NCBI GenBank assembly: GCA_038260025.1
Contig: JBBSOF010000012.1
Location: 7,603 to 71,602 of the forward strand
Direction of reading: 5' to 3'
DNA: 64,000 bases
DNA from: Phycisphaerales bacterium
GTDB lineage: Bacteria > Planctomycetota > Phycisphaerae > Phycisphaerales > UBA1924
Under the pieces are notes generated by a model. It was not told the DNA's origin, searched no databases, and worked only from the letters and a program-made list of their open reading frames with translations. Made by a program: the position numbers and the translations under genes. How positions within the stretch are numbered: the first letter of the stretch is position 1; each line of letters opens with the position of its first letter. Shown in pieces: positions 1 to 64,000 of the stretch.

Positions 1-10
1 GCGAAGTTGT

Positions 11-373
11 GTGGTAGGCGGATTGTTGCTCGAGGTATTGGCGGCTGTCGGGTGTACCAAGACACCCTCCCGCGAGGAATCCGCACAGTTAATCGGGGTG
101 TGGACAACGGGGCCTCACGCGTCGGAATGGGGACAAGTAACGGAAAGGCTCCGAATCCGTGCGGATATATTGGAATTCGTGCTCATACCGCAGGATGTCG
201 ACGAAGAGGATCCAGAGCCGGTCATAATAAAGGGGCCGTACACCTTAAAAGGTGGATCGATCTGGGTTGGAGAGATGGACAAGAATGAACCGATGAGATT
301 TCAGGTTGTAGACAAAGATACTATCCTTTTCTGGAGAGACGGTAAGGAATGGCGGCTCGACCGTGTCCATTAG
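11..373 (+). CDS. putative lipoprotein, function unknown (5' end may lie outside window)
   Basis: ORF track 11..373. N-terminus LLLEVLAAVGC resembles a lipobox. The frame stays open back to base 2, so the true start may be upstream. Visibly lower GC than the rest of the window. Confidence 0.45.
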   Translation: MVGGLLLEVLAAVGCTKTPSREESAQLIGVWTTGPHASEWGQVTERLRIRADILEFVLIPQDVDEEDPEPVIIKGPYTLKGGSIWVGEMDKNEPMRFQVVDKDTILFWRDGKEWRLDRVH

Positions 374-495
374 CCTTGGATTCGGACGAGATTCAACCAT
401 GCGGCGGGTGGCACTGCCGTACCACGGCATCAACCCGACGGTGGTGGGCGGCGCTGGCCGTCCCGGCCACCAAAGTATCCCTGCGACAGTGGGGG

Positions 496-1206
496 TCAAG
501 CGCAGTGCCACCTACCACCGCACTCTGGACAATCGGCATGAGGGGCAATGCCGCGACGGTCATACCGGCAACGGACGCATTGGTATGGCTCCCGATGCCG
601 GATTGCCCTCCACCACGCGGGCGCGATCACCCCAGCTAGCAGAGCAAAGGCAGGCCATAGCGGCAGGACTATCCGCCTTTGGAAGCTGGCACCTTCAAGT
701 GTGATCACTTGAGACGGTGCTGCCTCAAACCGCATGTACCCACGTCCACGCGTTTCTACCCCTTGGGAATGGAGAAAGACATCCCAAAGCTGAAAGGTTT
801 GCCCAATGTAAATACTGCGATCGGTAGAAAAGCCCCACCGCAGTTCCCGAAAGCGCAGTGGTGTGCAGTCAAACCCGTAGTCAGCCGCAACGGGCCATGC
901 ATCTATCTCTGTTACTCGGCGGTTCGCGGGCAGAACCGGGTGCACCGGGTACACGAGCTCTACACGCCCCTCCCTTACAAGAAGCTCGCCGAAGAACCAC
1001 GTGACCGTGAACTGCCTCCAATAGGCGCTTCCCAGCCATACAACAACAAGCGCAATGGCAAAGGTGGTAATGCTATATCGAACTACCCGGGGACCGCGAT
1101 TGCCTTTCAGAAAGTGCACTGGGAAAGTGTACGAAGCCGCCCGACCTTCAGTTTGGCAGGTGCACTGACTTCCACCGCATCCACCCCGGCCCCCGTTGCG
1201 ACACAA
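496..1206 (-). CDS. membrane protein with C-terminal CxxC...CPECG zinc-ribbon
   Basis: Hydrophobic segments ITTFAIALVVVWLG and IVLPLWPAFALLAGVIAPAWW, then CVRCRYDRRGIAPHADCPECG at the C-terminus. The first ~40 aa are Gly/Cys/Arg-rich, so the start is probably over-extended. Confidence 0.5.
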   Translation of the reverse strand: MCRNGGRGGCGGSQCTCQTEGRAASYTFPVHFLKGNRGPRVVRYSITTFAIALVVVWLGSAYWRQFTVTWFFGELLVREGRVELVYPVHPVLPANRRVTEIDAWPVAADYGFDCTPLRFRELRWGFSTDRSIYIGQTFQLWDVFLHSQGVETRGRGYMRFEAAPSQVITLEGASFQRRIVLPLWPAFALLAGVIAPAWWRAIRHREPYQCVRCRYDRRGIAPHADCPECGGRWHCA

Positions 1207-1489
1207 GTCGTGCCACTTCTATGAAGACCCGTCGGTTGGATTCTCTGGTCAATAGCGCAACCCCGATGGGTGAATGATCGTACCGGAGTGCGGCCCAGTT
1301 CGGGCCGGTCTAGAGGCGGTTATGACGATGCGGCGGGGCCCACTGAACTACCCCGCCTCAACCCCCCGTGCCCCACACCTTCGCTCCCCCGCGCCCAATC
1401 CTCCCTGCACTGCCCCAAGCGAAGTTCCCTGGCGGACCACGCCCACCCATGCCATCACCACCTGCGCCAGCAGGGTCGTCCGATCCTTT

Positions 1490-1936
1490 TTGTTCACAAA
1501 CTCCTACCCTTCTCCGCTGCCCCTCACCTTCCCCCAATCCCGCCGCCTCACCCACAACCTCGAGTTCGCGGCTGTCTATGGCGCGCGAATGAAGAAGTCG
1601 GCGGGACCGCTGACGGGGTACTCGATGCCCAATGGGCGCGGGCATTACCGGCTGGGGCTGGCGGTGCGGAAGCACTCGACGGCGGTGGAGCGCAGCCGCG
1701 TAAAGCGGATGGTGCGCGAGGCTTTTCGCCTGTCGCAAGGTGCGCTGCCGATGGCGGCGGGCGGGGGTGGGAGTGGGAGTGGGGGATATGACCTGATCAT
1801 CGCCGCGCGGGAGCACGAGCCGCTGGCGCTCACGGAGTACCAGCGTCTGTTTCAGGACGTCGCGGGGCAGTTGCACCAGGCGTGGGAGAAGCGGCAGCGG
1901 CGGGGCAGGCCGGAGGATGGGAGTGCCGGTCCATGA
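1490..1936 (+). CDS. rnpA: ribonuclease P protein component
   Basis: FPQSRRLTHNLEFAAVYGARMKKSAGPL...LGLAVRKHSTAVERSRVKRMVREAFR fits the RnpA pattern. The stop overlaps the yidD ATG (ATGA). The ORF track opens at 1274; I chose an in-frame TTG at 1490, so the start is uncertain. Confidence 0.8.
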   Translation: MFTNSYPSPLPLTFPQSRRLTHNLEFAAVYGARMKKSAGPLTGYSMPNGRGHYRLGLAVRKHSTAVERSRVKRMVREAFRLSQGALPMAAGGGGSGSGGYDLIIAAREHEPLALTEYQRLFQDVAGQLHQAWEKRQRRGRPEDGSAGP

Positions 1937-2223
1937 TCCGCCGTGCCTCCTGGCTCACGCTGCCGGTGGAAGGGTTGATCCGCCTGTACCAGTACACGCT
2001 GGCGCGGGTCATGGGCGGGCAGTGCCGGTTTGAGCCCACGTGCTCCCACTATGGGCTGGAGGCGTACCGCCAGCACGGGCTGTGGCGGGGGACAGTGCTG
2101 ACCATGCGCCGGGTGGGGCGGTGCAACCCCTTTTCCAAGGGCGGCTACGACCCCGTTCCGGTGCCCGAGAGCCATCCGCGCCCGAATGAGGCGGATTTGA
2201 GTGCAAACGGGCGGAAGGCATGA
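1933..2223 (+). CDS. yidD: membrane protein insertion efficiency factor YidD
   Basis: LIRLYQYTLARVMGGQCRFEPTCSHYGLEAYRQHGLWRGTVLTMRRVGRCNPFSKGGYDPVP is the classic YidD signature. ATG at 1933 overlaps the rnpA stop. Confidence 0.9.
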   Translation: MIRRASWLTLPVEGLIRLYQYTLARVMGGQCRFEPTCSHYGLEAYRQHGLWRGTVLTMRRVGRCNPFSKGGYDPVPVPESHPRPNEADLSANGRKA

Positions 2224-2260
2224 TACGGTTTGTTGGCACTAACGCCCGGCTGCATGCGAT

Positions 2261-2896
2261 ATGGCAGCAGGGATGGTGCCCACCGAGGACGTCATGAGCC
2301 GCCTGCCTGCCGAGAAACGCCGCGAACAGCTGCTGGACTGCGCCGCCGATCTGTTTGCGCGGAGCGGCTATGCCCGGGCCACGACGGCGGAGCTTGCCAA
2401 GGCGGCGGGCGTCACTGAGCCGATCATCTACCGGCACTTTGATTCCAAGCGTGACCTGTTTGTCGCGCTAATCGAGCGCACGGCGGCGCAGACGCTGGCG
2501 CACTGGGAGCAGCGGCTTGCGAACGCCAGCGACTCGGCGGAGCGACTGCGGCGGCTGATCGGCGACAACCCGATGGTGAGCAGCGAGGGCGCCGAGCCGT
2601 ACCGCGTGCTGCTCCAGGCCATTACCGAAGTGGACGACCCGGAGATCAACCGCGCGGTGGCGGGGCATTTCAAGAACCTGCACGCGTTCCTCTCGCGAGA
2701 GCTGCGGCGGGCGCAGGATGAGCGCAAGGTGATGAAGGTCTTCTCTGCCGACCTGATCGCGTGGACGCTGATCCATGTGGGTCTGGGCTATGGCGTGCTG
2801 GCGGCGCTCAACGTGCCGGGCCAGGGCGAGGATGCGGATGGGCATCACGTGCAGGGGATGCTAGAGCGGATTCTGGTGGGGCGGCACGAGGACTAG
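2261..2896 (+). CDS. TetR/AcrR family transcriptional regulator
   Basis: N-terminal HTH RREQLLDCAADLFARSGYARATTAELAKAAGVTEPIIYRHFDSKRDLF, followed by a helical C-terminal domain. Confidence 0.85.
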   Translation: MAAGMVPTEDVMSRLPAEKRREQLLDCAADLFARSGYARATTAELAKAAGVTEPIIYRHFDSKRDLFVALIERTAAQTLAHWEQRLANASDSAERLRRLIGDNPMVSSEGAEPYRVLLQAITEVDDPEINRAVAGHFKNLHAFLSRELRRAQDERKVMKVFSADLIAWTLIHVGLGYGVLAALNVPGQGEDADGHHVQGMLERILVGRHED

Positions 2897-2927
2897 GTTG
2901 GCGGCGGTGCTTGGGTAGCTGTGGTGC

Positions 2928-3284
2928 CTAACTTCGCGATGCCTTCAGTCGCGGGCGATCTGGGTCAGGCACGAGCGAGTGCCCGAGGCGGCCAAGGCGG
3001 GTACCTCTAAAGGGCTTGCCGTCGGCTGAGAACGTGTAAGTCACATCGATCTCGAAATAGGTCCAGTTGCGGCCGCCATTTGGTCCATCGCTCTGCACCT
3101 TGCGCACCGGGGTTCCCAGTTCGGAGATCTCACCGAGCACTGTGGAGAAGGAATCCGGTTGTGAGAGCTGGCGGAGGTTCCCCCAGGCACTTGCTCGCCA
3201 GCCCAAGCCGAGACCGATGACCAGCATCATGACACAGGCAAAGACCTGCGCTGACCTGCTGCTGAGTCGATCTTCAATGGTCAT
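2928..3284 (-). CDS. DUF3592-like single-pass membrane protein
   Basis: Trimmed to MTIEDRL. TM segment VFACVMMLVIGLGLGW, then a beta-rich region with WTYFEIDVTYTFSADGKPFRGTRLG, resembling the DUF3592 pattern. Confidence 0.5.
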   Translation of the reverse strand: MTIEDRLSSRSAQVFACVMMLVIGLGLGWRASAWGNLRQLSQPDSFSTVLGEISELGTPVRKVQSDGPNGGRNWTYFEIDVTYTFSADGKPFRGTRLGRLGHSLVPDPDRPRLKASRS

Positions 3285-3450
3285 GGGCACTCGCTTGTCG
3301 CGGCAGGATGGTGCAGATGGACGGCGGTAATGGTACATACTGAAGTGTCGAATCGTCGCACGCGGACGGGGGGGATGCGCTAAAAACAGGGTGATCCAGC
3401 ACGACCATGAAGCATGGTCGTGGCACACCACGGCACGCTATTCTTGATCC

Positions 3451-4638
3451 ATGTCAGCCATCGAAATCCCTCTCTCCCGTCCCGACATCACAGAACTCGA
3501 AGAGCAGTTGGTCCTGCAGGTGCTGCGCTCGGGGCGGCTGGCGATGGGGCCGTTGACAGAGCAGTTTGAGATGATGGTGGCGGCGCGGGCGGGGTGCCAG
3601 TTTGGCGTCGCGGTGTCGTCGGGAACGTGCGGGCTGTACCTGGCGCTGCTGGCGCTGAACATCCGCCCGGGGGATGAGATCATCACGACGCCCTTTTCGT
3701 TCATCGCGTCTGCGAATGTGATCCTGATGGCGGGCGCGAAGCCGGTGTTTGTTGATGTGTGCCCTAAGACGCTGAACATGCTGCCGCGGGCGGTGGAAGA
3801 GGCGATCACACCAAAGACGCGGGCAATACTGGCGGTGGAGGCGTTCGGCAATCCGGCGTATATGGACCAGTACGCGAGCATCGCGGCAAGGCACGAGATC
3901 CCGCTGATCGAAGACTGCTGCGAGGCGCTGGGTGCGACGCACAAGGGCCGGCCCGCGGGTCAGTTTGGACGCGTGGGAGTCTTTGGGTTTTATCCCAACA
4001 AGCAGATCACGACGGGTGAGGGCGGGCTGATCGTGACTGATGATGAGCGCCTGGCCGAGATGTGCCGCAGCCTGCGGAACCAGGGGCGGGCGCTGGGGTT
4101 CAGGGCCGAGGGCGGCGGCGGCAGCGTGGGCGGGGTTGCAAAGGGCTCGTGGCTGCGGCACGAGCGGCTGGGCTTCAACTACCGCATGAGCGAGGTCAAC
4201 GCCGCCATTGGCGTGGCGCAGATGCGCCGTCTGGATGAAATCATCGCCAAGCGGCAGACGGTGGCGCAGATGTACGTGGATCGCCTCGGCGGCCACTCCC
4301 ACCTCATCATGCCCACGATCGATCCGCAGTCGGAAATGAGCTGGTTCGTGTACGTTGTGCGGCTGGACCCCTCGTACACGGGCGAAGAGCGCGACCGCAT
4401 CATCCGTGGGCTGCGGGCCAACGACATCGGGTCATCGGACTACTTCCCCTGCATCCATTTGCAGCCGTTTTATCAGGAACAGTTCGGCTTCAGGCCGGGC
4501 ATGTTCCCGATTGCGGAATCAGTGAGCCAGCGGACCATCGCCCTGCCGTTCTTCAACGACATGACCCGCCAGCAGGTGGATGCGGTTGCGAGCACGCTGG
4601 AACTGCTGATCAAGAAAGAGAACCTGTCGAGGGCGTGA
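3451..4638 (+). CDS. DegT/DnrJ/EryC1/StrS family PLP-dependent sugar aminotransferase
   Basis: IPLSRPDITELEEQLVLQVLRSGRLAMGPLTEQFE...ITTPFSFIASAN...YPNKQITTGEGGLIVTDD...GFNYRMSEVNAAIG are family hallmarks. Confidence 0.9.
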   Translation: MSAIEIPLSRPDITELEEQLVLQVLRSGRLAMGPLTEQFEMMVAARAGCQFGVAVSSGTCGLYLALLALNIRPGDEIITTPFSFIASANVILMAGAKPVFVDVCPKTLNMLPRAVEEAITPKTRAILAVEAFGNPAYMDQYASIAARHEIPLIEDCCEALGATHKGRPAGQFGRVGVFGFYPNKQITTGEGGLIVTDDERLAEMCRSLRNQGRALGFRAEGGGGSVGGVAKGSWLRHERLGFNYRMSEVNAAIGVAQMRRLDEIIAKRQTVAQMYVDRLGGHSHLIMPTIDPQSEMSWFVYVVRLDPSYTGEERDRIIRGLRANDIGSSDYFPCIHLQPFYQEQFGFRPGMFPIAESVSQRTIALPFFNDMTRQQVDAVASTLELLIKKENLSRA

Positions 4639-4643
4639 ATCGG

Positions 4644-6980
4644 CTACGCGGCCCGTGTGCCCGCCACCACATTGGCCTTCAGCTGCGCGAACGTGAGGGT
4701 GACGAACCCGTCACTATTCTCAGCGCTGGTGCCCGAGACGCCCCAGGGGTTCCGCAGGGTGAAGAGTGTGCCCCCGCTGCTGCCGCTGGCAATCGAAACC
4801 AGCGTGTAAGCGTGGTTGCCCACCAGCGTTTTGGCGGAGAGTGAGGTCGCCAGCGTCACGGCGCGGCCCGCGGCAAGGTCGGCGATCAGCCCGCTGGTGA
4901 AGCCGCTCTCGCTGCTGGCGATAATGAAGTCCGACGACTTCACCCCCAGCGCCGAATACACCTCGCCCATCCAGCCGCTGGCGATCGATGCGTATGAGTT
5001 GGCGCCGGTGCGGAAGTAGGCGACGGCCTTTTCCATGATCGGTGCCCACACCGCGCCGCTCGCGCCGGGCTGGGCGTAGGCGTAGCCGCTGAAGTAGCCG
5101 CTGGGCACGGCGGTGGACACGCGGACGAAGACCGGGCCATCGTCCTGGATGAACTGCACGGCATAGGTGCCGTCGCCCAGGTCCACCGCCGATTCCATCA
5201 GAAGTTCCGGGGCCTCGTTCGCAAATGCGGCAACAGACGCAAGGAAATAGCAGTCGCCCACGCCGCCCTGGTTCACATCGTCCATCGTCGGCCCGCGGCC
5301 CCACAGAGACCCGTCGACCTTGGTTGTCTCGCCGCTGTCCTTGGGGTTTGCGAGGCTGGCGCCGATGGCCTTGCTCACGCCGCCCGCGAAGCTCGCGATG
5401 CTGTGCAGGATGCCGGGCCCGCTGAAGATGTCTGTCGAGTCCAGCCACGCGCTGACGTTCTGCGCCAGCGTGCGGACGGTCGTCAGGCTGCCCCCCAGCC
5501 CCGTGATGGTGGTGCGCACCGTGACCGACGAGTCGATGGTGATGGTGTTCGCGCCGCCGTGGTCGTAGATGAACAGCCCGCCGGGCGCGGAGAGGCTGGT
5601 GTATGTGCGTCCACCCGCGCTGATCGTGAGCATCGAGCCCGCCTGCGAAACGGTGATGGTGTCGGAAGACCCCGATGCCGTCACGATCAGTTCCCCGTCG
5701 TAGCGCGTGGAGATCTCAACGGTGGATACGCTCGGGGCGGTCTTGATCACGACCGAAGCCGAGGCCTCGGAGACCTTCGTCCCATACGCCGCCTGAATCC
5801 TGTAGGCGTACCAGCGACCCGCATCGGCGGTGGAATCAGTGAATGCGCGGCTTGCGCCCTGGGCGAGCGTGGCGATGCGGGTGAAGTGGACGTTATCGAG
5901 CGAGCGCAGCACGATGTAGCCCATGCCCGGCTTGTTGGCGTCGCTCCACGTCAGGCGTACGTCGGAGCCCGAGAGCGTCGCGTTGATGCTCCTGGGCGCC
6001 AGCAGGCCGGTGGAAGCGATGACCGTGGCGGATGTCCCGGCAGGGGCCATGGCGCTGCGCGACTGCACGCGGTAGGTGTACGACGTGGCGCTTGTCACGG
6101 TGGTGTCGGTGTAGGTGCTGGCCGTCGATCCCAGCGTCGCGATGGTGGTGAAGGTGGCCCCGTCCGTGGAGCGCATGACGAGGTAGCTCGTCGCGCTCTT
6201 GTCCAGCCCGCCCCACGAGATCGTCACCGACGTCGGCGTTGTGGCAGCCTGCACGTTGGTGGGGGCCCGCAGTGCGACCGCCGCGCGGATGGTCGCGGTG
6301 AATGTCGAGATGTTGGCCCCGGCGGTGGCCTGCAGGCGGTAGGCGTAGATCGTGCCGCTGACGACCGCGGAGTCGATGTACGAGGTCGCAGTGCTGCTGC
6401 TGATGGTGGAAATGGTGCTGAAGTTCTTGCCGTCGGTTGAGCGCATGAGCACGTAGCCGCGCGTGTCGGCGTCGCCGGCCTTCCACGAAAGTCGAACGCC
6501 GGAGCTTGAGAGGGTGGCGGCGATGAACGTGGTGGGTGTGTACAGCGGCGTGAACTTCGCCACGATGTTTGAATAGCCCGACCGCGCCGTGCCTTTGTAG
6601 GCCGCGATCTCATAGTGGTACGAATGGTTGGACAGGACGCTGGTGTCGATGAACGAACGGGCGTTGCCGGTCGTGAGCTTGGCGATCTGCTGGTACGCGC
6701 CGGCCCCGTCTGATCGCATGATGTAGAAGCCATCCACCGCGTTCGGTGCGGCAGCCCAATCCAGTTGCACGGTGGTGGGCGACAACGTATGGGCGACGAG
6801 GGCCGCCGGCGCGGCAGGGGGCGGTTCGGCCTTCACCACCAGCGAGATGGACATGAGCGTGCGGGGCTCAAGGGCCTCAAAGGCGTCCGCATCGGCGAGT
6901 GCCTCCTGCGTCAGGGCGTTGAGGGCCTTGCCGCAGTTGTGCAGCAGTTGGGTGGTGAATCGTGTCGTCATGTTCATCAA
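4644..6980 (-). CDS. calpain-like (peptidase C2) cysteine protease with LEPR-XLL-like N-terminus and four FN3 repeats
   Basis: N-terminus has FEALEPRTLMS. Four ~88-aa FN3-like repeats follow (..GFYIMRSDGAG..YHYEIAAY; ..GYVLMRSTDGKNF..YAYRLQA; ..SYLVMRSTDGATF..YTYRVQS; ..GYIVLRSLDNVHF..YAYRIQA). The C-terminal domain has QGGVGDCYFLASVAA (Cys), GNHAYTLV (His) and LRNPWG (Asn). Confidence 0.8.
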   Translation of the reverse strand: MMNMTTRFTTQLLHNCGKALNALTQEALADADAFEALEPRTLMSISLVVKAEPPPAAPAALVAHTLSPTTVQLDWAAAPNAVDGFYIMRSDGAGAYQQIAKLTTGNARSFIDTSVLSNHSYHYEIAAYKGTARSGYSNIVAKFTPLYTPTTFIAATLSSSGVRLSWKAGDADTRGYVLMRSTDGKNFSTISTISSSTATSYIDSAVVSGTIYAYRLQATAGANISTFTATIRAAVALRAPTNVQAATTPTSVTISWGGLDKSATSYLVMRSTDGATFTTIATLGSTASTYTDTTVTSATSYTYRVQSRSAMAPAGTSATVIASTGLLAPRSINATLSGSDVRLTWSDANKPGMGYIVLRSLDNVHFTRIATLAQGASRAFTDSTADAGRWYAYRIQAAYGTKVSEASASVVIKTAPSVSTVEISTRYDGELIVTASGSSDTITVSQAGSMLTISAGGRTYTSLSAPGGLFIYDHGGANTITIDSSVTVRTTITGLGGSLTTVRTLAQNVSAWLDSTDIFSGPGILHSIASFAGGVSKAIGASLANPKDSGETTKVDGSLWGRGPTMDDVNQGGVGDCYFLASVAAFANEAPELLMESAVDLGDGTYAVQFIQDDGPVFVRVSTAVPSGYFSGYAYAQPGASGAVWAPIMEKAVAYFRTGANSYASIASGWMGEVYSALGVKSSDFIIASSESGFTSGLIADLAAGRAVTLATSLSAKTLVGNHAYTLVSIASGSSGGTLFTLRNPWGVSGTSAENSDGFVTLTFAQLKANVVAGTRAA

Positions 6981-7212
6981 TGGCAGTTCCTCCCGCGACC
7001 TTGAGCATCCGGTTCAGGGGGGTGCGGGGCCACCATTTGGCGGGAGTAAGGTGGGGCAGCGAGGCCCGCAGGCCGCGCAGAAGGCCCATTTTGCCGGTCC
7101 GGCACCGGCGTTTTGGGCCGCACAGCCCCTGCAACTTGCCCGAAGCGGGTAGGCCGCCAATACTTCCGACCCTGCCCGGACCATCCGGGCCAATCCCCTT
7201 TTGAGGTGTGGC

Positions 7213-7491
7213 ATGCCGAACGTCTGTGCTCTGACTGGTAAGAAGACCTCCCGCGGCATGAAGCGCGCCTGGCGCGGCCAGGCCGTGTCCAAGGGCGGCT
7301 TCGGCCTCAAGCCCACGGGCATCACCCGCCGCACCTTCAAGCCCAACCTGCAGAACCTGACCGCCGTGATCGATGGCGTGGCGCAGCGGGTGAAGGTCTC
7401 GACCAAGGCCATCCGCACCGGTCTGGTCATCAAGCCCCTGAAACGCAAGTACGGCTACACCCGCCAGCAGAAGGCTGCCGCCGGGAACTGA
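7213..7491 (+). CDS. rpmB: 50S ribosomal protein L28
   Basis: MPNVCALTGKKTS...RRTFKPNLQ...VKVSTKAIRTG fits L28. GAGG-type SD lies 6-10 nt upstream of the ATG at 7213. Confidence 0.85.
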   Translation: MPNVCALTGKKTSRGMKRAWRGQAVSKGGFGLKPTGITRRTFKPNLQNLTAVIDGVAQRVKVSTKAIRTGLVIKPLKRKYGYTRQQKAAAGN

Positions 7492-7519
7492 TCGCCGGGA
7501 CACAACTGAAGTGACGACA

Positions 7520-7548
7520 GGGCGGCTTTGGCCGCCCTTGTCTTTTTT
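7520..7548 (+). terminator. rho-independent terminator after rpmB
   Basis: GGGCGGC-tttg-GCCGCCC stem-loop followed by ttgtcTTTTTT. Confidence 0.7.
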
Positions 7549-7570
7549 GGTGTTCTGAATGGAAGTCAGT

Positions 7571-7648
7571 GCCCTCCCTGACGGTCGGGCTACTTGCTGG
7601 GCGGAAATGGCCAAGGCCCTTCCTTACGGTCGGGCTACTTGTTCGGCG
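7571..7648. repeat. two 33-nt direct repeats, 45-nt period
   Basis: gccctccctgacggtcgggctacttgctgggcg (7571-7603) versus gcccttccttacggtcgggctacttgttcggcg (7616-7648), 29/33 identical by hand. The second copy encodes the last codons and stop of the histidine kinase. Confidence 0.6.
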
Positions 7649-9966
7649 CAGGGGAGTTCGAGCGTGGCGCGGACGCCGACGGGCAGATTTTCCAGGCGGA
7701 TGTCGCCGTCGCAGGCGCGGGCCAGACGGCGAGCGCGGGTGAGGCCTAGGCCCTTGCCGCGGCCGGCGCCGCGCTCGCTGAAGAATGGATCAAACGCATG
7801 CGTGCGGGCCTTGTCGCTCAGGCCGGGGCCGTTGTCCTGCACTTCGAGCACCATCACGCGGCCCAGGGTGCGGGCGGTCAGGGAGATCGGCCCATTGGGG
7901 CACGCCTCGAGGGCATTGCAAATCAGTTCGGTCAGGGCCGCGGTGGTCGCGTCGGGGTCAAGGTGTGCATCGGTGGCATCGACCTGCACGCTGATGGCGG
8001 TGGCGTTGCCGCTGAGGCGCGATCGCGCGGCCGCGATGGCGGCGCTGATCAGGTCGCCAATGTTCACTGCACGCGGCCGCAGCGTGGGGACTTCCGAGAG
8101 CAGGTGCAGGCTGGAGATGAGGCTGCTGAGGTCGCTGGCGGCGCTGGCGATGGCCTCGGCTGCCGCGCGGTCACGCTCGTTCTCGAGGCGGGAGAGCAGG
8201 AGTTGGCCATGCCCGGCGATGACGGTGAGCGGGTTGTTCATCTCGTGCGCTGCGCCAGCGGTGGTCTCGCCCAGGCGGGCCATGGATTCCTTTTCGGCGA
8301 GCAGCGCCTGCATCTCGGCCACGGCGCGGTTGCTTTCAACGAGTTGATCGTGCAGGCGGCGGCAGCCCTCCCGCTCCGCGGCAGCCGACAACGCGAAGCC
8401 CCACGTGGCGGTCACGGCGCGGAGAGCCTTGGGCGCGAGCCCCTCGCCCATGTCGCGGTCGTTGATCATCACGGCTGCGAGCTGGCCTTCGCGCTGGTTG
8501 GGCACGGTGGGCATGGGCAGCGGCATGAGGCGCAGTCGCCGCAGGTCCGGGCCGTTGACGAGGTGGTCGCTGAGCCAGGGCAGCAACCCCAGCACCGAGA
8601 CATTCAGCTGGGTTGCGGACGTCAGCGATGCGAGCGTGGCTCCGCCGACGCGCGCGGGTGGAGCCTCCATGATCTGTGCCTCGATGGGCAGGCCGTCGGG
8701 CCCCAGTTGCACGATGCGCCAGGGCTCATCGGGGCTGGTCTGCACCAGCACGGCATAGAAGCCTTCACCAAAGGCCGACCATGCGGACTGGGCCACGACA
8801 CCCATGGTGTCGGTGATCGTGCGGCGCATCGCGCCCAGCGCGTGGAACTGCTCGACGGCCTCGAGCACGCGGGCCTGTGACTGGCTCTGGTTCGCCCGCT
8901 CCTGCAGGGCCGTGTTGAGGTCGCTCAGTTGGCGGTTGGCGTTGGCGACCGACTCGAGCAGCAGGCTGGGGGGCGTGGTGTCGTCCAGGCCCAGCACTTT
9001 CAAGCGGTCGGCAACGGCGCCGTGCAGGGGCGCGGCAATGAGGGATGGCCCGCCGCTGCGCAGGTTCATTGCCTGCCACAAGGCATCGGCATCGGGCGGC
9101 TGGCCGAAGTCGCCGCTCCACCCAAGGTGCAGGCGGCGGCAGAGCGCCTTGGCGACGGTGATGATGCCGATCAGCGGGCGGTCGGGCGTGTCGGGCAGCA
9201 CGCTATACGCCTGCCCGTGCATCCACACAACATGCTGGATGGAGTGGGGCAGGCCCCAGTGCTCGGCGACGCGCCGCCCCGCGCTGTGGTGGTCCAGCCC
9301 CAGCACCGCGCGCTCGACAGCTGCGCTGTCGCACGCCCGCCGCTGCGCCACCTCCAGCACGCGCTGGTAGCTGCGGGGCAGGACCAGGTCGAGAACCAGT
9401 TTGCCAACGTCGTGCAGCAGGCCGGCGAGGAACGCTTCCTCGGGCAGCACCCGCAGCTTGGGGTTGTGCTGGGCCGTGAGTTCTGCCGCGCATGCCACGG
9501 CGATGGAGTGCTTCCAGAAACCGTGGCGGTCGAAAATCGGCTTGGCGGCGTCGTCTGCGCCTTCAGCTGTGGCGACGGCGGCGTCGAGCTGCTGACGCGC
9601 CTCATCATCCTCTCGGGTCATCAGGTCGTACACGCTCACGCTCAGGGCCGCGGACCGCACGGCCTCGATCCCCAGCATGAGCACGGCGCGCTTGACGGTG
9701 GTGATGCGGTCGCCCAGGCCGCGGTCGGCCTTACGGCACAGCCCCAGGATCCGTGCCGACAGCGCGGGGTCGCTCTCGATGATCTTGACCACATCGCCGA
9801 TCAGCACCTCGTCGATGGTGCCGATCGAGAGCAGCCTCGCGGCCACCGGCGACAGCGTGGGGAGCGTGCGGACCCGCTCCAGGATGAGCTCAACCTGGCG
9901 CGCCCTCGCATCCGCCGCGGACGATGCCGCGGGGCTTCCGGGAGGTGTTGCCGCCTTGTCTGGCAT
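7624..9966 (-). CDS. HDOD domain-containing sensor histidine kinase
   Basis: N-terminal HDOD-like region (LPTLSPVAARLLSI...VKIIESDPALSARILGLCRKA...LLHDVGKLVL). C-terminal HisKA H-box AAHEMNNPLTVI and HATPase_c motifs (DNGPGL, GKGLGL). Confidence 0.85.
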   Translation of the reverse strand: MPDKAATPPGSPAASSAADARARQVELILERVRTLPTLSPVAARLLSIGTIDEVLIGDVVKIIESDPALSARILGLCRKADRGLGDRITTVKRAVLMLGIEAVRSAALSVSVYDLMTREDDEARQQLDAAVATAEGADDAAKPIFDRHGFWKHSIAVACAAELTAQHNPKLRVLPEEAFLAGLLHDVGKLVLDLVLPRSYQRVLEVAQRRACDSAAVERAVLGLDHHSAGRRVAEHWGLPHSIQHVVWMHGQAYSVLPDTPDRPLIGIITVAKALCRRLHLGWSGDFGQPPDADALWQAMNLRSGGPSLIAAPLHGAVADRLKVLGLDDTTPPSLLLESVANANRQLSDLNTALQERANQSQSQARVLEAVEQFHALGAMRRTITDTMGVVAQSAWSAFGEGFYAVLVQTSPDEPWRIVQLGPDGLPIEAQIMEAPPARVGGATLASLTSATQLNVSVLGLLPWLSDHLVNGPDLRRLRLMPLPMPTVPNQREGQLAAVMINDRDMGEGLAPKALRAVTATWGFALSAAAEREGCRRLHDQLVESNRAVAEMQALLAEKESMARLGETTAGAAHEMNNPLTVIAGHGQLLLSRLENERDRAAAEAIASAASDLSSLISSLHLLSEVPTLRPRAVNIGDLISAAIAAARSRLSGNATAISVQVDATDAHLDPDATTAALTELICNALEACPNGPISLTARTLGRVMVLEVQDNGPGLSDKARTHAFDPFFSERGAGRGKGLGLTRARRLARACDGDIRLENLPVGVRATLELPCAEQVARP

Positions 9967-10008
9967 TGGTGCTGCGTTCCCCGCGTGCGACTGCCCGGTG
10001 GCACGCGC

Positions 10009-10623
10009 TTACCGGTCCTCCGTGGCGCTCAGTTCCAGAAGCCTGCTGATCTCTCCCATGAGTTCGGGCACCTGGAAGGGCTTCTTGAGGAAGGCATCAG
10101 CCCCGGCCTGGCGGAGCTGCTCCACCTCGTCCCTATTGACGACACCGCTTATGCAAAGCACCTTGGTGTCGCGCATGTTCGGGTTCTCGCGCAGACGGGT
10201 ACACACGATGGTGCCGTTAATATCGGGCAGCAGATAATCAAGGATGATGAGCTGGGGCTTGAAGGATTCCGTCAGCAGGCCCGCGTCGTAGCCGTTAGTG
10301 GCGGTGCGGACCTCGAAGCGGCCATCGCGCCCGAGCAGGTCGTTATACACCTCAAGGATGCGCGTGTCATCGTCAACCAGCAGGACGCGCTTGCGGGCGC
10401 TGCCCAGGGCATCGAGAGGGATGTTGTTGGCCCGCATGAAGCGCACCAGCTCCTCACGCGGGATGCGGCGGAACTTGCTGCCCGGCACGCGGAAGCCCGT
10501 CAGACGGCCGGAGTCAAAGCAGCGGATGATCGTCTGCTGGCTGACCTTGCACACTGCCGCGGCTTCACCGGTGGTGAAGATGCGCTTCGTCGAGAGTTCT
10601 TCGTTCACCGGTTCCGTGGACAT
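10009..10623 (-). CDS. response regulator with N-terminal excisionase/MerR-type HTH and C-terminal receiver domain
   Basis: FTTGEAAAVCKVSQQTIIRCFDSGRLTGFRVPGSKFRRIPREEL (HTH_17-like), then a REC domain (VLLVDDD, IILDYLLPD, LKKP). Start set at MSTEPV, which has an AGGGG SD. Confidence 0.85.
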   Translation of the reverse strand: MSTEPVNEELSTKRIFTTGEAAAVCKVSQQTIIRCFDSGRLTGFRVPGSKFRRIPREELVRFMRANNIPLDALGSARKRVLLVDDDTRILEVYNDLLGRDGRFEVRTATNGYDAGLLTESFKPQLIILDYLLPDINGTIVCTRLRENPNMRDTKVLCISGVVNRDEVEQLRQAGADAFLKKPFQVPELMGEISRLLELSATEDR

Positions 10624-11198
10624 GACGTTGCCCCTCATGCACGCGTCCTCCTGGTTCAGCGTTCCGGGCCAGACACAGCCCAGAATGCCCGCGTGTCACA
10701 ACCGTCTATCGAGCCCCACTTTCTCCAACTTCACGACCGCGCCGGACGACGAGTCCGGAAACACACGCCCTGTCCAACCCTTTCGCCCCACACGGCGCAG
10801 CCCATCCCACGCTGCCGCACCCCGGGCTGAAAAGGGGTGTGTGACGCGGGCGGTTACTGGACGTGGAACGCGTGGCCGCCCAGCGCCGGCAGCATGTGAA
10901 AGGGTGTTCGAGCGTGGCAAGGGCGTATGGGAAGTTGCAAGCGGGAGCCCTGCCGGCACCCCCGGCAGTCATCAGTCACGGCGTGGAAAACACGCACACG
11001 CACGTGACCGTCCCTTCCTATTCACCCCGAATCGTTTCGCGGTTCCCTCGTTGGGGGTTATACCGGGTAACGTGGGTCCTATAGAGAAGGGCGCATCAGT
11101 GTGCCGCATGGGGGTGGAACCTCGGGGGCGTGACATGCGAACAATCCCAACTTCTGTCCCAGGCCTTTGTTCCTTTGAACCCCCGATGGAGATTGCCC

Positions 11199-12074
11199 AT
11201 GCGTACCCCGCTTCTTCTTGCCACGATTGCCCTTGCAACGTCCACCGCGATGGCGCAGGTGCAGCTGTATGACAACGGCACGTTCGTGACGGCAATGGGC
11301 GTTGGCGCGAATGGCGCGGACGTCGCGGTGACTCAGACGGGCATCGTGACCTCGCTTGGCAACGGCTTCGATGTGGCCCCGCCCAACGGTCCCATCAAGA
11401 TCGCGGACAACTTCACGGTCCCCGCGGACGGGTGGGATCTCTCGAGCATGAACTGGTACGAGGTGCAGAGCCAGTCGAGCGCCAACCTCTACACCGACTT
11501 CCGTTTCCGCGGGGCCTACGTCGAGGTGTACCTGGGCAACCCGCACTTTGGCGGCACGCTGGTGGCGGGCGACATGACCACCAACCGCCTGACCGGTGGC
11601 GCGTGGAGCGGGGCTTACCGCGTCAGCTCCAGCGCACAGACCAATCAGCAACGGCCGATCTTCCGGCTCGACATCGACATGTCATGGTGCCCGGTGCTGC
11701 CCGAGGGTGAGTACTGGGTCGCCGTGTCGGCCTCGGGCGATGCTTCGACGACGGGCGCGGTTGGCAGCGTGCCCATCCCCCAGCAGGCGGGCCACAACGC
11801 CGAGCAGTTCTTCAACCAGAACTGGATCAGCGTGCCCATCGACTTCCCCTTCCGCCTGTTTGGCGATGTGGCAACCACGTGCGGCACGCCAGACTTTGAC
11901 GGCGACGGCGACGTCGGGACCGATGCCGACATCGAGGCCTTCTTCGCCTGCCTGGGCGGCAACTGCTGCGCCACCTGCTTCAGCGGCGGCGCCGACTTCG
12001 ATGGCGACGGCGATGTGGGCACCGATGCGGATATCGAGGCGTTCTTCCGCATTCTTGCGGGGGGGGCGTGCTGA
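11199..12074 (+). CDS. secreted protein with C-terminal tandem GC-type dockerin-like module
   Basis: Signal peptide MRTPLLLATIALATSTAMAQ and GGAG SD. The C-terminus is CGTPDFDGDGDVGTDADIEAFFACLGGNCCATCFSGGADFDGDGDVGTDADIEAFFRILAGGAC-stop. Confidence 0.7.
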   Translation: MRTPLLLATIALATSTAMAQVQLYDNGTFVTAMGVGANGADVAVTQTGIVTSLGNGFDVAPPNGPIKIADNFTVPADGWDLSSMNWYEVQSQSSANLYTDFRFRGAYVEVYLGNPHFGGTLVAGDMTTNRLTGGAWSGAYRVSSSAQTNQQRPIFRLDIDMSWCPVLPEGEYWVAVSASGDASTTGAVGSVPIPQQAGHNAEQFFNQNWISVPIDFPFRLFGDVATTCGTPDFDGDGDVGTDADIEAFFACLGGNCCATCFSGGADFDGDGDVGTDADIEAFFRILAGGAC

Positions 12075-12080
12075 AAGGCA

Positions 12081-12293
12081 TCACCCTAGCACAAATGACC
12101 GCTCATTCCACAGCTTGTCAAACCGCTCGGACAGCCCAGCCCTTTCCGGCAGGTGCTGTGCGCACGCGATGAGCAGGTCCACAAGCCCTTCGTAGTCGCT
12201 GACGGCAATGAACGCGCGCCCATTCGTTGCGACAATTGGCGCGGCCAAATGTGGGTTGAACTGCTCACACATGCTGTGGCTGTCGGCGACCAC
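12081..12293 (-). pseudogene. 3'-terminal remnant of an M42-like peptidase paralog
   Basis: Encodes ..RAFIAVSDYEGLVDLLIACAQHLPERAGLSERFDKLWNERSFVLG, nearly identical to the C-terminus of the 13603..14787 gene. 113 nt (12106-12218) match 13628-13740 with 3 mismatches. No upstream catalytic part is present. Confidence 0.7.
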
Positions 12294-12364
12294 CTTATTA
12301 AGGCAGTGTCATCCAAACCCATTGTGTGCTGGCAAGCGGGGAGGATAATCAATATCCAACTAGG

Positions 12365-12392
12365 TTGACATGTGGGCAGATTCGAGTAGATT
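12365..12392 (+). promoter_or_regulatory. candidate sigma70-type promoter for 12435 gene
   Basis: TTGACA (12365-12370), 16-nt spacer, TAGATT (12387-12392), in an AT-rich stretch ~45 nt upstream of the ATG. Consensus match only. Confidence 0.3.
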
Positions 12393-12434
12393 CTAGACGG
12401 TTGTGGGCGTGTTGCATCATCGAAAGGTTGAAGC

Positions 12435-13124
12435 ATGCGAGCGTTGTGGGTGATGATCGCGTCGGCGGGGTGCTCCGCAGTTGCCGCGGCGGGACCGGTG
12501 TTCTTTGATGACTTTGACGGTGATGCCTTGCTGCCTCACTGGGTGCAGCCTCCTGCCACCAACTGGGACTATCAGGTGGCCAACGGCCGACTAACCGTTT
12601 CGCGCTTACGGTACCCTTCCAGCCCCAAATCGACGGGCAACTACACTGGTATTGGCGCGGGCTTTGCCCAACAGAACGGCGACTTCCGCATGGACGCATG
12701 GGTCGGGTGGGAGGTGGGTCAAAGTCCGCACCGTCTGGACGTTTCGGTGCTCACGGCCTCCCCGCCGTCAGGATTCCTCGCGACCTTTTCTTATAATTCG
12801 GGATCTCTCGTTTTCGGCGTGAACGGAGGCGCTGCGCGAACCATTCCCGCCCCGGTCGCGGGCATCCACCAAATTACGATTGGTCGCGAGGGATCAAGCT
12901 TCTACTTTGGGCTTGACGGTGTTCATGTGGGAACCTTCGCGGACCCCTTCCAAGCCCCTGCGGGAGGAATCTATTTCTTTTTTGTCGGGCCTTACCCTGG
13001 AACACTGGCGCCGCTGACCGTGGATCGAGTGCAGGTCGTGCCGGTACCCAACGCTCTTCTGTTCGCGGGTGCTTCGGGCTGTTTATTGACCTTTCGGCGG
13101 AGGTGCATTACCTCGGCCTCGTAG
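12435..13124 (+). CDS. PEP-CTERM-tailed secreted protein (lectin/LamG-like fold suspected)
   Basis: Signal peptide MRALWVMIASAGCSAVAAAG. C-terminus VPVPNALLFAGASGCLLTFRRR shows the PEP-CTERM-like pattern (P-rich motif, TM, Arg cluster). Lower GC than its neighbours. Confidence 0.65.
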   Translation: MRALWVMIASAGCSAVAAAGPVFFDDFDGDALLPHWVQPPATNWDYQVANGRLTVSRLRYPSSPKSTGNYTGIGAGFAQQNGDFRMDAWVGWEVGQSPHRLDVSVLTASPPSGFLATFSYNSGSLVFGVNGGAARTIPAPVAGIHQITIGREGSSFYFGLDGVHVGTFADPFQAPAGGIYFFFVGPYPGTLAPLTVDRVQVVPVPNALLFAGASGCLLTFRRRCITSAS

Positions 13125-13152
13125 ACGACACGCTATGGAAGGAGCAACTCCA

Positions 13153-13520
13153 ATGAACATTGTGAAAACATATCTTGGGCTTTTCGCGGCATGCACCCGG
13201 CGCTGGCCCAGCAAGGTGCGTGGCAAACGCCCATCGCCATAAGTCTTGGCAACCAGCCGGTTACCGCCGTTCACATGATGCACGTGTACAACGGCGTCGA
13301 GGGCAAGGTGCTGATCATCCCGACCCAGACCGCCGCAGCGCAGAACTGCCCTGGTGGGATGGACCTGGCATCCGACTTTGCAACACTCTGGACGCCACCC
13401 GCTGCCACGGCCATACCTGGGAGCCCGGGTACTTTTGTTTCCGTCCCCCATTGCCGGACGTACATGTTCTGCGAGGGGCACTGTGCCCTCGCCGATGGCC
13501 GTGTCCTCACCGCACGGGTT
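13153..13520 (+). pseudogene. frameshifted, truncated glyoxal/galactose oxidase-like N-terminal fragment
   Basis: ATG at 13153 with an SD gives signal-like MNIVKTYLGLFAA, then stops at 13242. The +1 frame from 13191 continues HPALAQQGAWQTP..AVHMMHV..GKVLII..LWTP..MFCEGHCALADGRVLTA, resembling the Glyoxal_oxid_N pattern. Similarity is lost ~90 nt before the peptidase stop. Confidence 0.5.
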
Positions 13521-13602
13521 TCAGCGCGTGTGCTGTCGGGCATCCAGGGGTTACGCACCCGAGCCTTCGCCGCGGCGGCTCCGTCTCGGCTTCGCAAGAG
13601 CG

Positions 13603-14787
13603 TTAGTGGAGAACGAACGAGCGGTCGTTCCACAGCTTCTCAAACCGCTCGGACAGCCCAGCCCTCTCCGGCAGGTGCTGTGCGCACGCGATGAGCAGGT
13701 CCACAAGCCCTTCGTAGTCGCTGACGGCAATGAACTCGCGTCCCACGCGCGGGGGCGAGGTGTTGGTCCCGGCCTGCACTGCCGCGAGGTCGGCCATGTT
13801 GTGGTAGTTGCCCAGAGGCAGGCACACGCAGGTTGCCTCCAGCCCCGCGTTGAAGAACACCGACGCCTCGCACGCGCCGCCCGCCATCAGCTTGCGCTGC
13901 CACTTCCACGCCGGTAGATCCGCCTGCTTCTGCGATGCGTGGGGCGTGGCTGGGCCGCCGGCGATCTCTTCCGCGCGCTTGGCGATCGCGTCGGTCAGCG
14001 TGGGCGAGAACACGCTGATGCGGTCACCCACCCGCACGATCGGCCCGCCGCCGATGGGAGACTCGGGAAAACTGCGGCTGTTCTCCAGTGCAATCACGCG
14101 GGAAGCCTTGGGGATGGTGGCGAGGCGCACGGCCGCGATGGCGCCGATGAACCCGATCTCTTCCGCCCGCGTGAACAGCAGGGATGCGTTCGCGGAGGGG
14201 TCCGCGATGATGGCGTCCATTGCGGCGAGCGCCGCGGCTGCCGCGGCAAGGTCATCGCACGCCTGCGTGTGCACGATGCCATCGATCACTTCCGCCGGCG
14301 CAAACTCCCACACACCCACATCGCCCACGCGCAGGTCTGCCGCGCTTTCAAGCTCCGCCTGGTAGTGCTTGAACGGCTCGGTCTGGCCGGTGGGGCCCGT
14401 CAGCCGCGCGCTGTGGCGGCCATCTTCGGCATCCACCAGCGTGATGCGGGCGTCCTTGAAGTAGTCATCCATCACGCCGCCGCGGAAAGAGAGCTCAACG
14501 ACGGTGGGGGCGATGATGCGCTCGACGACAAACGCGGGGTGGTCGAGGTGCGCGGTAAAATAAACCGGACGGTCACCGGTTGGGCGTCCTTTCAGCGCCA
14601 CGACCAGGTTGCCCGCGGCGTCCGCCTTCATCTCCAGCGACGGCCGCGCGGCAACCCAGTCCGTGATCCAGCGGATGACGCGGCCTTCGCGCCCGCTTGC
14701 GGTGGGGGTGGAGGTCAGGTCCAGCAGCCATTGCAGGTGCTGCGCCCGCTGTGTCGAGGAGACTGTGGTGCGCGCCGGAGTATCCAT
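13603..14787 (-). CDS. clan MH (M42/M20-like) metallopeptidase
   Basis: GREGRVIRWITDWV..DAAGNLVVAL..VYFTAHLDHPAFVV..HTQACDDLAAAAA..FTRAEEIGFIGA fit the M42-type aminopeptidase/endoglucanase-like family. The exact family is not certain. Confidence 0.7.
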   Translation of the reverse strand: MDTPARTTVSSTQRAQHLQWLLDLTSTPTASGREGRVIRWITDWVAARPSLEMKADAAGNLVVALKGRPTGDRPVYFTAHLDHPAFVVERIIAPTVVELSFRGGVMDDYFKDARITLVDAEDGRHSARLTGPTGQTEPFKHYQAELESAADLRVGDVGVWEFAPAEVIDGIVHTQACDDLAAAAAALAAMDAIIADPSANASLLFTRAEEIGFIGAIAAVRLATIPKASRVIALENSRSFPESPIGGGPIVRVGDRISVFSPTLTDAIAKRAEEIAGGPATPHASQKQADLPAWKWQRKLMAGGACEASVFFNAGLEATCVCLPLGNYHNMADLAAVQAGTNTSPPRVGREFIAVSDYEGLVDLLIACAQHLPERAGLSERFEKLWNDRSFVLH

Positions 14788-14811
14788 AATGCGATGCTAT
14801 CCTCCCCCCGC

Positions 14812-16314
14812 ATGAGCGGCCCCGCGACAGCACCCGAACCCCCTGCCGCGATACAGACTCCGATCCGCGAGTTGCTGCGCATTGCCGGCCCGACAGTGGC
14901 GACGATGACGTCGTACACCGTCATGCAGTTCACCGATAAGTGGCTGGTGTCGCGCCTGGGGCCGGAGATGGTGGGGGCGCAGGGCAATGGGGGGCTTGCC
15001 GCGTGGGTGCCCCAGTCGCTGGCGATGGGCGCGTTCACGGTCATCAACACCTACGTGTCGCAGAACATGGGCGCGGGCAGGCCGGAGCGCGGGCCCGCCT
15101 ACGCCTGGAACGGCCTGTATCTGGGCCTGCTGTGGTATTTGCTGCTCCTGCCCTACGCGTTCATGCTTCCGTGGGTGTTCGCCAAGGCGGGGGTGGAGCC
15201 ACACCAGGCCGAGCTTGCCGCGCAGTACGGCTCGATCCTCGTCTTTGGCTCGGTGCTCAACCTCTCGACGCGGGCCATCTCACAGTTTTTCTACGGCATG
15301 CACAAGGCCAGCGTTGTGCTTGTGGCAGGTGTTGCCGCGAACGTCCTGAATATCTTCGTGTCGGCCATCCTGGTGTTTGGTGACGGGCCCACGCCCGACG
15401 GCCTGGGCCTGTTCGGGCGTGTCACCGGCTCTATTGCCTCCACGCTGCACATCGCGCCCCAGGGCATTGCGGGGTCCGCCCACGGCACCGTAATAGCGAC
15501 AGCCCTGGAGCTTGCCATCCCACTCTTCGTTTTTCTTGGCCCCACTCTCAACAAGCGCTACGCGACGAGGGCCGCGTGGCGGCCGTCATGGCTGCACATC
15601 CGTGACATCATCAAGACGGGCTGGGCAGCCGGGCTGATGTTCGGCAACGAGATGATCTGCTGGGGCTACTTCATGGTGCACCTGGTCAGCAGCTTTGGCC
15701 GGGTGCCCGCCTCGGCGGGCTGGATCGCACACCAGTACATGTCGCTGTCGTTCATGCCGGCGGTGGGGATCTCGGTTGCCGCGACGGCCATCGTGGGCAA
15801 GTACATGGGCATGGGCCGCCCGGACATTGCGCAGCGGCGGGCGTGGCTCTCGGTGGCGGTCGCGGGCGCGTACATGGGCACGTGCGCCCTGCTGTTCGTT
15901 ATCTTCCGCGTGCCGATGGTGGAACTCTTTGTTGAAGCCGGCACCCCGCCGCAGGCGGCGGCGGAACTGGTACGCCTGGGCTCGCTCATGATCATTGCCG
16001 CGGCTGCCTTTCAGGTGTTCGACGCGGCCGCGATGGTGCTGTCTGGTGCTTTGCGCGGTGCGGGCGATACGGTGGTGCCGGGCGTGGCAACGGTGGTGGC
16101 GTCGTGGGTGGTGATCGTGGGCGGCGGCACGGCCATGGTGCGGTTTGTGCCGCAACTGGAGTCGATCGGGCCATGGGTGGCTGCCGCGGCGTACATCATT
16201 ATTTTGTGCGCGATCCTGCTGGTGCGGTTTCTGGGCGGGCGGTGGAAGTCGATCAAACTGCTGCATGGCGAGCCAGCGGCGGCGGCCGCGGCGGTGGTGG
16301 ACGGGATTGTCTAG
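14812..16314 (+). CDS. MATE family efflux transporter
   Basis: IRELLRIAGPTVATMTSYTVMQFTDKWLVSRLG is a typical MATE N-terminus, with ~12 hydrophobic segments. The ORF track opens at 13939, but that part is antisense to the peptidase gene. ATG 14812 (or 14794) chosen. Confidence 0.85.
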   Translation: MSGPATAPEPPAAIQTPIRELLRIAGPTVATMTSYTVMQFTDKWLVSRLGPEMVGAQGNGGLAAWVPQSLAMGAFTVINTYVSQNMGAGRPERGPAYAWNGLYLGLLWYLLLLPYAFMLPWVFAKAGVEPHQAELAAQYGSILVFGSVLNLSTRAISQFFYGMHKASVVLVAGVAANVLNIFVSAILVFGDGPTPDGLGLFGRVTGSIASTLHIAPQGIAGSAHGTVIATALELAIPLFVFLGPTLNKRYATRAAWRPSWLHIRDIIKTGWAAGLMFGNEMICWGYFMVHLVSSFGRVPASAGWIAHQYMSLSFMPAVGISVAATAIVGKYMGMGRPDIAQRRAWLSVAVAGAYMGTCALLFVIFRVPMVELFVEAGTPPQAAAELVRLGSLMIIAAAAFQVFDAAAMVLSGALRGAGDTVVPGVATVVASWVVIVGGGTAMVRFVPQLESIGPWVAAAAYIIILCAILLVRFLGGRWKSIKLLHGEPAAAAAAVVDGIV

Positions 16315-16434
16315 GCAGGCGGGTGCTAATGGCAGGGTCGGGCAGCGGACCATGTGGCCCGGCGTGACGGAACACAGACTCGAACCTCCTACGAACGATT
16401 GGGTTACGGGCGTTTGTTTCCCTACTATCCCCCC

Positions 16435-18117
16435 GTGCCCAAACCCCGCGCCAAAACCGCCCCCAGCCCTGTCCGCACCGTCTCCTTCGTGAGCCTGGGT
16501 TGCCCCAAGAACCTCGTTGATTCCGAGAAGATGCTCGGGCTGCTGGCCGAGTCGGGGCTCGCGCCCGTTTCTCACGACCCCGAATCGGGGGGCTTCGGGG
16601 GTGCCGACGCGGTGGTGGTGAACACTTGCGGTTTCCTTGAGGCCTCGAAGGAAGAGTCCCTTGGGGTCATCATCGAAGCCGTGAAGGCCAAGGAACGCGG
16701 CGAGGTGCAGCGCGTGGTCGTCGCCGGCTGCCTGGTGCAGCGCCACCGCGCCAAGATGCTCGAGTGGGCCCCGGGCATCGACGCCATGATCGGCGTCTTT
16801 GACCGCGACAAGATCGTTGAGGCCGTCACCGGTGTCGCGCCCGACCGTCAAACGCTGGCCGAGGCCTCTGACGGACCAAAGTACTGGATCGCGGGCAACG
16901 CCTTGCAGGCTGCCAAGGCCCGAGGCATGGCCACCGCCGGCCTCACCGTCAACGGCAAGGATGGCAAGGGCCTGGGGTATTTTGAAGACGACTCCGCGCG
17001 GCTCCGCCTCACGCCCCGCCACTACGCCTACCTCCGCGTCAGCGAGGGGTGCAACCAGAACTGCGCGTTCTGCACCATCCCCTCAATCCGCGGCAAGATG
17101 CGCAGCAAGCCCCTCGACCGCATCGTGAGCGAGGCCCGCGAACTGCTCAACGATGGGGCGTTCGAGCTGCTGCTCATCGGGCAGGACACCACCAGCTACG
17201 GTGATGACATCGGCATCGGAATGACCCCTGTCTCCACCGGGGGGGCGGGCTTTCAGCCCGCCGCCAACTCTTCCGCCCCCGCCTCCATCGGCGGGCTGCC
17301 GATGCTCCTGCGGGCTCTCTCCGACACCGTCCGCGACACCACCGGCCAGGGCTGGCTGCGCTTGATGTACGCCTACCCCACCAACTTCGGCGAGCCGGTG
17401 ATCGATGCCTTCGCGGAACTGACGAAGAACGGCCACCTGCTGCCATACCTCGATATCCCGCTCCAGCACGCCTCCACGCGTGTGCTCAAGGCGATGCGGC
17501 GTCACGTCACGAGCGAGCAGCAGGAGCGGCTGATCGAGCGCCTGCGCGAGCATGTGCCGGGCATGGCGATCCGCACGACGTTTATCTCTGGCTTTCCCGG
17601 TGAGACCGAGGAAGACCATGAGGAGTTGCTCCGCTTCATCGAGCGGATGGAGTTTGAGGCTGTTGGCGTGTTTGAGTACAGCCACGAGCCGGGCACGGTG
17701 GCCGGCACCATGGAGGACGACCCCGCCCTTGCCGTGCCCGCCAAGGTCAAGAAGCGGCGGCGTGATGAGGTGATGGAGCTCCAGCAGCAGATCGCCTTCC
17801 GCCGTGCCGCGGCAATCGCCAGCATGTTCGACGAGAAGACCCGCAAGGGCGGGCAGCAGATAGATGTGATCATCGATGCCGCGCTGCGCGTGCAGGGCGA
17901 GAAGACCAGCGGCGTGGGCGCGGGCGGCAAGCTCTACCAGGGCCGCACCTACTTCCAGGCCCCGCAGATTGATGCCGTGACCTATGTGCAGAGCCGCGAG
18001 AAGCTGGCGGGTGGCGAGGTCGTCCGCTGCACGGTGGTCGGCAGCGATGGGTATGACCTGATCGCTCGGCCGACGGCGGAGCTGGAAAAGCGGACGACGC
18101 TCCGTGTACTGAAGTAG
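16435..18117 (+). CDS. rimO: ribosomal protein S12 methylthiotransferase RimO
   Basis: VSFVSLGCPKNLVDSE..VVVNTCGFLE (MTTase N-domain), radical-SAM CNQNCAFCTIP, and a C-terminal TRAM-like region. GTG 16435 chosen; the start is uncertain. Confidence 0.9.
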   Translation: MPKPRAKTAPSPVRTVSFVSLGCPKNLVDSEKMLGLLAESGLAPVSHDPESGGFGGADAVVVNTCGFLEASKEESLGVIIEAVKAKERGEVQRVVVAGCLVQRHRAKMLEWAPGIDAMIGVFDRDKIVEAVTGVAPDRQTLAEASDGPKYWIAGNALQAAKARGMATAGLTVNGKDGKGLGYFEDDSARLRLTPRHYAYLRVSEGCNQNCAFCTIPSIRGKMRSKPLDRIVSEARELLNDGAFELLLIGQDTTSYGDDIGIGMTPVSTGGAGFQPAANSSAPASIGGLPMLLRALSDTVRDTTGQGWLRLMYAYPTNFGEPVIDAFAELTKNGHLLPYLDIPLQHASTRVLKAMRRHVTSEQQERLIERLREHVPGMAIRTTFISGFPGETEEDHEELLRFIERMEFEAVGVFEYSHEPGTVAGTMEDDPALAVPAKVKKRRRDEVMELQQQIAFRRAAAIASMFDEKTRKGGQQIDVIIDAALRVQGEKTSGVGAGGKLYQGRTYFQAPQIDAVTYVQSREKLAGGEVVRCTVVGSDGYDLIARPTAELEKRTTLRVLK

Positions 18118-18140
18118 ACGTATTGCCGATTCAAGCGTGG

Positions 18141-18533
18141 TCAGCCGGACGTGTCCGCGGCACCACTCTCCGGTGGGAGGCCTGATTCGTTGGAATCGAT
18201 GCCGCACTCCGGGCAGCGTCCGCTGGACCCTTTGAGGTCGTAGTCGCACGTGGCGCAGCGGCCCAGCGACTGGCGCAGGCAATACCGCACGAGTCGTGGC
18301 GCTCCCGCGACGAGATACACGCCAAACCCGACGCCCGCAATCAGGCCCAGGCAGCTGCCTGCTGCCGCGATGAAGTAGTACTGGTTCCACGAACTGGAAA
18401 TTGTCACCCGCATATTGGGATCAACAAACATCCCGAGGATCGCAACAATTTCGCTCAGGCGAGGCAGGTTCAGCCCGACCACCAAGAGGCCCACGCCACG
18501 GACGAGCAAGGTAAAGGAACGCGCGTTGGTCAT
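18141..18533 (-). CDS. small membrane protein with C-terminal CxxC...CPECG zinc-ribbon
   Basis: MTNARSFTLLVRGVGLLVVGL.. plus a second TM segment, then CATCDYDLKGSSGRCPECG. Its ATG overlaps the stop of the upstream ORF (ATGA at 18530-18533). Confidence 0.55.
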   Translation of the reverse strand: MTNARSFTLLVRGVGLLVVGLNLPRLSEIVAILGMFVDPNMRVTISSSWNQYYFIAAAGSCLGLIAGVGFGVYLVAGAPRLVRYCLRQSLGRCATCDYDLKGSSGRCPECGIDSNESGLPPESGAADTSG

Positions 18534-18880
18534 TGTGTTACCCATCGGCGAAGCGCCCACCGGGGCGGCGGCTGACGCAGCATGAGGAATCCGGCGATAC
18601 AAGCCACGGTCGGGAAGGCAAAGCGGGCGAGCCATTCGATCAGTGCTCCCGCAGTAACAGAGCGGGTAAGGAGCAGCGGCATATCGGCGAACCCTGCGGA
18701 GCCGAGCGGCGAATCGTATGAAAAATTCATCGCATAGCCGACGATGACACACAGGCCTTGTACAGCCGGGAAAACAAACGACCCGAGGAGTGCCACGCCC
18801 AGCGCCGACCAGCCCAGTGCAAACCGGCGCTGCGGGTCGTACGAGATCGCACGGGACGGGGGGGTCAGGCTCACACCCAC
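18530..18880 (-). CDS. small multi-pass membrane protein, unknown function
   Basis: 116-aa ORF with ~3 hydrophobic segments (WSALGVALLGSFVFPAV, LCVIVGYAM, FAFPTVACIAGFLML). The alternative 249-aa frame has a non-protein-like Arg/Cys/Pro composition upstream. Confidence 0.45.
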   Translation of the reverse strand: MGVSLTPPSRAISYDPQRRFALGWSALGVALLGSFVFPAVQGLCVIVGYAMNFSYDSPLGSAGFADMPLLLTRSVTAGALIEWLARFAFPTVACIAGFLMLRQPPPRWALRRWVTQ

Positions 18881-20421
18881 CCCTCCTCAAACCGCATGCC
18901 CTCGCTGACCGTTGCCGCAGGGCCCGATTCGATCATCCCCGCCACCGGCATGGCGCAGTAGTCAACGCTGAAAGCCCCCGCAGGCCGGTGGTTGCCCGAC
19001 AGGCCCAAGCCGCCAAATGGCAGTTTGCTGCTCGCCCCCGCCGTGCCGGTGTTGATGTTAATGCACCCGGCACGAAGGCGGGCCTGCATGCGCTCCGCGA
19101 CATCGGCGTCCTTGGTGAACACGCTCGCGGCAAGCCCGAACCGCGTCGCGTTCGCCTGCTCAACCGCTTCGTCCTCATTCGCCACGATGCTGATGCGCAG
19201 GAGCGGGCCAAAGACCTCGACATCCGCCCCGGCGTGTGCGGCAAGATCGCTGTCGCGCGTGAAGCGTTCCACGCGGATGACCCCCGGCGACACATACCAG
19301 CCGCCCTGCGCGGCGTCCCGCCCCGCCGCCGTAGCCTGCACCAGCGCTTCGCCGCCGCCCCGCAGCATCGCATCCTGCGCATCGAGTATGTCTTTTCGTG
19401 CCTGTTCGGAGATGACTGGTCCCATGAACACCGGGTGCTTGGAGCGGGGGTCGCCAATGATCAGGGCGCTTGCCGCGCGGCAGACGGCCGGGATCACCCG
19501 CCCTGCCACAGCCTCGTGCACGATCAGCCTTCTTGTGCATGTGCAGCGCTGCCCGGCGGTGATGAACGCGCACCGCACGCACTCGATCACGGCCTGACGC
19601 AGGTCGGCATCGGGCATGATGATGGCGGGGTTGCTGCCACCCATCTCCAGGGCCAGAATACGGCCCGGCGAGTCGAGATTGGATTCCATGATCCGCCGAC
19701 CAACCGGCCACGAACCCGTGAACAGCACACCATCAATCGAAGGGTGCGATGCGAGCGATGCCGCAATCCGGCCCCCGCCCTGCACCACGTTGAAGACCCC
19801 CGCCGGGGCCTGAGAATCTTCCAGAGCCTCCGCGAAAAACTCCGCCAGCAGCTGGCCGCAGGCGGGGGCCTTGTCGCTGGGCTTGAAGACGACCGTGTTG
19901 CCCATCGCCAGCGCGGGCACGAGGTGCCCGTTGGGAAGGTGCGCGGGGAAGTTGAACGGACCCAGCACGGCCATCACGCCGTGGGGGCGGAACCACGCGC
20001 GGCCCATCCGCGTGGGCTGGGCTGCGCCCAGCGGAACGTCATACCCCAGCACCCGTCGCAGCGATCCATCTGGGTCGAGGGTGATATCGACCTTCGCGCC
20101 CAGCAGGCCCGCCTCGGCCTTTGCATCCCACAGCGGCTTGCCAACCTCATCGCGGATGAGCGCTGCCATCTCGTCCATTCGGCGGGCCGCGACCTGTGCG
20201 AACCGGCGGAGCACGCCCGCGCGCCGCTCGAGCCCCCACGCGGCCCATTCCTGCGCCGCGCCACGCGCGGCTGCAACCGCCGCTTCAACGTGCCCCGCGT
20301 TGGGAGTCCCCTCCCACACGACCTCTTCGGGGTGCGCGGGGTTTTCGGAGCGGATGTGCCCCTCGCCCCCTGGACCCAGCGCGATCCACTGTCCGCCGAT
20401 GTAGTCCGCGGGTGGGCGCAC
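18871..20421 (-). CDS. astD: N-succinylglutamate 5-semialdehyde dehydrogenase-like aldehyde dehydrogenase
   Basis: GPFNFPAHLPNGHLVPALAMGNTVVFKPS, LALEMGGSNP, ITAGQRCTCTRRL and PFGGLGLSGNHRPAGAFSVDYCAMP closely parallel E. coli AstD motifs as I recall them. Confidence 0.85.
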   Translation of the reverse strand: MRPPADYIGGQWIALGPGGEGHIRSENPAHPEEVVWEGTPNAGHVEAAVAAARGAAQEWAAWGLERRAGVLRRFAQVAARRMDEMAALIRDEVGKPLWDAKAEAGLLGAKVDITLDPDGSLRRVLGYDVPLGAAQPTRMGRAWFRPHGVMAVLGPFNFPAHLPNGHLVPALAMGNTVVFKPSDKAPACGQLLAEFFAEALEDSQAPAGVFNVVQGGGRIAASLASHPSIDGVLFTGSWPVGRRIMESNLDSPGRILALEMGGSNPAIIMPDADLRQAVIECVRCAFITAGQRCTCTRRLIVHEAVAGRVIPAVCRAASALIIGDPRSKHPVFMGPVISEQARKDILDAQDAMLRGGGEALVQATAAGRDAAQGGWYVSPGVIRVERFTRDSDLAAHAGADVEVFGPLLRISIVANEDEAVEQANATRFGLAASVFTKDADVAERMQARLRAGCININTGTAGASSKLPFGGLGLSGNHRPAGAFSVDYCAMPVAGMIESGPAATVSEGMRFEEGWV

Positions 20422-21747
20422 TTACGAGCCCTTCTTTCCCGAGCCCGTCTTCTTGCTCTTGGTTGTGCGGCTGCGCGTCGATGGCGCGGCAGGCCGCTTC
20501 TTCATGCCCGTTCCCCGGGCGCTGCGCCCGCGCGAAGGCCCGAGTCGCTCATCCCCTGTGGAAGCGCCCGAGCCCTGGGGTGCGCGGTCATCGTCCTTGC
20601 GCACCCACGCCTGCATGAGCGTCAACCCGACAGCCGTCCCCTCGTCGGCCATCAGCGAATCCATCACGCGCCGCGGCACCCGCACGACCTCTTCATCGTC
20701 ATCATCGACCAGTGTTTCAACAGCGCGGAACTCGCCTTCGGGCGACATCGCGCTGAGCATCACTGGCGTGGTGCAGCGGTCTTCGCTTGCCGCGCGGCCG
20801 AGTTTCGCACGGCGCGTGTCGCGGACGAGCGACACATCCGCCGCCGCCGCTTCGAGATGGGGGCCGGTGTCGAAAGGGTCCACGATGCCTTTGTACGCGA
20901 AGCCCAGGCTCTCAAGCAGCCGGCGTGCAGGAACCGTTTCTTTGGAGACCGCGCCGACCTGGTTCTGCACTTCCAGAGGCAGCAGCGAGAGGTAGATCTC
21001 CTCCTTGGGCAGCAGCTCCGAGATAAAAGCCCTGTTGTGCTGGCAGAAGCGGTCTGCCTCGGCGTACTTCACGGGGATGAACTTGCGCCCGAAGGCGTCC
21101 CAGAACAGGTTCTCGCCGTCTGCCGTCACCGGGGGCGCCATCTCCGCGATGATCCGCGCCGAGAACAACTCGCGGAACAGCCCCATGAAGTGAAACCGCA
21201 CAAACGAGAGGAACCGTCCCGGCCTTCCCTTATGGCCGCGATGACTCGGTGTCAGGATCAGCCCGCCGATCTCCGTCGGTCCCGTTTCATCGCCGTGGAG
21301 TTGCCCCACCTTGTGCGTGGTGCCCCACCCCAGTTGCTCGCTGCGGAATGTCTTCTCGGTGATTTTGAAGCCCCAGTTGGGGTTGCCCGGGCCGCCCATC
21401 CGTGCCCGCACCTGGCTCGTGCCCAGGATTCCACCGCTCTCCCCATCAAGGATCGTGAACATGAACAGGTCCGAGTCCTGCTCCATGCTCGACATCCCGG
21501 CGTTGCGCCCGCGCTGGCGCGAATCGCGCTTCGCATCCCGCTCGGGCCGCACGCTCTTGCCCGCCGTCGTCGCCACCCGCTCGAAGCACCGCTGGCTGTG
21601 CTGGATCTTTTCCAGGATCAGCCGCTCATCCGGCGGCAGGTTGATGAAGTACACCATCCGCGCCAGCTTCTGCAGCGTCGCGGCATCTTCCGGCTTCGAT
21701 TGACGGATTACGAACACAAATATCCCCTTTGGCGTCCGCCTGTGCAT
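20422..21747 (-). CDS. astA: arginine N-succinyltransferase family protein with basic C-terminal tail
   Basis: IGGLILTPSHRGHKGRPGRFLSFVRFHFM..AEM..GENLFWDAFGRKFIPVKYAEADRF..FISELLPKEEIY..VDPFDTGPHLE fit the AstA family. Ends in a Lys/Ser-rich tail. Start trimmed to MHRRTPKG. Confidence 0.8.
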   Translation of the reverse strand: MHRRTPKGIFVFVIRQSKPEDAATLQKLARMVYFINLPPDERLILEKIQHSQRCFERVATTAGKSVRPERDAKRDSRQRGRNAGMSSMEQDSDLFMFTILDGESGGILGTSQVRARMGGPGNPNWGFKITEKTFRSEQLGWGTTHKVGQLHGDETGPTEIGGLILTPSHRGHKGRPGRFLSFVRFHFMGLFRELFSARIIAEMAPPVTADGENLFWDAFGRKFIPVKYAEADRFCQHNRAFISELLPKEEIYLSLLPLEVQNQVGAVSKETVPARRLLESLGFAYKGIVDPFDTGPHLEAAAADVSLVRDTRRAKLGRAASEDRCTTPVMLSAMSPEGEFRAVETLVDDDDEEVVRVPRRVMDSLMADEGTAVGLTLMQAWVRKDDDRAPQGSGASTGDERLGPSRGRSARGTGMKKRPAAPSTRSRTTKSKKTGSGKKGS

Positions 21748-21818
21748 CCTTGCGGCCAATGGTACGTCTCCACGCCAAACCGCCCCGACCCACCCCAAAC
21801 ACCCACTAAACTGCCCCA

Positions 21819-23615
21819 ATGGCCTTACCCGCGGCACACTCCCGTTTCCGCCTTGCCGCGGCTGCGATGTTCGTAGTCACATTCCTGGCCCATGCCCGGT
21901 CAATCCCTTACCCCTTCAGCGACTTCGATGACTTCGGTTTCGTGCTCCAGGTCGAAGGCTACCGCGGGCTCGCGCCGGACAACATCGCCTGGGACTTCAG
22001 CCACTTCAACCTCGGCCACTACCAGCCCCTCACCTACCTCAGTTACGGCTTGGATTACGCGCTGTGGGGCCTCAGCGCCCCGGCTATGCACACCACCAAC
22101 ATCCTGCTGCATGCGATCAACGCCGTGCTCGTGTTGTGGCTGGCGGCGATCATTTTCGCGAAGGCCGGTGCGGCTTCGGAAAAAACCTCAACACTGCTCG
22201 CGGCGGCGGCCGCGGCGTTGTTCTTTGGGCTCCACCCGCTGCGGGTGGAGTCGGTCGCGTGGATCACGGAGCGCCGTGATGTGCTCAGCGGGCTGTTCCT
22301 CTTCCTCACCGCCATCTTCTACCTCCGCGCTCACACCCCCGGCGAAACCACCATCGCCCGTCCGCGCCTGTACTGGCTGGCAGTCGCGCTGCTCCTCCTC
22401 TCGCTGCTGAGCAAGGCGTGGGGCATGACTTTCTTTGTGGTGGCGATGGTGCTGGATGTCTACCCGTTGCGGCGCCTCTCACCCATCCCCTGGCAGTGGC
22501 GAGCGCCTGCGCTGCGCGTGCTCGCGGAGAAAATCCCGTTCGCCATCCTGGGGCTGGTGTTCGCGGTCGTCGCCTCACTCGCCCAATCACACGACACCGG
22601 CACCGTCAAAACCCTCGCGGAGTGGGGGGTTGTCGAGCGGCTGGTGCAGGCCTCGTACGGCCTTTTCTTCTACCTGGAAAAAACGCTCATCCCCACTGGG
22701 CTGGCGGCGCTGTACGAACTGCCCCTCAGCATCAATCCCGCCGAGCCGCGATTCATCGCGGCGTATATCGCCCTTGCGCTGCTCACCGTTGCACTGTTCG
22801 TTGCGCGTCGCCGCACCGGCCTTCTCGCGGCAGTCGTGTGCTACCTCATCGTGGTTTCTCCTGTGCTGGGCCTCTTCCAGAGCGGCATCCAGATCGTCGC
22901 CGACCGCTACTCCTACCTCGCCTGCGTCCCCTGGGTCATCGCGGCGGGCTGGTTGTGCGGGCAACTCTTTGATAGCAGCCACTCCGCTTCACGGCGGCGC
23001 GGGGTCATCGCTGGGGTGGCGCTCGTGTCGGGCCTTCTCATCGCGGCAACCTGGCAGCAGACGGGGTTCTGGAGTACCACAGAGGCGACGTTCCGCCGTG
23101 CCCTCGATACCGGCTCCGATGGCCCTCTCGTCCGTCGCTATCTCGGCAAGCAGATCGAGCAACGGGGCGACCGCGCTGGCGCGCTCGCGCAGTACGACAT
23201 CTCGGTCAAGCTCGATCCGGCGGCTGGTGAATCCTGGCTGGCCATCGGCAACGTCCAGCGCGATGCGGGCAATCTAACCGCCTCTGCCGCAGCGTACCGC
23301 CGCGCCATCGAAACGCTCCGCAACCCATGGGAGGCGTACGTCGGCCTCGGCCTCATCGCCATGCGCACTGAGAACCTTCCCGACGCGGCAGCCGCCTTCC
23401 GCGCCGCCATCACGCAGGTCGAGCGGGCCGACCAGCCCCCGCAACTCCCAGGCGGTGGGGGCCTGCCATATCTGCTCCTCGCGGGTGTGCTGGACATGTC
23501 CGGCGACCGCGCTGGCAGCCGCGACATGCTCCGCCGGGCGGCGGCGTACCCACGGGTCCGCGAACAGGCCCTCGCGCTGCTGGCGGACATGGACGCGGAA
23601 GACCGCGGCCGCTGA
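21819..23615 (+). CDS. GT-C type (PMT_2/TMTC-like) membrane glycosyltransferase with C-terminal TPR repeats
   Basis: FDDFGFVLQ..HYQPLTYLSYGLDYALWG..HTTNILLHAINAVLV and ~10 TM segments, then TPR-like repeats (ALAQYDISVKLDPAAGESWLAIGNV..). Confidence 0.75.
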   Translation: MALPAAHSRFRLAAAAMFVVTFLAHARSIPYPFSDFDDFGFVLQVEGYRGLAPDNIAWDFSHFNLGHYQPLTYLSYGLDYALWGLSAPAMHTTNILLHAINAVLVLWLAAIIFAKAGAASEKTSTLLAAAAAALFFGLHPLRVESVAWITERRDVLSGLFLFLTAIFYLRAHTPGETTIARPRLYWLAVALLLLSLLSKAWGMTFFVVAMVLDVYPLRRLSPIPWQWRAPALRVLAEKIPFAILGLVFAVVASLAQSHDTGTVKTLAEWGVVERLVQASYGLFFYLEKTLIPTGLAALYELPLSINPAEPRFIAAYIALALLTVALFVARRRTGLLAAVVCYLIVVSPVLGLFQSGIQIVADRYSYLACVPWVIAAGWLCGQLFDSSHSASRRRGVIAGVALVSGLLIAATWQQTGFWSTTEATFRRALDTGSDGPLVRRYLGKQIEQRGDRAGALAQYDISVKLDPAAGESWLAIGNVQRDAGNLTASAAAYRRAIETLRNPWEAYVGLGLIAMRTENLPDAAAAFRAAITQVERADQPPQLPGGGGLPYLLLAGVLDMSGDRAGSRDMLRRAAAYPRVREQALALLADMDAEDRGR

Positions 23616-23684
23616 TCGCCAACACCGCGATCATTGCCCATCCTCAATCCCCTGCGGTCCCAGCGTGTTACCATCAACCCGCAC

Positions 23685-24581
23685 ATGGCCAAAGCAATCT
23701 TGAAATGGGCGTTGATTGTCGGCTGCCTTCTGGCGGTCGGCCCGCTGATGGCACGCCTCCTGATGGACCTGCGGGACCCCGATGGTGGGCGCGCCGTCAC
23801 GCTCTTCATCAACGCGAGCACATCTCGCGCCGCGATGTACGCCCTGGCGGTGCTGGCGGCCGCGTTTGGTGTCGGTGTCGTTGGCACCCGCTTCTTCTCG
23901 CTCAGCACGGGCATGATGTGCGCGGGCGTGGTGCTGGCATGGGCTTCATCTTCGCTCGGCACCCTTGAAGAGATCGTCCGCCGTACCGGCGACGGCAAGA
24001 CCCTGCCCGTGCTGGCGGTTGAGGGCCTGTTTGTGACAGGCGTGGGTGCCTTGATGGCGTGGACATTCACGCGCGTTGCAGCCCGCGTGGCGCGGCGGAG
24101 CGCCGTGGTGGAGGGTGGGCTGCCCATCCGGGCTGCCGCGGGATGGATGGGTGCGATCGCGGTGGGTGATGCGGACCCGCGCGATCACGCGCCCGCACTT
24201 GCCGCCGCGGCGCTGGGCGCAGGCGTCTTTGTCGCATTGATCTTCGTGTGGCTGCTGGCCCTCAGCGGCGGGCAGATGCAGACGCTTGCTGCCGCGACGG
24301 CGGGGGCGATTGCCGCCGGCGCGGTCGTGCAGTTGATGTCCGCTTCGCGGCCTTTCGCCTTCACGCCTGTCCTGCCCATCTTCGCCCTCGCGATTGTGGC
24401 GCTCCTGGGCCCGTTCATCACCAAGTTTGTCGAGGGCTCGCACCTGCTGGCCCATGTCTACGACGGGACGGTGCTGAACATCGCCCGCCCGCTCTCCTTG
24501 GACTGGGCCGCCGGTGCCCTGCTGGGTGTTCCGCTGGGGATGAGCTGGGGCGGCGCAGGCAGCGCCCGCCGTACGGCGTAG
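23685..24581 (+). CDS. multi-pass membrane protein, unknown function
   Basis: Trimmed to MAKAILKWALIVGCLL. About 8 hydrophobic segments and no recognisable motif. Confidence 0.5.
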   Translation: MAKAILKWALIVGCLLAVGPLMARLLMDLRDPDGGRAVTLFINASTSRAAMYALAVLAAAFGVGVVGTRFFSLSTGMMCAGVVLAWASSSLGTLEEIVRRTGDGKTLPVLAVEGLFVTGVGALMAWTFTRVAARVARRSAVVEGGLPIRAAAGWMGAIAVGDADPRDHAPALAAAALGAGVFVALIFVWLLALSGGQMQTLAAATAGAIAAGAVVQLMSASRPFAFTPVLPIFALAIVALLGPFITKFVEGSHLLAHVYDGTVLNIARPLSLDWAAGALLGVPLGMSWGGAGSARRTA

Positions 24582-24620
24582 GCGGCCCGGGCCACATGCC
24601 CGCCCCTATGCTCCGCAGCA

Positions 24621-25457
24621 ATGACCAACGACAACCCAGATACCCCGATGCCCGATGTGCAGGCCACCGCGGATGAGCGTCAGATCGCCATCGACCGCGT
24701 GGGCGTGAAGGACATCACCTACCCGATCCGTCTGCGCACGCCCGGGGGCGGCGACCAGACCACCGTGGCAAGCATCAACATGTACGTCGCCCTGCCGCAC
24801 TACCAGAAGGGCACGCACATGTCTCGCTTCCTGGAGGTGCTCAACGAGCAGACGAGCGAGCCTGTCACGCCCGACCGCATCCCGATGATCACGCGGGCCA
24901 TCTGCGAGCGGCTCGACGCGGAGATCGCGCACTTTGAGTGCGAGTTCACGTACTTCATCAAGAAGCTCGCGCCCGTGACGAAGATGCCGGGGCTGATGGA
25001 TTACCGAGTGCGGTTTGAGTGCACCGCCAATGGCGAGGAAGACTTCGTCATGTCCGTCGCGGCACCGGCCGCCAGCCTGTGCCCGTGCAGCAAGGAGATC
25101 AGCCAGTACGGCGCCCACAACCAGCGCTGCCGCATCGAGGCCAAGGTCCGCTTCAACGGCATGCTGTGGATTGAGGAGCTGGTAAAACTGCTTGAAGATG
25201 CGGCAAGCTGCCCCGTCTTCGCCGTTCTCAAGCGGCCCGATGAGCGTTTCGTCACCGAGCACGCCTTCGACAACCCCAAGTTCGTCGAAGACATTGTCCG
25301 CGACCTTGCGGTGTCGCTGGAGCGTGACCCCCGCATCACCTGGTACTCGATCAACTCGGAGAACTTCGAGTCGATCCATAATCACAACGCGTATGCGCAG
25401 ATCACTCGGTCCAAACTCCCCGTCCCCGAGGGAGGGGGCCGGGGGGTGGGTTTGTGA
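24621..25457 (+). CDS. folE2: GTP cyclohydrolase FolE2 (type IB)
   Basis: IDRVGVKDITYPI..YVALPHYQKGTHMSRF..CPCSKEISQYGAHNQR..AVLKRPDERFVTEHAFDNPKFVEDIVRD..ENFESIHNHNAYA. Confidence 0.9.
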   Translation: MTNDNPDTPMPDVQATADERQIAIDRVGVKDITYPIRLRTPGGGDQTTVASINMYVALPHYQKGTHMSRFLEVLNEQTSEPVTPDRIPMITRAICERLDAEIAHFECEFTYFIKKLAPVTKMPGLMDYRVRFECTANGEEDFVMSVAAPAASLCPCSKEISQYGAHNQRCRIEAKVRFNGMLWIEELVKLLEDAASCPVFAVLKRPDERFVTEHAFDNPKFVEDIVRDLAVSLERDPRITWYSINSENFESIHNHNAYAQITRSKLPVPEGGGRGVGL

Positions 25458-25504
25458 GCGAGTGACCGCCTGATTCCGCTCCGAACTCTGCCAAAGTAGA
25501 AATC

Positions 25505-25536
25505 CAAAAACAAAGCCGGCCGTCTCTCGACGGCCC
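25505..25536 (-). terminator. hairpin terminator (mainly for minus-strand 25562 gene; possibly bidirectional)
   Basis: GGCCGTC-tctc-GACGGCC stem-loop (25518-25535). On the minus strand it is followed by TTTGTTTTTGG. Confidence 0.5.
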
Positions 25537-25561
25537 GCTTCTTCATTGAATGATCAGCGTC

Positions 25562-27961
25562 TTAGCAGGGGTTGCCCGCCAGCACGCGGAAGAACGCCTC
25601 GATGTCCGAGTCGGTGCCGACGTCGCCATCGCCGTCGAAGTCCGCGCCCAGCATCCAGCACGTGGAGCAGCAGTTGCCGCCCAGGCATGCGAAGAACGCC
25701 TCGATGTCGGCGTCGGTGCCGCTGTCGCCATCACCGTCAAAGTCGGCCGAGCCGCACTGCGGCAGCGGGGCGAGCACCATCGCCGAGGCGCTGGTCGCGG
25801 TGTTGTTGGCGGTTGCGGGCTTGAAGAGGCCGACGCTGACTGCCGCGGGGATCGGCGCCACGTTGGCGTCGAAGCGGAAGTTGTAGAGCGTGCCCCAGCG
25901 GAGTGCATTGGCATCATCGCCGCCTGTCGCGGCGTTGTACGCCTCGGGGCAACTCCACACCACATTGCCGCCCGTCTTGGCACCCGTCCAGTTGTCCAGG
26001 TTCAGGGCCGTGTTGGGGTAGGGCTCGCCGGAGTGGGCGAAGACGCCGTGGAAGCCGACGTTGGTCACCACCGCGCTGGGGTCGATGGGCACCGAGAAGG
26101 AACCGCCGTTGCGGTCGGCGTTCATGTTGTAGACCGCGTACTCGTAGTGCCAGGTGCCGTTGCCATTGTCCGTCACCTTGCAGCCGACAACAAAGCGGCC
26201 GATGATGCCAGCGGAGCTGAAGGTCTGGTCGAGGTAGTCGGCGTTGTCCATCCGCACGGTGGGGTCAAAGTCGGCCCAGGCGTGGATGCCGGCCTTGAAG
26301 CGGATGGTGTTGCCCGCGAACGTCGGCGAGCCGCCGCTCGTGAGCGACGAGGCATTGACAAGGCGGTAGGAGTGGTTGTTCAGGCCATTGGTCGCCGGGA
26401 GCACTCCGCGAGTGAACTGAGCATCGTCCTGCGTCACGTAGTGGGCATCGACGAAGTACTGGGCGCCGTTATTCAGGGCGGGCGTCACATCGTTGGTGAA
26501 TACTTGGAGGCGGCGGCCGATCGTCGCCGGAGCCGCGGGGGCGCTGAAGGGGAAGGGGTAGACAGCGGTGGTGGCGTTCACCTGCGAGCGCGGCCCGAGG
26601 CCGCCCTGGCTGCCGTTAAGGCCCGAGCCGTAGGTGTCGGAGCAGTTGACGCCCAGCTGATCGCCGCCGAAGGGGGGCTGCTGGCAGGTCGCACAGCCGT
26701 TGCTGTTGGTCGACACAAAGCCGTGCTTCAGCCACGACTGGCCGAGCTGCTCAAATCGCCCGTCCTTGAGGCGGTACATGTTCTGCGCGATCACCGGGTG
26801 CTCGTTGGAGCCGTAGCCAGGGTGGTTGTTGTTGTCGATCCAGCTCACGGGGGCATCGCCCAGGTTGCAGGCATCGGTGCCCACCGAGTACGCCGTGACG
26901 TTCACAACGCCGGCCGAGGGATCGACGTCCACCGTGCCGTAGTTGCTCATGTCAGTCAGCGTGCCGATGTACACGTCGGGGCCGGCGGTGGGACAGGCCG
27001 TGACGTTGACAGCAAACACGCCGGTGTTGGTCCGCTGCTCCGCATCGCTCACCGTGAAGGTGATGTTGCGGGGGCCCACGGGCAGGTTCCCGTTGATGGT
27101 CGCGGCATAGCTGAAGCGGTTGTCGCCCGCCGTCACGTCGCCGTTGGTGCCATCGTCATAGAACAGCTGGTTGCTGGACCCGCCGATGTTCGTGAGGTTG
27201 GCGGAAACGGCCAGGCCCGTGCTGGGTGGGCTGAAGCCCGAGGACGCCTGAACCGTGAGCAGAACGTTCACGGGGTTGCCGCAGTTCATGATCGTTGAGG
27301 GGGTGGAAGCGCCCGTGCCCTGCGGCGGGATGGGGCCGTTGGAGCAGGCGAACGTCAGTTGCGTGCCGTTGCCCAGGCCGGTGGTGTTGCAGGAGTACTG
27401 GGCGCTCGGCAGGCTGGTGTGCTGGATGCCGACGGTGGCGCTGCCGCCCGCCTGGTCAAGCGTGCCGTAAACGAACTGGACCTGGCTGGCGTCCTCGTAC
27501 AGGCGGACCTCAAAGTTGGCGTTGCCGCCGCCGCTGAAGTACGTCGTACGCCACTCGATGTTGAACACGCGGTTGGGCGCGACGCCCGAGACCGAGGTGT
27601 AGATGCCGCTGCCGGCGGTGTCGGTCCGCAGATCGTCCCAGTGCGGCTGGAGCGAGATGCCCATGGCGTTGCCAGGGATGCACGTGTTGGAGTAGCCGTT
27701 GTTCGTCGAGCCAAACTGCACGTTGCCGTTGCTGGAAACGGCGGCCTGCCCGTAGGCCTGGCCGTACAGGAGCACGTTGAAGGGGAGGGTAATGTTGGTC
27801 ACGGTGTCATCACCGTGGTTGCCTACATCGGTCGTCCCGGGGACGATGACGCCGGTGGAGCCCGACACGCTGAAACTGGTGCACTGACCCATCGAGGGTG
27901 CGGCCCCTGCCAGGCTGATCAACAACAACGCCGCGGTACCGAGACAATGCTTCCGATGCAT
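25562..27961 (-). CDS. large secreted protein with C-terminal tandem GC-type dockerin-like module
   Basis: Trimmed to MHRKHCLGTAALLLISLAGAAPSMGQ (signal peptide). Asn/Gly/Thr-rich beta-type domains. The C-terminus is CGSADFDGDGDSGTDADIEAFFACLGGNCCSTCWMLGADFDGDGDVGTDSDIEAFFRVLAGNPC-stop. Confidence 0.75.
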   Translation of the reverse strand: MHRKHCLGTAALLLISLAGAAPSMGQCTSFSVSGSTGVIVPGTTDVGNHGDDTVTNITLPFNVLLYGQAYGQAAVSSNGNVQFGSTNNGYSNTCIPGNAMGISLQPHWDDLRTDTAGSGIYTSVSGVAPNRVFNIEWRTTYFSGGGNANFEVRLYEDASQVQFVYGTLDQAGGSATVGIQHTSLPSAQYSCNTTGLGNGTQLTFACSNGPIPPQGTGASTPSTIMNCGNPVNVLLTVQASSGFSPPSTGLAVSANLTNIGGSSNQLFYDDGTNGDVTAGDNRFSYAATINGNLPVGPRNITFTVSDAEQRTNTGVFAVNVTACPTAGPDVYIGTLTDMSNYGTVDVDPSAGVVNVTAYSVGTDACNLGDAPVSWIDNNNHPGYGSNEHPVIAQNMYRLKDGRFEQLGQSWLKHGFVSTNSNGCATCQQPPFGGDQLGVNCSDTYGSGLNGSQGGLGPRSQVNATTAVYPFPFSAPAAPATIGRRLQVFTNDVTPALNNGAQYFVDAHYVTQDDAQFTRGVLPATNGLNNHSYRLVNASSLTSGGSPTFAGNTIRFKAGIHAWADFDPTVRMDNADYLDQTFSSAGIIGRFVVGCKVTDNGNGTWHYEYAVYNMNADRNGGSFSVPIDPSAVVTNVGFHGVFAHSGEPYPNTALNLDNWTGAKTGGNVVWSCPEAYNAATGGDDANALRWGTLYNFRFDANVAPIPAAVSVGLFKPATANNTATSASAMVLAPLPQCGSADFDGDGDSGTDADIEAFFACLGGNCCSTCWMLGADFDGDGDVGTDSDIEAFFRVLAGNPC

Positions 27962-28199
27962 ATGCACACTCCTGCTGATGGGGTTAAGGCGAAGAAACAG
28001 ATGGAAAACCGCGGACGAACCGCCCCCGGCGTCCCGCCAGTGTAATGCCCATGGACAAGGGCACAAGACCGGACCCCGAACTTCATGGTTTTTATAGCCT
28101 GCCAAACCCCGAATATGGGAGGTGGCCGGGCCAGGCGGAGCGCACCTCCGACGTTGGTCCGCACTAACGCGGCCCAGCGGTGCTCACGCGATGCTGCAC

Positions 28200-28622
28200 T
28201 CAGACCCAGATTTGCATGATGACGTTGGGCTCGCGCCCCTGCTTGCCGTTCCATTCGCCCACGCTTGTGGTCGCCATCTTCACCTCAAACTGCGGGTGCG
28301 CATCGAGCCACTCGTTCACCTGCTGATCAAGAAAGTCCAGCGACTCGTTGTTCAGCTTGCAATGAAAGCTCTTGACGTGAGAGGCACCCTTGCCCGTCAC
28401 CACCGGGGACCGCTTCCACCGATCCTCCGGAGACTTCGAGCCAGACCCCAGACGCTGATCAAACGCCTGGATTTTCGGCGACCCCGCATCCATCGCCGGG
28501 CGGGGCGCGCTGGGCACCGGGCCGCTGGAGACAGCGCTGGCTGCGCTACTTGGCACCGGCGTTCCCCCGCCATCGCCGGGCAGACCGCCATCGGGGTGAC
28601 GCACCATCGGATCGTGAGGCAT
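28200..28622 (-). CDS. hypothetical protein (Pro/Ser-rich N-terminus, compact C-terminal domain)
   Basis: Trimmed to MPHDPM with a GGGAG SD. C-terminus is HVKSFHCKLNNESLDFLDQQVNEWLDAHPQFEVKMATTSVGEW..NVIMQIWV. I recognise no family. Confidence 0.45.
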   Translation of the reverse strand: MPHDPMVRHPDGGLPGDGGGTPVPSSAASAVSSGPVPSAPRPAMDAGSPKIQAFDQRLGSGSKSPEDRWKRSPVVTGKGASHVKSFHCKLNNESLDFLDQQVNEWLDAHPQFEVKMATTSVGEWNGKQGREPNVIMQIWV

Positions 28623-28737
28623 CGGCAACTCCCTTCGATTTGAGAAGAAGGACGGGCACAGAAACCCGCAGCACAACGCGCTTCAAGACGCCCCCAGCCT
28701 AATCGGGTCCATCCACAATGCAACCCCGAGCGTCCGC

Positions 28738-29163
28738 TTATTTTCGGTCACCCGTGCCGCCCCTTGCCACAAACGTCCAATCCCCCATGGGCGAGTCCGC
28801 GCCATCCCACACGCGGGTGGTCCCGCCGAACTGGACCTCGACCACTATTCGACCCGCAGTCTCCTTCAACACGCGGCAGCGCCCTGCCGCGACCCGTCGC
28901 ACCGTGCCCCGCCCTCCCGACACTGCACCCTCAAACTCGAGGTACAGCCGCCGGTGGTCCACCATCCGCACGGCCGCAAATCGGTTGTGGGTTGCATCGT
29001 CGATGCGCTCCAGCGTGCGGAATGCCATCAGCAGCGAGCCGGGGTCGTCATCCCGCTCCAGCAGCCAGTCGTAGTGGTCAACATGCGGCGGCACAGGCTC
29101 GGAAGCGGACTTTGGTGCCGCATCGGCAGGGAAGCCCGAATGCCACAAAAGCACTGTTCTCAT
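28738..29163 (-). CDS. stand-alone LigD_N-like (3'-phosphoesterase-like) domain protein
   Basis: HVDHYDWLLE ... VDHRRLYLEFEGAVSGGRGTVRRVAAGRC matches the short LigD_N pattern (HxDxxLE ... DHRxxYLxxEGxxSGxRGxV). Confidence 0.55.
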   Translation of the reverse strand: MRTVLLWHSGFPADAAPKSASEPVPPHVDHYDWLLERDDDPGSLLMAFRTLERIDDATHNRFAAVRMVDHRRLYLEFEGAVSGGRGTVRRVAAGRCRVLKETAGRIVVEVQFGGTTRVWDGADSPMGDWTFVARGGTGDRK

Positions 29164-29291
29164 CGCGGTTGGCCCCGGACGTGCAGGCGATCCTGCCGCG
29201 GAGTCGATAGCATGTGGTCACGCCGGGCGGCCATCATCCCCGTCGCCGCTTTGCCATGCCCTGCCATGCTTCTCCTTTGGAGGTTCGGTTC

Positions 29292-30005
29292 ATGCGGTTC
29301 ACGCCATCCCACGCGGCTGCCACGCTCCTCACCCTGGTCACCCTTGCCGGCCTGGGCTGCTCGGGTCAGCGGCCCCTGCACATCGTCAAGGACAGCGCGG
29401 AGTTTAATGCCGAACACGGCAACTATGAGGCCGCGAAGAAGGACTTTGAGGAATACATCCGCCGCAAGCCCGAAGCCGTGGATGTCCGCTATGAGCACGC
29501 GAAGGCCCTGATGGCCGCGGGTGAGCACCGCGAGGCCATCCGCGAGCTCAACACCTGCCTGGACGTCTTCCCGCTGAATGATGAATACCTCGACTCGCTT
29601 GCAGAAGCGATGTACCAGGCCGGTGAGCGTGATGCTCTGACGGCCCTTCTGGCCCGCAACGCCAGCGAGCGCGGGCGCGTTTCTGACTTTGTCCGACAGG
29701 GCGTCTTCGCGTCGCGCATCGGCAACGCCGATGAGGCCCAACAGGCCCTCAAGACCGCCGCGAAGCTGGATGCGGGCAAGCACGTCGGCCCTCAGCGGGC
29801 CCTCGCCGATTTCTATGGCTCGCTGAACGACCGCACCAAGCAGGTCCGCCACCTGCGGATGGCGTACTACATCCAACCGGCCAACCCGGACACGCTCAAG
29901 GAGATCCGCCGCATCGGTGAAATCCCCGGGCCGTCGTTCGCGATGCGGCCGGAGGACATCACGGACCCGATGCCGCGGTCTACCGAAGTGCCCGAAGAGC
30001 GTTGA
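29292..30005 (+). CDS. TPR-repeat lipoprotein
   Basis: Trimmed to MRFTPSHAAATLLTLVTLAGLGCSG (lipobox). TPR-like helices follow (NYEAAKKDFEEYIRRKPEAVDVRYEHAKALMAAGEHREA..). Confidence 0.65.
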   Translation: MRFTPSHAAATLLTLVTLAGLGCSGQRPLHIVKDSAEFNAEHGNYEAAKKDFEEYIRRKPEAVDVRYEHAKALMAAGEHREAIRELNTCLDVFPLNDEYLDSLAEAMYQAGERDALTALLARNASERGRVSDFVRQGVFASRIGNADEAQQALKTAAKLDAGKHVGPQRALADFYGSLNDRTKQVRHLRMAYYIQPANPDTLKEIRRIGEIPGPSFAMRPEDITDPMPRSTEVPEER

Positions 30006-30043
30006 AACAGCGTTGAAAGCGGGCCGATAGCCTTCTATGCTTC

Positions 30044-30061
30044 CATCCGGATAAACGGATG
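30044..30061. promoter_or_regulatory. perfect 6-6-6 inverted repeat overlapping the start codon of the ArsR-methyltransferase gene (candidate operator)
   Basis: CATCCG-gataaa-CGGATG at 30044-30061; the ATG is at 30059-30061. Position and symmetry only. Confidence 0.25.
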
Positions 30062-31036
30062 AAGCAGCGAGCCGCCCCCAATTCCGAGTCAAGTTCCGAC
30101 CTCGTCATCGAGCGTCTTGCGGCGTTGGGAGACCCCACGCGCCTGCGGGTTTTGCGCCTGCTCGAGGCTGAGGCTCTTTCCGTCGGCGAGGTGGCCAGCG
30201 TCGTCCAGGCCCCCCAGTCCACGATCAGCCGTCATCTGAAGGTGCTCGCCGACGCGGGGTGGGTCGTTCGCCGCAGCGAGGGCACCGCCACGTTTTATCG
30301 GGTCATCCTCGATGACCTCGCGGCAGAGGCCCGCCCGCTCTGGCTCGCCGTCCGCGATCAGCTGGGCCACTCCCTGGAAAGCGCCGAGGACCAGCGCCGG
30401 CTCGCGGCAGTCCTTGCCGAGCGCCGCACCGACAGCCTGAGTTTCTTCGGACGCTACGCAGGCGAGTGGGATCACCTGCGGGCCGAACTGTTCGGCAATC
30501 GCTTCACGAGCATCGCCCTGCTCTCGCTGCTGCGGCGTGACTGGACCGTCGCGGACCTGGGCTGCGGCACCGGCAACGCCTCCGAACTGCTCGCCCCCGT
30601 GGTTGAGAAGGTCATCGCCATCGACATGTCCAGCCCGATGCTCGACGCGGCACGCGAGCGGCTGAAAGATGTCCCCAACGTCACCTTCGTCGCTTCCGGT
30701 GCTGAGCGGCTGCCCATCCCTGATGCCAGCGTCGATGCTGCCGTGGCGGTTCTGGTGCTGCACCACCTTGGGGAACCAGCGGCCATGGTCGCGGAGGCCG
30801 TCCGTGCGCTTCGCTCCGACCGGCACGGCGGCGTGCTGCTGATCGTCGACATGGTCGCCCATCAGCGGGCCGAGTACCGCCACACGATGGGCCATCAGCA
30901 CCTGGGCTTTTCCAAAGAGCACATCACCTCCCTGCTCACGCAGGCCGGCCTGACCGATATTGCTTATCGCGAGCTGCCCGGCTCGCCCGATGCGAAGGGC
31001 CCCTGCCTGTTCGCCGCCACCGGCCGCATCCCATAG
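30059..31036 (+). CDS. ArsR-family HTH fused to class I SAM-methyltransferase-like domain (SahR-like regulator)
   Basis: [47 protein letters not shown] (ArsR HTH) plus [31 protein letters not shown] (SAM-binding fold). Lies directly upstream of ahcY. Confidence 0.75.
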
Positions 31037-31086
31037 CGTCGATTTTTTTCCCCGTGCCAATCCCCTTCCCCCCTGATGGAGACGAC

Positions 31087-32619
31087 ATGACTGCCACCGC
31101 CGCGAACCCGTCCAAGACCATGAAGCACAGCGCCGCCCACGATTTCAAAGTCGCGGACCTTTCACTCGCCGAACTGGGCCGCAAGGAGATCCGCCTTGCC
31201 GAGCACGAGATGCCCGGGCTGATGGCCCTCCGCGCCCGCTACAAGGGTCAGAAGCCCCTCGCCGGGGCACGCATCATGGGCAGCCTGCACATGACCGTGC
31301 AGACCGCCGTGCTGATCGAGACCCTTGTTGACCTGGGCGCCCATGTCCGCTGGGTGTCGTGCAACATCTTCTCGACGCAGGACAGCGCGGCTGCCGCGAT
31401 CGCGGTGGGTCCCAACGGCACCGTTGAGAACCCCCAGGGCATCGCGGTGTTCGCCTGGAAGGGCGAGACGCTGCCGGAGTATTGGTGGTGCACCGAGCAG
31501 GCCCTGCGCTGGCCCGACGGCGGCGGCCCGAACCTGCTGCTGGATGATGGCGGCGACGCCACGCTGCTCGTACATAAGGGCCTTGAGTTCGAGAAGGCCG
31601 GCAAGGTGCCCGACTTCAAGCCCGACAGCGACCCCGAGGAGTGGGGCGTCATCCTGAAGGCGCTGAAGGATGAGCAGCAGAAGAACCCCGGCCGCTGGAC
31701 CAAGATCGCCGGCGCGATCAAAGGCGTTTCTGAGGAAACCACCACCGGCGTCCACCGCCTCTACGACATGCAGAAGTCGGGCACGCTGCTCTTTCCTGCC
31801 ATCAACGTGAACGACTCGGCGACCAAGAGCAAGTTCGACAACCTGTACGGCTGCCGCCATTCGCTGGTGGATGGCCTCAACCGCGCCACCGACGTCATGC
31901 TCAGCGGCAAGGTGGCCGTGGTGCTCGGTTACGGCGATGTGGGCAAGGGCTGCGCCCAGGCGCTGCGGGGCCAGGGCTGCCGCGTGATCGTGACTGAGAT
32001 TGACCCCATCAACGCCCTGCAGGCGGCGATGGAGGGCTACCAGGTCGCGGTGCTCGAGGACGTCATCGGCGGGGCCGACATCTTCATCACCGCCACCGGC
32101 AACAAGGACGTCATCACGCTTGCCGAGATGAAGCAGATGAAGGACAAGGCGATCGTCGCCAACATCGGCCACTTCGACAACGAGATCGACATGGCCGCGC
32201 TCTACAAAAACGTTGAGAGCAAGGGCGTCAAACGCATCAACATCAAGGCGCAGTACGACGAGTTCGTGTTTAACGAGGGGAAGAAGGACGAGAAGTCCAT
32301 CCTCGTGCTCGCCGAGGGCCGCCTCATGAACCTGGGCTGCGCTACGGGCCACCCCAGCTTCGTCATGTCGTCTTCCTTCACCAACCAGACGATCGCGCAG
32401 ATCGACCTGTGGCTGAACGCCAACAACAAGCCCACGCTCAGCGGCTTCAAGTACGAGACCGGCAAGGTCTACACCCTGCCCAAGAAGCTCGACGAGGAAG
32501 TCGCCCGCCTGCACCTGGACAAGCTGGGCGTCAAGCTTACCCGTCTGCGCGCCGATCAGGCCAGCTACCTGGGTGTTTCACCCGATGGCCCGTACAAGCC
32601 TGATCACTACCGGTATTGA
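31087..32619 (+). CDS. ahcY: adenosylhomocysteinase
   Basis: [67 protein letters not shown] and the PDHYRY C-terminus are unmistakable AhcY motifs. Start at MTATAAN. Confidence 0.95.
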
Positions 32620-32644
32620 GTTTCGCTCGCTCGCGGCGCGATAG

Positions 32645-32853
32645 GAGCCGCGCACGAAGTAAGCGTTCCGCGTCCCTGTGCGGGCGTGTATAGCGACGCT
32701 TTGGGCAATCCCCGCTTACTGCGTGCGCGGCTCGTCCCTGATCGCCTCCCACCCTCGCCCCGCGGCGGGGGTGTTTTGTTGGATACCAGCCGCGCACGAA
32801 GTATGCGTGTGCAGCAGCGTCCTGAGCATTCCTCGCGTACTTCGTGCGCGGCT
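32645..32853. repeat. four copies of a ~20-nt REP-like arm in alternating orientation (two long hairpins)
   Basis: gagccgcgcacgaagtaagcg (32645-65) pairs with cgcttactgcgtgcgcggctc (32713-33). agccgcgcacgaagtatgcg (32788-807) pairs with cgcgtacttcgtgcgcggct (32834-53). One mismatch per pair. Sits between the convergent ahcY and tolC-like stops. Confidence 0.7.
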
Positions 32854-32860
32854 CGTATGG

Positions 32861-34231
32861 CTAATTCGTCGCCGGCCCCACCTCGCCCGCCGGCAACTGC
32901 CCCGGCGTAAGCAGGCGAAACTGGCCGGTTGCCCGCAGCAGGTTGAGGTAGAACACCTTCTGGTTGTAGTGCTCGTTGCTCAGCTGAAGCTGCGCGCTCA
33001 GCAGCTGGTTCTGCGTGGACAACTGATCGAGGTTGGTCGCCGTGCCCACGCGGTACTGCGCCGCCGCAAGGTCATTCGCGCGGCGCGCCGCCACCACGCC
33101 AACCTCCAACTCGCGCAGCTTGTTGGTGCTGGTGATAAAATCTTCGTAGGCCAGCTGGATGTCCTCGTGCAGCAGTCGCGCGAAGCGGTCCTGCGTCAGC
33201 ACCGCCTGACGAAGCTGCGAGTACGCGGCGCGCACGTCCTGGTGGATCAGCCCTGCGTTGAAGATCGGCTCAAACAGCGACAGCCCGATGGAGTAGGGGT
33301 TGCCCCCGCCGGGCCTTGTGTACAGCAGGTAGCTCAGGTTGAGGTTGGCGCTGGGGTAGTACTGCGCGTACGCGCTCTCGAGGACCAGCGATGCCACCTC
33401 CACGCCCTCGCGTGCCGCGGCAAAGTCCAGGCGGTTGTCGATCGCTGCCTGCTCGAAGTCATCGGGCGAGGGCTGCTCGAGCGAGGGCTCGAAGAGGTCT
33501 GCCAGCGGCTGATCGAGCTGGCGCAGGCCCAGCAAAAAGGCAAGCGTCGTCCGCGCGTTACGGGCGTTGCTCTCGGCCTGCAGCAGCGCGACGCGCGTGC
33601 TCGATTCATCTGCCTGCGCCTGCGCCAGGTCCAGCGGGCGGGCGATGCCCAGGCGGGTCCGCGCCTGAATATCGCGCACCTGCTCGCCGCGCAGCAGCAG
33701 CGAGTTCTCCAGCACCCGCACCGAGTCCTCGCTCACCAGCACCTGGTAGAAGTTCGCCGCGACGCCGATCAGCACCGTCTGCTGCAGGTCCAGCAGCAGC
33801 AGGCGCTGCTGCTCGGCGCTCGCGCCTGCCACTTCGATGTTCTTGAGCGTGCGAAGGTTGAAAACCGTGACCGAGCCGCTGAGCCCCACGCTGCGCGAGC
33901 TGCCGCTGTTCGAGCCGTTTCCTGAGAAGTTATACCCCGCCGACGCCGACACATTGGGCAGCAGCCCTGCCGCGGCACGGGCACGGCTGATGAGCGACTG
34001 AAGGTACTGCTCGCCGCGGATTGAAAGCTGCTCGTCGTTCAGGTTGGCAAGAAAGAGCGCCCGCTGAAGCGTCAGCGGCTCATCGTGGCGGAGTTCCTCC
34101 ACTATCTGCGGCATGCCCTGGTCCAACTCGCGTCGGTAGGTGTCCACCTCCGCCTGCTGGTTGACGGTGCAGGCCGGGAGGAAGAGCGCCGCCATCGCAA
34201 CAACGACGGGGATGCTGCAATGCCGCAGCAT
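32861..34231 (-). CDS. TolC/NodT-family outer membrane efflux protein (lipoprotein-type signal)
   Basis: Trimmed to MLRHCSIPVVVAMAALFLPAC (lipobox). Two internal repeats of the coiled OEP pattern. Last gene of the macA-macB operon. Confidence 0.8.
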   Translation of the reverse strand: MLRHCSIPVVVAMAALFLPACTVNQQAEVDTYRRELDQGMPQIVEELRHDEPLTLQRALFLANLNDEQLSIRGEQYLQSLISRARAAAGLLPNVSASAGYNFSGNGSNSGSSRSVGLSGSVTVFNLRTLKNIEVAGASAEQQRLLLLDLQQTVLIGVAANFYQVLVSEDSVRVLENSLLLRGEQVRDIQARTRLGIARPLDLAQAQADESSTRVALLQAESNARNARTTLAFLLGLRQLDQPLADLFEPSLEQPSPDDFEQAAIDNRLDFAAAREGVEVASLVLESAYAQYYPSANLNLSYLLYTRPGGGNPYSIGLSLFEPIFNAGLIHQDVRAAYSQLRQAVLTQDRFARLLHEDIQLAYEDFITSTNKLRELEVGVVAARRANDLAAAQYRVGTATNLDQLSTQNQLLSAQLQLSNEHYNQKVFYLNLLRATGQFRLLTPGQLPAGEVGPATN

Positions 34232-34273
34232 CCGTGCCCTCCCCAACGCAGGTGTAACGCGCCCGAGAAATGG

Positions 34274-34310
34274 TGCACGGACCCCTCTCGGAGAGAGGGG
34301 GTACCCAGGA
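34274..34310 (-). repeat. GGGTACCCCCTCTCTCCGAGAGGGG hairpin element (copy 1)
   Basis: The minus strand reads tcctgggtaccccctctctccgagaggggtccgtgc. 8-bp stem CCCCTCTC/GAGAGGGG with a 3-nt loop. Intercistronic between the ABC permease stop and the tolC-like start. Confidence 0.55.
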
Positions 34311-34313
34311 GTA

Positions 34314-35519
34314 TTACTCATGACGCAGAGCCTCGATGGGGTCCAAGCGGGCCGCCCGGTACGCGGGGTAAAACCCGAAGAAAATGCCCACCCCCGCCGA
34401 GAAGCCCAGCGCCAGCAGCACGCTGAAGGGCTCCACCTCGGCCTCGAACTGCGAGACCAGCGGCAGCACCTTGGCCCCCCCATACCCCAGCCCCACGCCC
34501 AGCACCCCGCCCAGGCCCGACATCAGCAGCGCCTCGAGCAGAAACTGGCGGAGGATGTCCTTGTTCTTCGCGCCGATCGCCTTCCTCACACCGATCTCCC
34601 TCGTCCGTTCGGTCACCGTTACCAGCATGATGTTCATGATGCCGATGCCGCCCACCAGCAGCGAGATGCCCGCGATGCCGCCCAGCAGCATCGTAAAGGT
34701 CTGGCTCACGCTGTTGGCCGCTTCGAGCATGTCCGCCTGGTTGCGGATGTCGATGTCGTTGGCCGCGCCCGCCTGCACGCGGTGGCGTGTGCGCATCAGC
34801 GCGAAGACATCGGCCTGCAGTTTGTCAAGGTCCGCGCCATCCTCGGCCTGAATGTCAATCTCACGCAGGTACTCCTGCCCCAGCACCTGCTTCATGGCGG
34901 TGGTGAAGGGCATGACGACCTGGTCGTCGGGGTTGAACCAGCCCTGGTCGCCCTTGGCCTTCATCACGCCCACCACACGGAAGTTCATGCCGTTGAGCTT
35001 GATGTTCTTGTCGAGCGGATCGAGCGTACCGAACAGGTTGGTCGCCGTCACCGGGCCGATCACCGCCACGCGCGACATCCGGTCCGTGTCCGCATCCGTG
35101 AAGCCCTCGCCCCGCTCCACCTTGAAGTCGCGCAGTGGGAAATAGGTATTGGTCGTGCCCAGCACGCTCACGCGGCTGTTCTTGTTGAGGTACTTGGCCT
35201 GCACGTTGCCGCTCACCACGGGGGCGATGCGCCGTACGCCGGCCACGCCCACCAGCGCCTGGGCGTCCTCCACCGTCAGGTTCTGCTGCGTGCCGGACAT
35301 CACGCCCATGCTGCCGCGCTGCGCCGGGCGCACGATGAGCAGGTTCGTGCCCATGGCCGAGAAACGCTCCTTCACCGAGCGTGCCGCCCCCGCACCCAGC
35401 GCGAGCATCGAGATCACCGCGCCCACGCCGATGATGATGCCCAGCATCGCCAGAACACTGCGCAGCTTGTTTGCCGCGAGGCTCTTGACGGCCACCTTCA
35501 GGATCATCCACAGCATCAT
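34314..35519 (-). CDS. MacB-type ABC transporter permease (FtsX-like)
   Basis: N-terminus ALKSL-like VAVKSLAANKLRSVLAMLGIIIGVGAVI, a large periplasmic domain, and a C-terminal FtsX 3-TM bundle (REIGVRKAIGAKNKDILRQFLLEALLMS). Confidence 0.9.
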   Translation of the reverse strand: MMLWMILKVAVKSLAANKLRSVLAMLGIIIGVGAVISMLALGAGAARSVKERFSAMGTNLLIVRPAQRGSMGVMSGTQQNLTVEDAQALVGVAGVRRIAPVVSGNVQAKYLNKNSRVSVLGTTNTYFPLRDFKVERGEGFTDADTDRMSRVAVIGPVTATNLFGTLDPLDKNIKLNGMNFRVVGVMKAKGDQGWFNPDDQVVMPFTTAMKQVLGQEYLREIDIQAEDGADLDKLQADVFALMRTRHRVQAGAANDIDIRNQADMLEAANSVSQTFTMLLGGIAGISLLVGGIGIMNIMLVTVTERTREIGVRKAIGAKNKDILRQFLLEALLMSGLGGVLGVGLGYGGAKVLPLVSQFEAEVEPFSVLLALGFSAGVGIFFGFYPAYRAARLDPIEALRHE

Positions 35520-36220
35520 GGCGCGGCTACCTCCGCCAGGGGGCTGCCCATCACCGCCTCAGGGGGCTGCGTGATCTGCCCGTCCTTGATGTAGATCTCG
35601 CGGCGGCAGTGCCGGGCCACGCTCAGGTCGTGCGTCACGATGATCACCGTGTGACCACGCTCATTGAGGGCGCGGAACAGACCCAGTATTTCCTCGCCCG
35701 TGCGGCTGTCCAGCGCGCCCGTTGGTTCATCCGCGAGCAGAATCGCGGGGTCGCTCACAATCGCCCGCGCAATCGCCACGCGCTGGCGCTGCCCGCCCGA
35801 GAGCTGGTTCGGCTCGTGGTCCATGCGGTCGCCCAAGCCTACGAGCTTGAGCGCATCCACCGCGCGATCCTTCGCATCGTGGCGCGCCGCGTAGTGCAGG
35901 GGAAGCTCGACATTCTCCAGCGCCGACATCCGCGGCAGCAGGTTAAACGTCTGGAACACAAACCCGATCCGCTTGTTGCGTATCTCCGCCAGTCGGTCCG
36001 CCGAGAGCTTCGACACGTCCTCACCCTCGATGGTGTATGTGCCCGAATCCGGCTGCTCGAGGCAGCCAAGCAGGTTCATAAGCGTGGACTTGCCGCTGCC
36101 GCTGGGCCCGCGGATGGCGATCATCTCGCCCGACTCGATGCGCAGGCTGACATGATCGAGCGCGCGCACGATGTTGTCGCCCAGCCGATATGTGCGGACC
36201 AGGTCCGTGCCCTCGATCAT
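35516..36220 (-). CDS. ABC transporter ATP-binding protein (MacB/LolD type)
   Basis: Walker [10 protein letters not shown], signature [14 protein letters not shown], Walker [13 protein letters not shown]. 4-nt overlaps with both neighbouring genes. Confidence 0.95.
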
Positions 36221-37689
36221 CGGCGTCCCCGCCCGGCCATGCCCGTAATGCCCATGCCGGGGAAGCCGCCACCCCGGGCGTTCCAGCGGCCCTGCGCCTC
36301 GCCAAGCTGGTACTGCACGTTCTGGCCCTCCGTCAGGCCGTCGGTGATCTCGTACTTATCACCATCGGTCAGGCCCACAGTCACGGGCACCTCTTTGGTG
36401 GTGCCGTCGGCGTTCACCACCGTTACGACCAGCGTGCCCCCGCCGCGGCGCTGGCGGCTCTCGCCGCCCTGACCTGTTGGCGCACCCGAAGGGGGGCTCC
36501 CTGGCGCGGCCGTCATTGCGGCGTTTGGTGCGCCCGCGGGTGGAGCGCCAGCCGGGGCCGCCGGCGCCTGCTGGCGCGAGACGGCTGCCGCGGGAACCGT
36601 CAGCACATTGTCCCTCTGTGCGGCGATGATCTGCACATTGCCGGTCATCTCCGGCTTGAGCATGCCCTTCTTGGGGTCCACAACCTCAATCTTGACTTCG
36701 AAGGTGACGACGTTGGATGTATTGACGCCCTTGGTGGCGATGCGGACGACCTTGCCGTGGAACTTGCGACCGGGGAAGGCATCCAGCGAGATATCGACCG
36801 GCTGTTCCAGGGAGACGCTACCGATATCGCTCTCATCGACCGCCGCGAGCAGAAAGACCCGGGACAGGTCGGAGATGACCATGATGGTGGTGCCGCCGCC
36901 GACGTTGGTGATGCCCGACGAGATGATCGCCCCCACCTGCGTCGTGAGCGATGAAACCACACCCTCGATGGGCGAGTTGACCGTGGTGTAGGACAGCTGC
37001 TGCTTGGCCAGGTCCAGCGCGATCTGCGCCGAGGTCACCTGCGCCTGCGCCAGCTTGATGTCCTCGCGGCGGACATCCAGCGCGAGCTCCTGCGTTTTCA
37101 CTTCTTCCTGCGCCACGCGGGCGTTCTGCAGCTCTGCCGCGGCAGACGCGGCATCGGTCTGCGAGGCGTCATAGTCCTCCTGCGAGCCCAGGTTCTCGGC
37201 CAGCAGCTGGCGGCGCCGCTCGGCCCGCGATAACGCATCGCGCGCCCGTGACTCGGACGCGGTGAGCAGCGACACGGCGCGGGAGCGCGCGGTGGCCACT
37301 GTCTGCTCGGCCACCACCAGATTCTGCCGCGACTGCGCCAGCTTCGCGAGCGCGATGGTGAGGTCCACCTCGCGGGTCGAGACCAGGCGTTGCTGCTCGG
37401 TGGTGTCCAGCTGCAGCACCAGGTCACCCTCGTGGACCACATCGCTGATGTCGAAGGGGAGTTTGACGACCTGCCCGCTGGCCCGGCACTTGATCTCTAC
37501 GTCCAGATTCGAGACCACCCGGCCGGTGCTTGCGACCGCCTGAAAGATCGAGCCGCGCTCCACCGCCACAGTGGCAACCGTGGGCACGGCAGCCTCGGAG
37601 GCCTGTTCCTTCTGATGCTTCCAATAGAGATAGCCGCCGACAGAACCCGCGGCCAGCACCAGCACAACCACAATCAGCTTCTTCATCAA
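36217..37689 (-). CDS. efflux periplasmic adaptor (MacA/HlyD membrane-fusion family)
   Basis: N-terminal TM, then lipoyl/coiled-coil/beta-barrel pattern (GQVVKLPFDISDVVHEGDLVLQLD ... SPIEGVVSS). Pro/Ala-rich insert near the C-terminus. Confidence 0.85.
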   Translation of the reverse strand: MMKKLIVVVLVLAAGSVGGYLYWKHQKEQASEAAVPTVATVAVERGSIFQAVASTGRVVSNLDVEIKCRASGQVVKLPFDISDVVHEGDLVLQLDTTEQQRLVSTREVDLTIALAKLAQSRQNLVVAEQTVATARSRAVSLLTASESRARDALSRAERRRQLLAENLGSQEDYDASQTDAASAAAELQNARVAQEEVKTQELALDVRREDIKLAQAQVTSAQIALDLAKQQLSYTTVNSPIEGVVSSLTTQVGAIISSGITNVGGGTTIMVISDLSRVFLLAAVDESDIGSVSLEQPVDISLDAFPGRKFHGKVVRIATKGVNTSNVVTFEVKIEVVDPKKGMLKPEMTGNVQIIAAQRDNVLTVPAAAVSRQQAPAAPAGAPPAGAPNAAMTAAPGSPPSGAPTGQGGESRQRRGGGTLVVTVVNADGTTKEVPVTVGLTDGDKYEITDGLTEGQNVQYQLGEAQGRWNARGGGFPGMGITGMAGRGRR

Positions 37690-37886
37690 GGGCCCTCAAA
37701 CCACCCGCTCGGACAACCCAACACCGCAGCCGCCCGAAGATTGCACAAACAGTAAAAATCTGCCCGGCCAGCCGGGCCCACAGTGTATGGGCGGTCATTC
37801 GCCCCATTGGCCCGCGTGAGCCGTGGCTCCAATGGTTACCACGGTCATCCGACGCGCGGCCCCCGCTGCCGATAGACTCTCGACCC

Positions 37887-38933
37887 ATGTGGATTCGCGC
37901 TGCCATCCTTTCCGTCGCGGTGCTCCTGCCGCTCGCCATTGCGCCCGGTGTCGCACACGCCCAGACCACCTACAAGCTGGGGGATCAAGACTGGAAAACG
38001 GCTCCCACGGACGAGGCAGACCCCGACCGTGCCGCGATGGGCCGCATCCGCCGGCTCATCGCCGGCGGAGACTTCCAGGCGGCTAAGGAGGCGGCCGACG
38101 CCTGGCTTGAAGAAAACGAAACATCCGACAGTCCCCTCCTGCCTGAGGCCTATGTCCTCCGCGGCACCGCCCTCATCGGGACCGACCGTGAGTTCAAGGC
38201 CCTGTTCGACTTTGAGCAGGTCGCCCGCGAATACCCCGAGTCCACGGCTTTCACCACCGCGCTGGAGCGCGAGCTTGATGTCGCGACCATGTATCTGCAC
38301 GGCCTGCGTCGCCGCTCCTTCGGGCTGCGCATCGAGTCGGGCGTTGATATCGCGGAAGAGATCATCATCCGTATCAACGAGCGACTCCCCGGCAGCCGTC
38401 TTGCCGAGAAGGCATTGCTCGAACTGGCTGATTTCTACTACCGCGACCGCGACCTCAAGATGGCCGCGACCGCCTATGACTGCTTCGTGATCCTGTTCCC
38501 CAAGAGCGAGATGCGTCAGAAGGCTGTCGAGCGGCGCATTTATGCCACCATCGCCCAGTTCAAGGGCCCGCGTTATGACGCGTCGGGCCTGATCGATGCG
38601 AAGTACCAGATCCAGTCGTTCCGCGAGCAGTACGCGCGAGAGGCACAGGCCGCGGGGCTGACCAACGCCCTCGAAGCGCGGCTTGATGAGTCTGCCGCGG
38701 AGCAAATGCTGACGGTCGCCCGCTGGTACCTCAAGCGGGGTAATCCCGCCTCCGCCCGCCTCACCCTTGCCCGACTGCTGCACCGGCACCCGGCCACCGC
38801 CGCCGCACGCGAGGGGCTCGCCATCATGCAGAAGTATGAATGGCTGAAGACTCCTGACTCCGCACCGGCGTCTCCGCCCGCTGCCCAGCCAAAGGCCGAG
38901 GCAGCAAGCACGCCGACGGAGGTCACCAAGTGA
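37887..38933 (+). CDS. BamD/YfiO-like TPR outer-membrane assembly protein
   Basis: Trimmed to MWIRAAILSVAVLLPLAIAPGVAHA (signal peptide with no lipobox Cys). TPR-like helices and a BamD-like C-terminal half (AEKALLELADFYYRDRDLKMAATAY..). Confidence 0.6.
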   Translation: MWIRAAILSVAVLLPLAIAPGVAHAQTTYKLGDQDWKTAPTDEADPDRAAMGRIRRLIAGGDFQAAKEAADAWLEENETSDSPLLPEAYVLRGTALIGTDREFKALFDFEQVAREYPESTAFTTALERELDVATMYLHGLRRRSFGLRIESGVDIAEEIIIRINERLPGSRLAEKALLELADFYYRDRDLKMAATAYDCFVILFPKSEMRQKAVERRIYATIAQFKGPRYDASGLIDAKYQIQSFREQYAREAQAAGLTNALEARLDESAAEQMLTVARWYLKRGNPASARLTLARLLHRHPATAAAREGLAIMQKYEWLKTPDSAPASPPAAQPKAEAASTPTEVTK

Positions 38934-39457
38934 GCTGTCGCCCATGGGCGTGGCTGGCGCTGCTCCCTGGCGCGCTGCTCGCAATGGCTGGCTGCGCGTC
39001 GGACCCTTCGTCGGGCTACTCCTTCGCTTCGACCTACCCCGCGAACGTGAAGACGATTGCCGTGCCGGTATTCGACAACCTCACGTTCTACCCCGGGCTT
39101 GAGGTGCAGTTGACCGAAGCCGTCATCAAGCAGTTGCAGGCATCCAGTGGTCTGCGCGTTGTGGGGGCCGAGAACGCCGATACGCGCCTGCACGTCGTCA
39201 TTACCGATGTCCGCATGCGCCGCCTCACGCTCCAGCGCACCACCGGCCTGGTGCAGGAGGAGGCGTTGCAGATGTCCATCGACTTCGACTGGCGTGATAA
39301 CCGCAGCGGCAAGACCATCATCAGCCGAACCAACTTCGCGGCGGCCGACACCTTTGTCCCCGCCCGCCCTTCCGGCGAGCGGATCGAGGTCGGCCAGCTG
39401 GGCGTCATCCAGCGTCTGGCCCACGATATCGTCGCCGAAATGCGCTCTTCCTGGTGA
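38930..39457 (+). CDS. LptE-like LPS-assembly lipoprotein
   Basis: Lipobox LLAMAGC, then GYSFASTYPANVKTIAVPVFDNLTFYPGLEVQLTEAVIKQL, the typical LptE opening. 4-nt overlap with the bamD-like gene. Confidence 0.6.
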   Translation: MSCRPWAWLALLPGALLAMAGCASDPSSGYSFASTYPANVKTIAVPVFDNLTFYPGLEVQLTEAVIKQLQASSGLRVVGAENADTRLHVVITDVRMRRLTLQRTTGLVQEEALQMSIDFDWRDNRSGKTIISRTNFAAADTFVPARPSGERIEVGQLGVIQRLAHDIVAEMRSSW

Positions 39458-39692
39458 CCTGCGCGCGTTCTGGGGCGTATAAGTGGCAGAACCCGTCGCC
39501 TAACCTTCCGCGGCGATCCCTAAGACAAGCCCGGGGTGCATCCATCGCCCGCGCCTGCCGAAACTATGCATAGGCCCCTGGCCGCCGGGGCCCCGCGTCC
39601 AGACAGTCTCTCCCCGACCCCGACACGAGTACAAACCTTTGTCCACCCGAAGCTTGAGCCTGAAGCACCCGTTCGCCAGCCTCCGCCTCTTG

Positions 39693-41708
39693 ATGGCCGA
39701 GGGTGCCCCGTCGCGGCGTAATCCCAAGTCCAACCCCCGGGGCACGCCCGAGGGCCCCAATGGGACAAAGCCGCCCGCACCTCCCCAGAACAGGGGCATG
39801 TTCGGCATCCTCTCGATCGCGCTCTTCTGCGGCCTCCTTTTCATGATGTTCAACTCGCCGGGGGGCGGGCAGAAGATCACCTTCGCCGAGTTCGCCAACA
39901 AGTGGAACGCCCATCAGCTCGACCCCGACAGCGTCATCATCGGCGAGGACCGCGTCGAGGCCCGCGTGTTGGCGGGCCCGGACTCGCTGACGGCCACGAC
40001 CGTGATCATCCCGCTGAACGGCCGCGCCGGCGCCGATGAGATCACCCGCAAGATCGCGGACCTGACGGAAAACAAGTTCAAGTACGCGCCGTCCTCGCAG
40101 GTGTTGCAACTGCTCATCCTGTTCGGGCCGGTCGCACTACTGATCGTGCTGCTGTGGTGGGGCCTCAGCCGCGGCCTGCGGAATGCCACCGGCGGCGCGG
40201 GCATGCTCGGCTCGTTCGGTAAGTCGCGCCACCGCACCATGAACAAGGAAATGACCGGCATCACCTTCGCCGATGTCGCGGGCATCGAAGAGGCCAAGGA
40301 CGAGGTTGCCGAGCTCATCGAGTTCCTCAAGAACCCCAAGAAGTTCACCAAGCTTGGCGGGCGCATCCCCCGCGGCGTGCTGCTCGTCGGCGAGCCCGGC
40401 TGCGGCAAGACCCTCCTCGCCAAGGCCATCGCCGGCGAGGCGGACGTCCCCTTCTTCAGCATCAGCGGCAGCGACTTCGTCGAGATGTTTGTGGGCGTGG
40501 GCGCCAGCCGCGTGCGAGACCTCTTCAAGCAGGCCAAGGACTCCGCCCCCTGCATCATCTTCCTGGATGAGATCGACGCCGTGGGCCGCAAGCGCGGCAG
40601 CGGTTTCTCCAGCGGTGGGCACGACGAGCGTGAGCAGACCCTCAACGCGATCCTCGTCGAGATGGACGGCTTTGCCCCCGCCGACGGTGTGATTGTCATC
40701 GCCGCCACCAACCGCGCGGATGTGCTGGACCCCGCCCTGGTGCGTCCCGGCCGCTTTGACCGCCAGGTGGTGGTGCCGCTGCCAGACCTTAAAGGCCGGC
40801 TGGAAATCCTCCGCGTACACGCCAGGAAGGTGAAGCTGTCACCCTTTGTGGACCTGGAGCGCATCGCCCGCGGCACGCCCATGTTCAGCGGCGCCGACCT
40901 TGCTGCCATCATCAACGAGGCCGCCATCTCCGCCACCATGGCCGAGAAGGAGAGCGTCGAGCAGGAGGACCTGGAAGAGGCGCGCGACAAGGTGAAGTGG
41001 GGGCGCTCCAAGAAGAGCCGCGTCCGCGAGAAGGACGAGAACAAGCTCGTGGCCTATCACGAGGCGGGCCACGCGGTGCTGCAGCGCATGCTGCCCAACG
41101 CCGACCCGCTGCACAAGGTGACCATCATCGCCCGCGGTGCCGCGGGCGGGGCGACCTTCAGCCTGCCCGAGAAGGACCGCTTTGGCTACAGCCTCAAGTT
41201 CATCGAGGCCTCCATGCGCGTCGCGTGCGGCGGGCGCATCGCCGAGGAAAAGGCAATGGGCGATGCCTCGTCGGGCGCCGTCTCTGATATCGAGAAGGTC
41301 ACGGTGATGGCCCGCACCATGGTGCTTGAGTGGGGCATGAGCCCCAAGCTGGGCTTCATGCGCTACGCCCCCATGGACACCCGCGAGTCATTCCTCCCCG
41401 AGAAAGACTATTCGGACGAGACGGCCCGCCTCATCGACATCGAGGTCCGCCGCATCATTGATGAGGCCTATGCCGATGCGCAGCGGATCCTCGAGTCCAA
41501 CTGGGACAAGGTCGTTGTCATCGCCGAGGCGCTGCTCAAGCACGAGACACTCAGTTCCGACGATGTTGACCGCCTCCTCAGCGGCCAGGTGCTGACGCGT
41601 CCCACAGTCTCAGAGATGCTCAACGCCGCGGCAAAGAAGCGCGGCCAGGAGCCCGTCATCAAGGAAGAGCCCGAGCTGCCGCCGGGTGCGCTGCCACGCC
41701 CTGCGTAA
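39693..41708 (+). CDS. ftsH: ATP-dependent zinc metalloprotease FtsH
   Basis: Walker [14 protein letters not shown], Walker [33 protein letters not shown], zinc site HEAGHA. Start chosen at MAEGAPS. Confidence 0.95.
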
Positions 41709-41733
41709 CTTTGTTGTCAATCGAAAACCGTGC

Positions 41734-41766
41734 CATCGACTTGTCCTCAAGTCGGTGTTTTTTTTT
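41734..41766 (+). terminator. rho-independent terminator after ftsH
   Basis: 9-bp stem CATCGACTT/AAGTCGGTG (one G-U pair), 6-nt loop, followed by a run of nine T. Confidence 0.75.
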
Positions 41767-41808
41767 CACGTCATCTCATCCCTACTCGGTGCTCCTGCGT
41801 GCAAGTGT

Positions 41809-42549
41809 TCAGGTTCCCACGCGCGAGAGCACATCCATCACCCCATCCACTTCGCTCAGTGGCGAGACGTAATCCGCAACTTTCTTCAGTTCCGCCACCG
41901 CATTCGCCGGACATGCAAAGAACCCCACGTTCTCACGGATGGCCATGTCGCCCATGGAGTCGCCGATGCCCACCAGCCGCTCCCTCTTCAGATCGCACAT
42001 CGCCATCAGCCGCCGCAGCCCGGTGCCCTTGTTGACATGCGCTAGGTCGCAGTTGATCCACGCCACCGTGTTCGACACCCGCAGCGGCCAGCCCTCGCGG
42101 GCAAACTTCTCGATCAGGGTTGGCTTCAGGCTCATCAGATAATCCGTGTCCGGGTGCCACAGAGACATCGACGCCGACTTGCCGGGCTGGTACACCACGC
42201 CCTTGGCCCCAAGCTCTTCAGCGGCCCATGCCTCTGCGCCGCGGACGGCACGCAGGTGCTCCACCGTGATCGCCGGGTCCATCAGGTAGCGGTTGTCGCG
42301 CGGGTCATACACCCACACACCGTTCTCGCACACGCACGGCATCGTGCTGTTCGCCAGCACCCGCACCATCGCCTCCGCATACGGCTGCGGCCGCCCGGAG
42401 CACACCGTCACTACAGGCCGGTCCTGCGTGGCGCACGCGGCACGGTTCCACGCGGCAATCTCCGCCAGCCGCCCGGCGTCCATCGGCGCTGCCGACTCGG
42501 GCCCCAGGCAGCCGTCAATGTCTGAAACCACCGCGTCATACCGGCGCAT
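41809..42549 (-). CDS. HAD-IIB (Cof-type) phosphatase-like hydrolase
   Basis: Motif I VVSDIDGCL, motif III-IV KGTGLRRL..VGIGDSMGDMAIREN. ATG 42549 has an AGGAG SD 6 nt upstream; the ORF track opens at GTG 42552. Confidence 0.75.
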   Translation of the reverse strand: MRRYDAVVSDIDGCLGPESAAPMDAGRLAEIAAWNRAACATQDRPVVTVCSGRPQPYAEAMVRVLANSTMPCVCENGVWVYDPRDNRYLMDPAITVEHLRAVRGAEAWAAEELGAKGVVYQPGKSASMSLWHPDTDYLMSLKPTLIEKFAREGWPLRVSNTVAWINCDLAHVNKGTGLRRLMAMCDLKRERLVGIGDSMGDMAIRENVGFFACPANAVAELKKVADYVSPLSEVDGVMDVLSRVGT

Positions 42550-42560
42550 CACTCACTCCT

Positions 42561-42596
42561 GTAGGCCGTATAGGTCTTATACGACCCATAGGACCC
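42561..42596. repeat. AT-rich TATAGGTC/TATACGAC element (degenerate copy)
   Basis: gtaggccgtataggtcttatacgacccataggaccc, with inner stem CGTATA/TATACG. Shares word content with the perfect palindrome at 49185-49222. Lies just upstream of the HAD gene SD. Confidence 0.45.
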
Positions 42597-42606
42597 ATTC
42601 TTTTCT

Positions 42607-43800
42607 TCACGCCATCCGCGCTGGCGGATCAAACGGCAACTGGCGCGCCAGCTTCAAATAGTTCTGGTACTGCCCGCGCACTTCCACCAGCGAGTCGCCC
42701 GCGAACTTCGCGCAGAATGCACGCGCTACCTCAAATGCCGCGACGTTCTCCACCACCACGCTTGCAGCGGGCACAGCGCAGATATCGCTACGCTCATACT
42801 GGCTGGTCTGTGCTTCCTTGGTGTTGAGGTCAACGCTCGCCATCCCTTGTAGCAGTGTCGAGATGGGCTTCATCGCAGCACGCACGATGATGGGCTCGCC
42901 GTTGCTCATGCCCCCTTCCGTGCCGCCCGCGTTGTTGCTCGCTCGTGTGAAACCGATCGCGGCTGAATTATCGCGCTGCGAAATGTCGTAGCCAATTGGG
43001 TCGTGTACGCCGCTCCCCTGCCGGCCCGCGGCATCTTTCCCCAGCCCGATCTCAACACTCTTGATCGCCTGCACGCCCATCACCGCGTAGGCAAGACGGG
43101 CATCAAGCTTGTCGCGCCAGTCCATGCAGCTTCCCAGCCCGGCGGGGCACCCGAAAATGTGCGACTCCACCAGCCCGCCCACGGTGTCCTTGGCCAGCTT
43201 CGCCCCGCGGATGACCGCCTTCTGTTTGTCGCTCACGCCCACATCAGGGCAATAGGTCTCGCTCGTATCGCGGAGGCCCGCCAGCCACCGCCACGACTGC
43301 GCTGTCACCGCGCCATCCCACGCAACCCCGCCGATCGCACGCACAAACCCGAAGGCCTCGATCTCAAACTCCCGCAGCAGGCACCGCGCCAGCGCCCCCG
43401 CCGCCACGCGGCAGGCCGTCTCCCGCGCGCTCGCCCGCTCCAGCGCATCGCGGCAGTCCGTCGTCAGCCACTTGATGCTCCCCGCCAGGTCCGCGTGCCC
43501 CGGGCGCGGCCGGAACACCGGCGGCGTCCGCTTCGCATCCTCAAGGCGTGAATCTTTGTTGGGGATCATGAACGTCACGGGCGACCCGGTCGTGCGCTCG
43601 CCGCGCACCCCGCTCAGCACCGTCACCGCATCATCTTCAATCCCCATCCGTCCGCCGCGCCCATAGCCGCCCTGGCGGCGCTTCAGTTCGCCGTTGATGA
43701 ACGCCAGATCGACATGCACGCCCGCAGGCATCCCCTGCACGATCACCACCATGGCGGGGCCGTGGGATTCTCCGCTGGTGTGGTAATCAAGCGCGGGCAT
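42607..43800 (-). CDS. aroC: chorismate synthase
   Basis: HTSGESHGPAMVVIVQGMPAG, RRQGGYGRGGRM, RPGHADL, RSSARETA-like RASARETACRV, GGMSNGEPI. Confidence 0.95.
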   Translation of the reverse strand: MPALDYHTSGESHGPAMVVIVQGMPAGVHVDLAFINGELKRRQGGYGRGGRMGIEDDAVTVLSGVRGERTTGSPVTFMIPNKDSRLEDAKRTPPVFRPRPGHADLAGSIKWLTTDCRDALERASARETACRVAAGALARCLLREFEIEAFGFVRAIGGVAWDGAVTAQSWRWLAGLRDTSETYCPDVGVSDKQKAVIRGAKLAKDTVGGLVESHIFGCPAGLGSCMDWRDKLDARLAYAVMGVQAIKSVEIGLGKDAAGRQGSGVHDPIGYDISQRDNSAAIGFTRASNNAGGTEGGMSNGEPIIVRAAMKPISTLLQGMASVDLNTKEAQTSQYERSDICAVPAASVVVENVAAFEVARAFCAKFAGDSLVEVRGQYQNYLKLARQLPFDPPARMA

Positions 43801-43818
43801 GGCCGGCCATCGTACGGC

Positions 43819-44157
43819 TCACGAATCGATCGAGCCCTCATCCAGCACCACCCGCGTGTTGGGGCGGAAGGCGTCGAGGGTCTCCAGCAGCGGCACCACC
43901 AGGGGCCGCAGGTCTTCCATCGTGTTCGTCGCCGCGCGCAGCGTGATGGTGGACACGCCCACGTTGGGCCCATCATCCTCCGCCCGGCCCCAGGTGCCAA
44001 ACGTCACCAGCACATCAAACCCCACCGAGGCCGCATGCTCCAGCAGCCGGTCGTCCTTGGGCATGTGCCAGTTGAGGCTTGCCAAGGGCGACACCTGATG
44101 GTGCGCGAGGAAATACCGCAGGTCGTGCGGCAGGTTCTCGTCCAGCAGCACCTTCAT
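43819..44157 (-). CDS. DUF5615-like (PIN-like) putative toxin, pair 1
   Basis: MKVLLDENLPHDL opening is typical of DUF5615. 4-nt overlap with the upstream DUF433 gene. Confidence 0.7.
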   Translation of the reverse strand: MKVLLDENLPHDLRYFLAHHQVSPLASLNWHMPKDDRLLEHAASVGFDVLVTFGTWGRAEDDGPNVGVSTITLRAATNTMEDLRPLVVPLLETLDAFRPNTRVVLDEGSIDS

Positions 44158-44375
44158 GCCGATGCCTTCGCGTCATCGCCCGTGCTCACGTGCTCCTTCG
44201 CCGCGTCGAGCACCGCTTCCGCCTGCTCGCGCTTCACGGTTGGGAACTGGGCGAGGAAATAATCGAGCGTGTAGCCCCGCTTGAAGTGGTCAAACAGCGT
44301 GACCACCGGAACCCGCGTGCCGCCAAAGCACGGCGCGCCGTGCATGACTTCTGGGTCAGACTTGATGGGGATCAT
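44154..44375 (-). CDS. DUF433 domain putative antitoxin, pair 1
   Basis: Trimmed to MIPIKSDPEVMHGAPCFGGTRVPVVTLFDHFKRGYTLDYFLAQFPTVKREQAEAVL, the DUF433 signature. Confidence 0.8.
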   Translation of the reverse strand: MIPIKSDPEVMHGAPCFGGTRVPVVTLFDHFKRGYTLDYFLAQFPTVKREQAEAVLDAAKEHVSTGDDAKASA

Positions 44376-44435
44376 GCCGCAATCGTACCCGAAGCCGCAA
44401 GCCCCCCGAATGAGCCGGGTTTCATAGTGGTCCCC

Positions 44436-44458
44436 GTGGCACCGGGCTTCCGCCCGGT
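44436..44458. repeat. GTGGCACCGGSCTTCCGSCCGGT hairpin element (copy 1)
   Basis: gtggcaccgggcttccgcccggt. 7-bp stem ACCGGGC/GCCCGGT, loop ttcc. Related to the two copies at 49905-50003. Confidence 0.5.
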
Positions 44459-44570
44459 TCTTTGTCGCGCCTCGCGACGAACTCCTGCATCCCTGCTCAC
44501 ACCTTCTACCTTCGTCGCGAAGCGAGACGAAACACCTGGCAGAAGCCAAGTGCCACCGACCGGTGCCACA

Positions 44571-45695
44571 CTACACCAGCATCCCCGCCACCCTCGCTGC
44601 CCCATCCGCCGGCCCCAGCTTTGCCAGCGCTGCCCGCATGGTGTCGCGCTGCACCGCATCGCGCAGCAGCGTCAGCACCAGCGGGCCCACCGTGCGGACG
44701 TTCGCCTCCACCCCAACACGATCGTCGGCCAGCACGGCCCCGCCAGTCTCCACCAGCGGCTGCGCGTTGAGCTTCTGGTGCTGGTCCTTGTGGTAGGGGT
44801 AGGGCAGGAACACCGTTGGTACCGCGTTCGCCCACGCCTCACCCACGCTGCCCGCGCCCGCGCGGCTGATGGCCAGGTCTGCCGCGCCCCAGCACACTCC
44901 CAGGTCCTTGCGGAACCCAAAGACCAGCGCCGGCACGCCCGCCTCCCGATACGCGGCTTCCACCGCGCCCACATCAGGCTTGCCCGTCTGGTGGATGACC
45001 TGCCAACCCTTCAGTTCCGGAGAGCGCGCCAGCGCCGTGCACAACTGCGTGATCGACTGCGCGCCCTGGCTTGCCCCGGTCACAAACAGCGTCGGCCGGT
45101 TGCGATCCAGCCCCAGCGTGCCGCGGCAGTCCTCCCGGCTACCCAGCGCCACTGCCGCGCGGCGCACGATTGGCGGGATCATTTCCCACCGATAGCCGCG
45201 GACCGGGGCTGTCGTCACGATCTGGTCCGCCCGCTTGGAGATCCAGCGGTTCGCGAGCCCCGGCGCGGCATCAAGGTTCAGCATCAGCACCGGCGTCTTC
45301 TCGGCCCGCGCCGCCTGCACCACCGGCGCGGCCACAAAGCCGCCGCCCGCGACCACGCAGACCGGTCCATCGGCTGCCGCACGCCGGATCGCCGCTCGTC
45401 CAGATCGCACCGCACCACCCCACGCGCTCAGAAACTTCACCGCGGCGAAAGGGCGCACGCCAAAGGGCCTCGCCCTGATGGGGTGGAAATCAACCGGTGC
45501 GCCCAGCAGCCGCTCCTCGGCCAGAATGCGCGCATCCAGCGGCCGGTCTGAACACAGAAACCGCACCTTGGTCTGGGGCGAGCGTTCCAGCACCTGTTCT
45601 GCAATGGCCAGCGCGGGGAACAGGTGCCCGCCGGTGCCGCCGCCGGCGAACAAAATGGTGGCTGGCTTCACGCTCGAAAGACGCCCGCCGCTCAT
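44571..45695 (-). CDS. murG: undecaprenyldiphospho-muramoylpentapeptide beta-N-acetylglucosaminyltransferase
   Basis: ILFAGGGTGGHLFPALAIAE at the N-terminus and the GT28 C-terminal pattern (ISRAGAGSVGE). 4-nt overlap with ftsW. Confidence 0.9.
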   Translation of the reverse strand: MSGGRLSSVKPATILFAGGGTGGHLFPALAIAEQVLERSPQTKVRFLCSDRPLDARILAEERLLGAPVDFHPIRARPFGVRPFAAVKFLSAWGGAVRSGRAAIRRAAADGPVCVVAGGGFVAAPVVQAARAEKTPVLMLNLDAAPGLANRWISKRADQIVTTAPVRGYRWEMIPPIVRRAAVALGSREDCRGTLGLDRNRPTLFVTGASQGAQSITQLCTALARSPELKGWQVIHQTGKPDVGAVEAAYREAGVPALVFGFRKDLGVCWGAADLAISRAGAGSVGEAWANAVPTVFLPYPYHKDQHQKLNAQPLVETGGAVLADDRVGVEANVRTVGPLVLTLLRDAVQRDTMRAALAKLGPADGAARVAGMLV

Positions 45696-46999
45696 GCCGT
45701 ACCGACCGGCTCAGGCGGATCAAGCTGCTCATCGGCGATCATCGCCGGCGCGGAAACGTAGTGCTTGACCTGCATGCCCGCGGGAAAGTCCATCAGCCGG
45801 TGCGTCGCGGTCCGCTCCTGCGTGCGGTCGACAGCGATCACAAGCCCAAGCGAGAAGGCCGTCAGTATCCACCCCGTGCCGCCGTACGACAGCAGGGGCA
45901 GCGCGATTCCTTTGGTTGGCGCCATGCCGGTCACAACGCACAGGTTGATGACCGCCTGAAGCCCGACCGTGGCGATGACGCCCAGCGTGAACAGCTTGAG
46001 CACCGGGTTCTGCTCCCGCCGCATGATTGAGAAACCCGTCCACACCAGCGTGGCGAACAGGGCCAGCACCAGCGCCGCCCCCGCGATGCCCAACTCTTCG
46101 CAGATAATCGCGAAGATGAAGTCCGTGCGGTCCTCGGGCAAGTAGCCGTACTTCTGAAGCCCGTGGCCTAAACCCCGACCGAAGCCGCCGCCGTTGGCGA
46201 TCGCCAGCAGCGACTGGATGGTGTGATAGCCGATGCCCTGCGGGTCGGCGTAGGGGTCCATGAAGGCCAGGATGCGCTTGACGCGGTACGGGCTGGTGAC
46301 AATCGCCCCGCCGATGCCCAGCAGAGCTACCGGCACGGCCATGGCGAAGTACCGCAGGCGCGCCCCCGATGCCAGCAGCAGCAGGCACGCGACCGCCCCG
46401 ATCAGCACGCCCGTGCCCAGGTCCTCCAGCACGATGAATCCGGCGACAAAGGCCAAGCACCCCAGGGCCGGGACCAGGCCCTTCCAGAACTGCTGGATCA
46501 CGCCCGCCCGCGAGGCCCCGTACACCGCCACCAGGATCACCATGCCCCACTTGGCGATCTCGCTCGGCTGCACCGACAGCGCCTCGCCCAGCCCTGGAAG
46601 GGGCAGTTCGATCCATCGGTGCGAGCCGTTCATGTGCCGCGACAGCCCCGGCAGGTACACCAGCCCGCACAGCAGCACCAGGCCCAGGCACCCTGCCAGC
46701 GTGAACATCAGCACTTTGCGGGGATCAGCCGCGCCCAGCGCGGCAAGCCGACGCACCGGCACGAACGCCGCGACCGCCATCGCCGTGAGCGCCAGCACCA
46801 TGTACACCGTGCTGCGTGAGAACATGATCTTCGCGGCAGAAAGCTCGGGAACGGCCTGCTCAGGCCCCGACACCGGCTGGATGTGCATGCCCGCGGAGTT
46901 CACCATCACCACACCGATGGTGAGCAGCCCGATGACACACAACGCGATGATCTGGCCGGAGCGCATAGCGACAGCCAGTATCGGCAAGGCCGCACCCAA
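45692..46999 (-). CDS. ftsW: SEDS-family peptidoglycan polymerase / lipid II flippase FtsW/RodA
   Basis: About 10 TM segments; SLQPSE-like LSVQPSEIAKW, TDFIFAIICEELG, GIALPLLSYGGT. Confidence 0.9.
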   Translation of the reverse strand: MGAALPILAVAMRSGQIIALCVIGLLTIGVVMVNSAGMHIQPVSGPEQAVPELSAAKIMFSRSTVYMVLALTAMAVAAFVPVRRLAALGAADPRKVLMFTLAGCLGLVLLCGLVYLPGLSRHMNGSHRWIELPLPGLGEALSVQPSEIAKWGMVILVAVYGASRAGVIQQFWKGLVPALGCLAFVAGFIVLEDLGTGVLIGAVACLLLLASGARLRYFAMAVPVALLGIGGAIVTSPYRVKRILAFMDPYADPQGIGYHTIQSLLAIANGGGFGRGLGHGLQKYGYLPEDRTDFIFAIICEELGIAGAALVLALFATLVWTGFSIMRREQNPVLKLFTLGVIATVGLQAVINLCVVTGMAPTKGIALPLLSYGGTGWILTAFSLGLVIAVDRTQERTATHRLMDFPAGMQVKHYVSAPAMIADEQLDPPEPVGTA

Positions 47000-47024
47000 T
47001 CGTGCAATCCTCGGCAGCGCCGGC

Positions 47025-47732
47025 TTAGTTCGTAAACGCCATCGACCCGGTGATCATGGTCACCCCAGCCGGGATGAAAGGAGCCGAACTGCGGGTGACG
47101 CAGAAACTGTCGCCGTCGCAGTGGCCCGTTCGCTCACTGACGCACGCCGCCCACACCTCGGCCTCTGCGGTGCTGGTAGGCAAAGACTCACTGGGCCCCT
47201 GCATGGCGATCACCAGCACCCGGTCGGGGTTGGCGTGGCAGGCGTTGGCCATGGCGGTGCGCAGCAGTTCCTGGCTGCCCACGTTCGCGAGGTCGCCCTT
47301 GAAGTTCCCTGGGTTCATCTGGATGCACGAGCAGCGGTCGTCCGCGTCCTGAAAAACCGCCATGACCACCGACTGAATTTCCGGCTCGATAGGGGCCTGG
47401 GTCACCAAGACTGGCTGCGGAGCCTTCCCCACCGCCACCGTCACAGGGGTTGACTCAACATCGGTGGGAGTTGGCAGCGTCAACACCGGCGCAGGATTGG
47501 TCCGCGAGATCTGCTGGGGGACGGTGGCAGGCTTCGCCCATAGGAACATCCCCAGGCCGACGCACGCGGCTGCCGCCAGCCCACCCATGCCCAGGGTCAT
47601 CCGACGGATCAGGGCGCTGCGGCCACTAGCCTGCACTGCCGCCCATTCGAAGCGCGACGCCGCTGGCGACTCGAGGCGGTCTACCTCGTCGGCCATCCGG
47701 ATCAGCGCTGCCAGGTCTTTGTCATTCAGCAT
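47025..47732 (-). CDS. putative anti-sigma factor (single-pass membrane protein, Cys-rich exodomain)
   Basis: Trimmed to MLNDKDLAALIRMADEV. One TM segment (LGMGGLAAAACVGLGMFLWA). Lies 27 nt downstream of an ECF sigma gene. No canonical zinc anti-sigma motif, so the call rests on position only. Confidence 0.4.
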   Translation of the reverse strand: MLNDKDLAALIRMADEVDRLESPAASRFEWAAVQASGRSALIRRMTLGMGGLAAAACVGLGMFLWAKPATVPQQISRTNPAPVLTLPTPTDVESTPVTVAVGKAPQPVLVTQAPIEPEIQSVVMAVFQDADDRCSCIQMNPGNFKGDLANVGSQELLRTAMANACHANPDRVLVIAMQGPSESLPTSTAEAEVWAACVSERTGHCDGDSFCVTRSSAPFIPAGVTMITGSMAFTN

Positions 47733-47758
47733 AGAGCACACTCCACCCACGCTGACTT

Positions 47759-48442
47759 TTATTGCCCGGCCACGGAGTCCTGACCGGCGGAATCCGCGCG
47801 ATGGCCGAGGTTTTCCAGATAGCGGCGGATTTTGTCGTAGGCGGCTTTTTTCCGGGCATTGGCGGTGCTTGCCGCGACGCCCAAGCGCTGGGCCAGTTCT
47901 CGGTCGGTGGTCCCGCCGCTGGAGGATCTCAGAATCCACCGCTCCTCATCCGACAGCCCGCACGCGTGCTCGCCATCCTTCAGGCAATGGCGGACCGTGT
48001 CGATCATCTCCGCCAGTTTGGTCTGGGCTGCGGGGTCCTCAGAAATCCCGAGTTCGGCCATGCCGGGCGCGGCGGCCTCCAGATGGACGTTCGCCCGCCC
48101 CACGCTGCGCATGTGCTGGAGCCACACACGGTAACCCACGGCATACACAAAGGTTGAGATGGCCGCCCGGGAGGGGTCATACTTCCCGGCACGGAGCGCC
48201 TGCCATACCGCGACCCACGTTTTTTGGCCGAAATCATCGGCAAGTTCTGCGCGTCCGCCTGTTCGCTCCATGAAGAGCCGGAAGAGGCCGCCGCCCAGCC
48301 GCCGGTGCAGCGCTGCGAAGGCCTCGGAGTCACCACCCGCGGCCCTGGCGGTCAGGTGCTGGAGAGACTCATCCCGCCGCGGGAGGTTGGTCGCCTGGGG
48401 CTGGGGGACGTCGTCCGGCATTGGGATAGCAAATGAGGTCAT
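47759..48442 (-). CDS. ECF-type sigma-70 family RNA polymerase sigma factor
   Basis: Region 2 (FAALHRRLGGGLFRLF..ELADDFGQKTWVAVW) and region 4 HTH (LSDEERWILRSSSGGTTDRELAQRLGVAASTANARKKAAYDKIR). Confidence 0.8.
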   Translation of the reverse strand: MTSFAIPMPDDVPQPQATNLPRRDESLQHLTARAAGGDSEAFAALHRRLGGGLFRLFMERTGGRAELADDFGQKTWVAVWQALRAGKYDPSRAAISTFVYAVGYRVWLQHMRSVGRANVHLEAAAPGMAELGISEDPAAQTKLAEMIDTVRHCLKDGEHACGLSDEERWILRSSSGGTTDRELAQRLGVAASTANARKKAAYDKIRRYLENLGHRADSAGQDSVAGQ

Positions 48443-48528
48443 GCCGGGGGCACGGTGCCCGGGTGGTTGTTGGCCGCGGGCTGGCCTGCGCTCGATCTGG
48501 CCGCGGGATAACCCGGCATGATATTGGA

Positions 48529-49176
48529 TCAGGGGCGAGGGCCGCGAGGGCCTGGAGCAATGATGATCTTGTTGGCGTGCAGGGTTTGGCCGGTCACAGC
48601 GTCCTCAAACTGCACCCGCAGGAGGAGGCTGAGCGCGGCGGGCCGCGCGAGCACGGGGTCCAACGGCAGGTCGACCGAATAGTGCGTCCCCGTGAGTCCG
48701 GAGCGGTAGGAATCGCGGAGCTGCGCCGGGCTGAGGGTCCGCGATCCGATTTGGCGCGGCTCGCTGACCATCTCGAACTCCGACGACACCAGAAACGCCT
48801 CCACGGTGGCGACTCCCACGGCCTGCGTAAACCGGCCGCGGCCATCCAGGGTTGAGAAGTTCACGGCAACGCTGGATGCGGGCCTGACGGGGTCGGCTGG
48901 ATCAAAGCCGGAAAGGCTGCTGATGTCGACCCGCGTGATGGCAGGAATGGCAGCGAGCGCCTCGGGCGAAAGGGTGACGGGCCCGGGGGGCGGGGGGCTG
49001 GCCAGCCGCAACTTCAGCTCTTCTCGCTCATGTTCAAGGGCGCTGATGCGGTCCCTCTGCTCATATTCGAGCGCCCTCAGGCGGTCGTTCTCATCTGAGA
49101 TGCTGCGGTCACCCCCAACGCGGCAGGCGGCAAGCGGGAGAAGTATCAGGCCAATCAGCAGGCATCGCAGTTGCAT
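48529..49176 (-). CDS. lipoprotein with coiled-coil segment, unknown function
   Basis: MQLRCLLIGLILLPLAAC lipobox; heptad-like NDRLRALEYEQRDRISALEHEREELKLRL. Confidence 0.55.
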   Translation of the reverse strand: MQLRCLLIGLILLPLAACRVGGDRSISDENDRLRALEYEQRDRISALEHEREELKLRLASPPPPGPVTLSPEALAAIPAITRVDISSLSGFDPADPVRPASSVAVNFSTLDGRGRFTQAVGVATVEAFLVSSEFEMVSEPRQIGSRTLSPAQLRDSYRSGLTGTHYSVDLPLDPVLARPAALSLLLRVQFEDAVTGQTLHANKIIIAPGPRGPRP

Positions 49177-49184
49177 GAAGCAGA

Positions 49185-49222
49185 ATAGGTCGTATAGGTC
49201 CTTCTGGACCTATACGACCTAT
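49185..49222. repeat. perfect 17-4-17 AT-rich palindrome
   Basis: ATAGGTCGTATAGGTCC-ttct-GGACCTATACGACCTAT. Lies between the clpP1 stop (49256) and the lipoprotein start (49176). Confidence 0.7.
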
Positions 49223-49255
49223 GACATGATCCTGCGTTGAGAAGTCTGCCGAGGA

Positions 49256-49885
49256 TTACTCCTCGTCGTCTGCCTTGCGGGGCGCGGTCATCAGCGGCAT
49301 TTTTTCAAGCACGGCATCAACCAGACCGTACTCGAGCATCTCCTTGTCATCCAGCCACTTGTTGCGGTCGCAGTCGCGGGCGATGCGCTCGAAGGGTTGG
49401 CCGGTGGCGTCCGCGTAAATCTGGTACAGCCGCTCGCGGATGCGGAGCATCTCGCGGGCCTCGATCTCGATATCGCTGGCCTGGCCCTCCATCACGCCGC
49501 CCAGCAGGGGCTGGTGCATGAGGTTGCGGGCGTTGCGGAGCGTGAACCGCTTGCCCTTGGTGCCGGCGCACGCCAGCACGCTGCCCATGCTGGCGGCCTG
49601 CCCGATGATGTAGGTGCAGACATCGCACTGGATGAAGCGCATGGTGTCGAGCATGCCCAGCCCGGCCGAAACGCTGCCGCCGGGGCTGTTGATGTACAGA
49701 TGGATGTCCATCTTGGGATCCTCGTTGGCGAGGAAGAGCATCTGGGCGACGACGAGATTGGCGATCTCGTCGGTGACAGGGCCGCCGAGGAAGATGATGC
49801 GGTCCTTGAGCAGGCGGGAGTAGATGTCGTACGCGCGCTCGCCGCGCTGGGATTTTTCGATGACGATGGGGACGAGGTAAGACAT
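49256..49885 (-). CDS. clpP: ATP-dependent Clp protease proteolytic subunit (paralog 1)
   Basis: [35 protein letters not shown] (Ser), MHQP (His). Confidence 0.95.
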
Positions 49886-49904
49886 GGTTGTCCTTGGTTT
49901 GTTC

Positions 49905-50003
49905 GTGGCACCGGCCTTCCGGCCGGTGTCTTCGTTCTAAGCCCTTGAGTTTGTTGGCGGGATTGCACTGCCTCCGCAGACCACCGGCCGGAAGGCCGGT
50001 GCC
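49905..50003. repeat. two identical 22-24-nt hairpin elements in opposite orientation between clpP2 and clpP1
   Basis: ggcaccggccttccggccggtg (49907-49928) and its exact reverse complement caccggccggaaggccggtgcc (49982-50003). Each is an 8-bp stem with a 4-nt loop. Confidence 0.65.
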
Positions 50004-50005
50004 AC

Positions 50006-50608
50006 TTACCGCGAGAAGATCGGGTTTGCCGCGGCCTTGGGCGGTTCGGTCAGCACCTCGTCGGCGAGGCCATATTTCACGGCTTCCTCGGCGGTGAAGT
50101 ACTTGTCGCGCTCCGAATCGCGCTGGACGGTGTCGACCGACTGCCCGGTGTGCATCGCGATGATGCGGGTGAGCTCGGCCTTGGCTTTGATGATCTGCTC
50201 GGCCTGGATGCGGATGTCCTCGGCCTGCCCGGTGATGCCGCCGTAGGGCTGGTGGATCATCACCTTGGCGTGCGGCAGCATGTAGCGCTTGCCCTTGGCG
50301 CCCGCGGTCAGCAGCAGCGAGGCGCCCGAGTATGCCCGGCCCAGGCAGTAGGTGGAGACCGGGCTGGTGAGGAACCGCATGGTGTCGTACAGGGCGAGGG
50401 TGTCGTCAACCGAGCCCCCCGGCGAGTTAATGTAGAAGTTGATCTCCTGGCCCCGCTTCTGGTTCTCCAGGTAGAGCATCTGCATCATGACGCGGGCGGC
50501 GGAACCCTGGTTGATCTCTCCGATCAGGAAGACGATGCGGTTTTCCAGCAACAACTCATCGATGGTCATCTCGCGGGTGCGCTGGTAGCTGACGTTCGCG
50601 GCGGGCAT
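50006..50608 (-). CDS. clpP: ATP-dependent Clp protease proteolytic subunit (paralog 2)
   Basis: [30 protein letters not shown] (Ser retained), MIHQPYGG (His). Start trimmed to MPAANVS with an AGGAA SD. Confidence 0.9.
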   Translation of the reverse strand: MPAANVSYQRTREMTIDELLLENRIVFLIGEINQGSAARVMMQMLYLENQKRGQEINFYINSPGGSVDDTLALYDTMRFLTSPVSTYCLGRAYSGASLLLTAGAKGKRYMLPHAKVMIHQPYGGITGQAEDIRIQAEQIIKAKAELTRIIAMHTGQSVDTVQRDSERDKYFTAEEAVKYGLADEVLTEPPKAAANPIFSR

Positions 50609-50911
50609 AGGCGGTTCCTGTTCACAGAAGTCTAAAGACAGAGGCCCCACGGCCGTTGTTCTCGGTCCATCCCCCGGGCGATGGTATTCCCCGGCGTTGG
50701 GCTTGCTGCCAACATCGACCGATCAGGCGGGTGCGCTGAGGTGGAAGCGACGGAAGATGGGCAAAGGGCATGCCGAAGTCATCGCGCGTTATCTCCACCC
50801 CGCCCCATCCGGCGACTGCCTATTTGGCGGTCAGCCGTCAGAACGCCACGCCCCGCGTGTCCGGTGAACCGCGAGGAGCGGCAAGCCGTCTGCGGCTAGA
50901 CTTTTGTCGCA

Positions 50912-51199
50912 ATGGAAACGCCCTACGACCCATCCAGCACGGTGACCCCCGAAGACCTTGCCGGAGACCGCGTGCTCCCCGGTTCGGAGTTGTTCGGACT
51001 GGTCTGGATAAACCCGGAGCGGATGAGCGGGACACCCTGCTTTTTCGGCACGCGTGTCCCCGTCAAGACCCTCTTTGACTACATCCGGGGCGGGCATCCG
51101 CTGGAAGACTTCTTCCTCGACTTCCCCGGCGTGTCTCGTACCCAGGTCGAGGGCGTGCTGCGTCTGGCTTCGGATTCGTTGCTTGGGAACGCCGCGTGA
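50912..51199 (+). CDS. DUF433 domain putative antitoxin, pair 2
   Basis: INPERMSGTPCFFGTRVPVKTLFDYIRGGHPLEDFFLDFPGVSRTQVEGVL, with a ~30-aa N-terminal extension. Confidence 0.8.
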   Translation: METPYDPSSTVTPEDLAGDRVLPGSELFGLVWINPERMSGTPCFFGTRVPVKTLFDYIRGGHPLEDFFLDFPGVSRTQVEGVLRLASDSLLGNAA

Positions 51200-51525
51200 A
51201 GCTTCTCCTGGATCACTGCGTTCCGCAGCGGTTCGCGCTCCTTCTGTCCGGGCACGAGGTGTCACTCGCTTCGCAGCAGAACTGGGAAGCACTGCGAAAT
51301 GGCAGGCTGCTCGCGGTGGCCGCATCGGCAGGATTTGAAGCGATGGTGACCGTTGATCGCAATATTCAGTACCAGCCGAACCTGGCGAAACTGCCTTTGG
51401 CCGTCGTGGTGCTGCGGGCTGTGTCAAACGACCTCGATAACCTCGCACCGCTCGTTCCTGCTCTCCTCAAGGCCCTTCTCAGCCTCTCTCCGCGTACGTA
51501 CATAGAGGTCGGAGCCGAGGCCTGA
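51196..51525 (+). CDS. DUF5615-like (PIN-like) putative toxin, pair 2
   Basis: MKLLLDHCVPQRF..; similar in length and pattern to 43819..44157. 4-nt overlap with the DUF433 gene. Confidence 0.7.
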   Translation: MKLLLDHCVPQRFALLLSGHEVSLASQQNWEALRNGRLLAVAASAGFEAMVTVDRNIQYQPNLAKLPLAVVVLRAVSNDLDNLAPLVPALLKALLSLSPRTYIEVGAEA

Positions 51526-51630
51526 TTACACGCCTTCTCACGGGCACGGCGCGACGTTCGGGGTGATCCCGTTACGTCGCTATTGTGCTAGCATCCCTAC
51601 CCCCGGTTGTTTCCGGGGACCACACTACCC

Positions 51631-52443
51631 ATGCCCACCGCCATCATTTCTGACGTCCACGCCAACGCCGCCGCCCTCAAGGTGGTGCTTGCCGATATCG
51701 CCGCCCGGGGCATCACGCGGATCGTCTGCCTGGGCGACACCGTGGGGTATGGCCCCGACCCGCTGGAATGCGTCGACCTGGTCCGCCAGCATTGCGCCTG
51801 GACCCTCATGGGCAACCATGACTACGGCGTGCTCTACGAGCCCACCAACTTCAATGCCGCGGCAGAGTCCGCGGCGTTCTGGACCCGTGCCCAGTTTGAT
51901 CAGGAACCCGACGACCGCCTGCGGGCCGAGCGTTACGACTTCCTCAACCGCCTGAAGGTGCGCGTGGTCGAACGGATCGGGCCAGACGGAGCCGAGCCGA
52001 TCACTGCCGCGGCATCGCAGCCCGGCCACCCCCTGCTGGCCGTTCACGGCTCGCCGCGCCGGCCCATCAATGAATACGTGTTCCCTGATGATGCCATCAA
52101 CGCGACCGACAAGCTTGAGAGCATCTTCGATCGGGTGCAGAAGGTCTGTATTGTCGGCCACACCCACGTCCCTGGCGTTTTCACCAACGAGCCCGACTTC
52201 TACCCCCCAGCCGAGCTGGGCGAGGGTGGCTTCAAGTTCCAGCCAGACGAAAAAGCGTTGATCAACGTCGGCTCGGTCGGCCAGCCCCGCGATGGCGACC
52301 CCCGCGCCAGTTACGTGGTGCTCCACCCCACGCACGCCCAGTTTGTGCGCCTCGAGTACGACATCGCGGCAACGGCCGAACGGATCAAGGCCATCCCCGA
52401 ACTGGGGCCCTGGCTGGGCGATCGACTCTACAAAGGCCAGTAG
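51631..52443 (+). CDS. metallophosphoesterase family protein
   Basis: AIISDVHAN, CLGDTVGYGPDP, GNHD, VHGSP, GHTHVP: the calcineurin-like phosphoesterase motif series. Start trimmed to MPTAII. Confidence 0.8.
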   Translation: MPTAIISDVHANAAALKVVLADIAARGITRIVCLGDTVGYGPDPLECVDLVRQHCAWTLMGNHDYGVLYEPTNFNAAAESAAFWTRAQFDQEPDDRLRAERYDFLNRLKVRVVERIGPDGAEPITAAASQPGHPLLAVHGSPRRPINEYVFPDDAINATDKLESIFDRVQKVCIVGHTHVPGVFTNEPDFYPPAELGEGGFKFQPDEKALINVGSVGQPRDGDPRASYVVLHPTHAQFVRLEYDIAATAERIKAIPELGPWLGDRLYKGQ

Positions 52444-52623
52444 CAAGCGTCGAACAGGCTGCCGCCCTCCTGCCGTGCGGCTGCCCTAACGAAAAACCGG
52501 TCAGCACGAAACCCGAACCATACTCGGCACGGGCTGAACCTACCCTACCGGCTCGTGTCGCTGTCCCCATGCCACGGGGCGTTCGCTCCGTGTTTCGCCC
52601 TTGATTGATCCGGTTCAACCACC

Positions 52624-54894
52624 ATGCCCCAACCCAAGAATCACCTGCTCCGCACCCTCGTCCCCATTCTGGTGGGCGTTATGGGAATCTTCATCGCCGT
52701 TGCGGTGTGGAAGAACTCCTCCAAAGTCTCCCCACCGCCCATGGCAACCCCGACCGGGCCTTCCGTTGCGGGCGCGGCTGCCGCAAGCCCGGCCATCGAG
52801 CCGACCCCCGGGCCAACACAGGCGACAAACCCAGATGCCCCCGCGGTGACTCCTGTTGTCCCGGAGGGGGGAGTGGCCGTGACCGCGCGCGCCGCGACCG
52901 AGACTGCAACACAGACCCCCGCCCAGCCTGCCGCACCCGCGCCCGTCGTCGGCTATCGCGTGGAGCCTGTTGAGAACCCGGTGCCCGCGCAGCCGTTGGG
53001 CAGTATCGATCCTGACGGCCCTTACGCCATGCAGGTCGAGTTTTCGGCGTACGGCGCTGGCGTGAAGTCGCTGACGCTCGCCCAGCACTTTGAGACGATC
53101 AAGGATGCGGTCCACGTCAAGGTCCAAGAGGAGAAGACGCACGCGCGGATAGGCGAGCGTCCGTTGGTGATGACCCCCTTCGGTGCGCTGGCCATCGAGA
53201 TCACGCCCGCGGGCGGGTCTCCGCAGGTGCTGGACTTGCAATCTGAAATCAATGTGTGGCGGGCGATTGATGGGCGTCCCGGCGCGTTTGAGGCGTTCAT
53301 CGTCAACCCCGGTGGGGAGCGGGTGCTGCGCATCGAGCGGGCCTACACGCTCCCTGAGCACTCGCACAACCTGACACTGTCGCAGCGGCTGACGAACCTC
53401 TCGCCGACGCCGATGAGCGTCCGCTTCTTTGAGACAGGCGTCGTTGATCTGCCCGCCGAGGCCGGCGGCTACGGCGGCGACAAGCGCCGCGTGCGGTTCG
53501 GCTACCTGCTCGACCCGGCGAAGGACCCGGCCCAGGCCGAGGTGATCTCGGCGAAACTGCTCAGCGAGCGCCGCGAGGCGCTGGGCAAGAACGAGCCCGA
53601 GAAGGAGTTGTGGCCGAACGAACTCAGCCGCGACAATGGTTATAACTTTTCGTGGAGCGGCATGACCAACCGCTACTTCGGCGTCGCCGCGTACCCGGTG
53701 ATGAACGAGGCCCGCATGAAGATGTCCGTCCCCCGCTCGCTGGGCTGGGTGGCGGGTGTTGATCGCATCCTGCTTGACCCTCTGGGCGAAGTGATGGGCA
53801 CCCGGCTCGACGGCGCCCCGACGTCCCTTGCCGCGGCTGGCACCCCCGGCGACACCGCCGACCTGTCTCACGCTATCTACGCCGGTCCGCTGGACCGCCG
53901 CGCGCTCAGCAAGGACCCCGAGACCCGCGCCGCCGGGCTGCCCGGGCTGGTGGTGTTCAACTTCGGCGGCTTCTGCGCCAGTTGCACCTTCGGGTTCATG
54001 ACCTCTGCGCTGCTGTGGATCCTGCACTCTCTGCACGACTTCATCTTCCACGACTGGGCGCTGGCCATTGTGTTCCTGGTGCTCATCGTCCGCACATGCC
54101 TCCACCCGGTGACGAAGTGGTCGCAGATCCGCATGGCGAAATTCGGCAAGCAAATGGGCGCGGTGGGGCCTAAGCAGAAGGTTCTTCAGGAGAAGTACAA
54201 GAGCGACCCGCGCAAACTGCAGGAAGAAACCGCGAAGCTGTGGCGTGAAGAGGGCATCAGCCCGACGGGCATGCTGGGCTGCCTGCCGATGATGCTTCAG
54301 ACGCCGGTGTGGATCGCGCTGTACGCCTCGCTGTACTTCTCCGTTGAGCTGCGCCACACGGGCGCGTTCTACGGCGTGTTCCAGCACATCCAGCCGCTCA
54401 CCTCGCCGCTGTGGCGGTTCATGGGCGACCTGTCGGAGCCCGACCGGCTTATCTACTTCGGGCGCGAGATCGCCTCGCTGCCACTGTTGGGGCCCATTGT
54501 CTCGCTGAACATCCTGCCGCTGCTGCTGGGGGTTGTGTTCTTCATCCAGCAGAAGTACCTGACGCCGCCCACCACAGGCACGCTGACGCCGGAGCAGGAG
54601 TTCCAGCAGAAGATGATGAAGATCATGACGGTGGTTCTGTTCCCCGTCGCGATGTACAACGCCCCCTCGGGCCTGGCCATCTACTTCATCTGCAACTCCA
54701 CATTCGCGATCCTCGAGAGCCGTTACATCCGTAGCCATATGGACAAGTACGGCATGCTGGACCTCGAAAAGATGCGCACCCAGCGCCAGGCTAAGGGCAG
54801 TGCCGTGCAGACCGGCATGATGGGCAGGCTGCTGGCGATGGCCGAAGAACGTCAGAAGCAGGCAATGAACAAGGGCCGCAGGCCGAAGCGCTGA
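52624..54894 (+). CDS. yidC: membrane protein insertase YidC (long form with periplasmic domain)
   Basis: N-terminal TM, a ~400-aa periplasmic region, then WALAIVFLVLIVRTCLHPVTKWSQ..LQEKYKSDPRKLQEETAKLWREEGISP..GCLPMMLQTPVWIALY. Confidence 0.9.
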   Translation: MPQPKNHLLRTLVPILVGVMGIFIAVAVWKNSSKVSPPPMATPTGPSVAGAAAASPAIEPTPGPTQATNPDAPAVTPVVPEGGVAVTARAATETATQTPAQPAAPAPVVGYRVEPVENPVPAQPLGSIDPDGPYAMQVEFSAYGAGVKSLTLAQHFETIKDAVHVKVQEEKTHARIGERPLVMTPFGALAIEITPAGGSPQVLDLQSEINVWRAIDGRPGAFEAFIVNPGGERVLRIERAYTLPEHSHNLTLSQRLTNLSPTPMSVRFFETGVVDLPAEAGGYGGDKRRVRFGYLLDPAKDPAQAEVISAKLLSERREALGKNEPEKELWPNELSRDNGYNFSWSGMTNRYFGVAAYPVMNEARMKMSVPRSLGWVAGVDRILLDPLGEVMGTRLDGAPTSLAAAGTPGDTADLSHAIYAGPLDRRALSKDPETRAAGLPGLVVFNFGGFCASCTFGFMTSALLWILHSLHDFIFHDWALAIVFLVLIVRTCLHPVTKWSQIRMAKFGKQMGAVGPKQKVLQEKYKSDPRKLQEETAKLWREEGISPTGMLGCLPMMLQTPVWIALYASLYFSVELRHTGAFYGVFQHIQPLTSPLWRFMGDLSEPDRLIYFGREIASLPLLGPIVSLNILPLLLGVVFFIQQKYLTPPTTGTLTPEQEFQQKMMKIMTVVLFPVAMYNAPSGLAIYFICNSTFAILESRYIRSHMDKYGMLDLEKMRTQRQAKGSAVQTGMMGRLLAMAEERQKQAMNKGRRPKR

Positions 54895-54914
54895 GGCGAC
54901 CTTGAGGGCTCGGC

Positions 54915-56264
54915 ATGCACCTGGGCGACACCATCGTGGCCTGCGCCAGCCCTCCGGGGCGTGCGGGCCGCGCATTGGTGCGGCTTTCGGGCCCGGGCGT
55001 CTTTCCGTTGCTCCACAGTGTGATGAAAGGGGCCGTGCCCTGCGAGCGTGGAGCGCGGCCCGCGCTGCTGAGCGCGGAAAAGCTCACGCTGCCCGTGCTC
55101 CTCGCCTGCTTCCCCGCACCGCACTCCTACACCGGTGAAGACGCGGCAGAAATCCAGTGCCCCGGGAACCCCACGCTCGTTGACCGCCTGCTGCGAGCGA
55201 TCACCGTTAAGGAAGGCGTGAGGCTCGCCGAGCCCGGGGAGTTCACCGCTCGCGCGTACCTCGCCAGGCGGCTGTCGCTGGAACAGGCGGAGGGGGTTGC
55301 CGCGACCATTGCCGCGGCAAACCAGGATCAACTTGACGCCGCCCGCGATCTGCTCGAAGGCCGCACCGGCAAGGCGTACCGCGCCTGGAGTGAGGAGCTC
55401 GCCACGCTGCTGGCGCTGGTCGAGGCGGGAATCGACTTCACCGACCAGGAGGATGTCGTCGCCATCTCGGCCGATGCCTTGCGGATGCGCCTACAGGTTC
55501 TGAAGGCAGAGATAGAGCAGCACGCCGGCGTGCGGGCCGGCGCGGAAGCGCAGAACGCCCTGCCGCGCGTCGCCCTTGTGGGCGCTCCGAACGCGGGCAA
55601 GTCCACGCTCTTCAATGCCATGCTGGGGCGACAGCGCGCGGTGATGAGCCCTGTGGCGGGTACCACGCGCGATGTGCTGGTGGAGGAGATCGACCTTTCT
55701 GCGGAGAGCCCCGGCGCGGGAAGTGTGCTGCTGGAAGACCTGGCAGGGCTTGAGCGCGGCCGGTCACCGGAATCCTCAATCGCGAGCGCCGCGGCACAAA
55801 CAGCCGCCCGCCAAGCCGTCGCCGATGCTGATCTGCTGGTCTGGTGCGACCCTGCCGGCCTGTTTGAAGCCTTCGACAACCCGCTGCCAGCCAAGCCCAT
55901 GCTCCGTGTGCGCACCTTTGGCGACCAGCCTGTCTCGCAGCCCACACGGGAGGACCTTGCCGTGTGCAGCGTGGATGGCTGGAACCTGGGGCTGCTGCGC
56001 CGGGCGATCGCCGAGAGGGCGGTGGGGGGCCGGGCCGCGGGTATCTCGGCGCTGCTGCCGCGGCACCGACGGGCCATGACTGGCGCACGGCACCGGCTGG
56101 AGGATGCCCTCACATGCATCGGGGGTGGCTCGCGATTGACCTCGCCGGAGGTTGTCGCCCTCACGCTCCGCCACGGGCTGGATGAGCTAGGCGAGCTGGT
56201 GGGGCACATCTCGCCCGATGAGGTGCTGGGGCGGGTCTTTGCGGCCTTCTGCGTCGGCAAATAG
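54915..56264 (+). CDS. mnmE: tRNA uridine-5-carboxymethylaminomethyl modification GTPase MnmE
   Basis: [36 protein letters not shown]1 [14 protein letters not shown]-terminal FCVGK. Confidence 0.9.
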
Positions 56265-56284
56265 GGGGCCGTAGGATTGGGGCG

Positions 56285-56683
56285 ATGACGATGAGCCTGC
56301 CTGCCATACAGCCCACTCGCGTGCCTGCGAGTCAGTCCATGCCCACCTGCGAGCATCAGGCCCCCGAGCCGGCCCCGGCCAGCGGTGAAGGTGCGACCGC
56401 CGTTGCGGCACCGCCGAAGCCTGCGCCCGCGAAGCCCACCCCGGCGATGCTGCCGCAGTACCGCGTGCTGCTGCACGATGACCCAATCAGCGAGATGGGG
56501 TTCGTGGTGGAAACACTGGTGCAGTTGACCCCGCTGGACAAGGTGAGTGCCTCGCGCGTGATGCGCGAGGCGCACCGGCGCGGGGTGTCCCTGGTGCTGG
56601 TCACGCACAAGGAGCGGGCCGAGCTGTACCAGGAGCAGTTCGCGAGCAAGCGGCTGAAGGTGACGATCGAGCCGTTTGTCTGA
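56285..56683 (+). CDS. clpS: ATP-dependent Clp protease adaptor ClpS
   Basis: PQYRVLLHDDPISEMGFVVETLVQL..ASRVMREAHRRGVSLVLVTHKERAELY, with a ~45-aa Pro/Ala-rich N-terminal extension. Confidence 0.85.
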   Translation: MTMSLPAIQPTRVPASQSMPTCEHQAPEPAPASGEGATAVAAPPKPAPAKPTPAMLPQYRVLLHDDPISEMGFVVETLVQLTPLDKVSASRVMREAHRRGVSLVLVTHKERAELYQEQFASKRLKVTIEPFV

Positions 56684-56918
56684 CATAACAGCGAAGACGG
56701 CAGGCCGTCCGAATAACGTCGCACCGATACGTTCGCGCCCGCTGCCAAGGATCCCCGCCGAAAATCTAGGATTTCGTGTCTTGCAGACCCCGCACGCCGC
56801 GCCTGCCGCGCAGTTTGCCCACGCCCGATGTTTGGGAAGGGTGAGCGCGGATTCAGGCGTTCTTCCGCGCACACATCGCCCTTGACGCCGATGCAACGAG
56901 AGTCCCGCGGGGCGGATT

Positions 56919-57434
56919 GTGTTCAACCGGCGGGATGTGGCAAGGAGCGTGGATGTGCGGACCCTTCACCTTGGCGACCTCCTGGTAAAGCACGGCGTGC
57001 TCACAGCGCCCCAGCGCGATGAGGTTCTCGTTGCACAGAAGGCCCGCGGCGGGCCCTTCGGCGCCGTCGCGGAAGAGATGTTCGGCATCAGCGCTTCCGC
57101 CGTCGAACGGGCGTGGGCGGAGCAGTACGCGGCCTTCGCGCCGCACGTCGATCCGCGCCACTACAACGTCAACCCGCGGGCGCTCGATGTCATCACCCGC
57201 CGCCAGGCGTGGCAGTTCCGCATGCTGCCCCTGGAGCTGGCGGGCAACGATGTGGTGGCATGTACCACGCAGGAGAACCTCTGCCGCGCCCTCAAGTTTG
57301 CGGGCTGGCGTCTGGGCCACGCGTGCCAGTTCGTGCTCGCCGAGCCCCGCCAGTTGGGCGAGGCCATGCTGCAGCACTACCCGATGGCGGGCATGACGGC
57401 GGACATGGTGACGAGCATGGTGATGCCGGGGTAA
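56919..57434 (+). CDS. stand-alone T2SSE_N / MshEN-like domain protein
   Basis: HLGDLLVKHGVLTAPQRDEVLVAQ, then KARGG, then PFGAVAEEMFGISASAVERAWAEQ, then VITRRQAWQFRMLPLELAGNDVVACTTQENL..QFVLAEPRQLGEAMLQHY. No ATPase domain. Start uncertain. Confidence 0.6.
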   Translation: MFNRRDVARSVDVRTLHLGDLLVKHGVLTAPQRDEVLVAQKARGGPFGAVAEEMFGISASAVERAWAEQYAAFAPHVDPRHYNVNPRALDVITRRQAWQFRMLPLELAGNDVVACTTQENLCRALKFAGWRLGHACQFVLAEPRQLGEAMLQHYPMAGMTADMVTSMVMPG

Positions 57435-57576
57435 GGGGGGGTCCCAGGGGCGTGCGCAGCATCAAAAAGCCCACTGGCCCTCTCTTCGCGGCAGTCCTAA
57501 ACTCCTGACCCAGCACACCGCCAACCGGCCGGATTGCCCGTTTCCTGGGCTGTCGCCGCTGTCAGGAGTTTCCCCC

Positions 57577-58515
57577 TTGGCCCACGATCCCCTCGACACC
57601 GTTATCGGTATTTCTGACTCTGTCCGCCGCGACCCTCAGGCGGCGGGCCGCCATGTTGCCGCGGCTGAGAAGCTCGAAAAAGAGGGCGACCGCCTCGCAG
57701 CCGTCGCCGAGCTGCGCAAGGCCGTGAACCTCGACCCCGACAGCCACCAGTCGCTCTTCAAGCTGGCCTACCAGCTCGACCTGCTGGGCGAGGAGGATGA
57801 GGCTCTGGCCCTGTACGAGCGCTGCGTCGCAACGCCGCCAGCGATGGTTAACGCCCTGCTCAACCTGGCGGTGCTGTATGAGGACCGCGGGGAATATGGC
57901 AACGCAGAGCGATGCCTGCGGCAGATTCTGGACACCCGCCCCAACCACATCCGCGCCCGGCTGTTCATGAAGGACGTGCAGGCCAGCCGCGAGATGGTGG
58001 TGGTGGAGGAGCAGGACCGCGACATCTTCAAGCGCAAGGCGCTGCTGGACACGCCTGTGACGGACTTTGAGCTTTCGGTGCGTGCCCGCACGTGCCTGAA
58101 GAAGATGAGCATCCGCAGCCTGGGCGACCTGCTGCGGATTACCGAGGCCGAGCTGCTGAGCTACAAGAACTTCGGCGAGAGCAGCCTGGTTGAGATCAAG
58201 AAGATGCTCACGGCCAAGGGCCTGCGCCTTGGCCAGGGGCTTGAGGATGCCCACCGCCAGGCGCGGCGGGCGCTGATCGAGCAATACAAGGGCACGGGCA
58301 AGGAGACGGTGCTGGCCAAGCCCGTGTCCGAGCTGCAGCTCTCGGTGCGTGCCCGCAAGGCGCTCCAGCTCCTGAGCATCCAGACCCTGGGAGACCTTGC
58401 CAGCCACACCGAGGCCGAGCTGATGGGCATCAAGAACTTCGGCGCAACCTCGCTGAAGGAAGTGCGTGAGAAGCTGACGGAGTACGGCCTGCTGCTCCGC
58501 AAGATCGATACTTGA
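57577..58515 (+). CDS. TPR protein with two RNA polymerase alpha-subunit C-terminal-domain-like (alpha-CTD) modules
   Basis: TTG start with a CAGGAG SD. TPR helices fill the N-terminal half. Two HhH modules follow: FELSVRARTCLKKMSIRSLGDLLRITEAELLSYKNFGESSLVEIKKML and LQLSVRARKALQLLSIQTLGDLASHTEAELMGIKNFGATSLKEVREKL. Confidence 0.75.
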   Translation: MAHDPLDTVIGISDSVRRDPQAAGRHVAAAEKLEKEGDRLAAVAELRKAVNLDPDSHQSLFKLAYQLDLLGEEDEALALYERCVATPPAMVNALLNLAVLYEDRGEYGNAERCLRQILDTRPNHIRARLFMKDVQASREMVVVEEQDRDIFKRKALLDTPVTDFELSVRARTCLKKMSIRSLGDLLRITEAELLSYKNFGESSLVEIKKMLTAKGLRLGQGLEDAHRQARRALIEQYKGTGKETVLAKPVSELQLSVRARKALQLLSIQTLGDLASHTEAELMGIKNFGATSLKEVREKLTEYGLLLRKIDT

Positions 58516-58526
58516 GCGGCGTTCCC

Positions 58527-58560
58527 GGGTACCCCCTCTCTCCGAGAGGGGAGTCCGGTG
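58527..58560 (+). repeat. GGGTACCCCCTCTCTCCGAGAGGGG hairpin element (copy 2)
   Basis: gggtaccccctctctccgagaggggagtccggtg, 12 nt after the stop of the alpha-CTD gene. Same 8-bp stem and 3-nt loop as the 34274-34310 copy. Confidence 0.55.
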
Positions 58561-58598
58561 CTGTTTTACGCTCAATAGCGAACTGTTCGATACCAAAG

Positions 58599-58630
58599 GC
58601 CCGCACGCTCAACGCGTCGGGCTTTTTTTT
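58599..58630 (+). terminator. rho-independent terminator
   Basis: GCCCG(c)ACGC-tcaac-GCGT-CGGGC stem-loop followed by eight T (58623-58630). Confidence 0.7.
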
Positions 58631-58658
58631 CAAGACAGCACCGTCTCGGGGAGACGGG

Positions 58659-58928
58659 TTATGGAAGTTGCCCCCGCTCCCCCGTCGCGCGGTACCCCTC
58701 GCGTGCCTTCATGTACTGCTCGGGCGAAACCTTGAGGTCCGGCTCGATGCCCTGCTGATGCTGCGTGTGCAGGTGCTTGAGGAATGGGACACACCACATG
58801 CACCCCGTGCCCGCCGAGAGGCATTCGGAAATGAGCGATGCTACGGGCGGGTCTTCACGCGCCATGTACGTGCGTATCTTGCGCAGCGTCACTCGGAAGC
58901 ACAGGCACACTTCATCGTCGGGGTCCAC
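58659..58928 (-). CDS. BFD-like [2Fe-2S]-binding domain protein
   Basis: VCLCFRVTLRKIRTYM ... CLSAGTGCMWC gives a Cys-x-Cys ... Cys-x2-Cys layout typical of bacterioferritin-associated-ferredoxin-like domains. Confidence 0.7.
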   Translation of the reverse strand: MDPDDEVCLCFRVTLRKIRTYMAREDPPVASLISECLSAGTGCMWCVPFLKHLHTQHQQGIEPDLKVSPEQYMKAREGYRATGERGQLP

Positions 58929-58972
58929 GGGGGATTGTAGTGGGATGGACCTTCAGAAAGCTCCGTGGAACG

Positions 58973-59707
58973 TCAGTACGCGCCGGCCATCCTGCGCTGC
59001 AGCGGGAAGCACAGGGTCGCGAGGTTCACGCACATGCGGTCGCTCACGCGGGCGTAGCGGTCATACTCCTGGTCGGCCTGCACCTTGACCTCGCCCGGGG
59101 TGGTGTTGCAGTGGGCCATCTGGCCGCTGCACTCCTGCATCAGGCCATCCACCATCGTGCTGTCGCACTCAAAGTGGCACATGAACCCGAAGGTCCGCAG
59201 CCCGGCGCGGAAAATCTGCACCGGCGTCTGCTTCGTGCCCGCGAGCAGCGCTGCGCCCGGCGGCAATTCCTTGATCTCCTGCCCGCACGAGAACACCTGC
59301 ATCGAGTTCCACGGCACACCGCCGAGCATGGGCTCGATCTGCCCAGTCGTGTTGAGGGACATCTGATAGAACCCCACCGCCGGCTTCTCCCGCGGCCCGA
59401 CCTTGCCCCCCAGCGCATGGGCGATCAGTTGTGCGCCCAGGCAGATGCCGATGACCGGGCGCTGCTGGGCGTGCATCGCCGTGATCAGCGACACTTCCTG
59501 CTGCATCCAGTCGTACTTCTCGACATCCGTCACGTTCTGAGGGCCGCCAAGGATGACAAGCCCTTCAATCCCGTCAAGATCCACCGGCAGCGCGGCAAGG
59601 CCCAGCCTGTCGGGCCGCCGCACGCTGAGCTTGAAGCCATGATCGCGGAGCGTCGCGCCCAGGCGGCCGGGGCCACCGATGTCTGAATGCTGCAGGATGA
59701 TGATCAT
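58973..59707 (-). CDS. class I glutamine amidotransferase-like protein
   Basis: IIILQHSDIGGPG..LVILGGPQNV..PVIGICLGAQLIAHALGG (nucleophile elbow Cys) ..GFMCHFE (His-x-Glu). Confidence 0.8.
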   Translation of the reverse strand: MIIILQHSDIGGPGRLGATLRDHGFKLSVRRPDRLGLAALPVDLDGIEGLVILGGPQNVTDVEKYDWMQQEVSLITAMHAQQRPVIGICLGAQLIAHALGGKVGPREKPAVGFYQMSLNTTGQIEPMLGGVPWNSMQVFSCGQEIKELPPGAALLAGTKQTPVQIFRAGLRTFGFMCHFECDSTMVDGLMQECSGQMAHCNTTPGEVKVQADQEYDRYARVSDRMCVNLATLCFPLQRRMAGAY

Positions 59708-59781
59708 CGAACGCTTCCCTCTCTGAAAGTTGTCCCATCGGTCCTACGCGACCCACGCGACTTCTACATCGTCATCTGCCC

Positions 59782-60699
59782 CTACACCCGCACCATCGCC
59801 GAATACTCCTCAAACCGGCGGTCCAGGTCCTTGCGGCTGATCTGCATCAGCCGTTGCAGACTGAACGCCTCGATATTGAAGCTAGCCACAACCGTGCCGT
59901 GTACCAGCGCCCGCCGCAGCGACTCGAACGAGCCGGGGTTGGCACCCACCTTCGCGTTGGCCAGGTGCCCCATCATGCCGCCCGCGAAGCTGTCACCCGC
60001 GCCCGTCGGGTCGATCACCGTCTCGGTGGGGTACGCGGGCAGCGCGGCGATGCCATCCTTATGCACCAGCAGCGCACCGTGCTCCCCCTTCTTGATGACG
60101 ACGAACTTCGGCCCCATCTCCAGGATGTGACGCCCTGCCGTCACGGTGTTGGCCTTGCCTGTCAGCAGTTCCGCCTCGTCGTAGTTGAGCACCAGCCCAT
60201 CAACCTTGTCCAGCAGTTCCAGCAGCTGGTCCTTCGCGATGTTGATCCACAGGTCCATCGTGTCCGCCACGGTCAGCACGCGCTTAGGGAGCTGCGTCAG
60301 CATCCCGGCCTGCACCGCGGGGTGCGTGTTGGCCAGGAACACGAATGTGCTGTCCTGGAACGCCGCGGGCACCCTTGGCGGCTCCTCGGCAAGCACGCCC
60401 AGGTCCGTAAACAGAGTCTCGCGGCTGTTCATGTTGGGCAGGTACTTGCCGCCCCAAGCAAAGGTTTTGCTCCCCTTGCGCGTCTCGAGCCCCGCGAGAT
60501 CGATGCTGGGGAACTTGCTGAAGACCGCCCGATGCTCAGACGGAAAATCGTCGCCCACGGCGGCAACCAGCCGCACCGGGCCGTAGAGCGATGCCGCCGC
60601 GGCGAAGTATGTACACGAACCGCCCAGCGTTTTTTCCGCGTGGCCGGTGGGCGTGTGGACGGTGTCGATGCCGATGGTGCCGGTAACGATGAGTGACAT
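59782..60699 (-). CDS. PfkB-family carbohydrate/nucleoside kinase
   Basis: GTIGIDTV..LGGSCTYFA at the N-terminus and the PfkB signature DPTGAGDSFAGGMMGHL near the C-terminus. Confidence 0.85.
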   Translation of the reverse strand: MSLIVTGTIGIDTVHTPTGHAEKTLGGSCTYFAAAASLYGPVRLVAAVGDDFPSEHRAVFSKFPSIDLAGLETRKGSKTFAWGGKYLPNMNSRETLFTDLGVLAEEPPRVPAAFQDSTFVFLANTHPAVQAGMLTQLPKRVLTVADTMDLWINIAKDQLLELLDKVDGLVLNYDEAELLTGKANTVTAGRHILEMGPKFVVIKKGEHGALLVHKDGIAALPAYPTETVIDPTGAGDSFAGGMMGHLANAKVGANPGSFESLRRALVHGTVVASFNIEAFSLQRLMQISRKDLDRRFEEYSAMVRV

Positions 60700-60748
60700 A
60701 GGGCGGCAGTGTAGGGCTTCGGGTATCCCCTGTTTCCTGGGTACCCCC

Positions 60749-61360
60749 TCACTCCACGGTCACCAGTGGCAGCAACTTCTCCAACGTCTTCGGCCCGATC
60801 CCCTTCACCTTGTCCAAATCCGCCACCGTGCGGAACGGGCCGTGCCCAACGCGATAGTCGATGATCCGCTGCGCCATCGCCGGCCCGATCCGCGGCAGCA
60901 GTTCGAGTTCCGCCAGCCCTGCGGTATTGATGTTGATGAGGCGTGTCTTGGGTGCGGCTGTCGCAGGTGCAGAGGTCGGGGGTGTTTCCACAACGGGTGT
61001 CGGGCTCAGTGGCGCGGCAGGCGGCGGCGTCAATGGTTCAGCAACCGCGGGCGCTGGTGACGATGCAGGCACATCGGCAAGGGGCAAGCCTGCCGGGGTC
61101 GCGATTGCGGCAGGCATCACCACAGGGGTCGCCGTCGGCACCTCCGCAGGTGGTGGTGGAATCAAAGCAGGGGCACGGTTCGGGATAGGCGGTGCCACGC
61201 CAGCAGGCGGCGGTACGGTCATACTCGGCGCGTTGTCGCGAGGCACTCGCGCGGCCAGCGTGTATGTCAGTCCCGCCCCGCACGCGGCAGAGAGTGCAAT
61301 CACTGCCGCCCATTTCGCGGGTCCGCTTACGCTGCTGTAAACCGGGGTGCTTGCCGCCAT
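60749..61360 (-). CDS. ComEA-family helix-hairpin-helix DNA-binding protein
   Basis: N-terminal TM, Pro/Ala-rich linker, then ININTAGLAELELLPRIGPAMAQRIIDYRVGHGPFRTVADLDKVKGIGPKTLEKL. Confidence 0.8.
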   Translation of the reverse strand: MAASTPVYSSVSGPAKWAAVIALSAACGAGLTYTLAARVPRDNAPSMTVPPPAGVAPPIPNRAPALIPPPPAEVPTATPVVMPAAIATPAGLPLADVPASSPAPAVAEPLTPPPAAPLSPTPVVETPPTSAPATAAPKTRLININTAGLAELELLPRIGPAMAQRIIDYRVGHGPFRTVADLDKVKGIGPKTLEKLLPLVTVE

Positions 61361-61373
61361 ATGGGCGGACAGA

Positions 61374-63167
61374 TTACCGCGCCAGCCCTACCGCGCCCAT
61401 CCCGGTTCCAACCCCCGGAATCGCCCCCGGGCCCAGCAGGCCCAGCGGCGACTTGCCGTCCTTGATTGAGCCGCGGATTTGGGCCAGGCGGGTCAGGCTT
61501 GGCTTGGGCACGCCGCCGCCGCCCATCAACCCGCCGAAGGGCATCTCCGGCGCAGGCGTGACGGACGAATCGGCCAGTTCCTGCCAGCAGACGCTGTGGA
61601 CATAGGGCTTCGAGCAGCAGACGGAGATAGCCTGGGTCATCCAGTCCACCTGCGCCTGCTCGCTCCACGCCCTGCGCCAGTTGCCCGGCTCATACGGGTC
61701 TTCGGCCTCGGCCCCCGCCCGCGGCCGGAAGGGCACGGGCGTGATGGGCGCGCTGGGTGCGCCGACTGCCGACACGACGATGGGCTTCTCCAGCGCTGCA
61801 AACTTGTCGAGGATGGCGGAGAGCGCCATCATGTCGCGCGTGGCGTAGCCCGGCTCGGCGTGGCCCATCTGCAGGCGCAGGCCGATGGCGTCGATCGCCA
61901 GCCCTGCACCGACCGCCGCCTCGGCGTAGAGGTATGGCGGGATGCTGCGCCGGTTGCTGGCGTGGTATTCGCCCCAGGGCTGGGCCACTTCCAACTGGAT
62001 CTTTGCCGCGGGATGCAGTTTCTTGGTCAGCAGCACGCACATCCGCGTGAGGTCCATGATCTGCTCGAAACTGATCTTGAAGTTGGTGTTGACGTGCAGC
62101 CCGCTCGCCACGGTCCATCGAGAAATCGTCCGGCGGTACCGCGTCACTACGGCCTGCACATGCTCGAACACGAGATCGCGCAGGGTCTCGTAGTCGTTCT
62201 CCCAGATGAAGAGCCACTCGGGGACTGCCGCAGGGCGGAAGTCCACCAGCGGGCCGCCGACCACGGGGAGCTTCGCCGTGCGAACGGCCCACTCGATCCA
62301 TCGGTCGGTGGTCGCAAAGTTGTACTTGCCCTCGTTGGGCTCCATATCGATCCACCGCATGGGCATGGTCACAAAGTCGCACGCCGCCGTGACCCCCCGC
62401 TGCAGGGGCTCGCTGAACTGGCCGGGGCTGACGGCACAGCCGATCTGCGGCGAGCCGGCCAGCACCACCTGTCCGGCGCCGGGGATCAGCACGGGCATGC
62501 CGGGCGGGGGCGTCTCCGGCGTCAGGCGTCCGAGGTGCGAGAGGGCTTCCTGGTAGCCCTTGCCGCTGAGGCGGTGCTTCAACTGGCGGTCGGCGTTCAG
62601 GAGCGCCAGCCCCTCGCCGGCGTTGATAGCGAGGGACAGGGCGTTGCTGGCGATCTTGTCTGCCCGCGGCGAGAAGCCGCCGCGGGGCGGGTCGCCCTCG
62701 GTTTTTTCTTCCTCGTTCGCGGCCGCTTCGGGGATCCGCTGGGCCACCAGCGCTTCGGTGAACTGGGACCGCGCCTGCTCAAACTGCTGCATCACGGCGT
62801 TGTCCGGCGCGAGGTCGAACAGGCCCCAGTCCTCCATTTTGTTGAGGAAGAACATGATCCGGTGGCGGGCCAGTTCGATGGTCAGCAGGTAAGGGTCATC
62901 CCGGTCCGGCAGGAGGCAGGTGTTGACGGTCAGCAGACCCAGGCCGTTGGTTGACGGGGTGACGCCCGGCCCCTCTGGCTGGGCCACCTGAAACTGCACG
63001 GCCAGGCCCGCCGTCTGCTGCACCGTCTTTTCGCATTCCACCAACCCGGGCTCGAACGACACATCGCCCTGCATGGGGATTTCATCAGGCCCGATCAGGT
63101 ACGCATGGCGCGGCGGGAAATGCCGCGTGTCTACCCCATCGGCATCAAAGACCACAAAGCTCAGCAA
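61374..63167 (-). CDS. GH10-like TIM-barrel domain protein, apparently lacking both catalytic glutamates; unknown N-terminal domain
   Basis: MRWIDMEPNEGKYNFATTDRWIEWA, VTRYRRTISRWTVASG (compare GH10 WDVVNE), IDAIGLRLQMGH, KPIVVSAVG (compare GH10 ITELD). By-eye alignment only. Confidence 0.55.
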   Translation of the reverse strand: MLSFVVFDADGVDTRHFPPRHAYLIGPDEIPMQGDVSFEPGLVECEKTVQQTAGLAVQFQVAQPEGPGVTPSTNGLGLLTVNTCLLPDRDDPYLLTIELARHRIMFFLNKMEDWGLFDLAPDNAVMQQFEQARSQFTEALVAQRIPEAAANEEEKTEGDPPRGGFSPRADKIASNALSLAINAGEGLALLNADRQLKHRLSGKGYQEALSHLGRLTPETPPPGMPVLIPGAGQVVLAGSPQIGCAVSPGQFSEPLQRGVTAACDFVTMPMRWIDMEPNEGKYNFATTDRWIEWAVRTAKLPVVGGPLVDFRPAAVPEWLFIWENDYETLRDLVFEHVQAVVTRYRRTISRWTVASGLHVNTNFKISFEQIMDLTRMCVLLTKKLHPAAKIQLEVAQPWGEYHASNRRSIPPYLYAEAAVGAGLAIDAIGLRLQMGHAEPGYATRDMMALSAILDKFAALEKPIVVSAVGAPSAPITPVPFRPRAGAEAEDPYEPGNWRRAWSEQAQVDWMTQAISVCCSKPYVHSVCWQELADSSVTPAPEMPFGGLMGGGGVPKPSLTRLAQIRGSIKDGKSPLGLLGPGAIPGVGTGMGAVGLAR

Positions 63168-63325
63168 CGAACAGCCTCCAGTGGGCCGGCAGGGCCGGGG
63201 GAGGAGTCTACGGGGGAAAGCCCAAACCCGGTAGTTGGAAGGCCCGGTTCCGTTCAGGAACTTCTCACCCAGTTTTCCACCAGCCCCACTCCGGACGCCC
63301 CGCCGACTTCCCGTATCCTCCCCCC

Positions 63326-64000
63326 ATGCCCGGCCTGCTCGAAACCAAGCTCAACCTCCCCAACCGCCGGCGCGGCAAGGTCCGCGATGTCTACGACCTG
63401 CCCGCCCCGGACGGCCAGCCACGGCTGCTGATAGTGGCCACCGACCGCATCTCGGCTTTCGATGTTGTCATGCCCACCCCAATCGCGGGTAAGGGCCGTC
63501 TGCTGACCCAACTCTCCACATTCTGGCTTGAGATGATCGCCAGCCGCGGCCTCTGCCGCACGCACCTTATTTCCGGCGATGCCGCCCTGGTGCCCGACGA
63601 GGCCTTCCCGCCCGACGGCACCCGGCGCAAGGACCTTGAAGGCCGCATCATGATCGCCCACAAGGCCCGGGTCGTGCCCATCGAGTGCGTGGTCCGCGGC
63701 TACCTCGAAGGCTCGGGGTGGAAGGACTACCAGGCCACCGGCGCGGTGTGCGGCATTGGTCTACCAAAGGGCCTGCGCCAGTGCGACCGGCTGCCCCAGC
63801 CCATCTTCACCCCCGCGACCAAGGAAGAGTTCGGCAAGCACGATGAGAACATCAGTTTCGACCGTGCCGCGGCAGCGGTGGGGGAGGGCCTGATGGATCA
63901 GCTCCGCACGCTCTCGCTGGCGATCTACTCCATGGCGGCCGAACATGCCGCGGCACGGGGCATCATCATCGCCGACACGAAGTTTGAGTTTGGCCTTGAG
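63326..64000 (+). CDS. purC: phosphoribosylaminoimidazole-succinocarboxamide synthase (3' partial, runs off window)
   Basis: My own translation from ATG 63326, open to the window end (not in the ORF track because there is no stop): RGKVRDVYDL..LLIVATDRISAFDVVMPTPIAGKG..ECVVRGYLEGSGWKDY..PIFTPATKEEFGKHDENIS..IIIADTKFEFG. Confidence 0.9.
   Translation, partial: MPGLLETKLNLPNRRRGKVRDVYDLPAPDGQPRLLIVATDRISAFDVVMPTPIAGKGRLLTQLSTFWLEMIASRGLCRTHLISGDAALVPDEAFPPDGTRRKDLEGRIMIAHKARVVPIECVVRGYLEGSGWKDYQATGAVCGIGLPKGLRQCDRLPQPIFTPATKEEFGKHDENISFDRAAAAVGEGLMDQLRTLSLAIYSMAAEHAAARGIIIADTKFEFGLE

What the first reader, a model, noticed from the sequence alone, without database searches (positions are those of the whole stretch)
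12081..13740. Rearrangement scar: 113-nt direct repeat of a peptidase 3' end bracketing a lower-GC insert with two gene remnants
Seen: 12106-12218 and 13628-13740 are 110/113 identical by hand alignment. Both encode the C-terminus (..IAVSDYEGLVDLLIACAQHLPERAGLSERF(D/E)KLWN(E/D)RSFVL.) of an M42-like peptidase. Only the right copy belongs to a full gene (13603..14787). The left copy is a 70-codon stump whose upstream part diverges. Between them lie an AT-rich promoter-like stretch, an intact PEP-CTERM gene (12435..13124), and a glyoxal-oxidase-like N-terminal fragment that is both frameshifted (signal peptide in one frame from 13153, mature part in the +1 frame from 13191) and truncated ~90 nt before the peptidase stop. 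Inference: this is either an insertion that duplicated the target gene's 3' end, as integrative elements do, or recombination between two paralogous peptidase loci followed by decay. No integrase is present.
Basis: partly seen in the sequence, partly recalled or inferred. Interest (0 to 1): 0.6.

Follow-up and report, generated by a model that had tools for sequence, protein, structure and literature searches.

The report
Displaced gene-end scar beside inserted cassette
About 1.4 kb of foreign-looking DNA sits at the end of a housekeeping peptidase gene in an uncultured soil planctomycete, the gene stays whole because its last 47 codons are present twice, and this is a real but fairly ordinary recombination scar with no integrase.

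Summary
The repeat is real. 12106-12218 and 13628-13740 match at 110 of 113 bases. Read in frame, the unit is the last 47 codons plus stop of an M42 peptidase (12081-12224 and 13603-13746). Only the right copy belongs to an intact gene (13603-14787). The two copies are a mosaic: 2 differences in the central 106 nt, but 10 in the last 24 nt, and seven of those are third-codon positions that keep the protein (Fisher p = 4e-7). So one tail comes from a long-separated functional peptidase gene and not from a fresh duplication. Between the copies lie a 51% GC spacer with a promoter-like site, an intact gene for a ConA-like beta-sandwich protein with a PEP-CTERM-like tail, and the frameshifted, truncated first quarter of a glyoxal-oxidase-like gene. 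These two genes are neighbours in at least seven other metagenome contigs. An independent unitig assembly of the source run supports two repeat copies per genome and equal depth for insert and flanks. I read it as a C-terminal-displacement scar: incoming DNA carrying a peptidase 3' end recombined into the resident gene and shunted the old end aside. None of 87 related loci has it. No integrase is present. Which tail is native is unresolved.

The parts
11130..12074 (+). Left flank gene ('geneA'): a secreted protein with a dockerin-like Cys-rich C-terminal module. It is convergent with the stump and stops 6 nt from the stump's stop codon.
   Evidence: ORF. It is 62% identical to the 289-aa gene of L005, which lies in the same neighbourhood (response regulator and HDOD kinase beyond it). 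In L005 a gene with the same C-terminal module ends 8 nt from the peptidase stop.
12081..12224 (-). Dead stump: the last 47 codons plus stop of an M42 peptidase. The tail is 12081-12105 and the near-identical core is 12106-12218.
   Evidence: There is no peptidase homology upstream of 12224. No Pfam or NCBIfam hit for the 70-aa ORF or for overlapping ORFs.
12225..12434 (+). GC-poor spacer (about 51% GC) with a sigma-70-like site, TTGACA-16-TAGATT, at 12365-12392, upstream of the cassette gene.
   Evidence: It has no similarity to any fetched locus, plasmid or phage.
12435..13124 (+). Intact 229-aa gene: signal peptide, ConA-like beta-sandwich domain, and a C-terminal VPVP-helix-RRR (PEP-CTERM-like) tail. 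GC3 is 0.67, against about 0.84 for the neighbouring genes.
   Evidence: The family is rare: 7 relatives at 34-46% identity. AlphaFold2 gives pLDDT 83.1 and pTM 0.77. Foldseek hits CBM, lectin and GH16-type beta-sandwiches, E about 1e-7, TM 0.55-0.60. GC3.
13153..13514 (+). Glyoxal-oxidase-like pseudogene: about the N-terminal 120 codons only. It has a 1-nt frame change near 13190, and homology stops at about 13514.
   Evidence: tblastn E = 2e-21 (L092 gene), 1e-12 (L009 gene) and 1e-6 (L091 signal peptide). Those genes carry Glyoxal_oxid_N, Kelch and GO-like_E_set. Weak NCBIfam GlxA hit, 13.4 bits.
13515..13602 (.). 88 nt of unassigned sequence between the oxidase truncation point and the stop of the intact peptidase gene.
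   Evidence: No similarity to any fetched locus or to the rest of the window. No Rfam match.
13603..13746 (-). Repeat copy in use: the last 47 codons plus stop of the intact peptidase gene.
13603..14787 (-). Intact M42-family peptidase gene (394 aa), a conserved single-copy gene of Phycisphaerales.
   Evidence: Pfam PF05343, 56.8 bits. Orthologues at up to 75% identity in more than 80 Phycisphaerales MAGs.

Best explanation
This is a C-terminal-displacement scar.

MECHANISM (inferred). The ancestor had geneA and the peptidase gene convergent and a few bases apart, as in the relative L005. A piece of DNA from another Phycisphaerales lineage carried a two-gene surface-protein/oxidase module plus the last ~47 codons of that lineage's peptidase gene. 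It recombined reciprocally with the resident gene inside those 47 codons. The most likely route is single-crossover integration of a circularised fragment by host recombination. A less likely route is a site-specific integrase that was later deleted.

RESULT (shown). The peptidase body is joined to one 3' end and stays intact. The other 3' end sits 1.5 kb away, next to geneA, as a dead stump.

MOSAIC (inferred). The near-identical central 106 nt is either the stretch that recombined (heteroduplex resolved to one parent in both copies) or a later gene-conversion tract. The unconverted edges keep the old divergence.

DECAY. Afterwards the oxidase gene decayed by a frameshift and a deletion of about three quarters of the gene. 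The ConA-like gene remained intact with its own promoter-like site.

UNCERTAIN. The direction of displacement (left copy = the original end) and the circular intermediate are inferences.
For: - Repeat and intact or dead status of the two copies.
- Mosaic divergence: centre 2/106, last 8 codons 10/24 with all seven third positions changed and 6 of 7 residues kept, Fisher p = 4e-7. Tail-to-tail identity (14/21) matches the distance to genus-level relatives.
- Homology stops sharply at 12224/13746 and at the stop codons.
- Position: the left tail lies 6 nt from a convergent dockerin-tailed gene. L005 has the same layout, with an 8-nt gap, a geneA orthologue, and the response regulator and HDOD kinase beyond.
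- Foreign look of the insert: 57.6% GC against 65.7% (3.6 sd low), and GC3 0.67 against 0.84. The same gene family has GC3 0.84-0.90 in its other hosts.
- The two cargo genes are a conserved adjacent pair elsewhere: L009/L010, L091, L092, L093, L094, L096/L097.
- Assembly: in Logan's independent unitigs of the source run, the only break is the 69-nt exact run. Its depth is 47.1, against 29.2 for the insert and 26.8 and 25.3 for the flanks. Both tail unitigs are also present in a second sample.
- The same architecture (near-identical core fragment plus a different tip, shunted behind the intact gene) and the same circle model are described for rhs genes (PMC2935791) and for icd/icdC around e14 (PMC13626634).
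Against: - The left tail has GC3 of 3/7. Only 2 of 74 relatives are that low, while the right tail (6/7) looks host-like. That fits the opposite assignment, with the left stump arriving together with the low-GC DNA.
- A donor fragment with a saturated tail but a 98%-identical core needs an extra step, either heteroduplex resolution or gene conversion, for which there is no direct evidence.
- No donor-like arrangement (cassette next to a peptidase gene) was found in 87 peptidase loci or 13 cassette loci.
- No empty-site strain was found, because only two runs hold this sequence.
- The order through the 69-nt exact run is not confirmed by reads. Only contigs were available.
Confidence: 0.55

Rival explanations
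1. The right-hand tail is native and the left stump is foreign. A random fragment of a lower-GC relative (peptidase stump, spacer, ConA-like gene, start of the oxidase gene) was inserted by illegitimate recombination into the gap between geneA and the peptidase gene. The resident gene then converted the middle of the stump.
For: - The left tail's GC3 (3/7) matches the low-GC cargo (GC3 0.67) better than the host (0.84). The right tail (6/7) and 13191-13602 (65.3% GC) look host-like.
- Divergence at both edges of the repeat with an identical centre is what a conversion tract looks like.
Against: - The foreign fragment would have to end exactly at the stump's stop codon and land 6 nt after geneA's stop. 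By chance that would recreate the convergent layout seen in L005.
- The donor would already have to hold a stump|spacer junction.
- Conversion would have to start between sequences only about 70-75% alike.
- The oxidase remnant, which belongs with the ConA-like gene as a pair, would be split between 'foreign' and 'host-like' composition.
Confidence: 0.2
2. It is the remnant of an integrase-bearing element (genomic island or prophage) that used the peptidase 3' end as attB and carried a surrogate end in attP, as e14 does in icd. The deletion that truncated the oxidase gene also removed the integrase and most of the element.
For: - Direct repeats bound the insert, and one of them completes the target gene.
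- A deletion joint is present at about 13514, next to the repeat.
- The known precedent is icd/icdC with e14 (PMC13626634).
Against: - There is no recombinase, tRNA, phage-like or plasmid-like sequence in the insert or its flanks.
- None of 87 related loci has anything inserted at this site with a second gene end, so there is no sign of a used att site.
- The surviving cargo is a chromosomal-type gene pair found without mobility genes elsewhere.
Confidence: 0.12
3. It is an assembly or population artefact. The genome has no insert, and the 1522-bp segment is a separate circle, a tandem array, or belongs to a co-occurring strain. The assembler joined them through the shared 69-nt run.
For: - The unitig graph alone allows flank-repeat-flank plus a 1522-bp cycle.
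- The left-junction unitig has a lower depth, 15.3.
- The second sample shows no contig for 12226-13549.
Against: - Insert depth (29.2) equals flank depth (26.8 and 25.3), and the shared run has about twice that (47.1). This is what one integrated copy predicts.
- Nothing else enters or leaves the shared run, and no other peptidase allele is present in the run.
- 69 nt is shorter than ordinary reads, so an assembler with large k resolves it.
- The low-depth unitig contains a G8 run and shows the same 0.6 ratio in both samples, which points to sequencing bias.
- Coverage of the second sample is patchy everywhere.
- A peptidase gene ending in the low-GC3 left tail would be the odder gene.
Confidence: 0.06
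4. It arose by recombination between two paralogous peptidase loci of the same genome, followed by decay.
For: The two tails look like the ends of two different functional peptidase genes.
Against: - There is only one peptidase body in the window.
- There is no second peptidase-like contig at 80% identity or more in the source run.
- Relatives have one copy per locus, and the protein search found no second copy from this assembly.
- The whole genome could not be searched.
Confidence: 0.05

Closest known systems
C-terminal displacement at rhs loci (Jackson et al. 2009, BMC Genomics 10:584, PMC2935791). The related 'sequential displacement' of T6SS effector modules is ascribed to homology-facilitated illegitimate recombination (PMC5361080).
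   Same: An intact gene is followed by a dissociated fragment made of a partial, nearly identical core plus a different tip, with cargo genes in between. No integrase is involved. The proposed route is a circular intermediate carrying core fragment, tip and intervening genes, which integrates by one homologous crossover and shunts the old tip aside.
   Different: The two tips here are homologous and encode the same residues, so the target protein gains nothing. The payload lies beyond the tip and on the opposite strand. The target is a housekeeping peptidase and not a polymorphic toxin. It is a single event, not an array, and is not recurrent in 87 related loci.
Prophage e14 (and phage 21) in the E. 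coli icd gene, leaving the icdC pseudogene (Hill et al. 1989, from the reference list of PMC13626634; described in PMC13626634).
   Same: The inserted DNA brings a surrogate 3' end that keeps the target gene intact. The native end remains as a C-terminal-fragment pseudogene at the far side. The two ends differ mostly by silent changes.
   Different: e14 is a 15-kb element with its own site-specific recombinase and can excise. Here the insert is 1.4 kb with no recombinase, and there is no evidence that it moves.
Homology-facilitated illegitimate recombination in naturally transformable bacteria (de Vries & Wackernagel 2002; Prudhomme et al. 2002; Meier & Wackernagel 2003, cited from the reference list of PMC5361080; see also PMC3240628).
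   Same: Foreign DNA is captured without mobility genes, using one stretch of homology to a resident gene as an anchor.
   Different: From my own knowledge, the usual product replaces or deletes recipient DNA and does not duplicate the anchor. No microhomology joint could be defined here. Competence of this organism is unknown.

Membership tests
Integrase-mediated integrative element (att-site duplication, e14/icd type) | Direct repeats bound the insert, and one repeat completes the target gene | tested here: met
   12081-12224 and 13603-13746; the right copy ends the intact 394-aa gene.
Integrase-mediated integrative element (att-site duplication, e14/icd type) | A tyrosine or serine recombinase gene lies inside the element or beside it | tested here: not met
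   The ORFs of the insert have no recombinase hit. The flanks are MatE, a radical-SAM methylthiotransferase, a response regulator and an HDOD kinase. There are no tRNA genes in the window.
Integrase-mediated integrative element (att-site duplication, e14/icd type) | The same site is used in related genomes | tested here: not met
   0 of 87 peptidase loci have a second C-terminal hit within about 6 kb.
C-terminal displacement / Campbell-type integration of a circle (rhs model) | A dissociated fragment (partial core plus tip) lies downstream of the intact gene, in direct orientation | tested here: met
   A stump of 47 codons lies 1.4 kb downstream on the same strand.
C-terminal displacement / Campbell-type integration of a circle (rhs model) | Core fragments are nearly identical while the tips are distinct | tested here: met
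   2/106 differences in the core against 10/24 in the last 8 codons, p = 4e-7.
C-terminal displacement / Campbell-type integration of a circle (rhs model) | The tips are non-homologous alternatives with different function | tested here: not met
   The tips encode NERSFVLG and NDRSFVLH, which are homologous and functionally equivalent.
C-terminal displacement / Campbell-type integration of a circle (rhs model) | A circular intermediate carries core fragment, tip and cargo | not testable with these tools
   Only contigs of the runs were available. The unitig graph cannot tell a circle from an integrated copy, and the depths favour integration.
Homology-facilitated illegitimate recombination | An illegitimate joint at a short microhomology lies opposite a homologous anchor | tested here: inconclusive
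   Homology ends at 12221-12224 / 13743-13746 with 2 mismatches in the last 8 nt. No donor sequence is available to define a microhomology.
Peptidase family M42 (Pfam PF05343) | Score above the Pfam gathering cut-off | tested here: met
   56.8 bits against a cut-off of 23.2 for 13603-14787. The 70-aa stump alone gives no hit.
PEP-CTERM sorting domain (Pfam/NCBIfam models) | HMM match to the C-terminal PEP motif, TM helix and basic cluster | tested here: not met
   No Pfam or NCBIfam hit at E <= 1. By eye there is VPVP plus a predicted helix (208-222) plus RRR, and homologues have VPAP...RRRR. It works like such a tail, but membership is unproven.
Glyoxal oxidase / galactose-oxidase kelch propeller | Match to Glyoxal_oxid_N or Kelch models | tested here: inconclusive
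   The window fragment alone gives no Pfam hit and a weak NCBIfam GlxA hit of 13.4 bits. Its full-length homologues hit Kelch_6 above the cut-off, Glyoxal_oxid_N at 36.4 bits against 37.5, and GO-like_E_set. The fragment aligns to them at E = 2e-21.

The most novel reading that the evidence does not exclude
Small chromosomal gene modules may spread between Phycisphaerales genomes without any mobility gene. In this reading they ride on a copy of the 3' end of the conserved neighbouring gene. Host recombination docks 'gene end + module' into the recipient's orthologue, keeps that gene intact, and leaves the old end as a stump. The direct repeats can later loop the module out again as a transferable circle. 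This locus would then be one caught instance, outside toxin and defence systems, of a general integrase-free cassette-exchange route.
Probability: 0.25. Interest if true: 0.45.

Novelty: new member of a known kind. Interest (0 to 1): 0.27.

Why it matters
The locus shows how a conserved housekeeping gene can take up foreign DNA at its end and still stay intact. It also shows that a short 'duplication' can really be a mosaic of two lineages' gene ends, which matters when such repeats are read as att sites or as assembly errors.

It is a Planctomycetota example of the displacement architecture known from rhs/T6SS loci and from icd/e14. The cargo here is a surface lectin-like protein plus a radical-copper-oxidase-type gene, not a toxin or defence gene.

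In passing it defines a conserved two-gene module (ConA-like PEP-CTERM-like protein plus glyoxal-oxidase-like enzyme) that may be worth a functional look.

It does not open a new question by itself.

Tried and rejected
I therefore made no whole-genome search for a paralogue or for other copies of the repeat.

SEARCHES THAT FOUND NOTHING USEFUL.
- Exact look-up of the peptidase protein: not on record.
- A closer relative or an empty-site strain: the best orthologues are 75% identical, and only two runs of one study hold the sequence.
- A donor-like arrangement of cassette next to a peptidase gene: none in 87 peptidase loci or 13 cassette loci.
- DNA homology beyond the repeat, or between the two downstream regions: none above shuffles.
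- Origin of the 88-nt piece and of the spacer: no hit.
- Rfam, tRNA, plasmid and phage searches: nothing.
- The alternative ORFs over the stump (12086-12436 on the minus strand, 12153-12368 on the plus strand): no family.

TESTS THAT STAYED INCONCLUSIVE.
- Raw reads were not available for the runs, only Logan contigs. The order through the 69-nt exact run rests on depths and on graph shape.
- I asked whether the second sample lacks the insert. Its coverage is too patchy to say.
- I tried to decide which tail is native. Synteny points to the left tail and GC3 points to the right tail, so this is left open.

REJECTED. A plain tandem duplication and a transposon-type target duplication are both ruled out, because the tails carry old synonymous divergence and the repeat is 144 nt long.
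Full report
SOURCE AND LIMITS. The window comes from an uncultured Phycisphaerales (Planctomycetota) genome assembled from a soil metagenome. The best protein matches are Phycisphaerales MAG proteins. The only public runs that hold the sequence are a soil and a sediment metagenome of one study. The runs are held only as Logan contigs, not as reads.

THE OBSERVATION. 12106-12218 and 13628-13740 are 110/113 identical. The ungapped repeat reported by the repeat finder is 12088-12221 / 13610-13743, 124/134. It is the longest local direct repeat in the window. Read on the minus strand and in frame, the repeated unit is 12081-12224 against 13603-13746, which is the last 47 codons and the stop of an M42 peptidase.

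The right copy ends an intact 394-aa gene. Its Pfam Peptidase_M42 score is 56.8 bits against a cut-off of 23.2. It aligns end to end with orthologues in more than 80 Phycisphaerales MAGs. The left copy is a stump. Upstream of 12224 there is no DNA similarity above shuffled controls and only a doubtful protein resemblance. The ORFs that overlap it match no family.

The 18 differences in the 144-nt unit are not spread evenly:
- The central 106 nt have 2 differences.
- The last eight sense codons have 10 in 24 nt: AAT/AAC, GAG/GAC, CGG/CGC, TCA/TCG, TTT/TTC, GTG/GTT, CTA/CTC and GGG/CAC. The stop codons also differ (TGA/TAA).
- That is every third position of seven codons, with six of seven residues unchanged (Fisher p = 4e-7 against the centre).
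- The 8 nt at the other edge have 2 differences.

Tail-to-tail identity (14/21) is about what either tail shows to relatives that are 60-75% identical in protein. Silent, saturated divergence cannot arise in a dead copy. So both tails evolved as ends of working peptidase genes in long-separated lineages, and the centre has been made alike recently. This excludes a plain duplication and a transposon-type target duplication.

THE INSERT. 12225-12434 is about 51% GC and holds one sigma-70-like site at 12365-12392.

12435-13124 is an intact gene for a 229-aa protein:
- It has a signal peptide.
- AlphaFold2 models its main domain confidently as a beta-sandwich (pLDDT 83.1).
- The closest solved folds are carbohydrate-binding modules, lectin domains and GH16 glucanases (E about 1e-7, TM 0.55-0.60).
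- Its C-terminal tail is VPVP, a helix, then RRR. That tail looks like a PEP-CTERM signal, but it hits no Pfam or NCBIfam model.
- The family is rare, with seven relatives at 34-46% identity.

In the contigs that hold those relatives, the next gene is a secreted glyoxal-oxidase/kelch-type protein. The loci are L009/L010, L091, L092, L093, L094 and L096/L097. So the two genes form a conserved module.

In the window, the second gene is a remnant:
- 13212-13508 aligns to residues 24-123 of the L092 protein (E = 2e-21).
- The signal peptide lies in another frame, starting at 13153, so there is a one-base frame change near 13190.
- Homology ends at about 13514, which leaves about a quarter of the gene.
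- The following 88 nt match nothing.

Composition: 12219-13190 is 57.6% GC against a window mean of 65.7% (sd 2.2). The ConA-like gene has GC3 of 0.67 against about 0.84 for its neighbours, whereas its homologues have GC3 of 0.84-0.90 in their own genomes. 13191-13602 is 65.3% GC, so the 'lower-GC insert' is only the left kilobase.

IS IT AN ASSEMBLY ARTEFACT? Logan's independent unitigs of the source run reproduce the sequence exactly. They break only at the 69-nt run that is identical in both copies. That run has depth 47.1, the insert 29.2, and the long flanks 26.8 and 25.3. This is as expected for one integrated copy per genome with the repeat present twice. Exactly two paths enter and two paths leave the shared run.

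The left-junction unitig is lower (15.3). It contains a G8 run and shows the same 0.6 ratio in the second sample, so I read this as sequencing bias. No other peptidase-like contig at 80% identity or more exists in the run, which argues against a strain mixture or a close paralogue. The second sample holds both tail unitigs, but its coverage is too thin and patchy to show the interior. A 1522-bp circle plus an uninterrupted gene cannot be excluded from the graph alone. The equal depths make it unlikely.

COMPARATIVE CONTEXT. The peptidase is a conserved single gene in Phycisphaerales. What lies downstream of it varies. L005 shares the neighbourhood: a geneA orthologue at 62% identity, then the HTH_17 response regulator and the HDOD kinase. 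In L005 a gene with the same dockerin-like C-terminal module ends 8 nt from the peptidase stop, convergent with it. L005 DNA aligns with the window's left copy through the stop and the short gap into that module. This places the left stump where the gene's own end would be expected. None of 87 related loci has a second gene end or the cassette beside the peptidase, so this is a single, lineage-specific event and not a used att site.

MECHANISM. The layout is an intact gene, cargo, and then a fragment made of a near-identical partial core plus a different tip, in direct orientation and without a recombinase. This is the layout described as C-terminal displacement at rhs loci. There it is explained by a small circle carrying core fragment, tip and intervening genes, which integrates by one homologous crossover and shunts the incumbent tip aside (PMC2935791). 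A homology-facilitated illegitimate route has been proposed for similar displacement in T6SS clusters (PMC5361080). The icd/icdC pair around e14 is the integrase-driven counterpart (PMC13626634).

I therefore propose that DNA from another lineage carried the module and that lineage's peptidase end, and recombined into the resident gene within the last 47 codons. A reciprocal exchange with a long heteroduplex, or a later conversion between the two copies 1.5 kb apart, would leave an identical centre and diverged edges. That is what is seen. The frameshift and the deletion in the oxidase gene came before or after.

WHAT IS SHOWN AND WHAT IS INFERRED. Shown:
- The repeat and the mosaic divergence.
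- The intact or dead status of the two copies.
- The identity and decay of the cargo, and its odd composition.
- The absence of a recombinase.
- The uniqueness of the event among relatives.

Inferred:
- The circular intermediate.
- The origin of the identical centre.
- The direction of displacement.

THE OPEN POINT. Position says the left tail is native. However, its GC3 (3/7) is as low as in only 2 of 74 relatives, while the right tail (6/7) and the sequence next to it look host-like. The rival reading is a foreign fragment that already held a stump, inserted into the gap and then partly converted. It needs more coincidences: a fragment end exactly at a stop codon, a landing point 6 nt after geneA, and conversion between sequences about 70% alike. 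It is not excluded. A decayed integrase element is possible, because a deletion joint lies next to the right repeat. Nothing phage-, plasmid- or recombinase-like remains.

EARLIER NOTES OF THIS SCAN. The notes list several similar 'gene end twice around a small integrase-less cassette' cases in other phyla. They are unchecked leads and not evidence. They did make me rate this as a further member of a recurring kind and not as something new.

VERDICT. It needs the correction that one end is a surrogate from another lineage. This is a real but fairly ordinary recombination scar of modest interest.

Noticed in passing
window 7573-7605 and 7618-7650: A second, miniature gene-end repeat in the same window. 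Two 33-nt copies are 28/33 identical and lie 45 nt apart. The right copy encodes the last residues (AEQVARP) and the stop of the HDOD histidine kinase (7624-9966, minus strand). The left copy is non-coding, and its 'stop' position reads TCA. It could be a small scar of the same kind.
   Followed up: partly
L009 742-3025; L091 784-1709; L092 753-2911; L093; L094; L096/L097: A conserved two-gene module: a ConA-like beta-sandwich protein with a VPxP-helix-RRR tail, followed within about 60-250 nt by a secreted glyoxal-oxidase/kelch-type gene. The first family is rare (fewer than 20 members found) and has no Pfam or NCBIfam model. In L093 and L094 the first gene is present twice.
   Followed up: partly
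window 11883-12074 and 25564-25747; L005 8185-8367; L002 11187-11378; L099: A Cys-rich, DxDGDG-containing, dockerin-like C-terminal module of about 64 aa ends unrelated secreted proteins in this genome and in its relatives. In the source run its k-mers reach depths of thousands, so it is very common in that community. Recombination between such modules could explain why the gene next to the peptidase differs between L005 (a GSDH-family gene) and the window (geneA).
   Followed up: partly
window 12058-12068: A G8 run in the last codons of geneA coincides with a drop of unitig depth to about 0.6 of the flanks in both samples. This is probably a sequencing bias, but a length-variable homopolymer at the end of a gene would be worth a look in reads.
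   Followed up: no
L009 1713-3025: In L009/L010 the glyoxal-oxidase-like gene is called as two overlapping ORFs (201 and 236 aa). This suggests a frameshift there too, so this gene may decay repeatedly while its partner stays intact.
   Followed up: no

What the first reader, a model, noticed from the sequence alone, without database searches (positions are those of the whole stretch)
56919..58515. Stand-alone MshEN/T2SSE_N-like protein beside a TPR protein carrying two RpoA alpha-CTD-like domains
Seen: ORF 56919..57434 contains HLGDLLVKHGVLTAPQRDEVLVAQ. This fits the published 24-residue MshEN c-di-GMP-binding motif (RLGxxLLxxGLLxxxxLxxxLxxQ) except at two positions. A 5-residue spacer (KARGG) follows, then a second, degenerate 24-residue segment ending in Q, then a T2SSE_N-like core. 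No secretion ATPase domain follows. 142 nt downstream, a 312-aa protein combines N-terminal TPRs with two tandem helix-hairpin-helix modules that match the alpha-CTD signature (LSVRxxxxL...I.(S/T)LGDL...(T/S)EAEL...KNFG..SL.E(I/V)). Known: alpha-CTD contacts UP elements and activators; MshEN domains are high-affinity c-di-GMP receptors. Inference: an alpha-CTD pair detached from the alpha-NTD could act as a decoy or bridge at promoters, and the neighbouring MshEN-like protein could couple this to c-di-GMP. I know of no characterised system with this pairing.
Basis: partly seen in the sequence, partly recalled or inferred. Interest (0 to 1): 0.7.

Follow-up and report, generated by a model that had tools for sequence, protein, structure and literature searches.

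The report
Two conserved genes, adjacent by rearrangement
Both genes are real and strongly conserved in Phycisphaerae (a stand-alone cyclic-di-GMP-receptor-type domain, and a TPR protein with two copies of the RNA polymerase alpha C-terminal domain), but they lie side by side only in this strain, so their adjacency is no evidence that they work together.

Summary
Gene 1 (true start 56955, 159 aa) is a complete stand-alone MshEN domain. Gene 2 (57577-58515, 312 aa) has three TPRs plus a capping helix and two bona fide alpha-CTD modules.

Among 68 related MshEN-anchored loci with enough downstream flank and 61 TPR-alphaCTD-anchored loci with enough upstream flank, none has the window's adjacent, same-strand arrangement. 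The two genes lie within 8-10 kb in 1/80 and 3/81 loci, never adjacent and always on opposite strands. On two large contigs they are about 0.84 Mb and 0.46 Mb apart.

Each gene has its own conserved context:
- MshEN-like: clpS -> MshEN-like -> rimO -> ftsW -> murG -> GGDEF diguanylate cyclase.
- TPR-alphaCTD: MatE -> TPR-alphaCTD -> SpoIID, or a convergent BFD-like gene.

In the window MatE and RimO are fused 40 kb away. That is the reciprocal junction of a lineage-specific rearrangement.

Both proteins evolve as slowly as ClpP and neither has been characterised. The MshEN-like family keeps both Gly and both Gln ligand contacts but has R->H and L->R changes, so c-di-GMP binding is plausible and unproven. 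The alpha-CTD modules keep most DNA-binding residues, and module 1 keeps the sigma-contact residues.

Interest is moderate for each family separately and low for the pair.

The parts
56955..57434 (+). Stand-alone MshEN-like gene, 159 aa. The mechanical ORF starts at GTG 56919; the real start is GTG 56955.
56942..56947 (+). Shine-Dalgarno AAGGAG, 7 nt before the GTG at 56955.
   Evidence: Read from the sequence.
56967..57038 (+). MshEN motif 1, HLGDLLVKHGVLTAPQRDEVLVAQ. The six key positions read H-L-G...R...L...Q.
   Evidence: motif definition from PMC5013675.
57039..57053 (+). 5-residue spacer KARGG.
57054..57125 (+). MshEN motif 2, degenerate: PFGAVAEEMFGISASAVERAWAEQ. The six key positions read P-F-G...V...W...Q.
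57141..57389 (+). MshEN_C / T2SSE_N alpha-beta core (residues 75-157 of the 171-aa ORF).
   Evidence: Pfam PF05157; AF2 secondary structure.
57564..57568 (+). Shine-Dalgarno AGGAG, 8 nt before the TTG start of gene 2.
   Evidence: Read from the sequence.
57577..58515 (+). TPR + 2x alpha-CTD gene, 312 aa, TTG start.
57634..57993 (+). TPR domain, residues 20-139: seven helices, i.e. three TPRs plus a capping helix.
   Evidence: Pfam TPR models; AF2; Foldseek matches to CTPR3- and HOP-TPR1-type structures.
58012..58215 (+). Alpha-CTD module 1, residues 146-213.
58303..58482 (+). Alpha-CTD module 2, residues 243-302.
56285..56683 (+). clpS, the conserved upstream neighbour of the MshEN-like gene.
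   Evidence: Pfam ClpS; same strand directly upstream in 44 of 75 loci.
58659..58928 (-). BFD-like [2Fe-2S] gene, a convergent neighbour of the TPR-alphaCTD gene that recurs in related loci.
   Evidence: Pfam Fer2_BFD scores 24.7 bits, just under its cut-off of 26; found in 17 of 59 loci.
14857..16314 (+). MatE gene, the ancestral upstream neighbour of the TPR-alphaCTD gene, displaced here.
   Evidence: MatE lies directly upstream in 38 of 61 loci.
16435..18117 (+). RimO/MiaB-type methylthiotransferase gene, the ancestral downstream neighbour of the MshEN-like gene, now fused behind MatE.
   Evidence: RimO lies directly downstream in 27 of 68 loci.

Best explanation
These are two separate, slowly evolving Phycisphaerae genes that a lineage-specific rearrangement placed side by side. 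They are not a dedicated two-gene system.

Gene 1 is a 159-aa stand-alone, complete MshEN domain: an N-terminal four-helix bundle with two 24-residue motifs, plus a C-terminal alpha/beta subdomain. I infer, at about 0.55, that it still binds c-di-GMP or a related cyclic dinucleotide across the two helical hairpins. It would then pass the signal to a partner through its highly conserved MshEN_C face, acting as a small second-messenger adaptor. Its ancestral setting is the same-strand run clpS -> MshEN-like -> rimO -> ftsW -> murG -> GGDEF cyclase. That points to a local c-di-GMP module near cell-wall and division genes.

Gene 2 is a cytoplasmic scaffold of three TPRs plus a cap, a flexible linker, and two alpha-CTD helix-hairpin-helix modules joined by a conserved helix. 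I infer, at about 0.5, that the two modules bind DNA the way alpha-CTD does and that the TPR groove holds a peptide of a partner protein, probably at or near promoters. Its ancestral setting is MatE -> TPR-alphaCTD -> SpoIID, or a convergent BFD-like gene.

Shown: domain identities, folds, residue conservation, synteny and the rearrangement. Inferred: ligand binding, DNA binding and partners.
For: Pairing absent:
- TPR-alphaCTD lies within +-10 kb of the MshEN-like gene in 1 of 80 species-level loci, and there it is on the opposite strand with rimO between.
- MshEN-like lies within 8 kb of TPR-alphaCTD in 3 of 81 loci, all on the opposite strand and not adjacent.
- The adjacent same-strand arrangement occurs in 0 of 68 and 0 of 61 informative loci.
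- The genes are about 0.84 Mb and 0.46 Mb apart on single contigs.
- The window carries MatE directly followed by RimO at 14857-18117, the reciprocal junction.
- The junction is real: an independent assembly has it.

Own contexts:
- clpS lies upstream in 44 of 75 loci and rimO downstream in 27 of 68.
- rimO-ftsW-murG-GGDEF follow in order in 13 of 56 loci.
- MatE lies upstream in 38 of 61 loci, SpoIID downstream in 19 of 59 and BFD-like in 17 of 59.

MshEN identity. In 120 family members, both Gly and both Gln (the only polar ligand contacts in MshEN, per PMC5013675) and L2, L21, F2', V17', W21' are invariant or nearly so.

Alpha-CTD identity. In 144 representatives at the 50% identity level, R265, C269, N294, G296 and S299 are near-invariant, as are D259 and E261 in module 1.

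Strong constraint: against the same relative genome, TPR-alphaCTD is 93% identical and MshEN-like 86%, versus ClpP 89%, MnmE 61%, YidC 56% and ClpS 56%.
Against: - Lack of synteny does not exclude an interaction in trans. Both families are widespread in the same class, and I could not compute a genome-by-genome co-occurrence profile.
- In this strain there is no predicted terminator in the 142-nt gap, so the two genes may be co-transcribed here.
- c-di-GMP binding is uncertain. Position 1 is H in 82 of 120 sequences and position 17 is R in 118 of 120, where MshEN has R and L. Both motifs fail the relaxed motif of PMC5013675, and NF053729 is below cut-off.
- DNA binding by gene 2 is uncertain. 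K298 is T or S family-wide, K297 is E in module 1, and N268 is T/K in the window protein.
- The GGDEF gene is 5-8 kb from the MshEN-like gene and is retained in only 13 of 56 loci.
Confidence: 0.8

Rival explanations
1. One reading: the two proteins form a functional pair. The MshEN-like protein senses c-di-GMP and controls a free alpha-CTD decoy or bridge at promoters.
For: - The genes are adjacent on the same strand, 142 nt apart, with no predicted terminator in this strain.
- Both families are very conserved and occur in the same class.
- The two arrays lie within 3 kb of each other, convergently, in a few other loci: L002, L082, L084 and L110.
Against: - The adjacent same-strand arrangement occurs in 0 of 68 and 0 of 61 informative loci.
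- The genes are 0.46-0.84 Mb apart in two genomes.
- Each gene has a different, deeper conserved context.
- The reciprocal MatE|RimO junction shows the adjacency is a rearrangement product.
- TPR-alphaCTD relatives extend to low-GC marine lineages and to 445-aa forms whose loci contain no MshEN-like gene.
Confidence: 0.06
2. The MshEN-like protein has lost nucleotide binding and is only a protein-protein interaction module, like the degenerate N1 domain of XpsE/GspE.
For: - R->H at motif position 1 and L->R at position 17. In motif 2, positions 7, 10 and 11 fall outside the relaxed motif.
- NF053729 scores 31.6 bits, below its cut-off of 38.
- PMC5013675 reports a more than 10-fold loss of affinity when a conserved hydrophobic residue is mutated, and loss of binding in XpsE through changes that include L29R.
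Against: - G3 and Q24 of both motifs, and L2, L21, F2', V17' and W21', are invariant or nearly so in 120 sequences. That level of conservation is not expected if the site were idle.
- More distant members have R or K at position 1.
- Of the eight XpsE changes listed in the paper, the family shares only one position, R38, which is Pro here rather than Gly; the paper's relaxed motif allows Pro.
- An intact GGDEF cyclase lies in the ancestral gene run.
Confidence: 0.35
3. The TPR-alphaCTD protein is not a transcription factor. It is a DNA-tethering scaffold tied to cell-envelope or division processes.
For: - In the deeper lineages and the 445-aa forms, a SpoIID gene follows the TPR-alphaCTD gene: gaps of 26-53 nt in L162-L164, abutting ORFs in L140. 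MatE lies upstream.
- K298, a DNA-binding residue in E. coli alpha by my own recollection of the literature, is replaced family-wide.
Against: - The conserved neighbours encode membrane or periplasmic enzymes with no known DNA link, so the operon may be fortuitous.
- Module 1 keeps D259 and E261, the sigma-region-4 contact patch of alpha-CTD (PMC1874639).
Confidence: 0.2
4. Split alpha subunit: RpoA in these bacteria lacks its own CTD, and this protein supplies it in trans.
For: None directly. No rpoA gene was present in the 2.2 Mb of related sequence held, so the host alpha-CTD could not be inspected.
Against: From general knowledge, not tested here: alpha-CTD is near-universal in bacterial RpoA. 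The protein has no alpha-NTD-binding feature that I can identify.
Confidence: 0.03

Closest known systems
MshEN domain of V. cholerae MshE (PDB 5HTL) and the GSPII-B domain of T. thermophilus PilF (8PDK/8PFA)
   Same: - Same two-subdomain fold (Foldseek E about 7e-8, probability 1.0).
- Two 24-residue motifs separated by a 5-residue spacer.
- Conserved Gly3 and Gln24 in both motifs, and most of the hydrophobic ligand contacts.
   Different: - Stand-alone, with no T2SSE ATPase.
- Position 1 is H rather than R, and position 17 is R rather than L.
- Motif 2 is P-F-G...F-G...W.
- NCBIfam motif model is below cut-off.
- Ligand binding is untested.
[quoted passage not shown]
   Same: An MshEN module used as a portable c-di-GMP input. 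There is a weak hit to NfrB residues 479-620 (E 1e-3). PMC5013675 reports MshEN_N fused to many other domains.
   Different: Here nothing is fused to the domain. The output must come from binding a separate, unidentified partner.
C-terminal domain of the bacterial RNA polymerase alpha subunit (E. coli 1COO, 1LB2, 3K4G; B. subtilis 1Z3E)
   Same: - Ungapped alignment over about 65 residues for each module.
- R265, C269, N294, G296 and S299 are kept.
- D259 and E261 are kept in module 1, and T285, E286, E288 and L289 are kept.
   Different: - No alpha-NTD.
- Two tandem copies behind a TPR domain.
- K298 is T/S and K297 is E (module 1), with an extra Arg at position 267.
- The window protein has T/K at N268.
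- RpoA equivalog models score far below cut-off (129.8 against 302).
Other alpha-CTD-like modules outside RpoA: NF005841 (PRK07758, a 95-position model named 'hypothetical protein') and the central region of the BREX kinase PglW
   Same: Weak HMM similarity over one module: 46 bits to NF005841, and E 2.5e-8 to PglW positions 772-868.
   Different: Both hits are well below the family cut-offs and the architectures differ. Neither explains the TPR plus tandem arrangement.

Membership tests
MshEN domain (Pfam PF05157; c-di-GMP receptor of PMC5013675) | HMM match above the curated cut-off. | tested here: met
   PF05157 scores 26.2-26.4 bits against a cut-off of 23.1.
MshEN domain (Pfam PF05157; c-di-GMP receptor of PMC5013675) | NCBIfam c-di-GMP_motif model NF053729 at or above its cut-off. 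| tested here: not met
   31.6 bits against a cut-off of 38.
MshEN domain (Pfam PF05157; c-di-GMP receptor of PMC5013675) | Fold: an N-terminal four-helix bundle plus an alpha/beta MshEN_C subdomain. | tested here: met
   AF2 pLDDT 92.6, with helices 6-12, 18-31, 35-43 and 47-61 followed by a beta-alpha core. Foldseek matches 8PFA and 5HTL at E about 7e-8.
MshEN domain (Pfam PF05157; c-di-GMP receptor of PMC5013675) | Two 24-residue motifs joined by a 5-residue spacer. | tested here: met
   H17-Q40, K41-G45, P46-Q69 in 171-aa numbering.
MshEN domain (Pfam PF05157; c-di-GMP receptor of PMC5013675) | Six key residues per motif: R1, L2, G3, L17, L21, Q24. | tested here: inconclusive
   Motif 1 reads H-L-G-R-L-Q and motif 2 reads P-F-G-V-W-Q. 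By my count 10 of 12 positions are compatible. R1->H and L17->R deviate, and R at position 17 is found in 118 of 120 sequences.
MshEN domain (Pfam PF05157; c-di-GMP receptor of PMC5013675) | [quoted passage not shown] | tested here: not met
   Motif 1 fails at positions 1 and 17. Motif 2 fails at positions 7, 10 and 11 (motif; sequence).
MshEN domain (Pfam PF05157; c-di-GMP receptor of PMC5013675) | Binds c-di-GMP. | not testable with these tools
   Needs ITC, DRaCALA or DSF.
GspE/PilB/MshE secretion ATPases | A T2SSE ATPase domain with a Walker A motif following the N-domain. | tested here: not met
   The ORF stops after the MshEN_C subdomain. PilB-type ATPases in related loci carry their own N-domains, so this is not a split PilB.
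RNA polymerase alpha subunit (RpoA) | An alpha-NTD (dimerisation and core-assembly domain) and a full-length equivalog score. | tested here: not met
   The RpoA models match only their C-terminal parts (positions 215-298 or 243-334) and score 82-130 bits against cut-offs of 228-523.
Alpha-CTD domain (Pfam PF03118) | HMM match above cut-off and a helix-hairpin-helix fold. | tested here: met
   131.2 bits in two stretches. Ungapped alignments to solved alpha-CTDs. AF2 helices.
Alpha-CTD domain (Pfam PF03118) | The DNA-binding '265 determinant'. The residue list R265, N268, C269, G296, K298, S299 is from my own knowledge; PMC1874639 states only that residue 265 and its neighbours contact DNA. | tested here: inconclusive
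   In both modules R265, N294, G296 and S299 are kept, N268 is replaced (T in module 1, K in module 2) and K298 is replaced (S, T). C269 is kept in module 1 only; module 2 has Ala. Family-wide in module 1, N268 is N in 135 of 144 and K298 is T in 138 of 144.
Alpha-CTD domain (Pfam PF03118) | [quoted passage not shown] | tested here: inconclusive
   Module 1 has D259 in 125 of 144 and E261 in 140 of 144. Module 2 is variable, and E/Q in the window. Function was not tested.
TPR repeat proteins | TPR HMMs above cut-off and a helical-repeat fold. | tested here: met
   TPR_8 scores 40.3 bits and TPR_14 38.4 bits, among others. AF2 shows seven helices at residues 20-139. Foldseek finds CTPR3-like matches at 1.8-2 A rmsd.

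The most novel reading that the evidence does not exclude
The TPR + 2x alpha-CTD protein is a free, trans-acting alpha-CTD. It would be a class-wide general transcription cofactor of Phycisphaerae that occupies UP-element-like DNA next to RNA polymerase through the retained R265/N294/G296/S299 surface. Module 1 would contact sigma region 4 through D259/E261, and the TPR groove would bring in a partner. This is a promoter-architecture component not described in model bacteria. Any c-di-GMP input from the MshEN-like protein would act in trans.
Probability: 0.2. Interest if true: 0.75.

Novelty: new variant of a known kind. Interest (0 to 1): 0.35.

Why it matters
The proposed c-di-GMP-to-alpha-CTD module would have been a new route from a second messenger to promoter architecture. 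The data do not support it, so it should not be propagated as a system.

Two things remain useful.

1. A detached tandem alpha-CTD protein is conserved across a whole class. There are 357 clusters at the 50% identity level, and it evolves as slowly as ClpP. If it works at promoters, it would change how transcription initiation is pictured in Planctomycetota.

2. A stand-alone MshEN family ancestrally heads an ftsW-murG gene run that contains a diguanylate cyclase. From my own knowledge, not tested here, planctomycetes lack FtsZ. If that holds for this group, the family is a concrete candidate link between c-di-GMP and cell-wall or division control.

Tried and rejected
1. Split-PilB idea, i.e. 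the stand-alone protein as a detached N-domain of a truncated ATPase. Rejected: T2SSE ATPases found in related loci (L019, L021, L067, L111) have their own N-terminal domains, and L019 and L021 carry a canonical motif pair.
2. A riboswitch or other RNA in the intergenic regions. Rfam found nothing credible in 56200-59000.
3. Promoter and terminator scan of 56200-59000. It returned one weak minus-strand promoter-like site and one intragenic terminator-like site, neither above shuffle expectation.
4. DNA-level homology of the rearrangement junctions to relatives. Only the coding flanks align, so the breakpoints could not be mapped to the base.
5. Foldseek of the full TPR-alphaCTD model returned only TPR structures, with no multi-domain analogue.
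6. Literature searches for detached alpha-CTD or TPR-alphaCTD proteins, and for stand-alone MshEN proteins in Planctomycetota, found no characterised example.
7. A search for rpoA or other alpha-CTD paralogues in the window and in 2.2 Mb of related loci found none. No comparison with the host's own alpha-CTD was possible.
8. GGDEF motifs in the window: none found by the motif scan, and no orthologue of the array's cyclase. The HDOD protein at 7624-9966 is a histidine kinase.
9. PF26169, listed among precomputed domains of the homologues, is not in the Pfam copy available, so it could not be evaluated.
Full report
OBSERVATION. Both ORFs are present on the + strand as described, 142 nt apart. 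Local GC is 0.675 for 56-58 kb, like the rest of the window. The long minus-strand ORFs that overlap them fail a codon-position GC test, whereas both + strand ORFs pass it with GC3 of 0.86-0.87.

The first ORF scores above Pfam's cut-off for MshEN (26.2 bits against 23.1, residues 75-157). Its N-terminal 52 residues match NCBIfam's c-di-GMP_motif model end to end, but below that model's cut-off (31.6 against 38). The second ORF scores 131 bits for RNA_pol_A_CTD in two stretches, plus several TPR models above cut-off.

One correction is needed. All homologues start at MRTLHLGD and are about 159 aa. An AAGGAG box sits 7 nt before the GTG at 56955, and an independent gene call gives 159 aa. Gene 1 is therefore 56955-57434. 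Gene 2 starts at the TTG at 57577, behind an AGGAG box.

WHAT GENE 1 IS. A profile of the family matches the N-terminal domains of PilB (Geobacter, E 4e-9), M. xanthus PilB, T. thermophilus PilF and V. cholerae MshE (5HTL, E 8e-6) over its whole length. The AF2 model is confident (pLDDT 92.6, pTM 0.83). It shows four N-terminal helices followed by a beta-alpha core. Its best Foldseek matches are the c-di-GMP-bound PilF GSPII-B and MshE structures (E about 7e-8, probability 1.0). TM-scores are only about 0.5, and I read this as a different angle between the two subdomains.

Wang et al. (PMC5013675) define six key residues per 24-residue motif: R1, L2, G3, L17, L21 and Q24. The backbone amides at G3 and the following residue, and the Gln side chains, make the only polar contacts to the ligand. 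The other conserved residues contact the guanines hydrophobically; R1 does so by stacking its side chain along the base.

- In the window protein, motif 1 reads H-L-G...R...L...Q and motif 2 reads P-F-G...V...W...Q.
- In 120 family members G3, Q24, G3' and Q24' are invariant or nearly so, as are L2, L21, F2', V17' and W21'.
- Position 1 is H in 82 sequences, R in 15, Q in 14 and K in 7.
- Position 17 is R in 118 of 120.

So the site is under strong selection in a modified form. One guanine pocket (L2, V17', W21') is intact. The other has Arg in place of Leu.

Both motifs fail the relaxed motif used in that paper. The paper also reports more than 10-fold affinity losses for hydrophobic substitutions, and loss of binding in XpsE. 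I therefore put c-di-GMP, or related dinucleotide, binding at about 0.55.

It is not a detached piece of a truncated ATPase. PilB/GspE-type ATPases in related loci have their own N-domains, and L019 and L021 carry a canonical motif pair.

WHAT GENE 2 IS. The AF2 model (pLDDT 83, pTM 0.43) shows these parts:

- a disordered N-terminus;
- seven TPR helices at residues 20-139;
- a low-confidence linker around residues 143-147;
- alpha-CTD module 1 (residues 146-213);
- a helical linker (residues 222-237);
- alpha-CTD module 2 (residues 243-302).

Module 1 aligns without gaps to E. coli alpha-CTD and module 2 to B. subtilis alpha-CTD. RpoA equivalog models match only their C-terminal parts and score far below cut-off, so this is not RpoA.

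An exhaustive search finds 357 clusters at the 50% identity level with E of 1e-30 or better. Most of the more distant ones listed are about 430-460 aa, with extra N-terminal sequence that looks like further TPR-type helices (not confirmed). The only names they carry are 'tetratricopeptide repeat protein' and 'alpha C-terminal domain-containing protein', and the named members come from Phycisphaerae or Planctomycetota.

Across 144 representatives:

- Module 1 keeps R265 (144), N268 (135; the window's T is an exception), C269 (143), N294 (144), G296 (144) and S299 (142).
- Module 1 has E at K297 (131) and T at K298 (138), and it keeps D259 (125) and E261 (140).
- Module 2 keeps R265, N294, G296 and S299, and has K/R at position 268.

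The roles of the 265 determinant (DNA), the 261 determinant (sigma region 4) and the 287 determinant (activators) are as summarised in PMC1874639. The exact residue list for the 265 determinant is from my own knowledge.

IS THE PAIR A SYSTEM? No.

- Eighty species-level genome loci were anchored on the MshEN-like gene, with +-10 kb of flank. TPR-alphaCTD occurs in one of them, L002, on the opposite strand beyond rimO.
- Eighty-one loci were anchored on TPR-alphaCTD. The MshEN-like gene occurs in three (L082, L084, L110), always on the opposite strand and not adjacent.
- Counting only loci with enough flank, the window's arrangement occurs in 0 of 68 and 0 of 61.
- On two large contigs the genes are about 0.84 Mb apart (JAXMAJ010000001.1) and about 0.46 Mb apart (JAXMAK010000001.1).
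- Only L165, an independent assembly encoding identical copies of both proteins, shares the junction. That shows the junction is not an assembly artefact.

THE GENES' OWN CONTEXTS.

MshEN-like gene:
- clpS lies directly upstream on the same strand in 44 of 75 loci, always with a 150-500 nt spacer. rimO lies directly downstream in 27 of 68.
- Of 56 loci with at least 7 kb downstream, 18 continue with ftsW and murG. Thirteen continue further with an orthologous GGDEF diguanylate cyclase that has intact RxxD and RxGGDEF motifs. In L076, murE and murF follow.

TPR-alphaCTD gene:
- A MatE gene lies directly upstream in 38 of 61 loci, across relatives from 56% to 93% identity.
- A SpoIID gene lies downstream in 19 of 59 loci, in the lineages at 61% identity or less. 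In the 445-aa forms (L162-L164) it follows at gaps of 26-53 nt, and in L140 the ORFs abut.
- A convergent BFD-like gene lies downstream in 17 of 59 loci, as in the window.

In the window, MatE (14857-16314) is followed directly by RimO (16435-18117), and ftsW-murG lie at 44.6-47.0 kb on the other strand. The two ancestral arrays have been cut between MshEN-like|rimO and MatE|TPR-alphaCTD and rejoined reciprocally.

CONSTRAINT. Against the same relative genome (L002), TPR-alphaCTD is 93% identical and MshEN-like 86%. ClpP is 89%, MnmE 61%, YidC 56% and ClpS 56%. Both proteins are therefore under unusually strong purifying selection. In TPR-alphaCTD the constraint covers the whole length, including the linkers and the disordered N-terminal peptide DPLDTVIG.

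MECHANISM, inferred.

- Gene 1 is a small cyclic-dinucleotide receptor. Ligand state would alter binding of a partner through the conserved MshEN_C face (RRQAWQF, CTT, RALKFxGW, YPMxGM). The best contextual clue is the diguanylate cyclase and the ftsW-murG genes in its ancestral run.
- Gene 2 is a bivalent alpha-CTD-type DNA binder with a TPR peptide-binding domain. It most likely acts at or near promoters. A role as a DNA tether linked to envelope genes (SpoIID, MatE) is the main alternative.

Nothing ties the two together beyond their co-occurrence in the same class.

NOVELTY AND SCORE. I found no characterisation of either family in the literature I could search. Both are built from known domains and are already annotated generically in public records. 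The proposed pairing is not a real system. Each family on its own is a new variant of a known kind and of moderate interest.

Noticed in passing
window 14857-18117 (MatE 14857-16314, RimO 16435-18117); also 44571-46999: MatE is directly followed by RimO. This is the reciprocal junction of the rearrangement that put TPR-alphaCTD behind the MshEN-like gene. ftsW and murG, ancestrally downstream of rimO, are on the opposite strand about 27 kb away.
   Followed up: partly
L080:15343-16698; L076:5547-6860; also L004, L013, L014, L042, L045, L048, L051, L057, L061, L062, L077, L079: An orthologous GGDEF diguanylate cyclase lies at the end of the same-strand run MshEN-like -> rimO -> ftsW -> murG. 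Its I-site and GGDEF motif are intact, and its N-terminal region of about 250 aa has no Pfam hit. In L076, murE and murF follow. No orthologue is present in the 64-kb window.
   Followed up: partly
L140:8897-10198; L159:3820-5073; L162:9404-10708; L163:9359-10702: A SpoIID (PF08486) gene follows directly downstream of TPR-alphaCTD in the deeper lineages and in the 445-aa forms. Gaps are 20-53 nt, and the ORFs abut in L140. This suggests an old operon with a peptidoglycan-remodelling enzyme.
   Followed up: partly
window 58659-58928 (-): A small BFD-like [2Fe-2S] gene, 70-84% identical in relatives, is the convergent downstream neighbour of TPR-alphaCTD in 17 of 59 related loci. Its Pfam score is just under the cut-off.
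   Followed up: partly
window 57586-57609 (residues 4-11 of the TPR-alphaCTD protein): The N-terminal peptide DPLDTVIG is invariant or nearly so in 57 relatives, yet it is predicted to be disordered (pLDDT below 50). It may be a docking motif, or a peptide that binds the protein's own TPR groove.
   Followed up: no
window 56744-56749 and 56888-56892: Weakly conserved boxes (GYCAAG-like, and CCGAT about 60 nt before the start) appear in an alignment of 14 regions upstream of the MshEN-like gene. Together with the constant 150-500 nt spacer after clpS, this suggests the gene has its own promoter.
   Followed up: no
window 7624-10638 (-): An HDOD + HisKA + HATPase_c sensor kinase (780 aa) lies next to an HTH_17 + receiver-domain regulator (209 aa).
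   Followed up: no
window 49256-50650 (-): Two tandem ClpP paralogues. The same tandem pair appears in relatives such as L080 and L062.
   Followed up: no
window 50912-51525 (+) and 43819-44549 (-): Two pairs of small overlapping ORFs that look like toxin-antitoxin or PIN-like modules. They were not tested against Pfam.
   Followed up: no
window 25562-28105 (-) and 47025-47939 (-): An 847-aa ORF and a 304-aa ORF with coding-type codon bias and no Pfam match.
   Followed up: no
L019:4307-6262 (-) and the equivalent gene in L021: A PilB-type ATPase with a canonical tandem MshEN motif pair lies about 3.7 kb from the stand-alone MshEN-like gene in two related loci. Canonical MshEN-type receptors therefore coexist with the stand-alone family in this clade.
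   Followed up: partly
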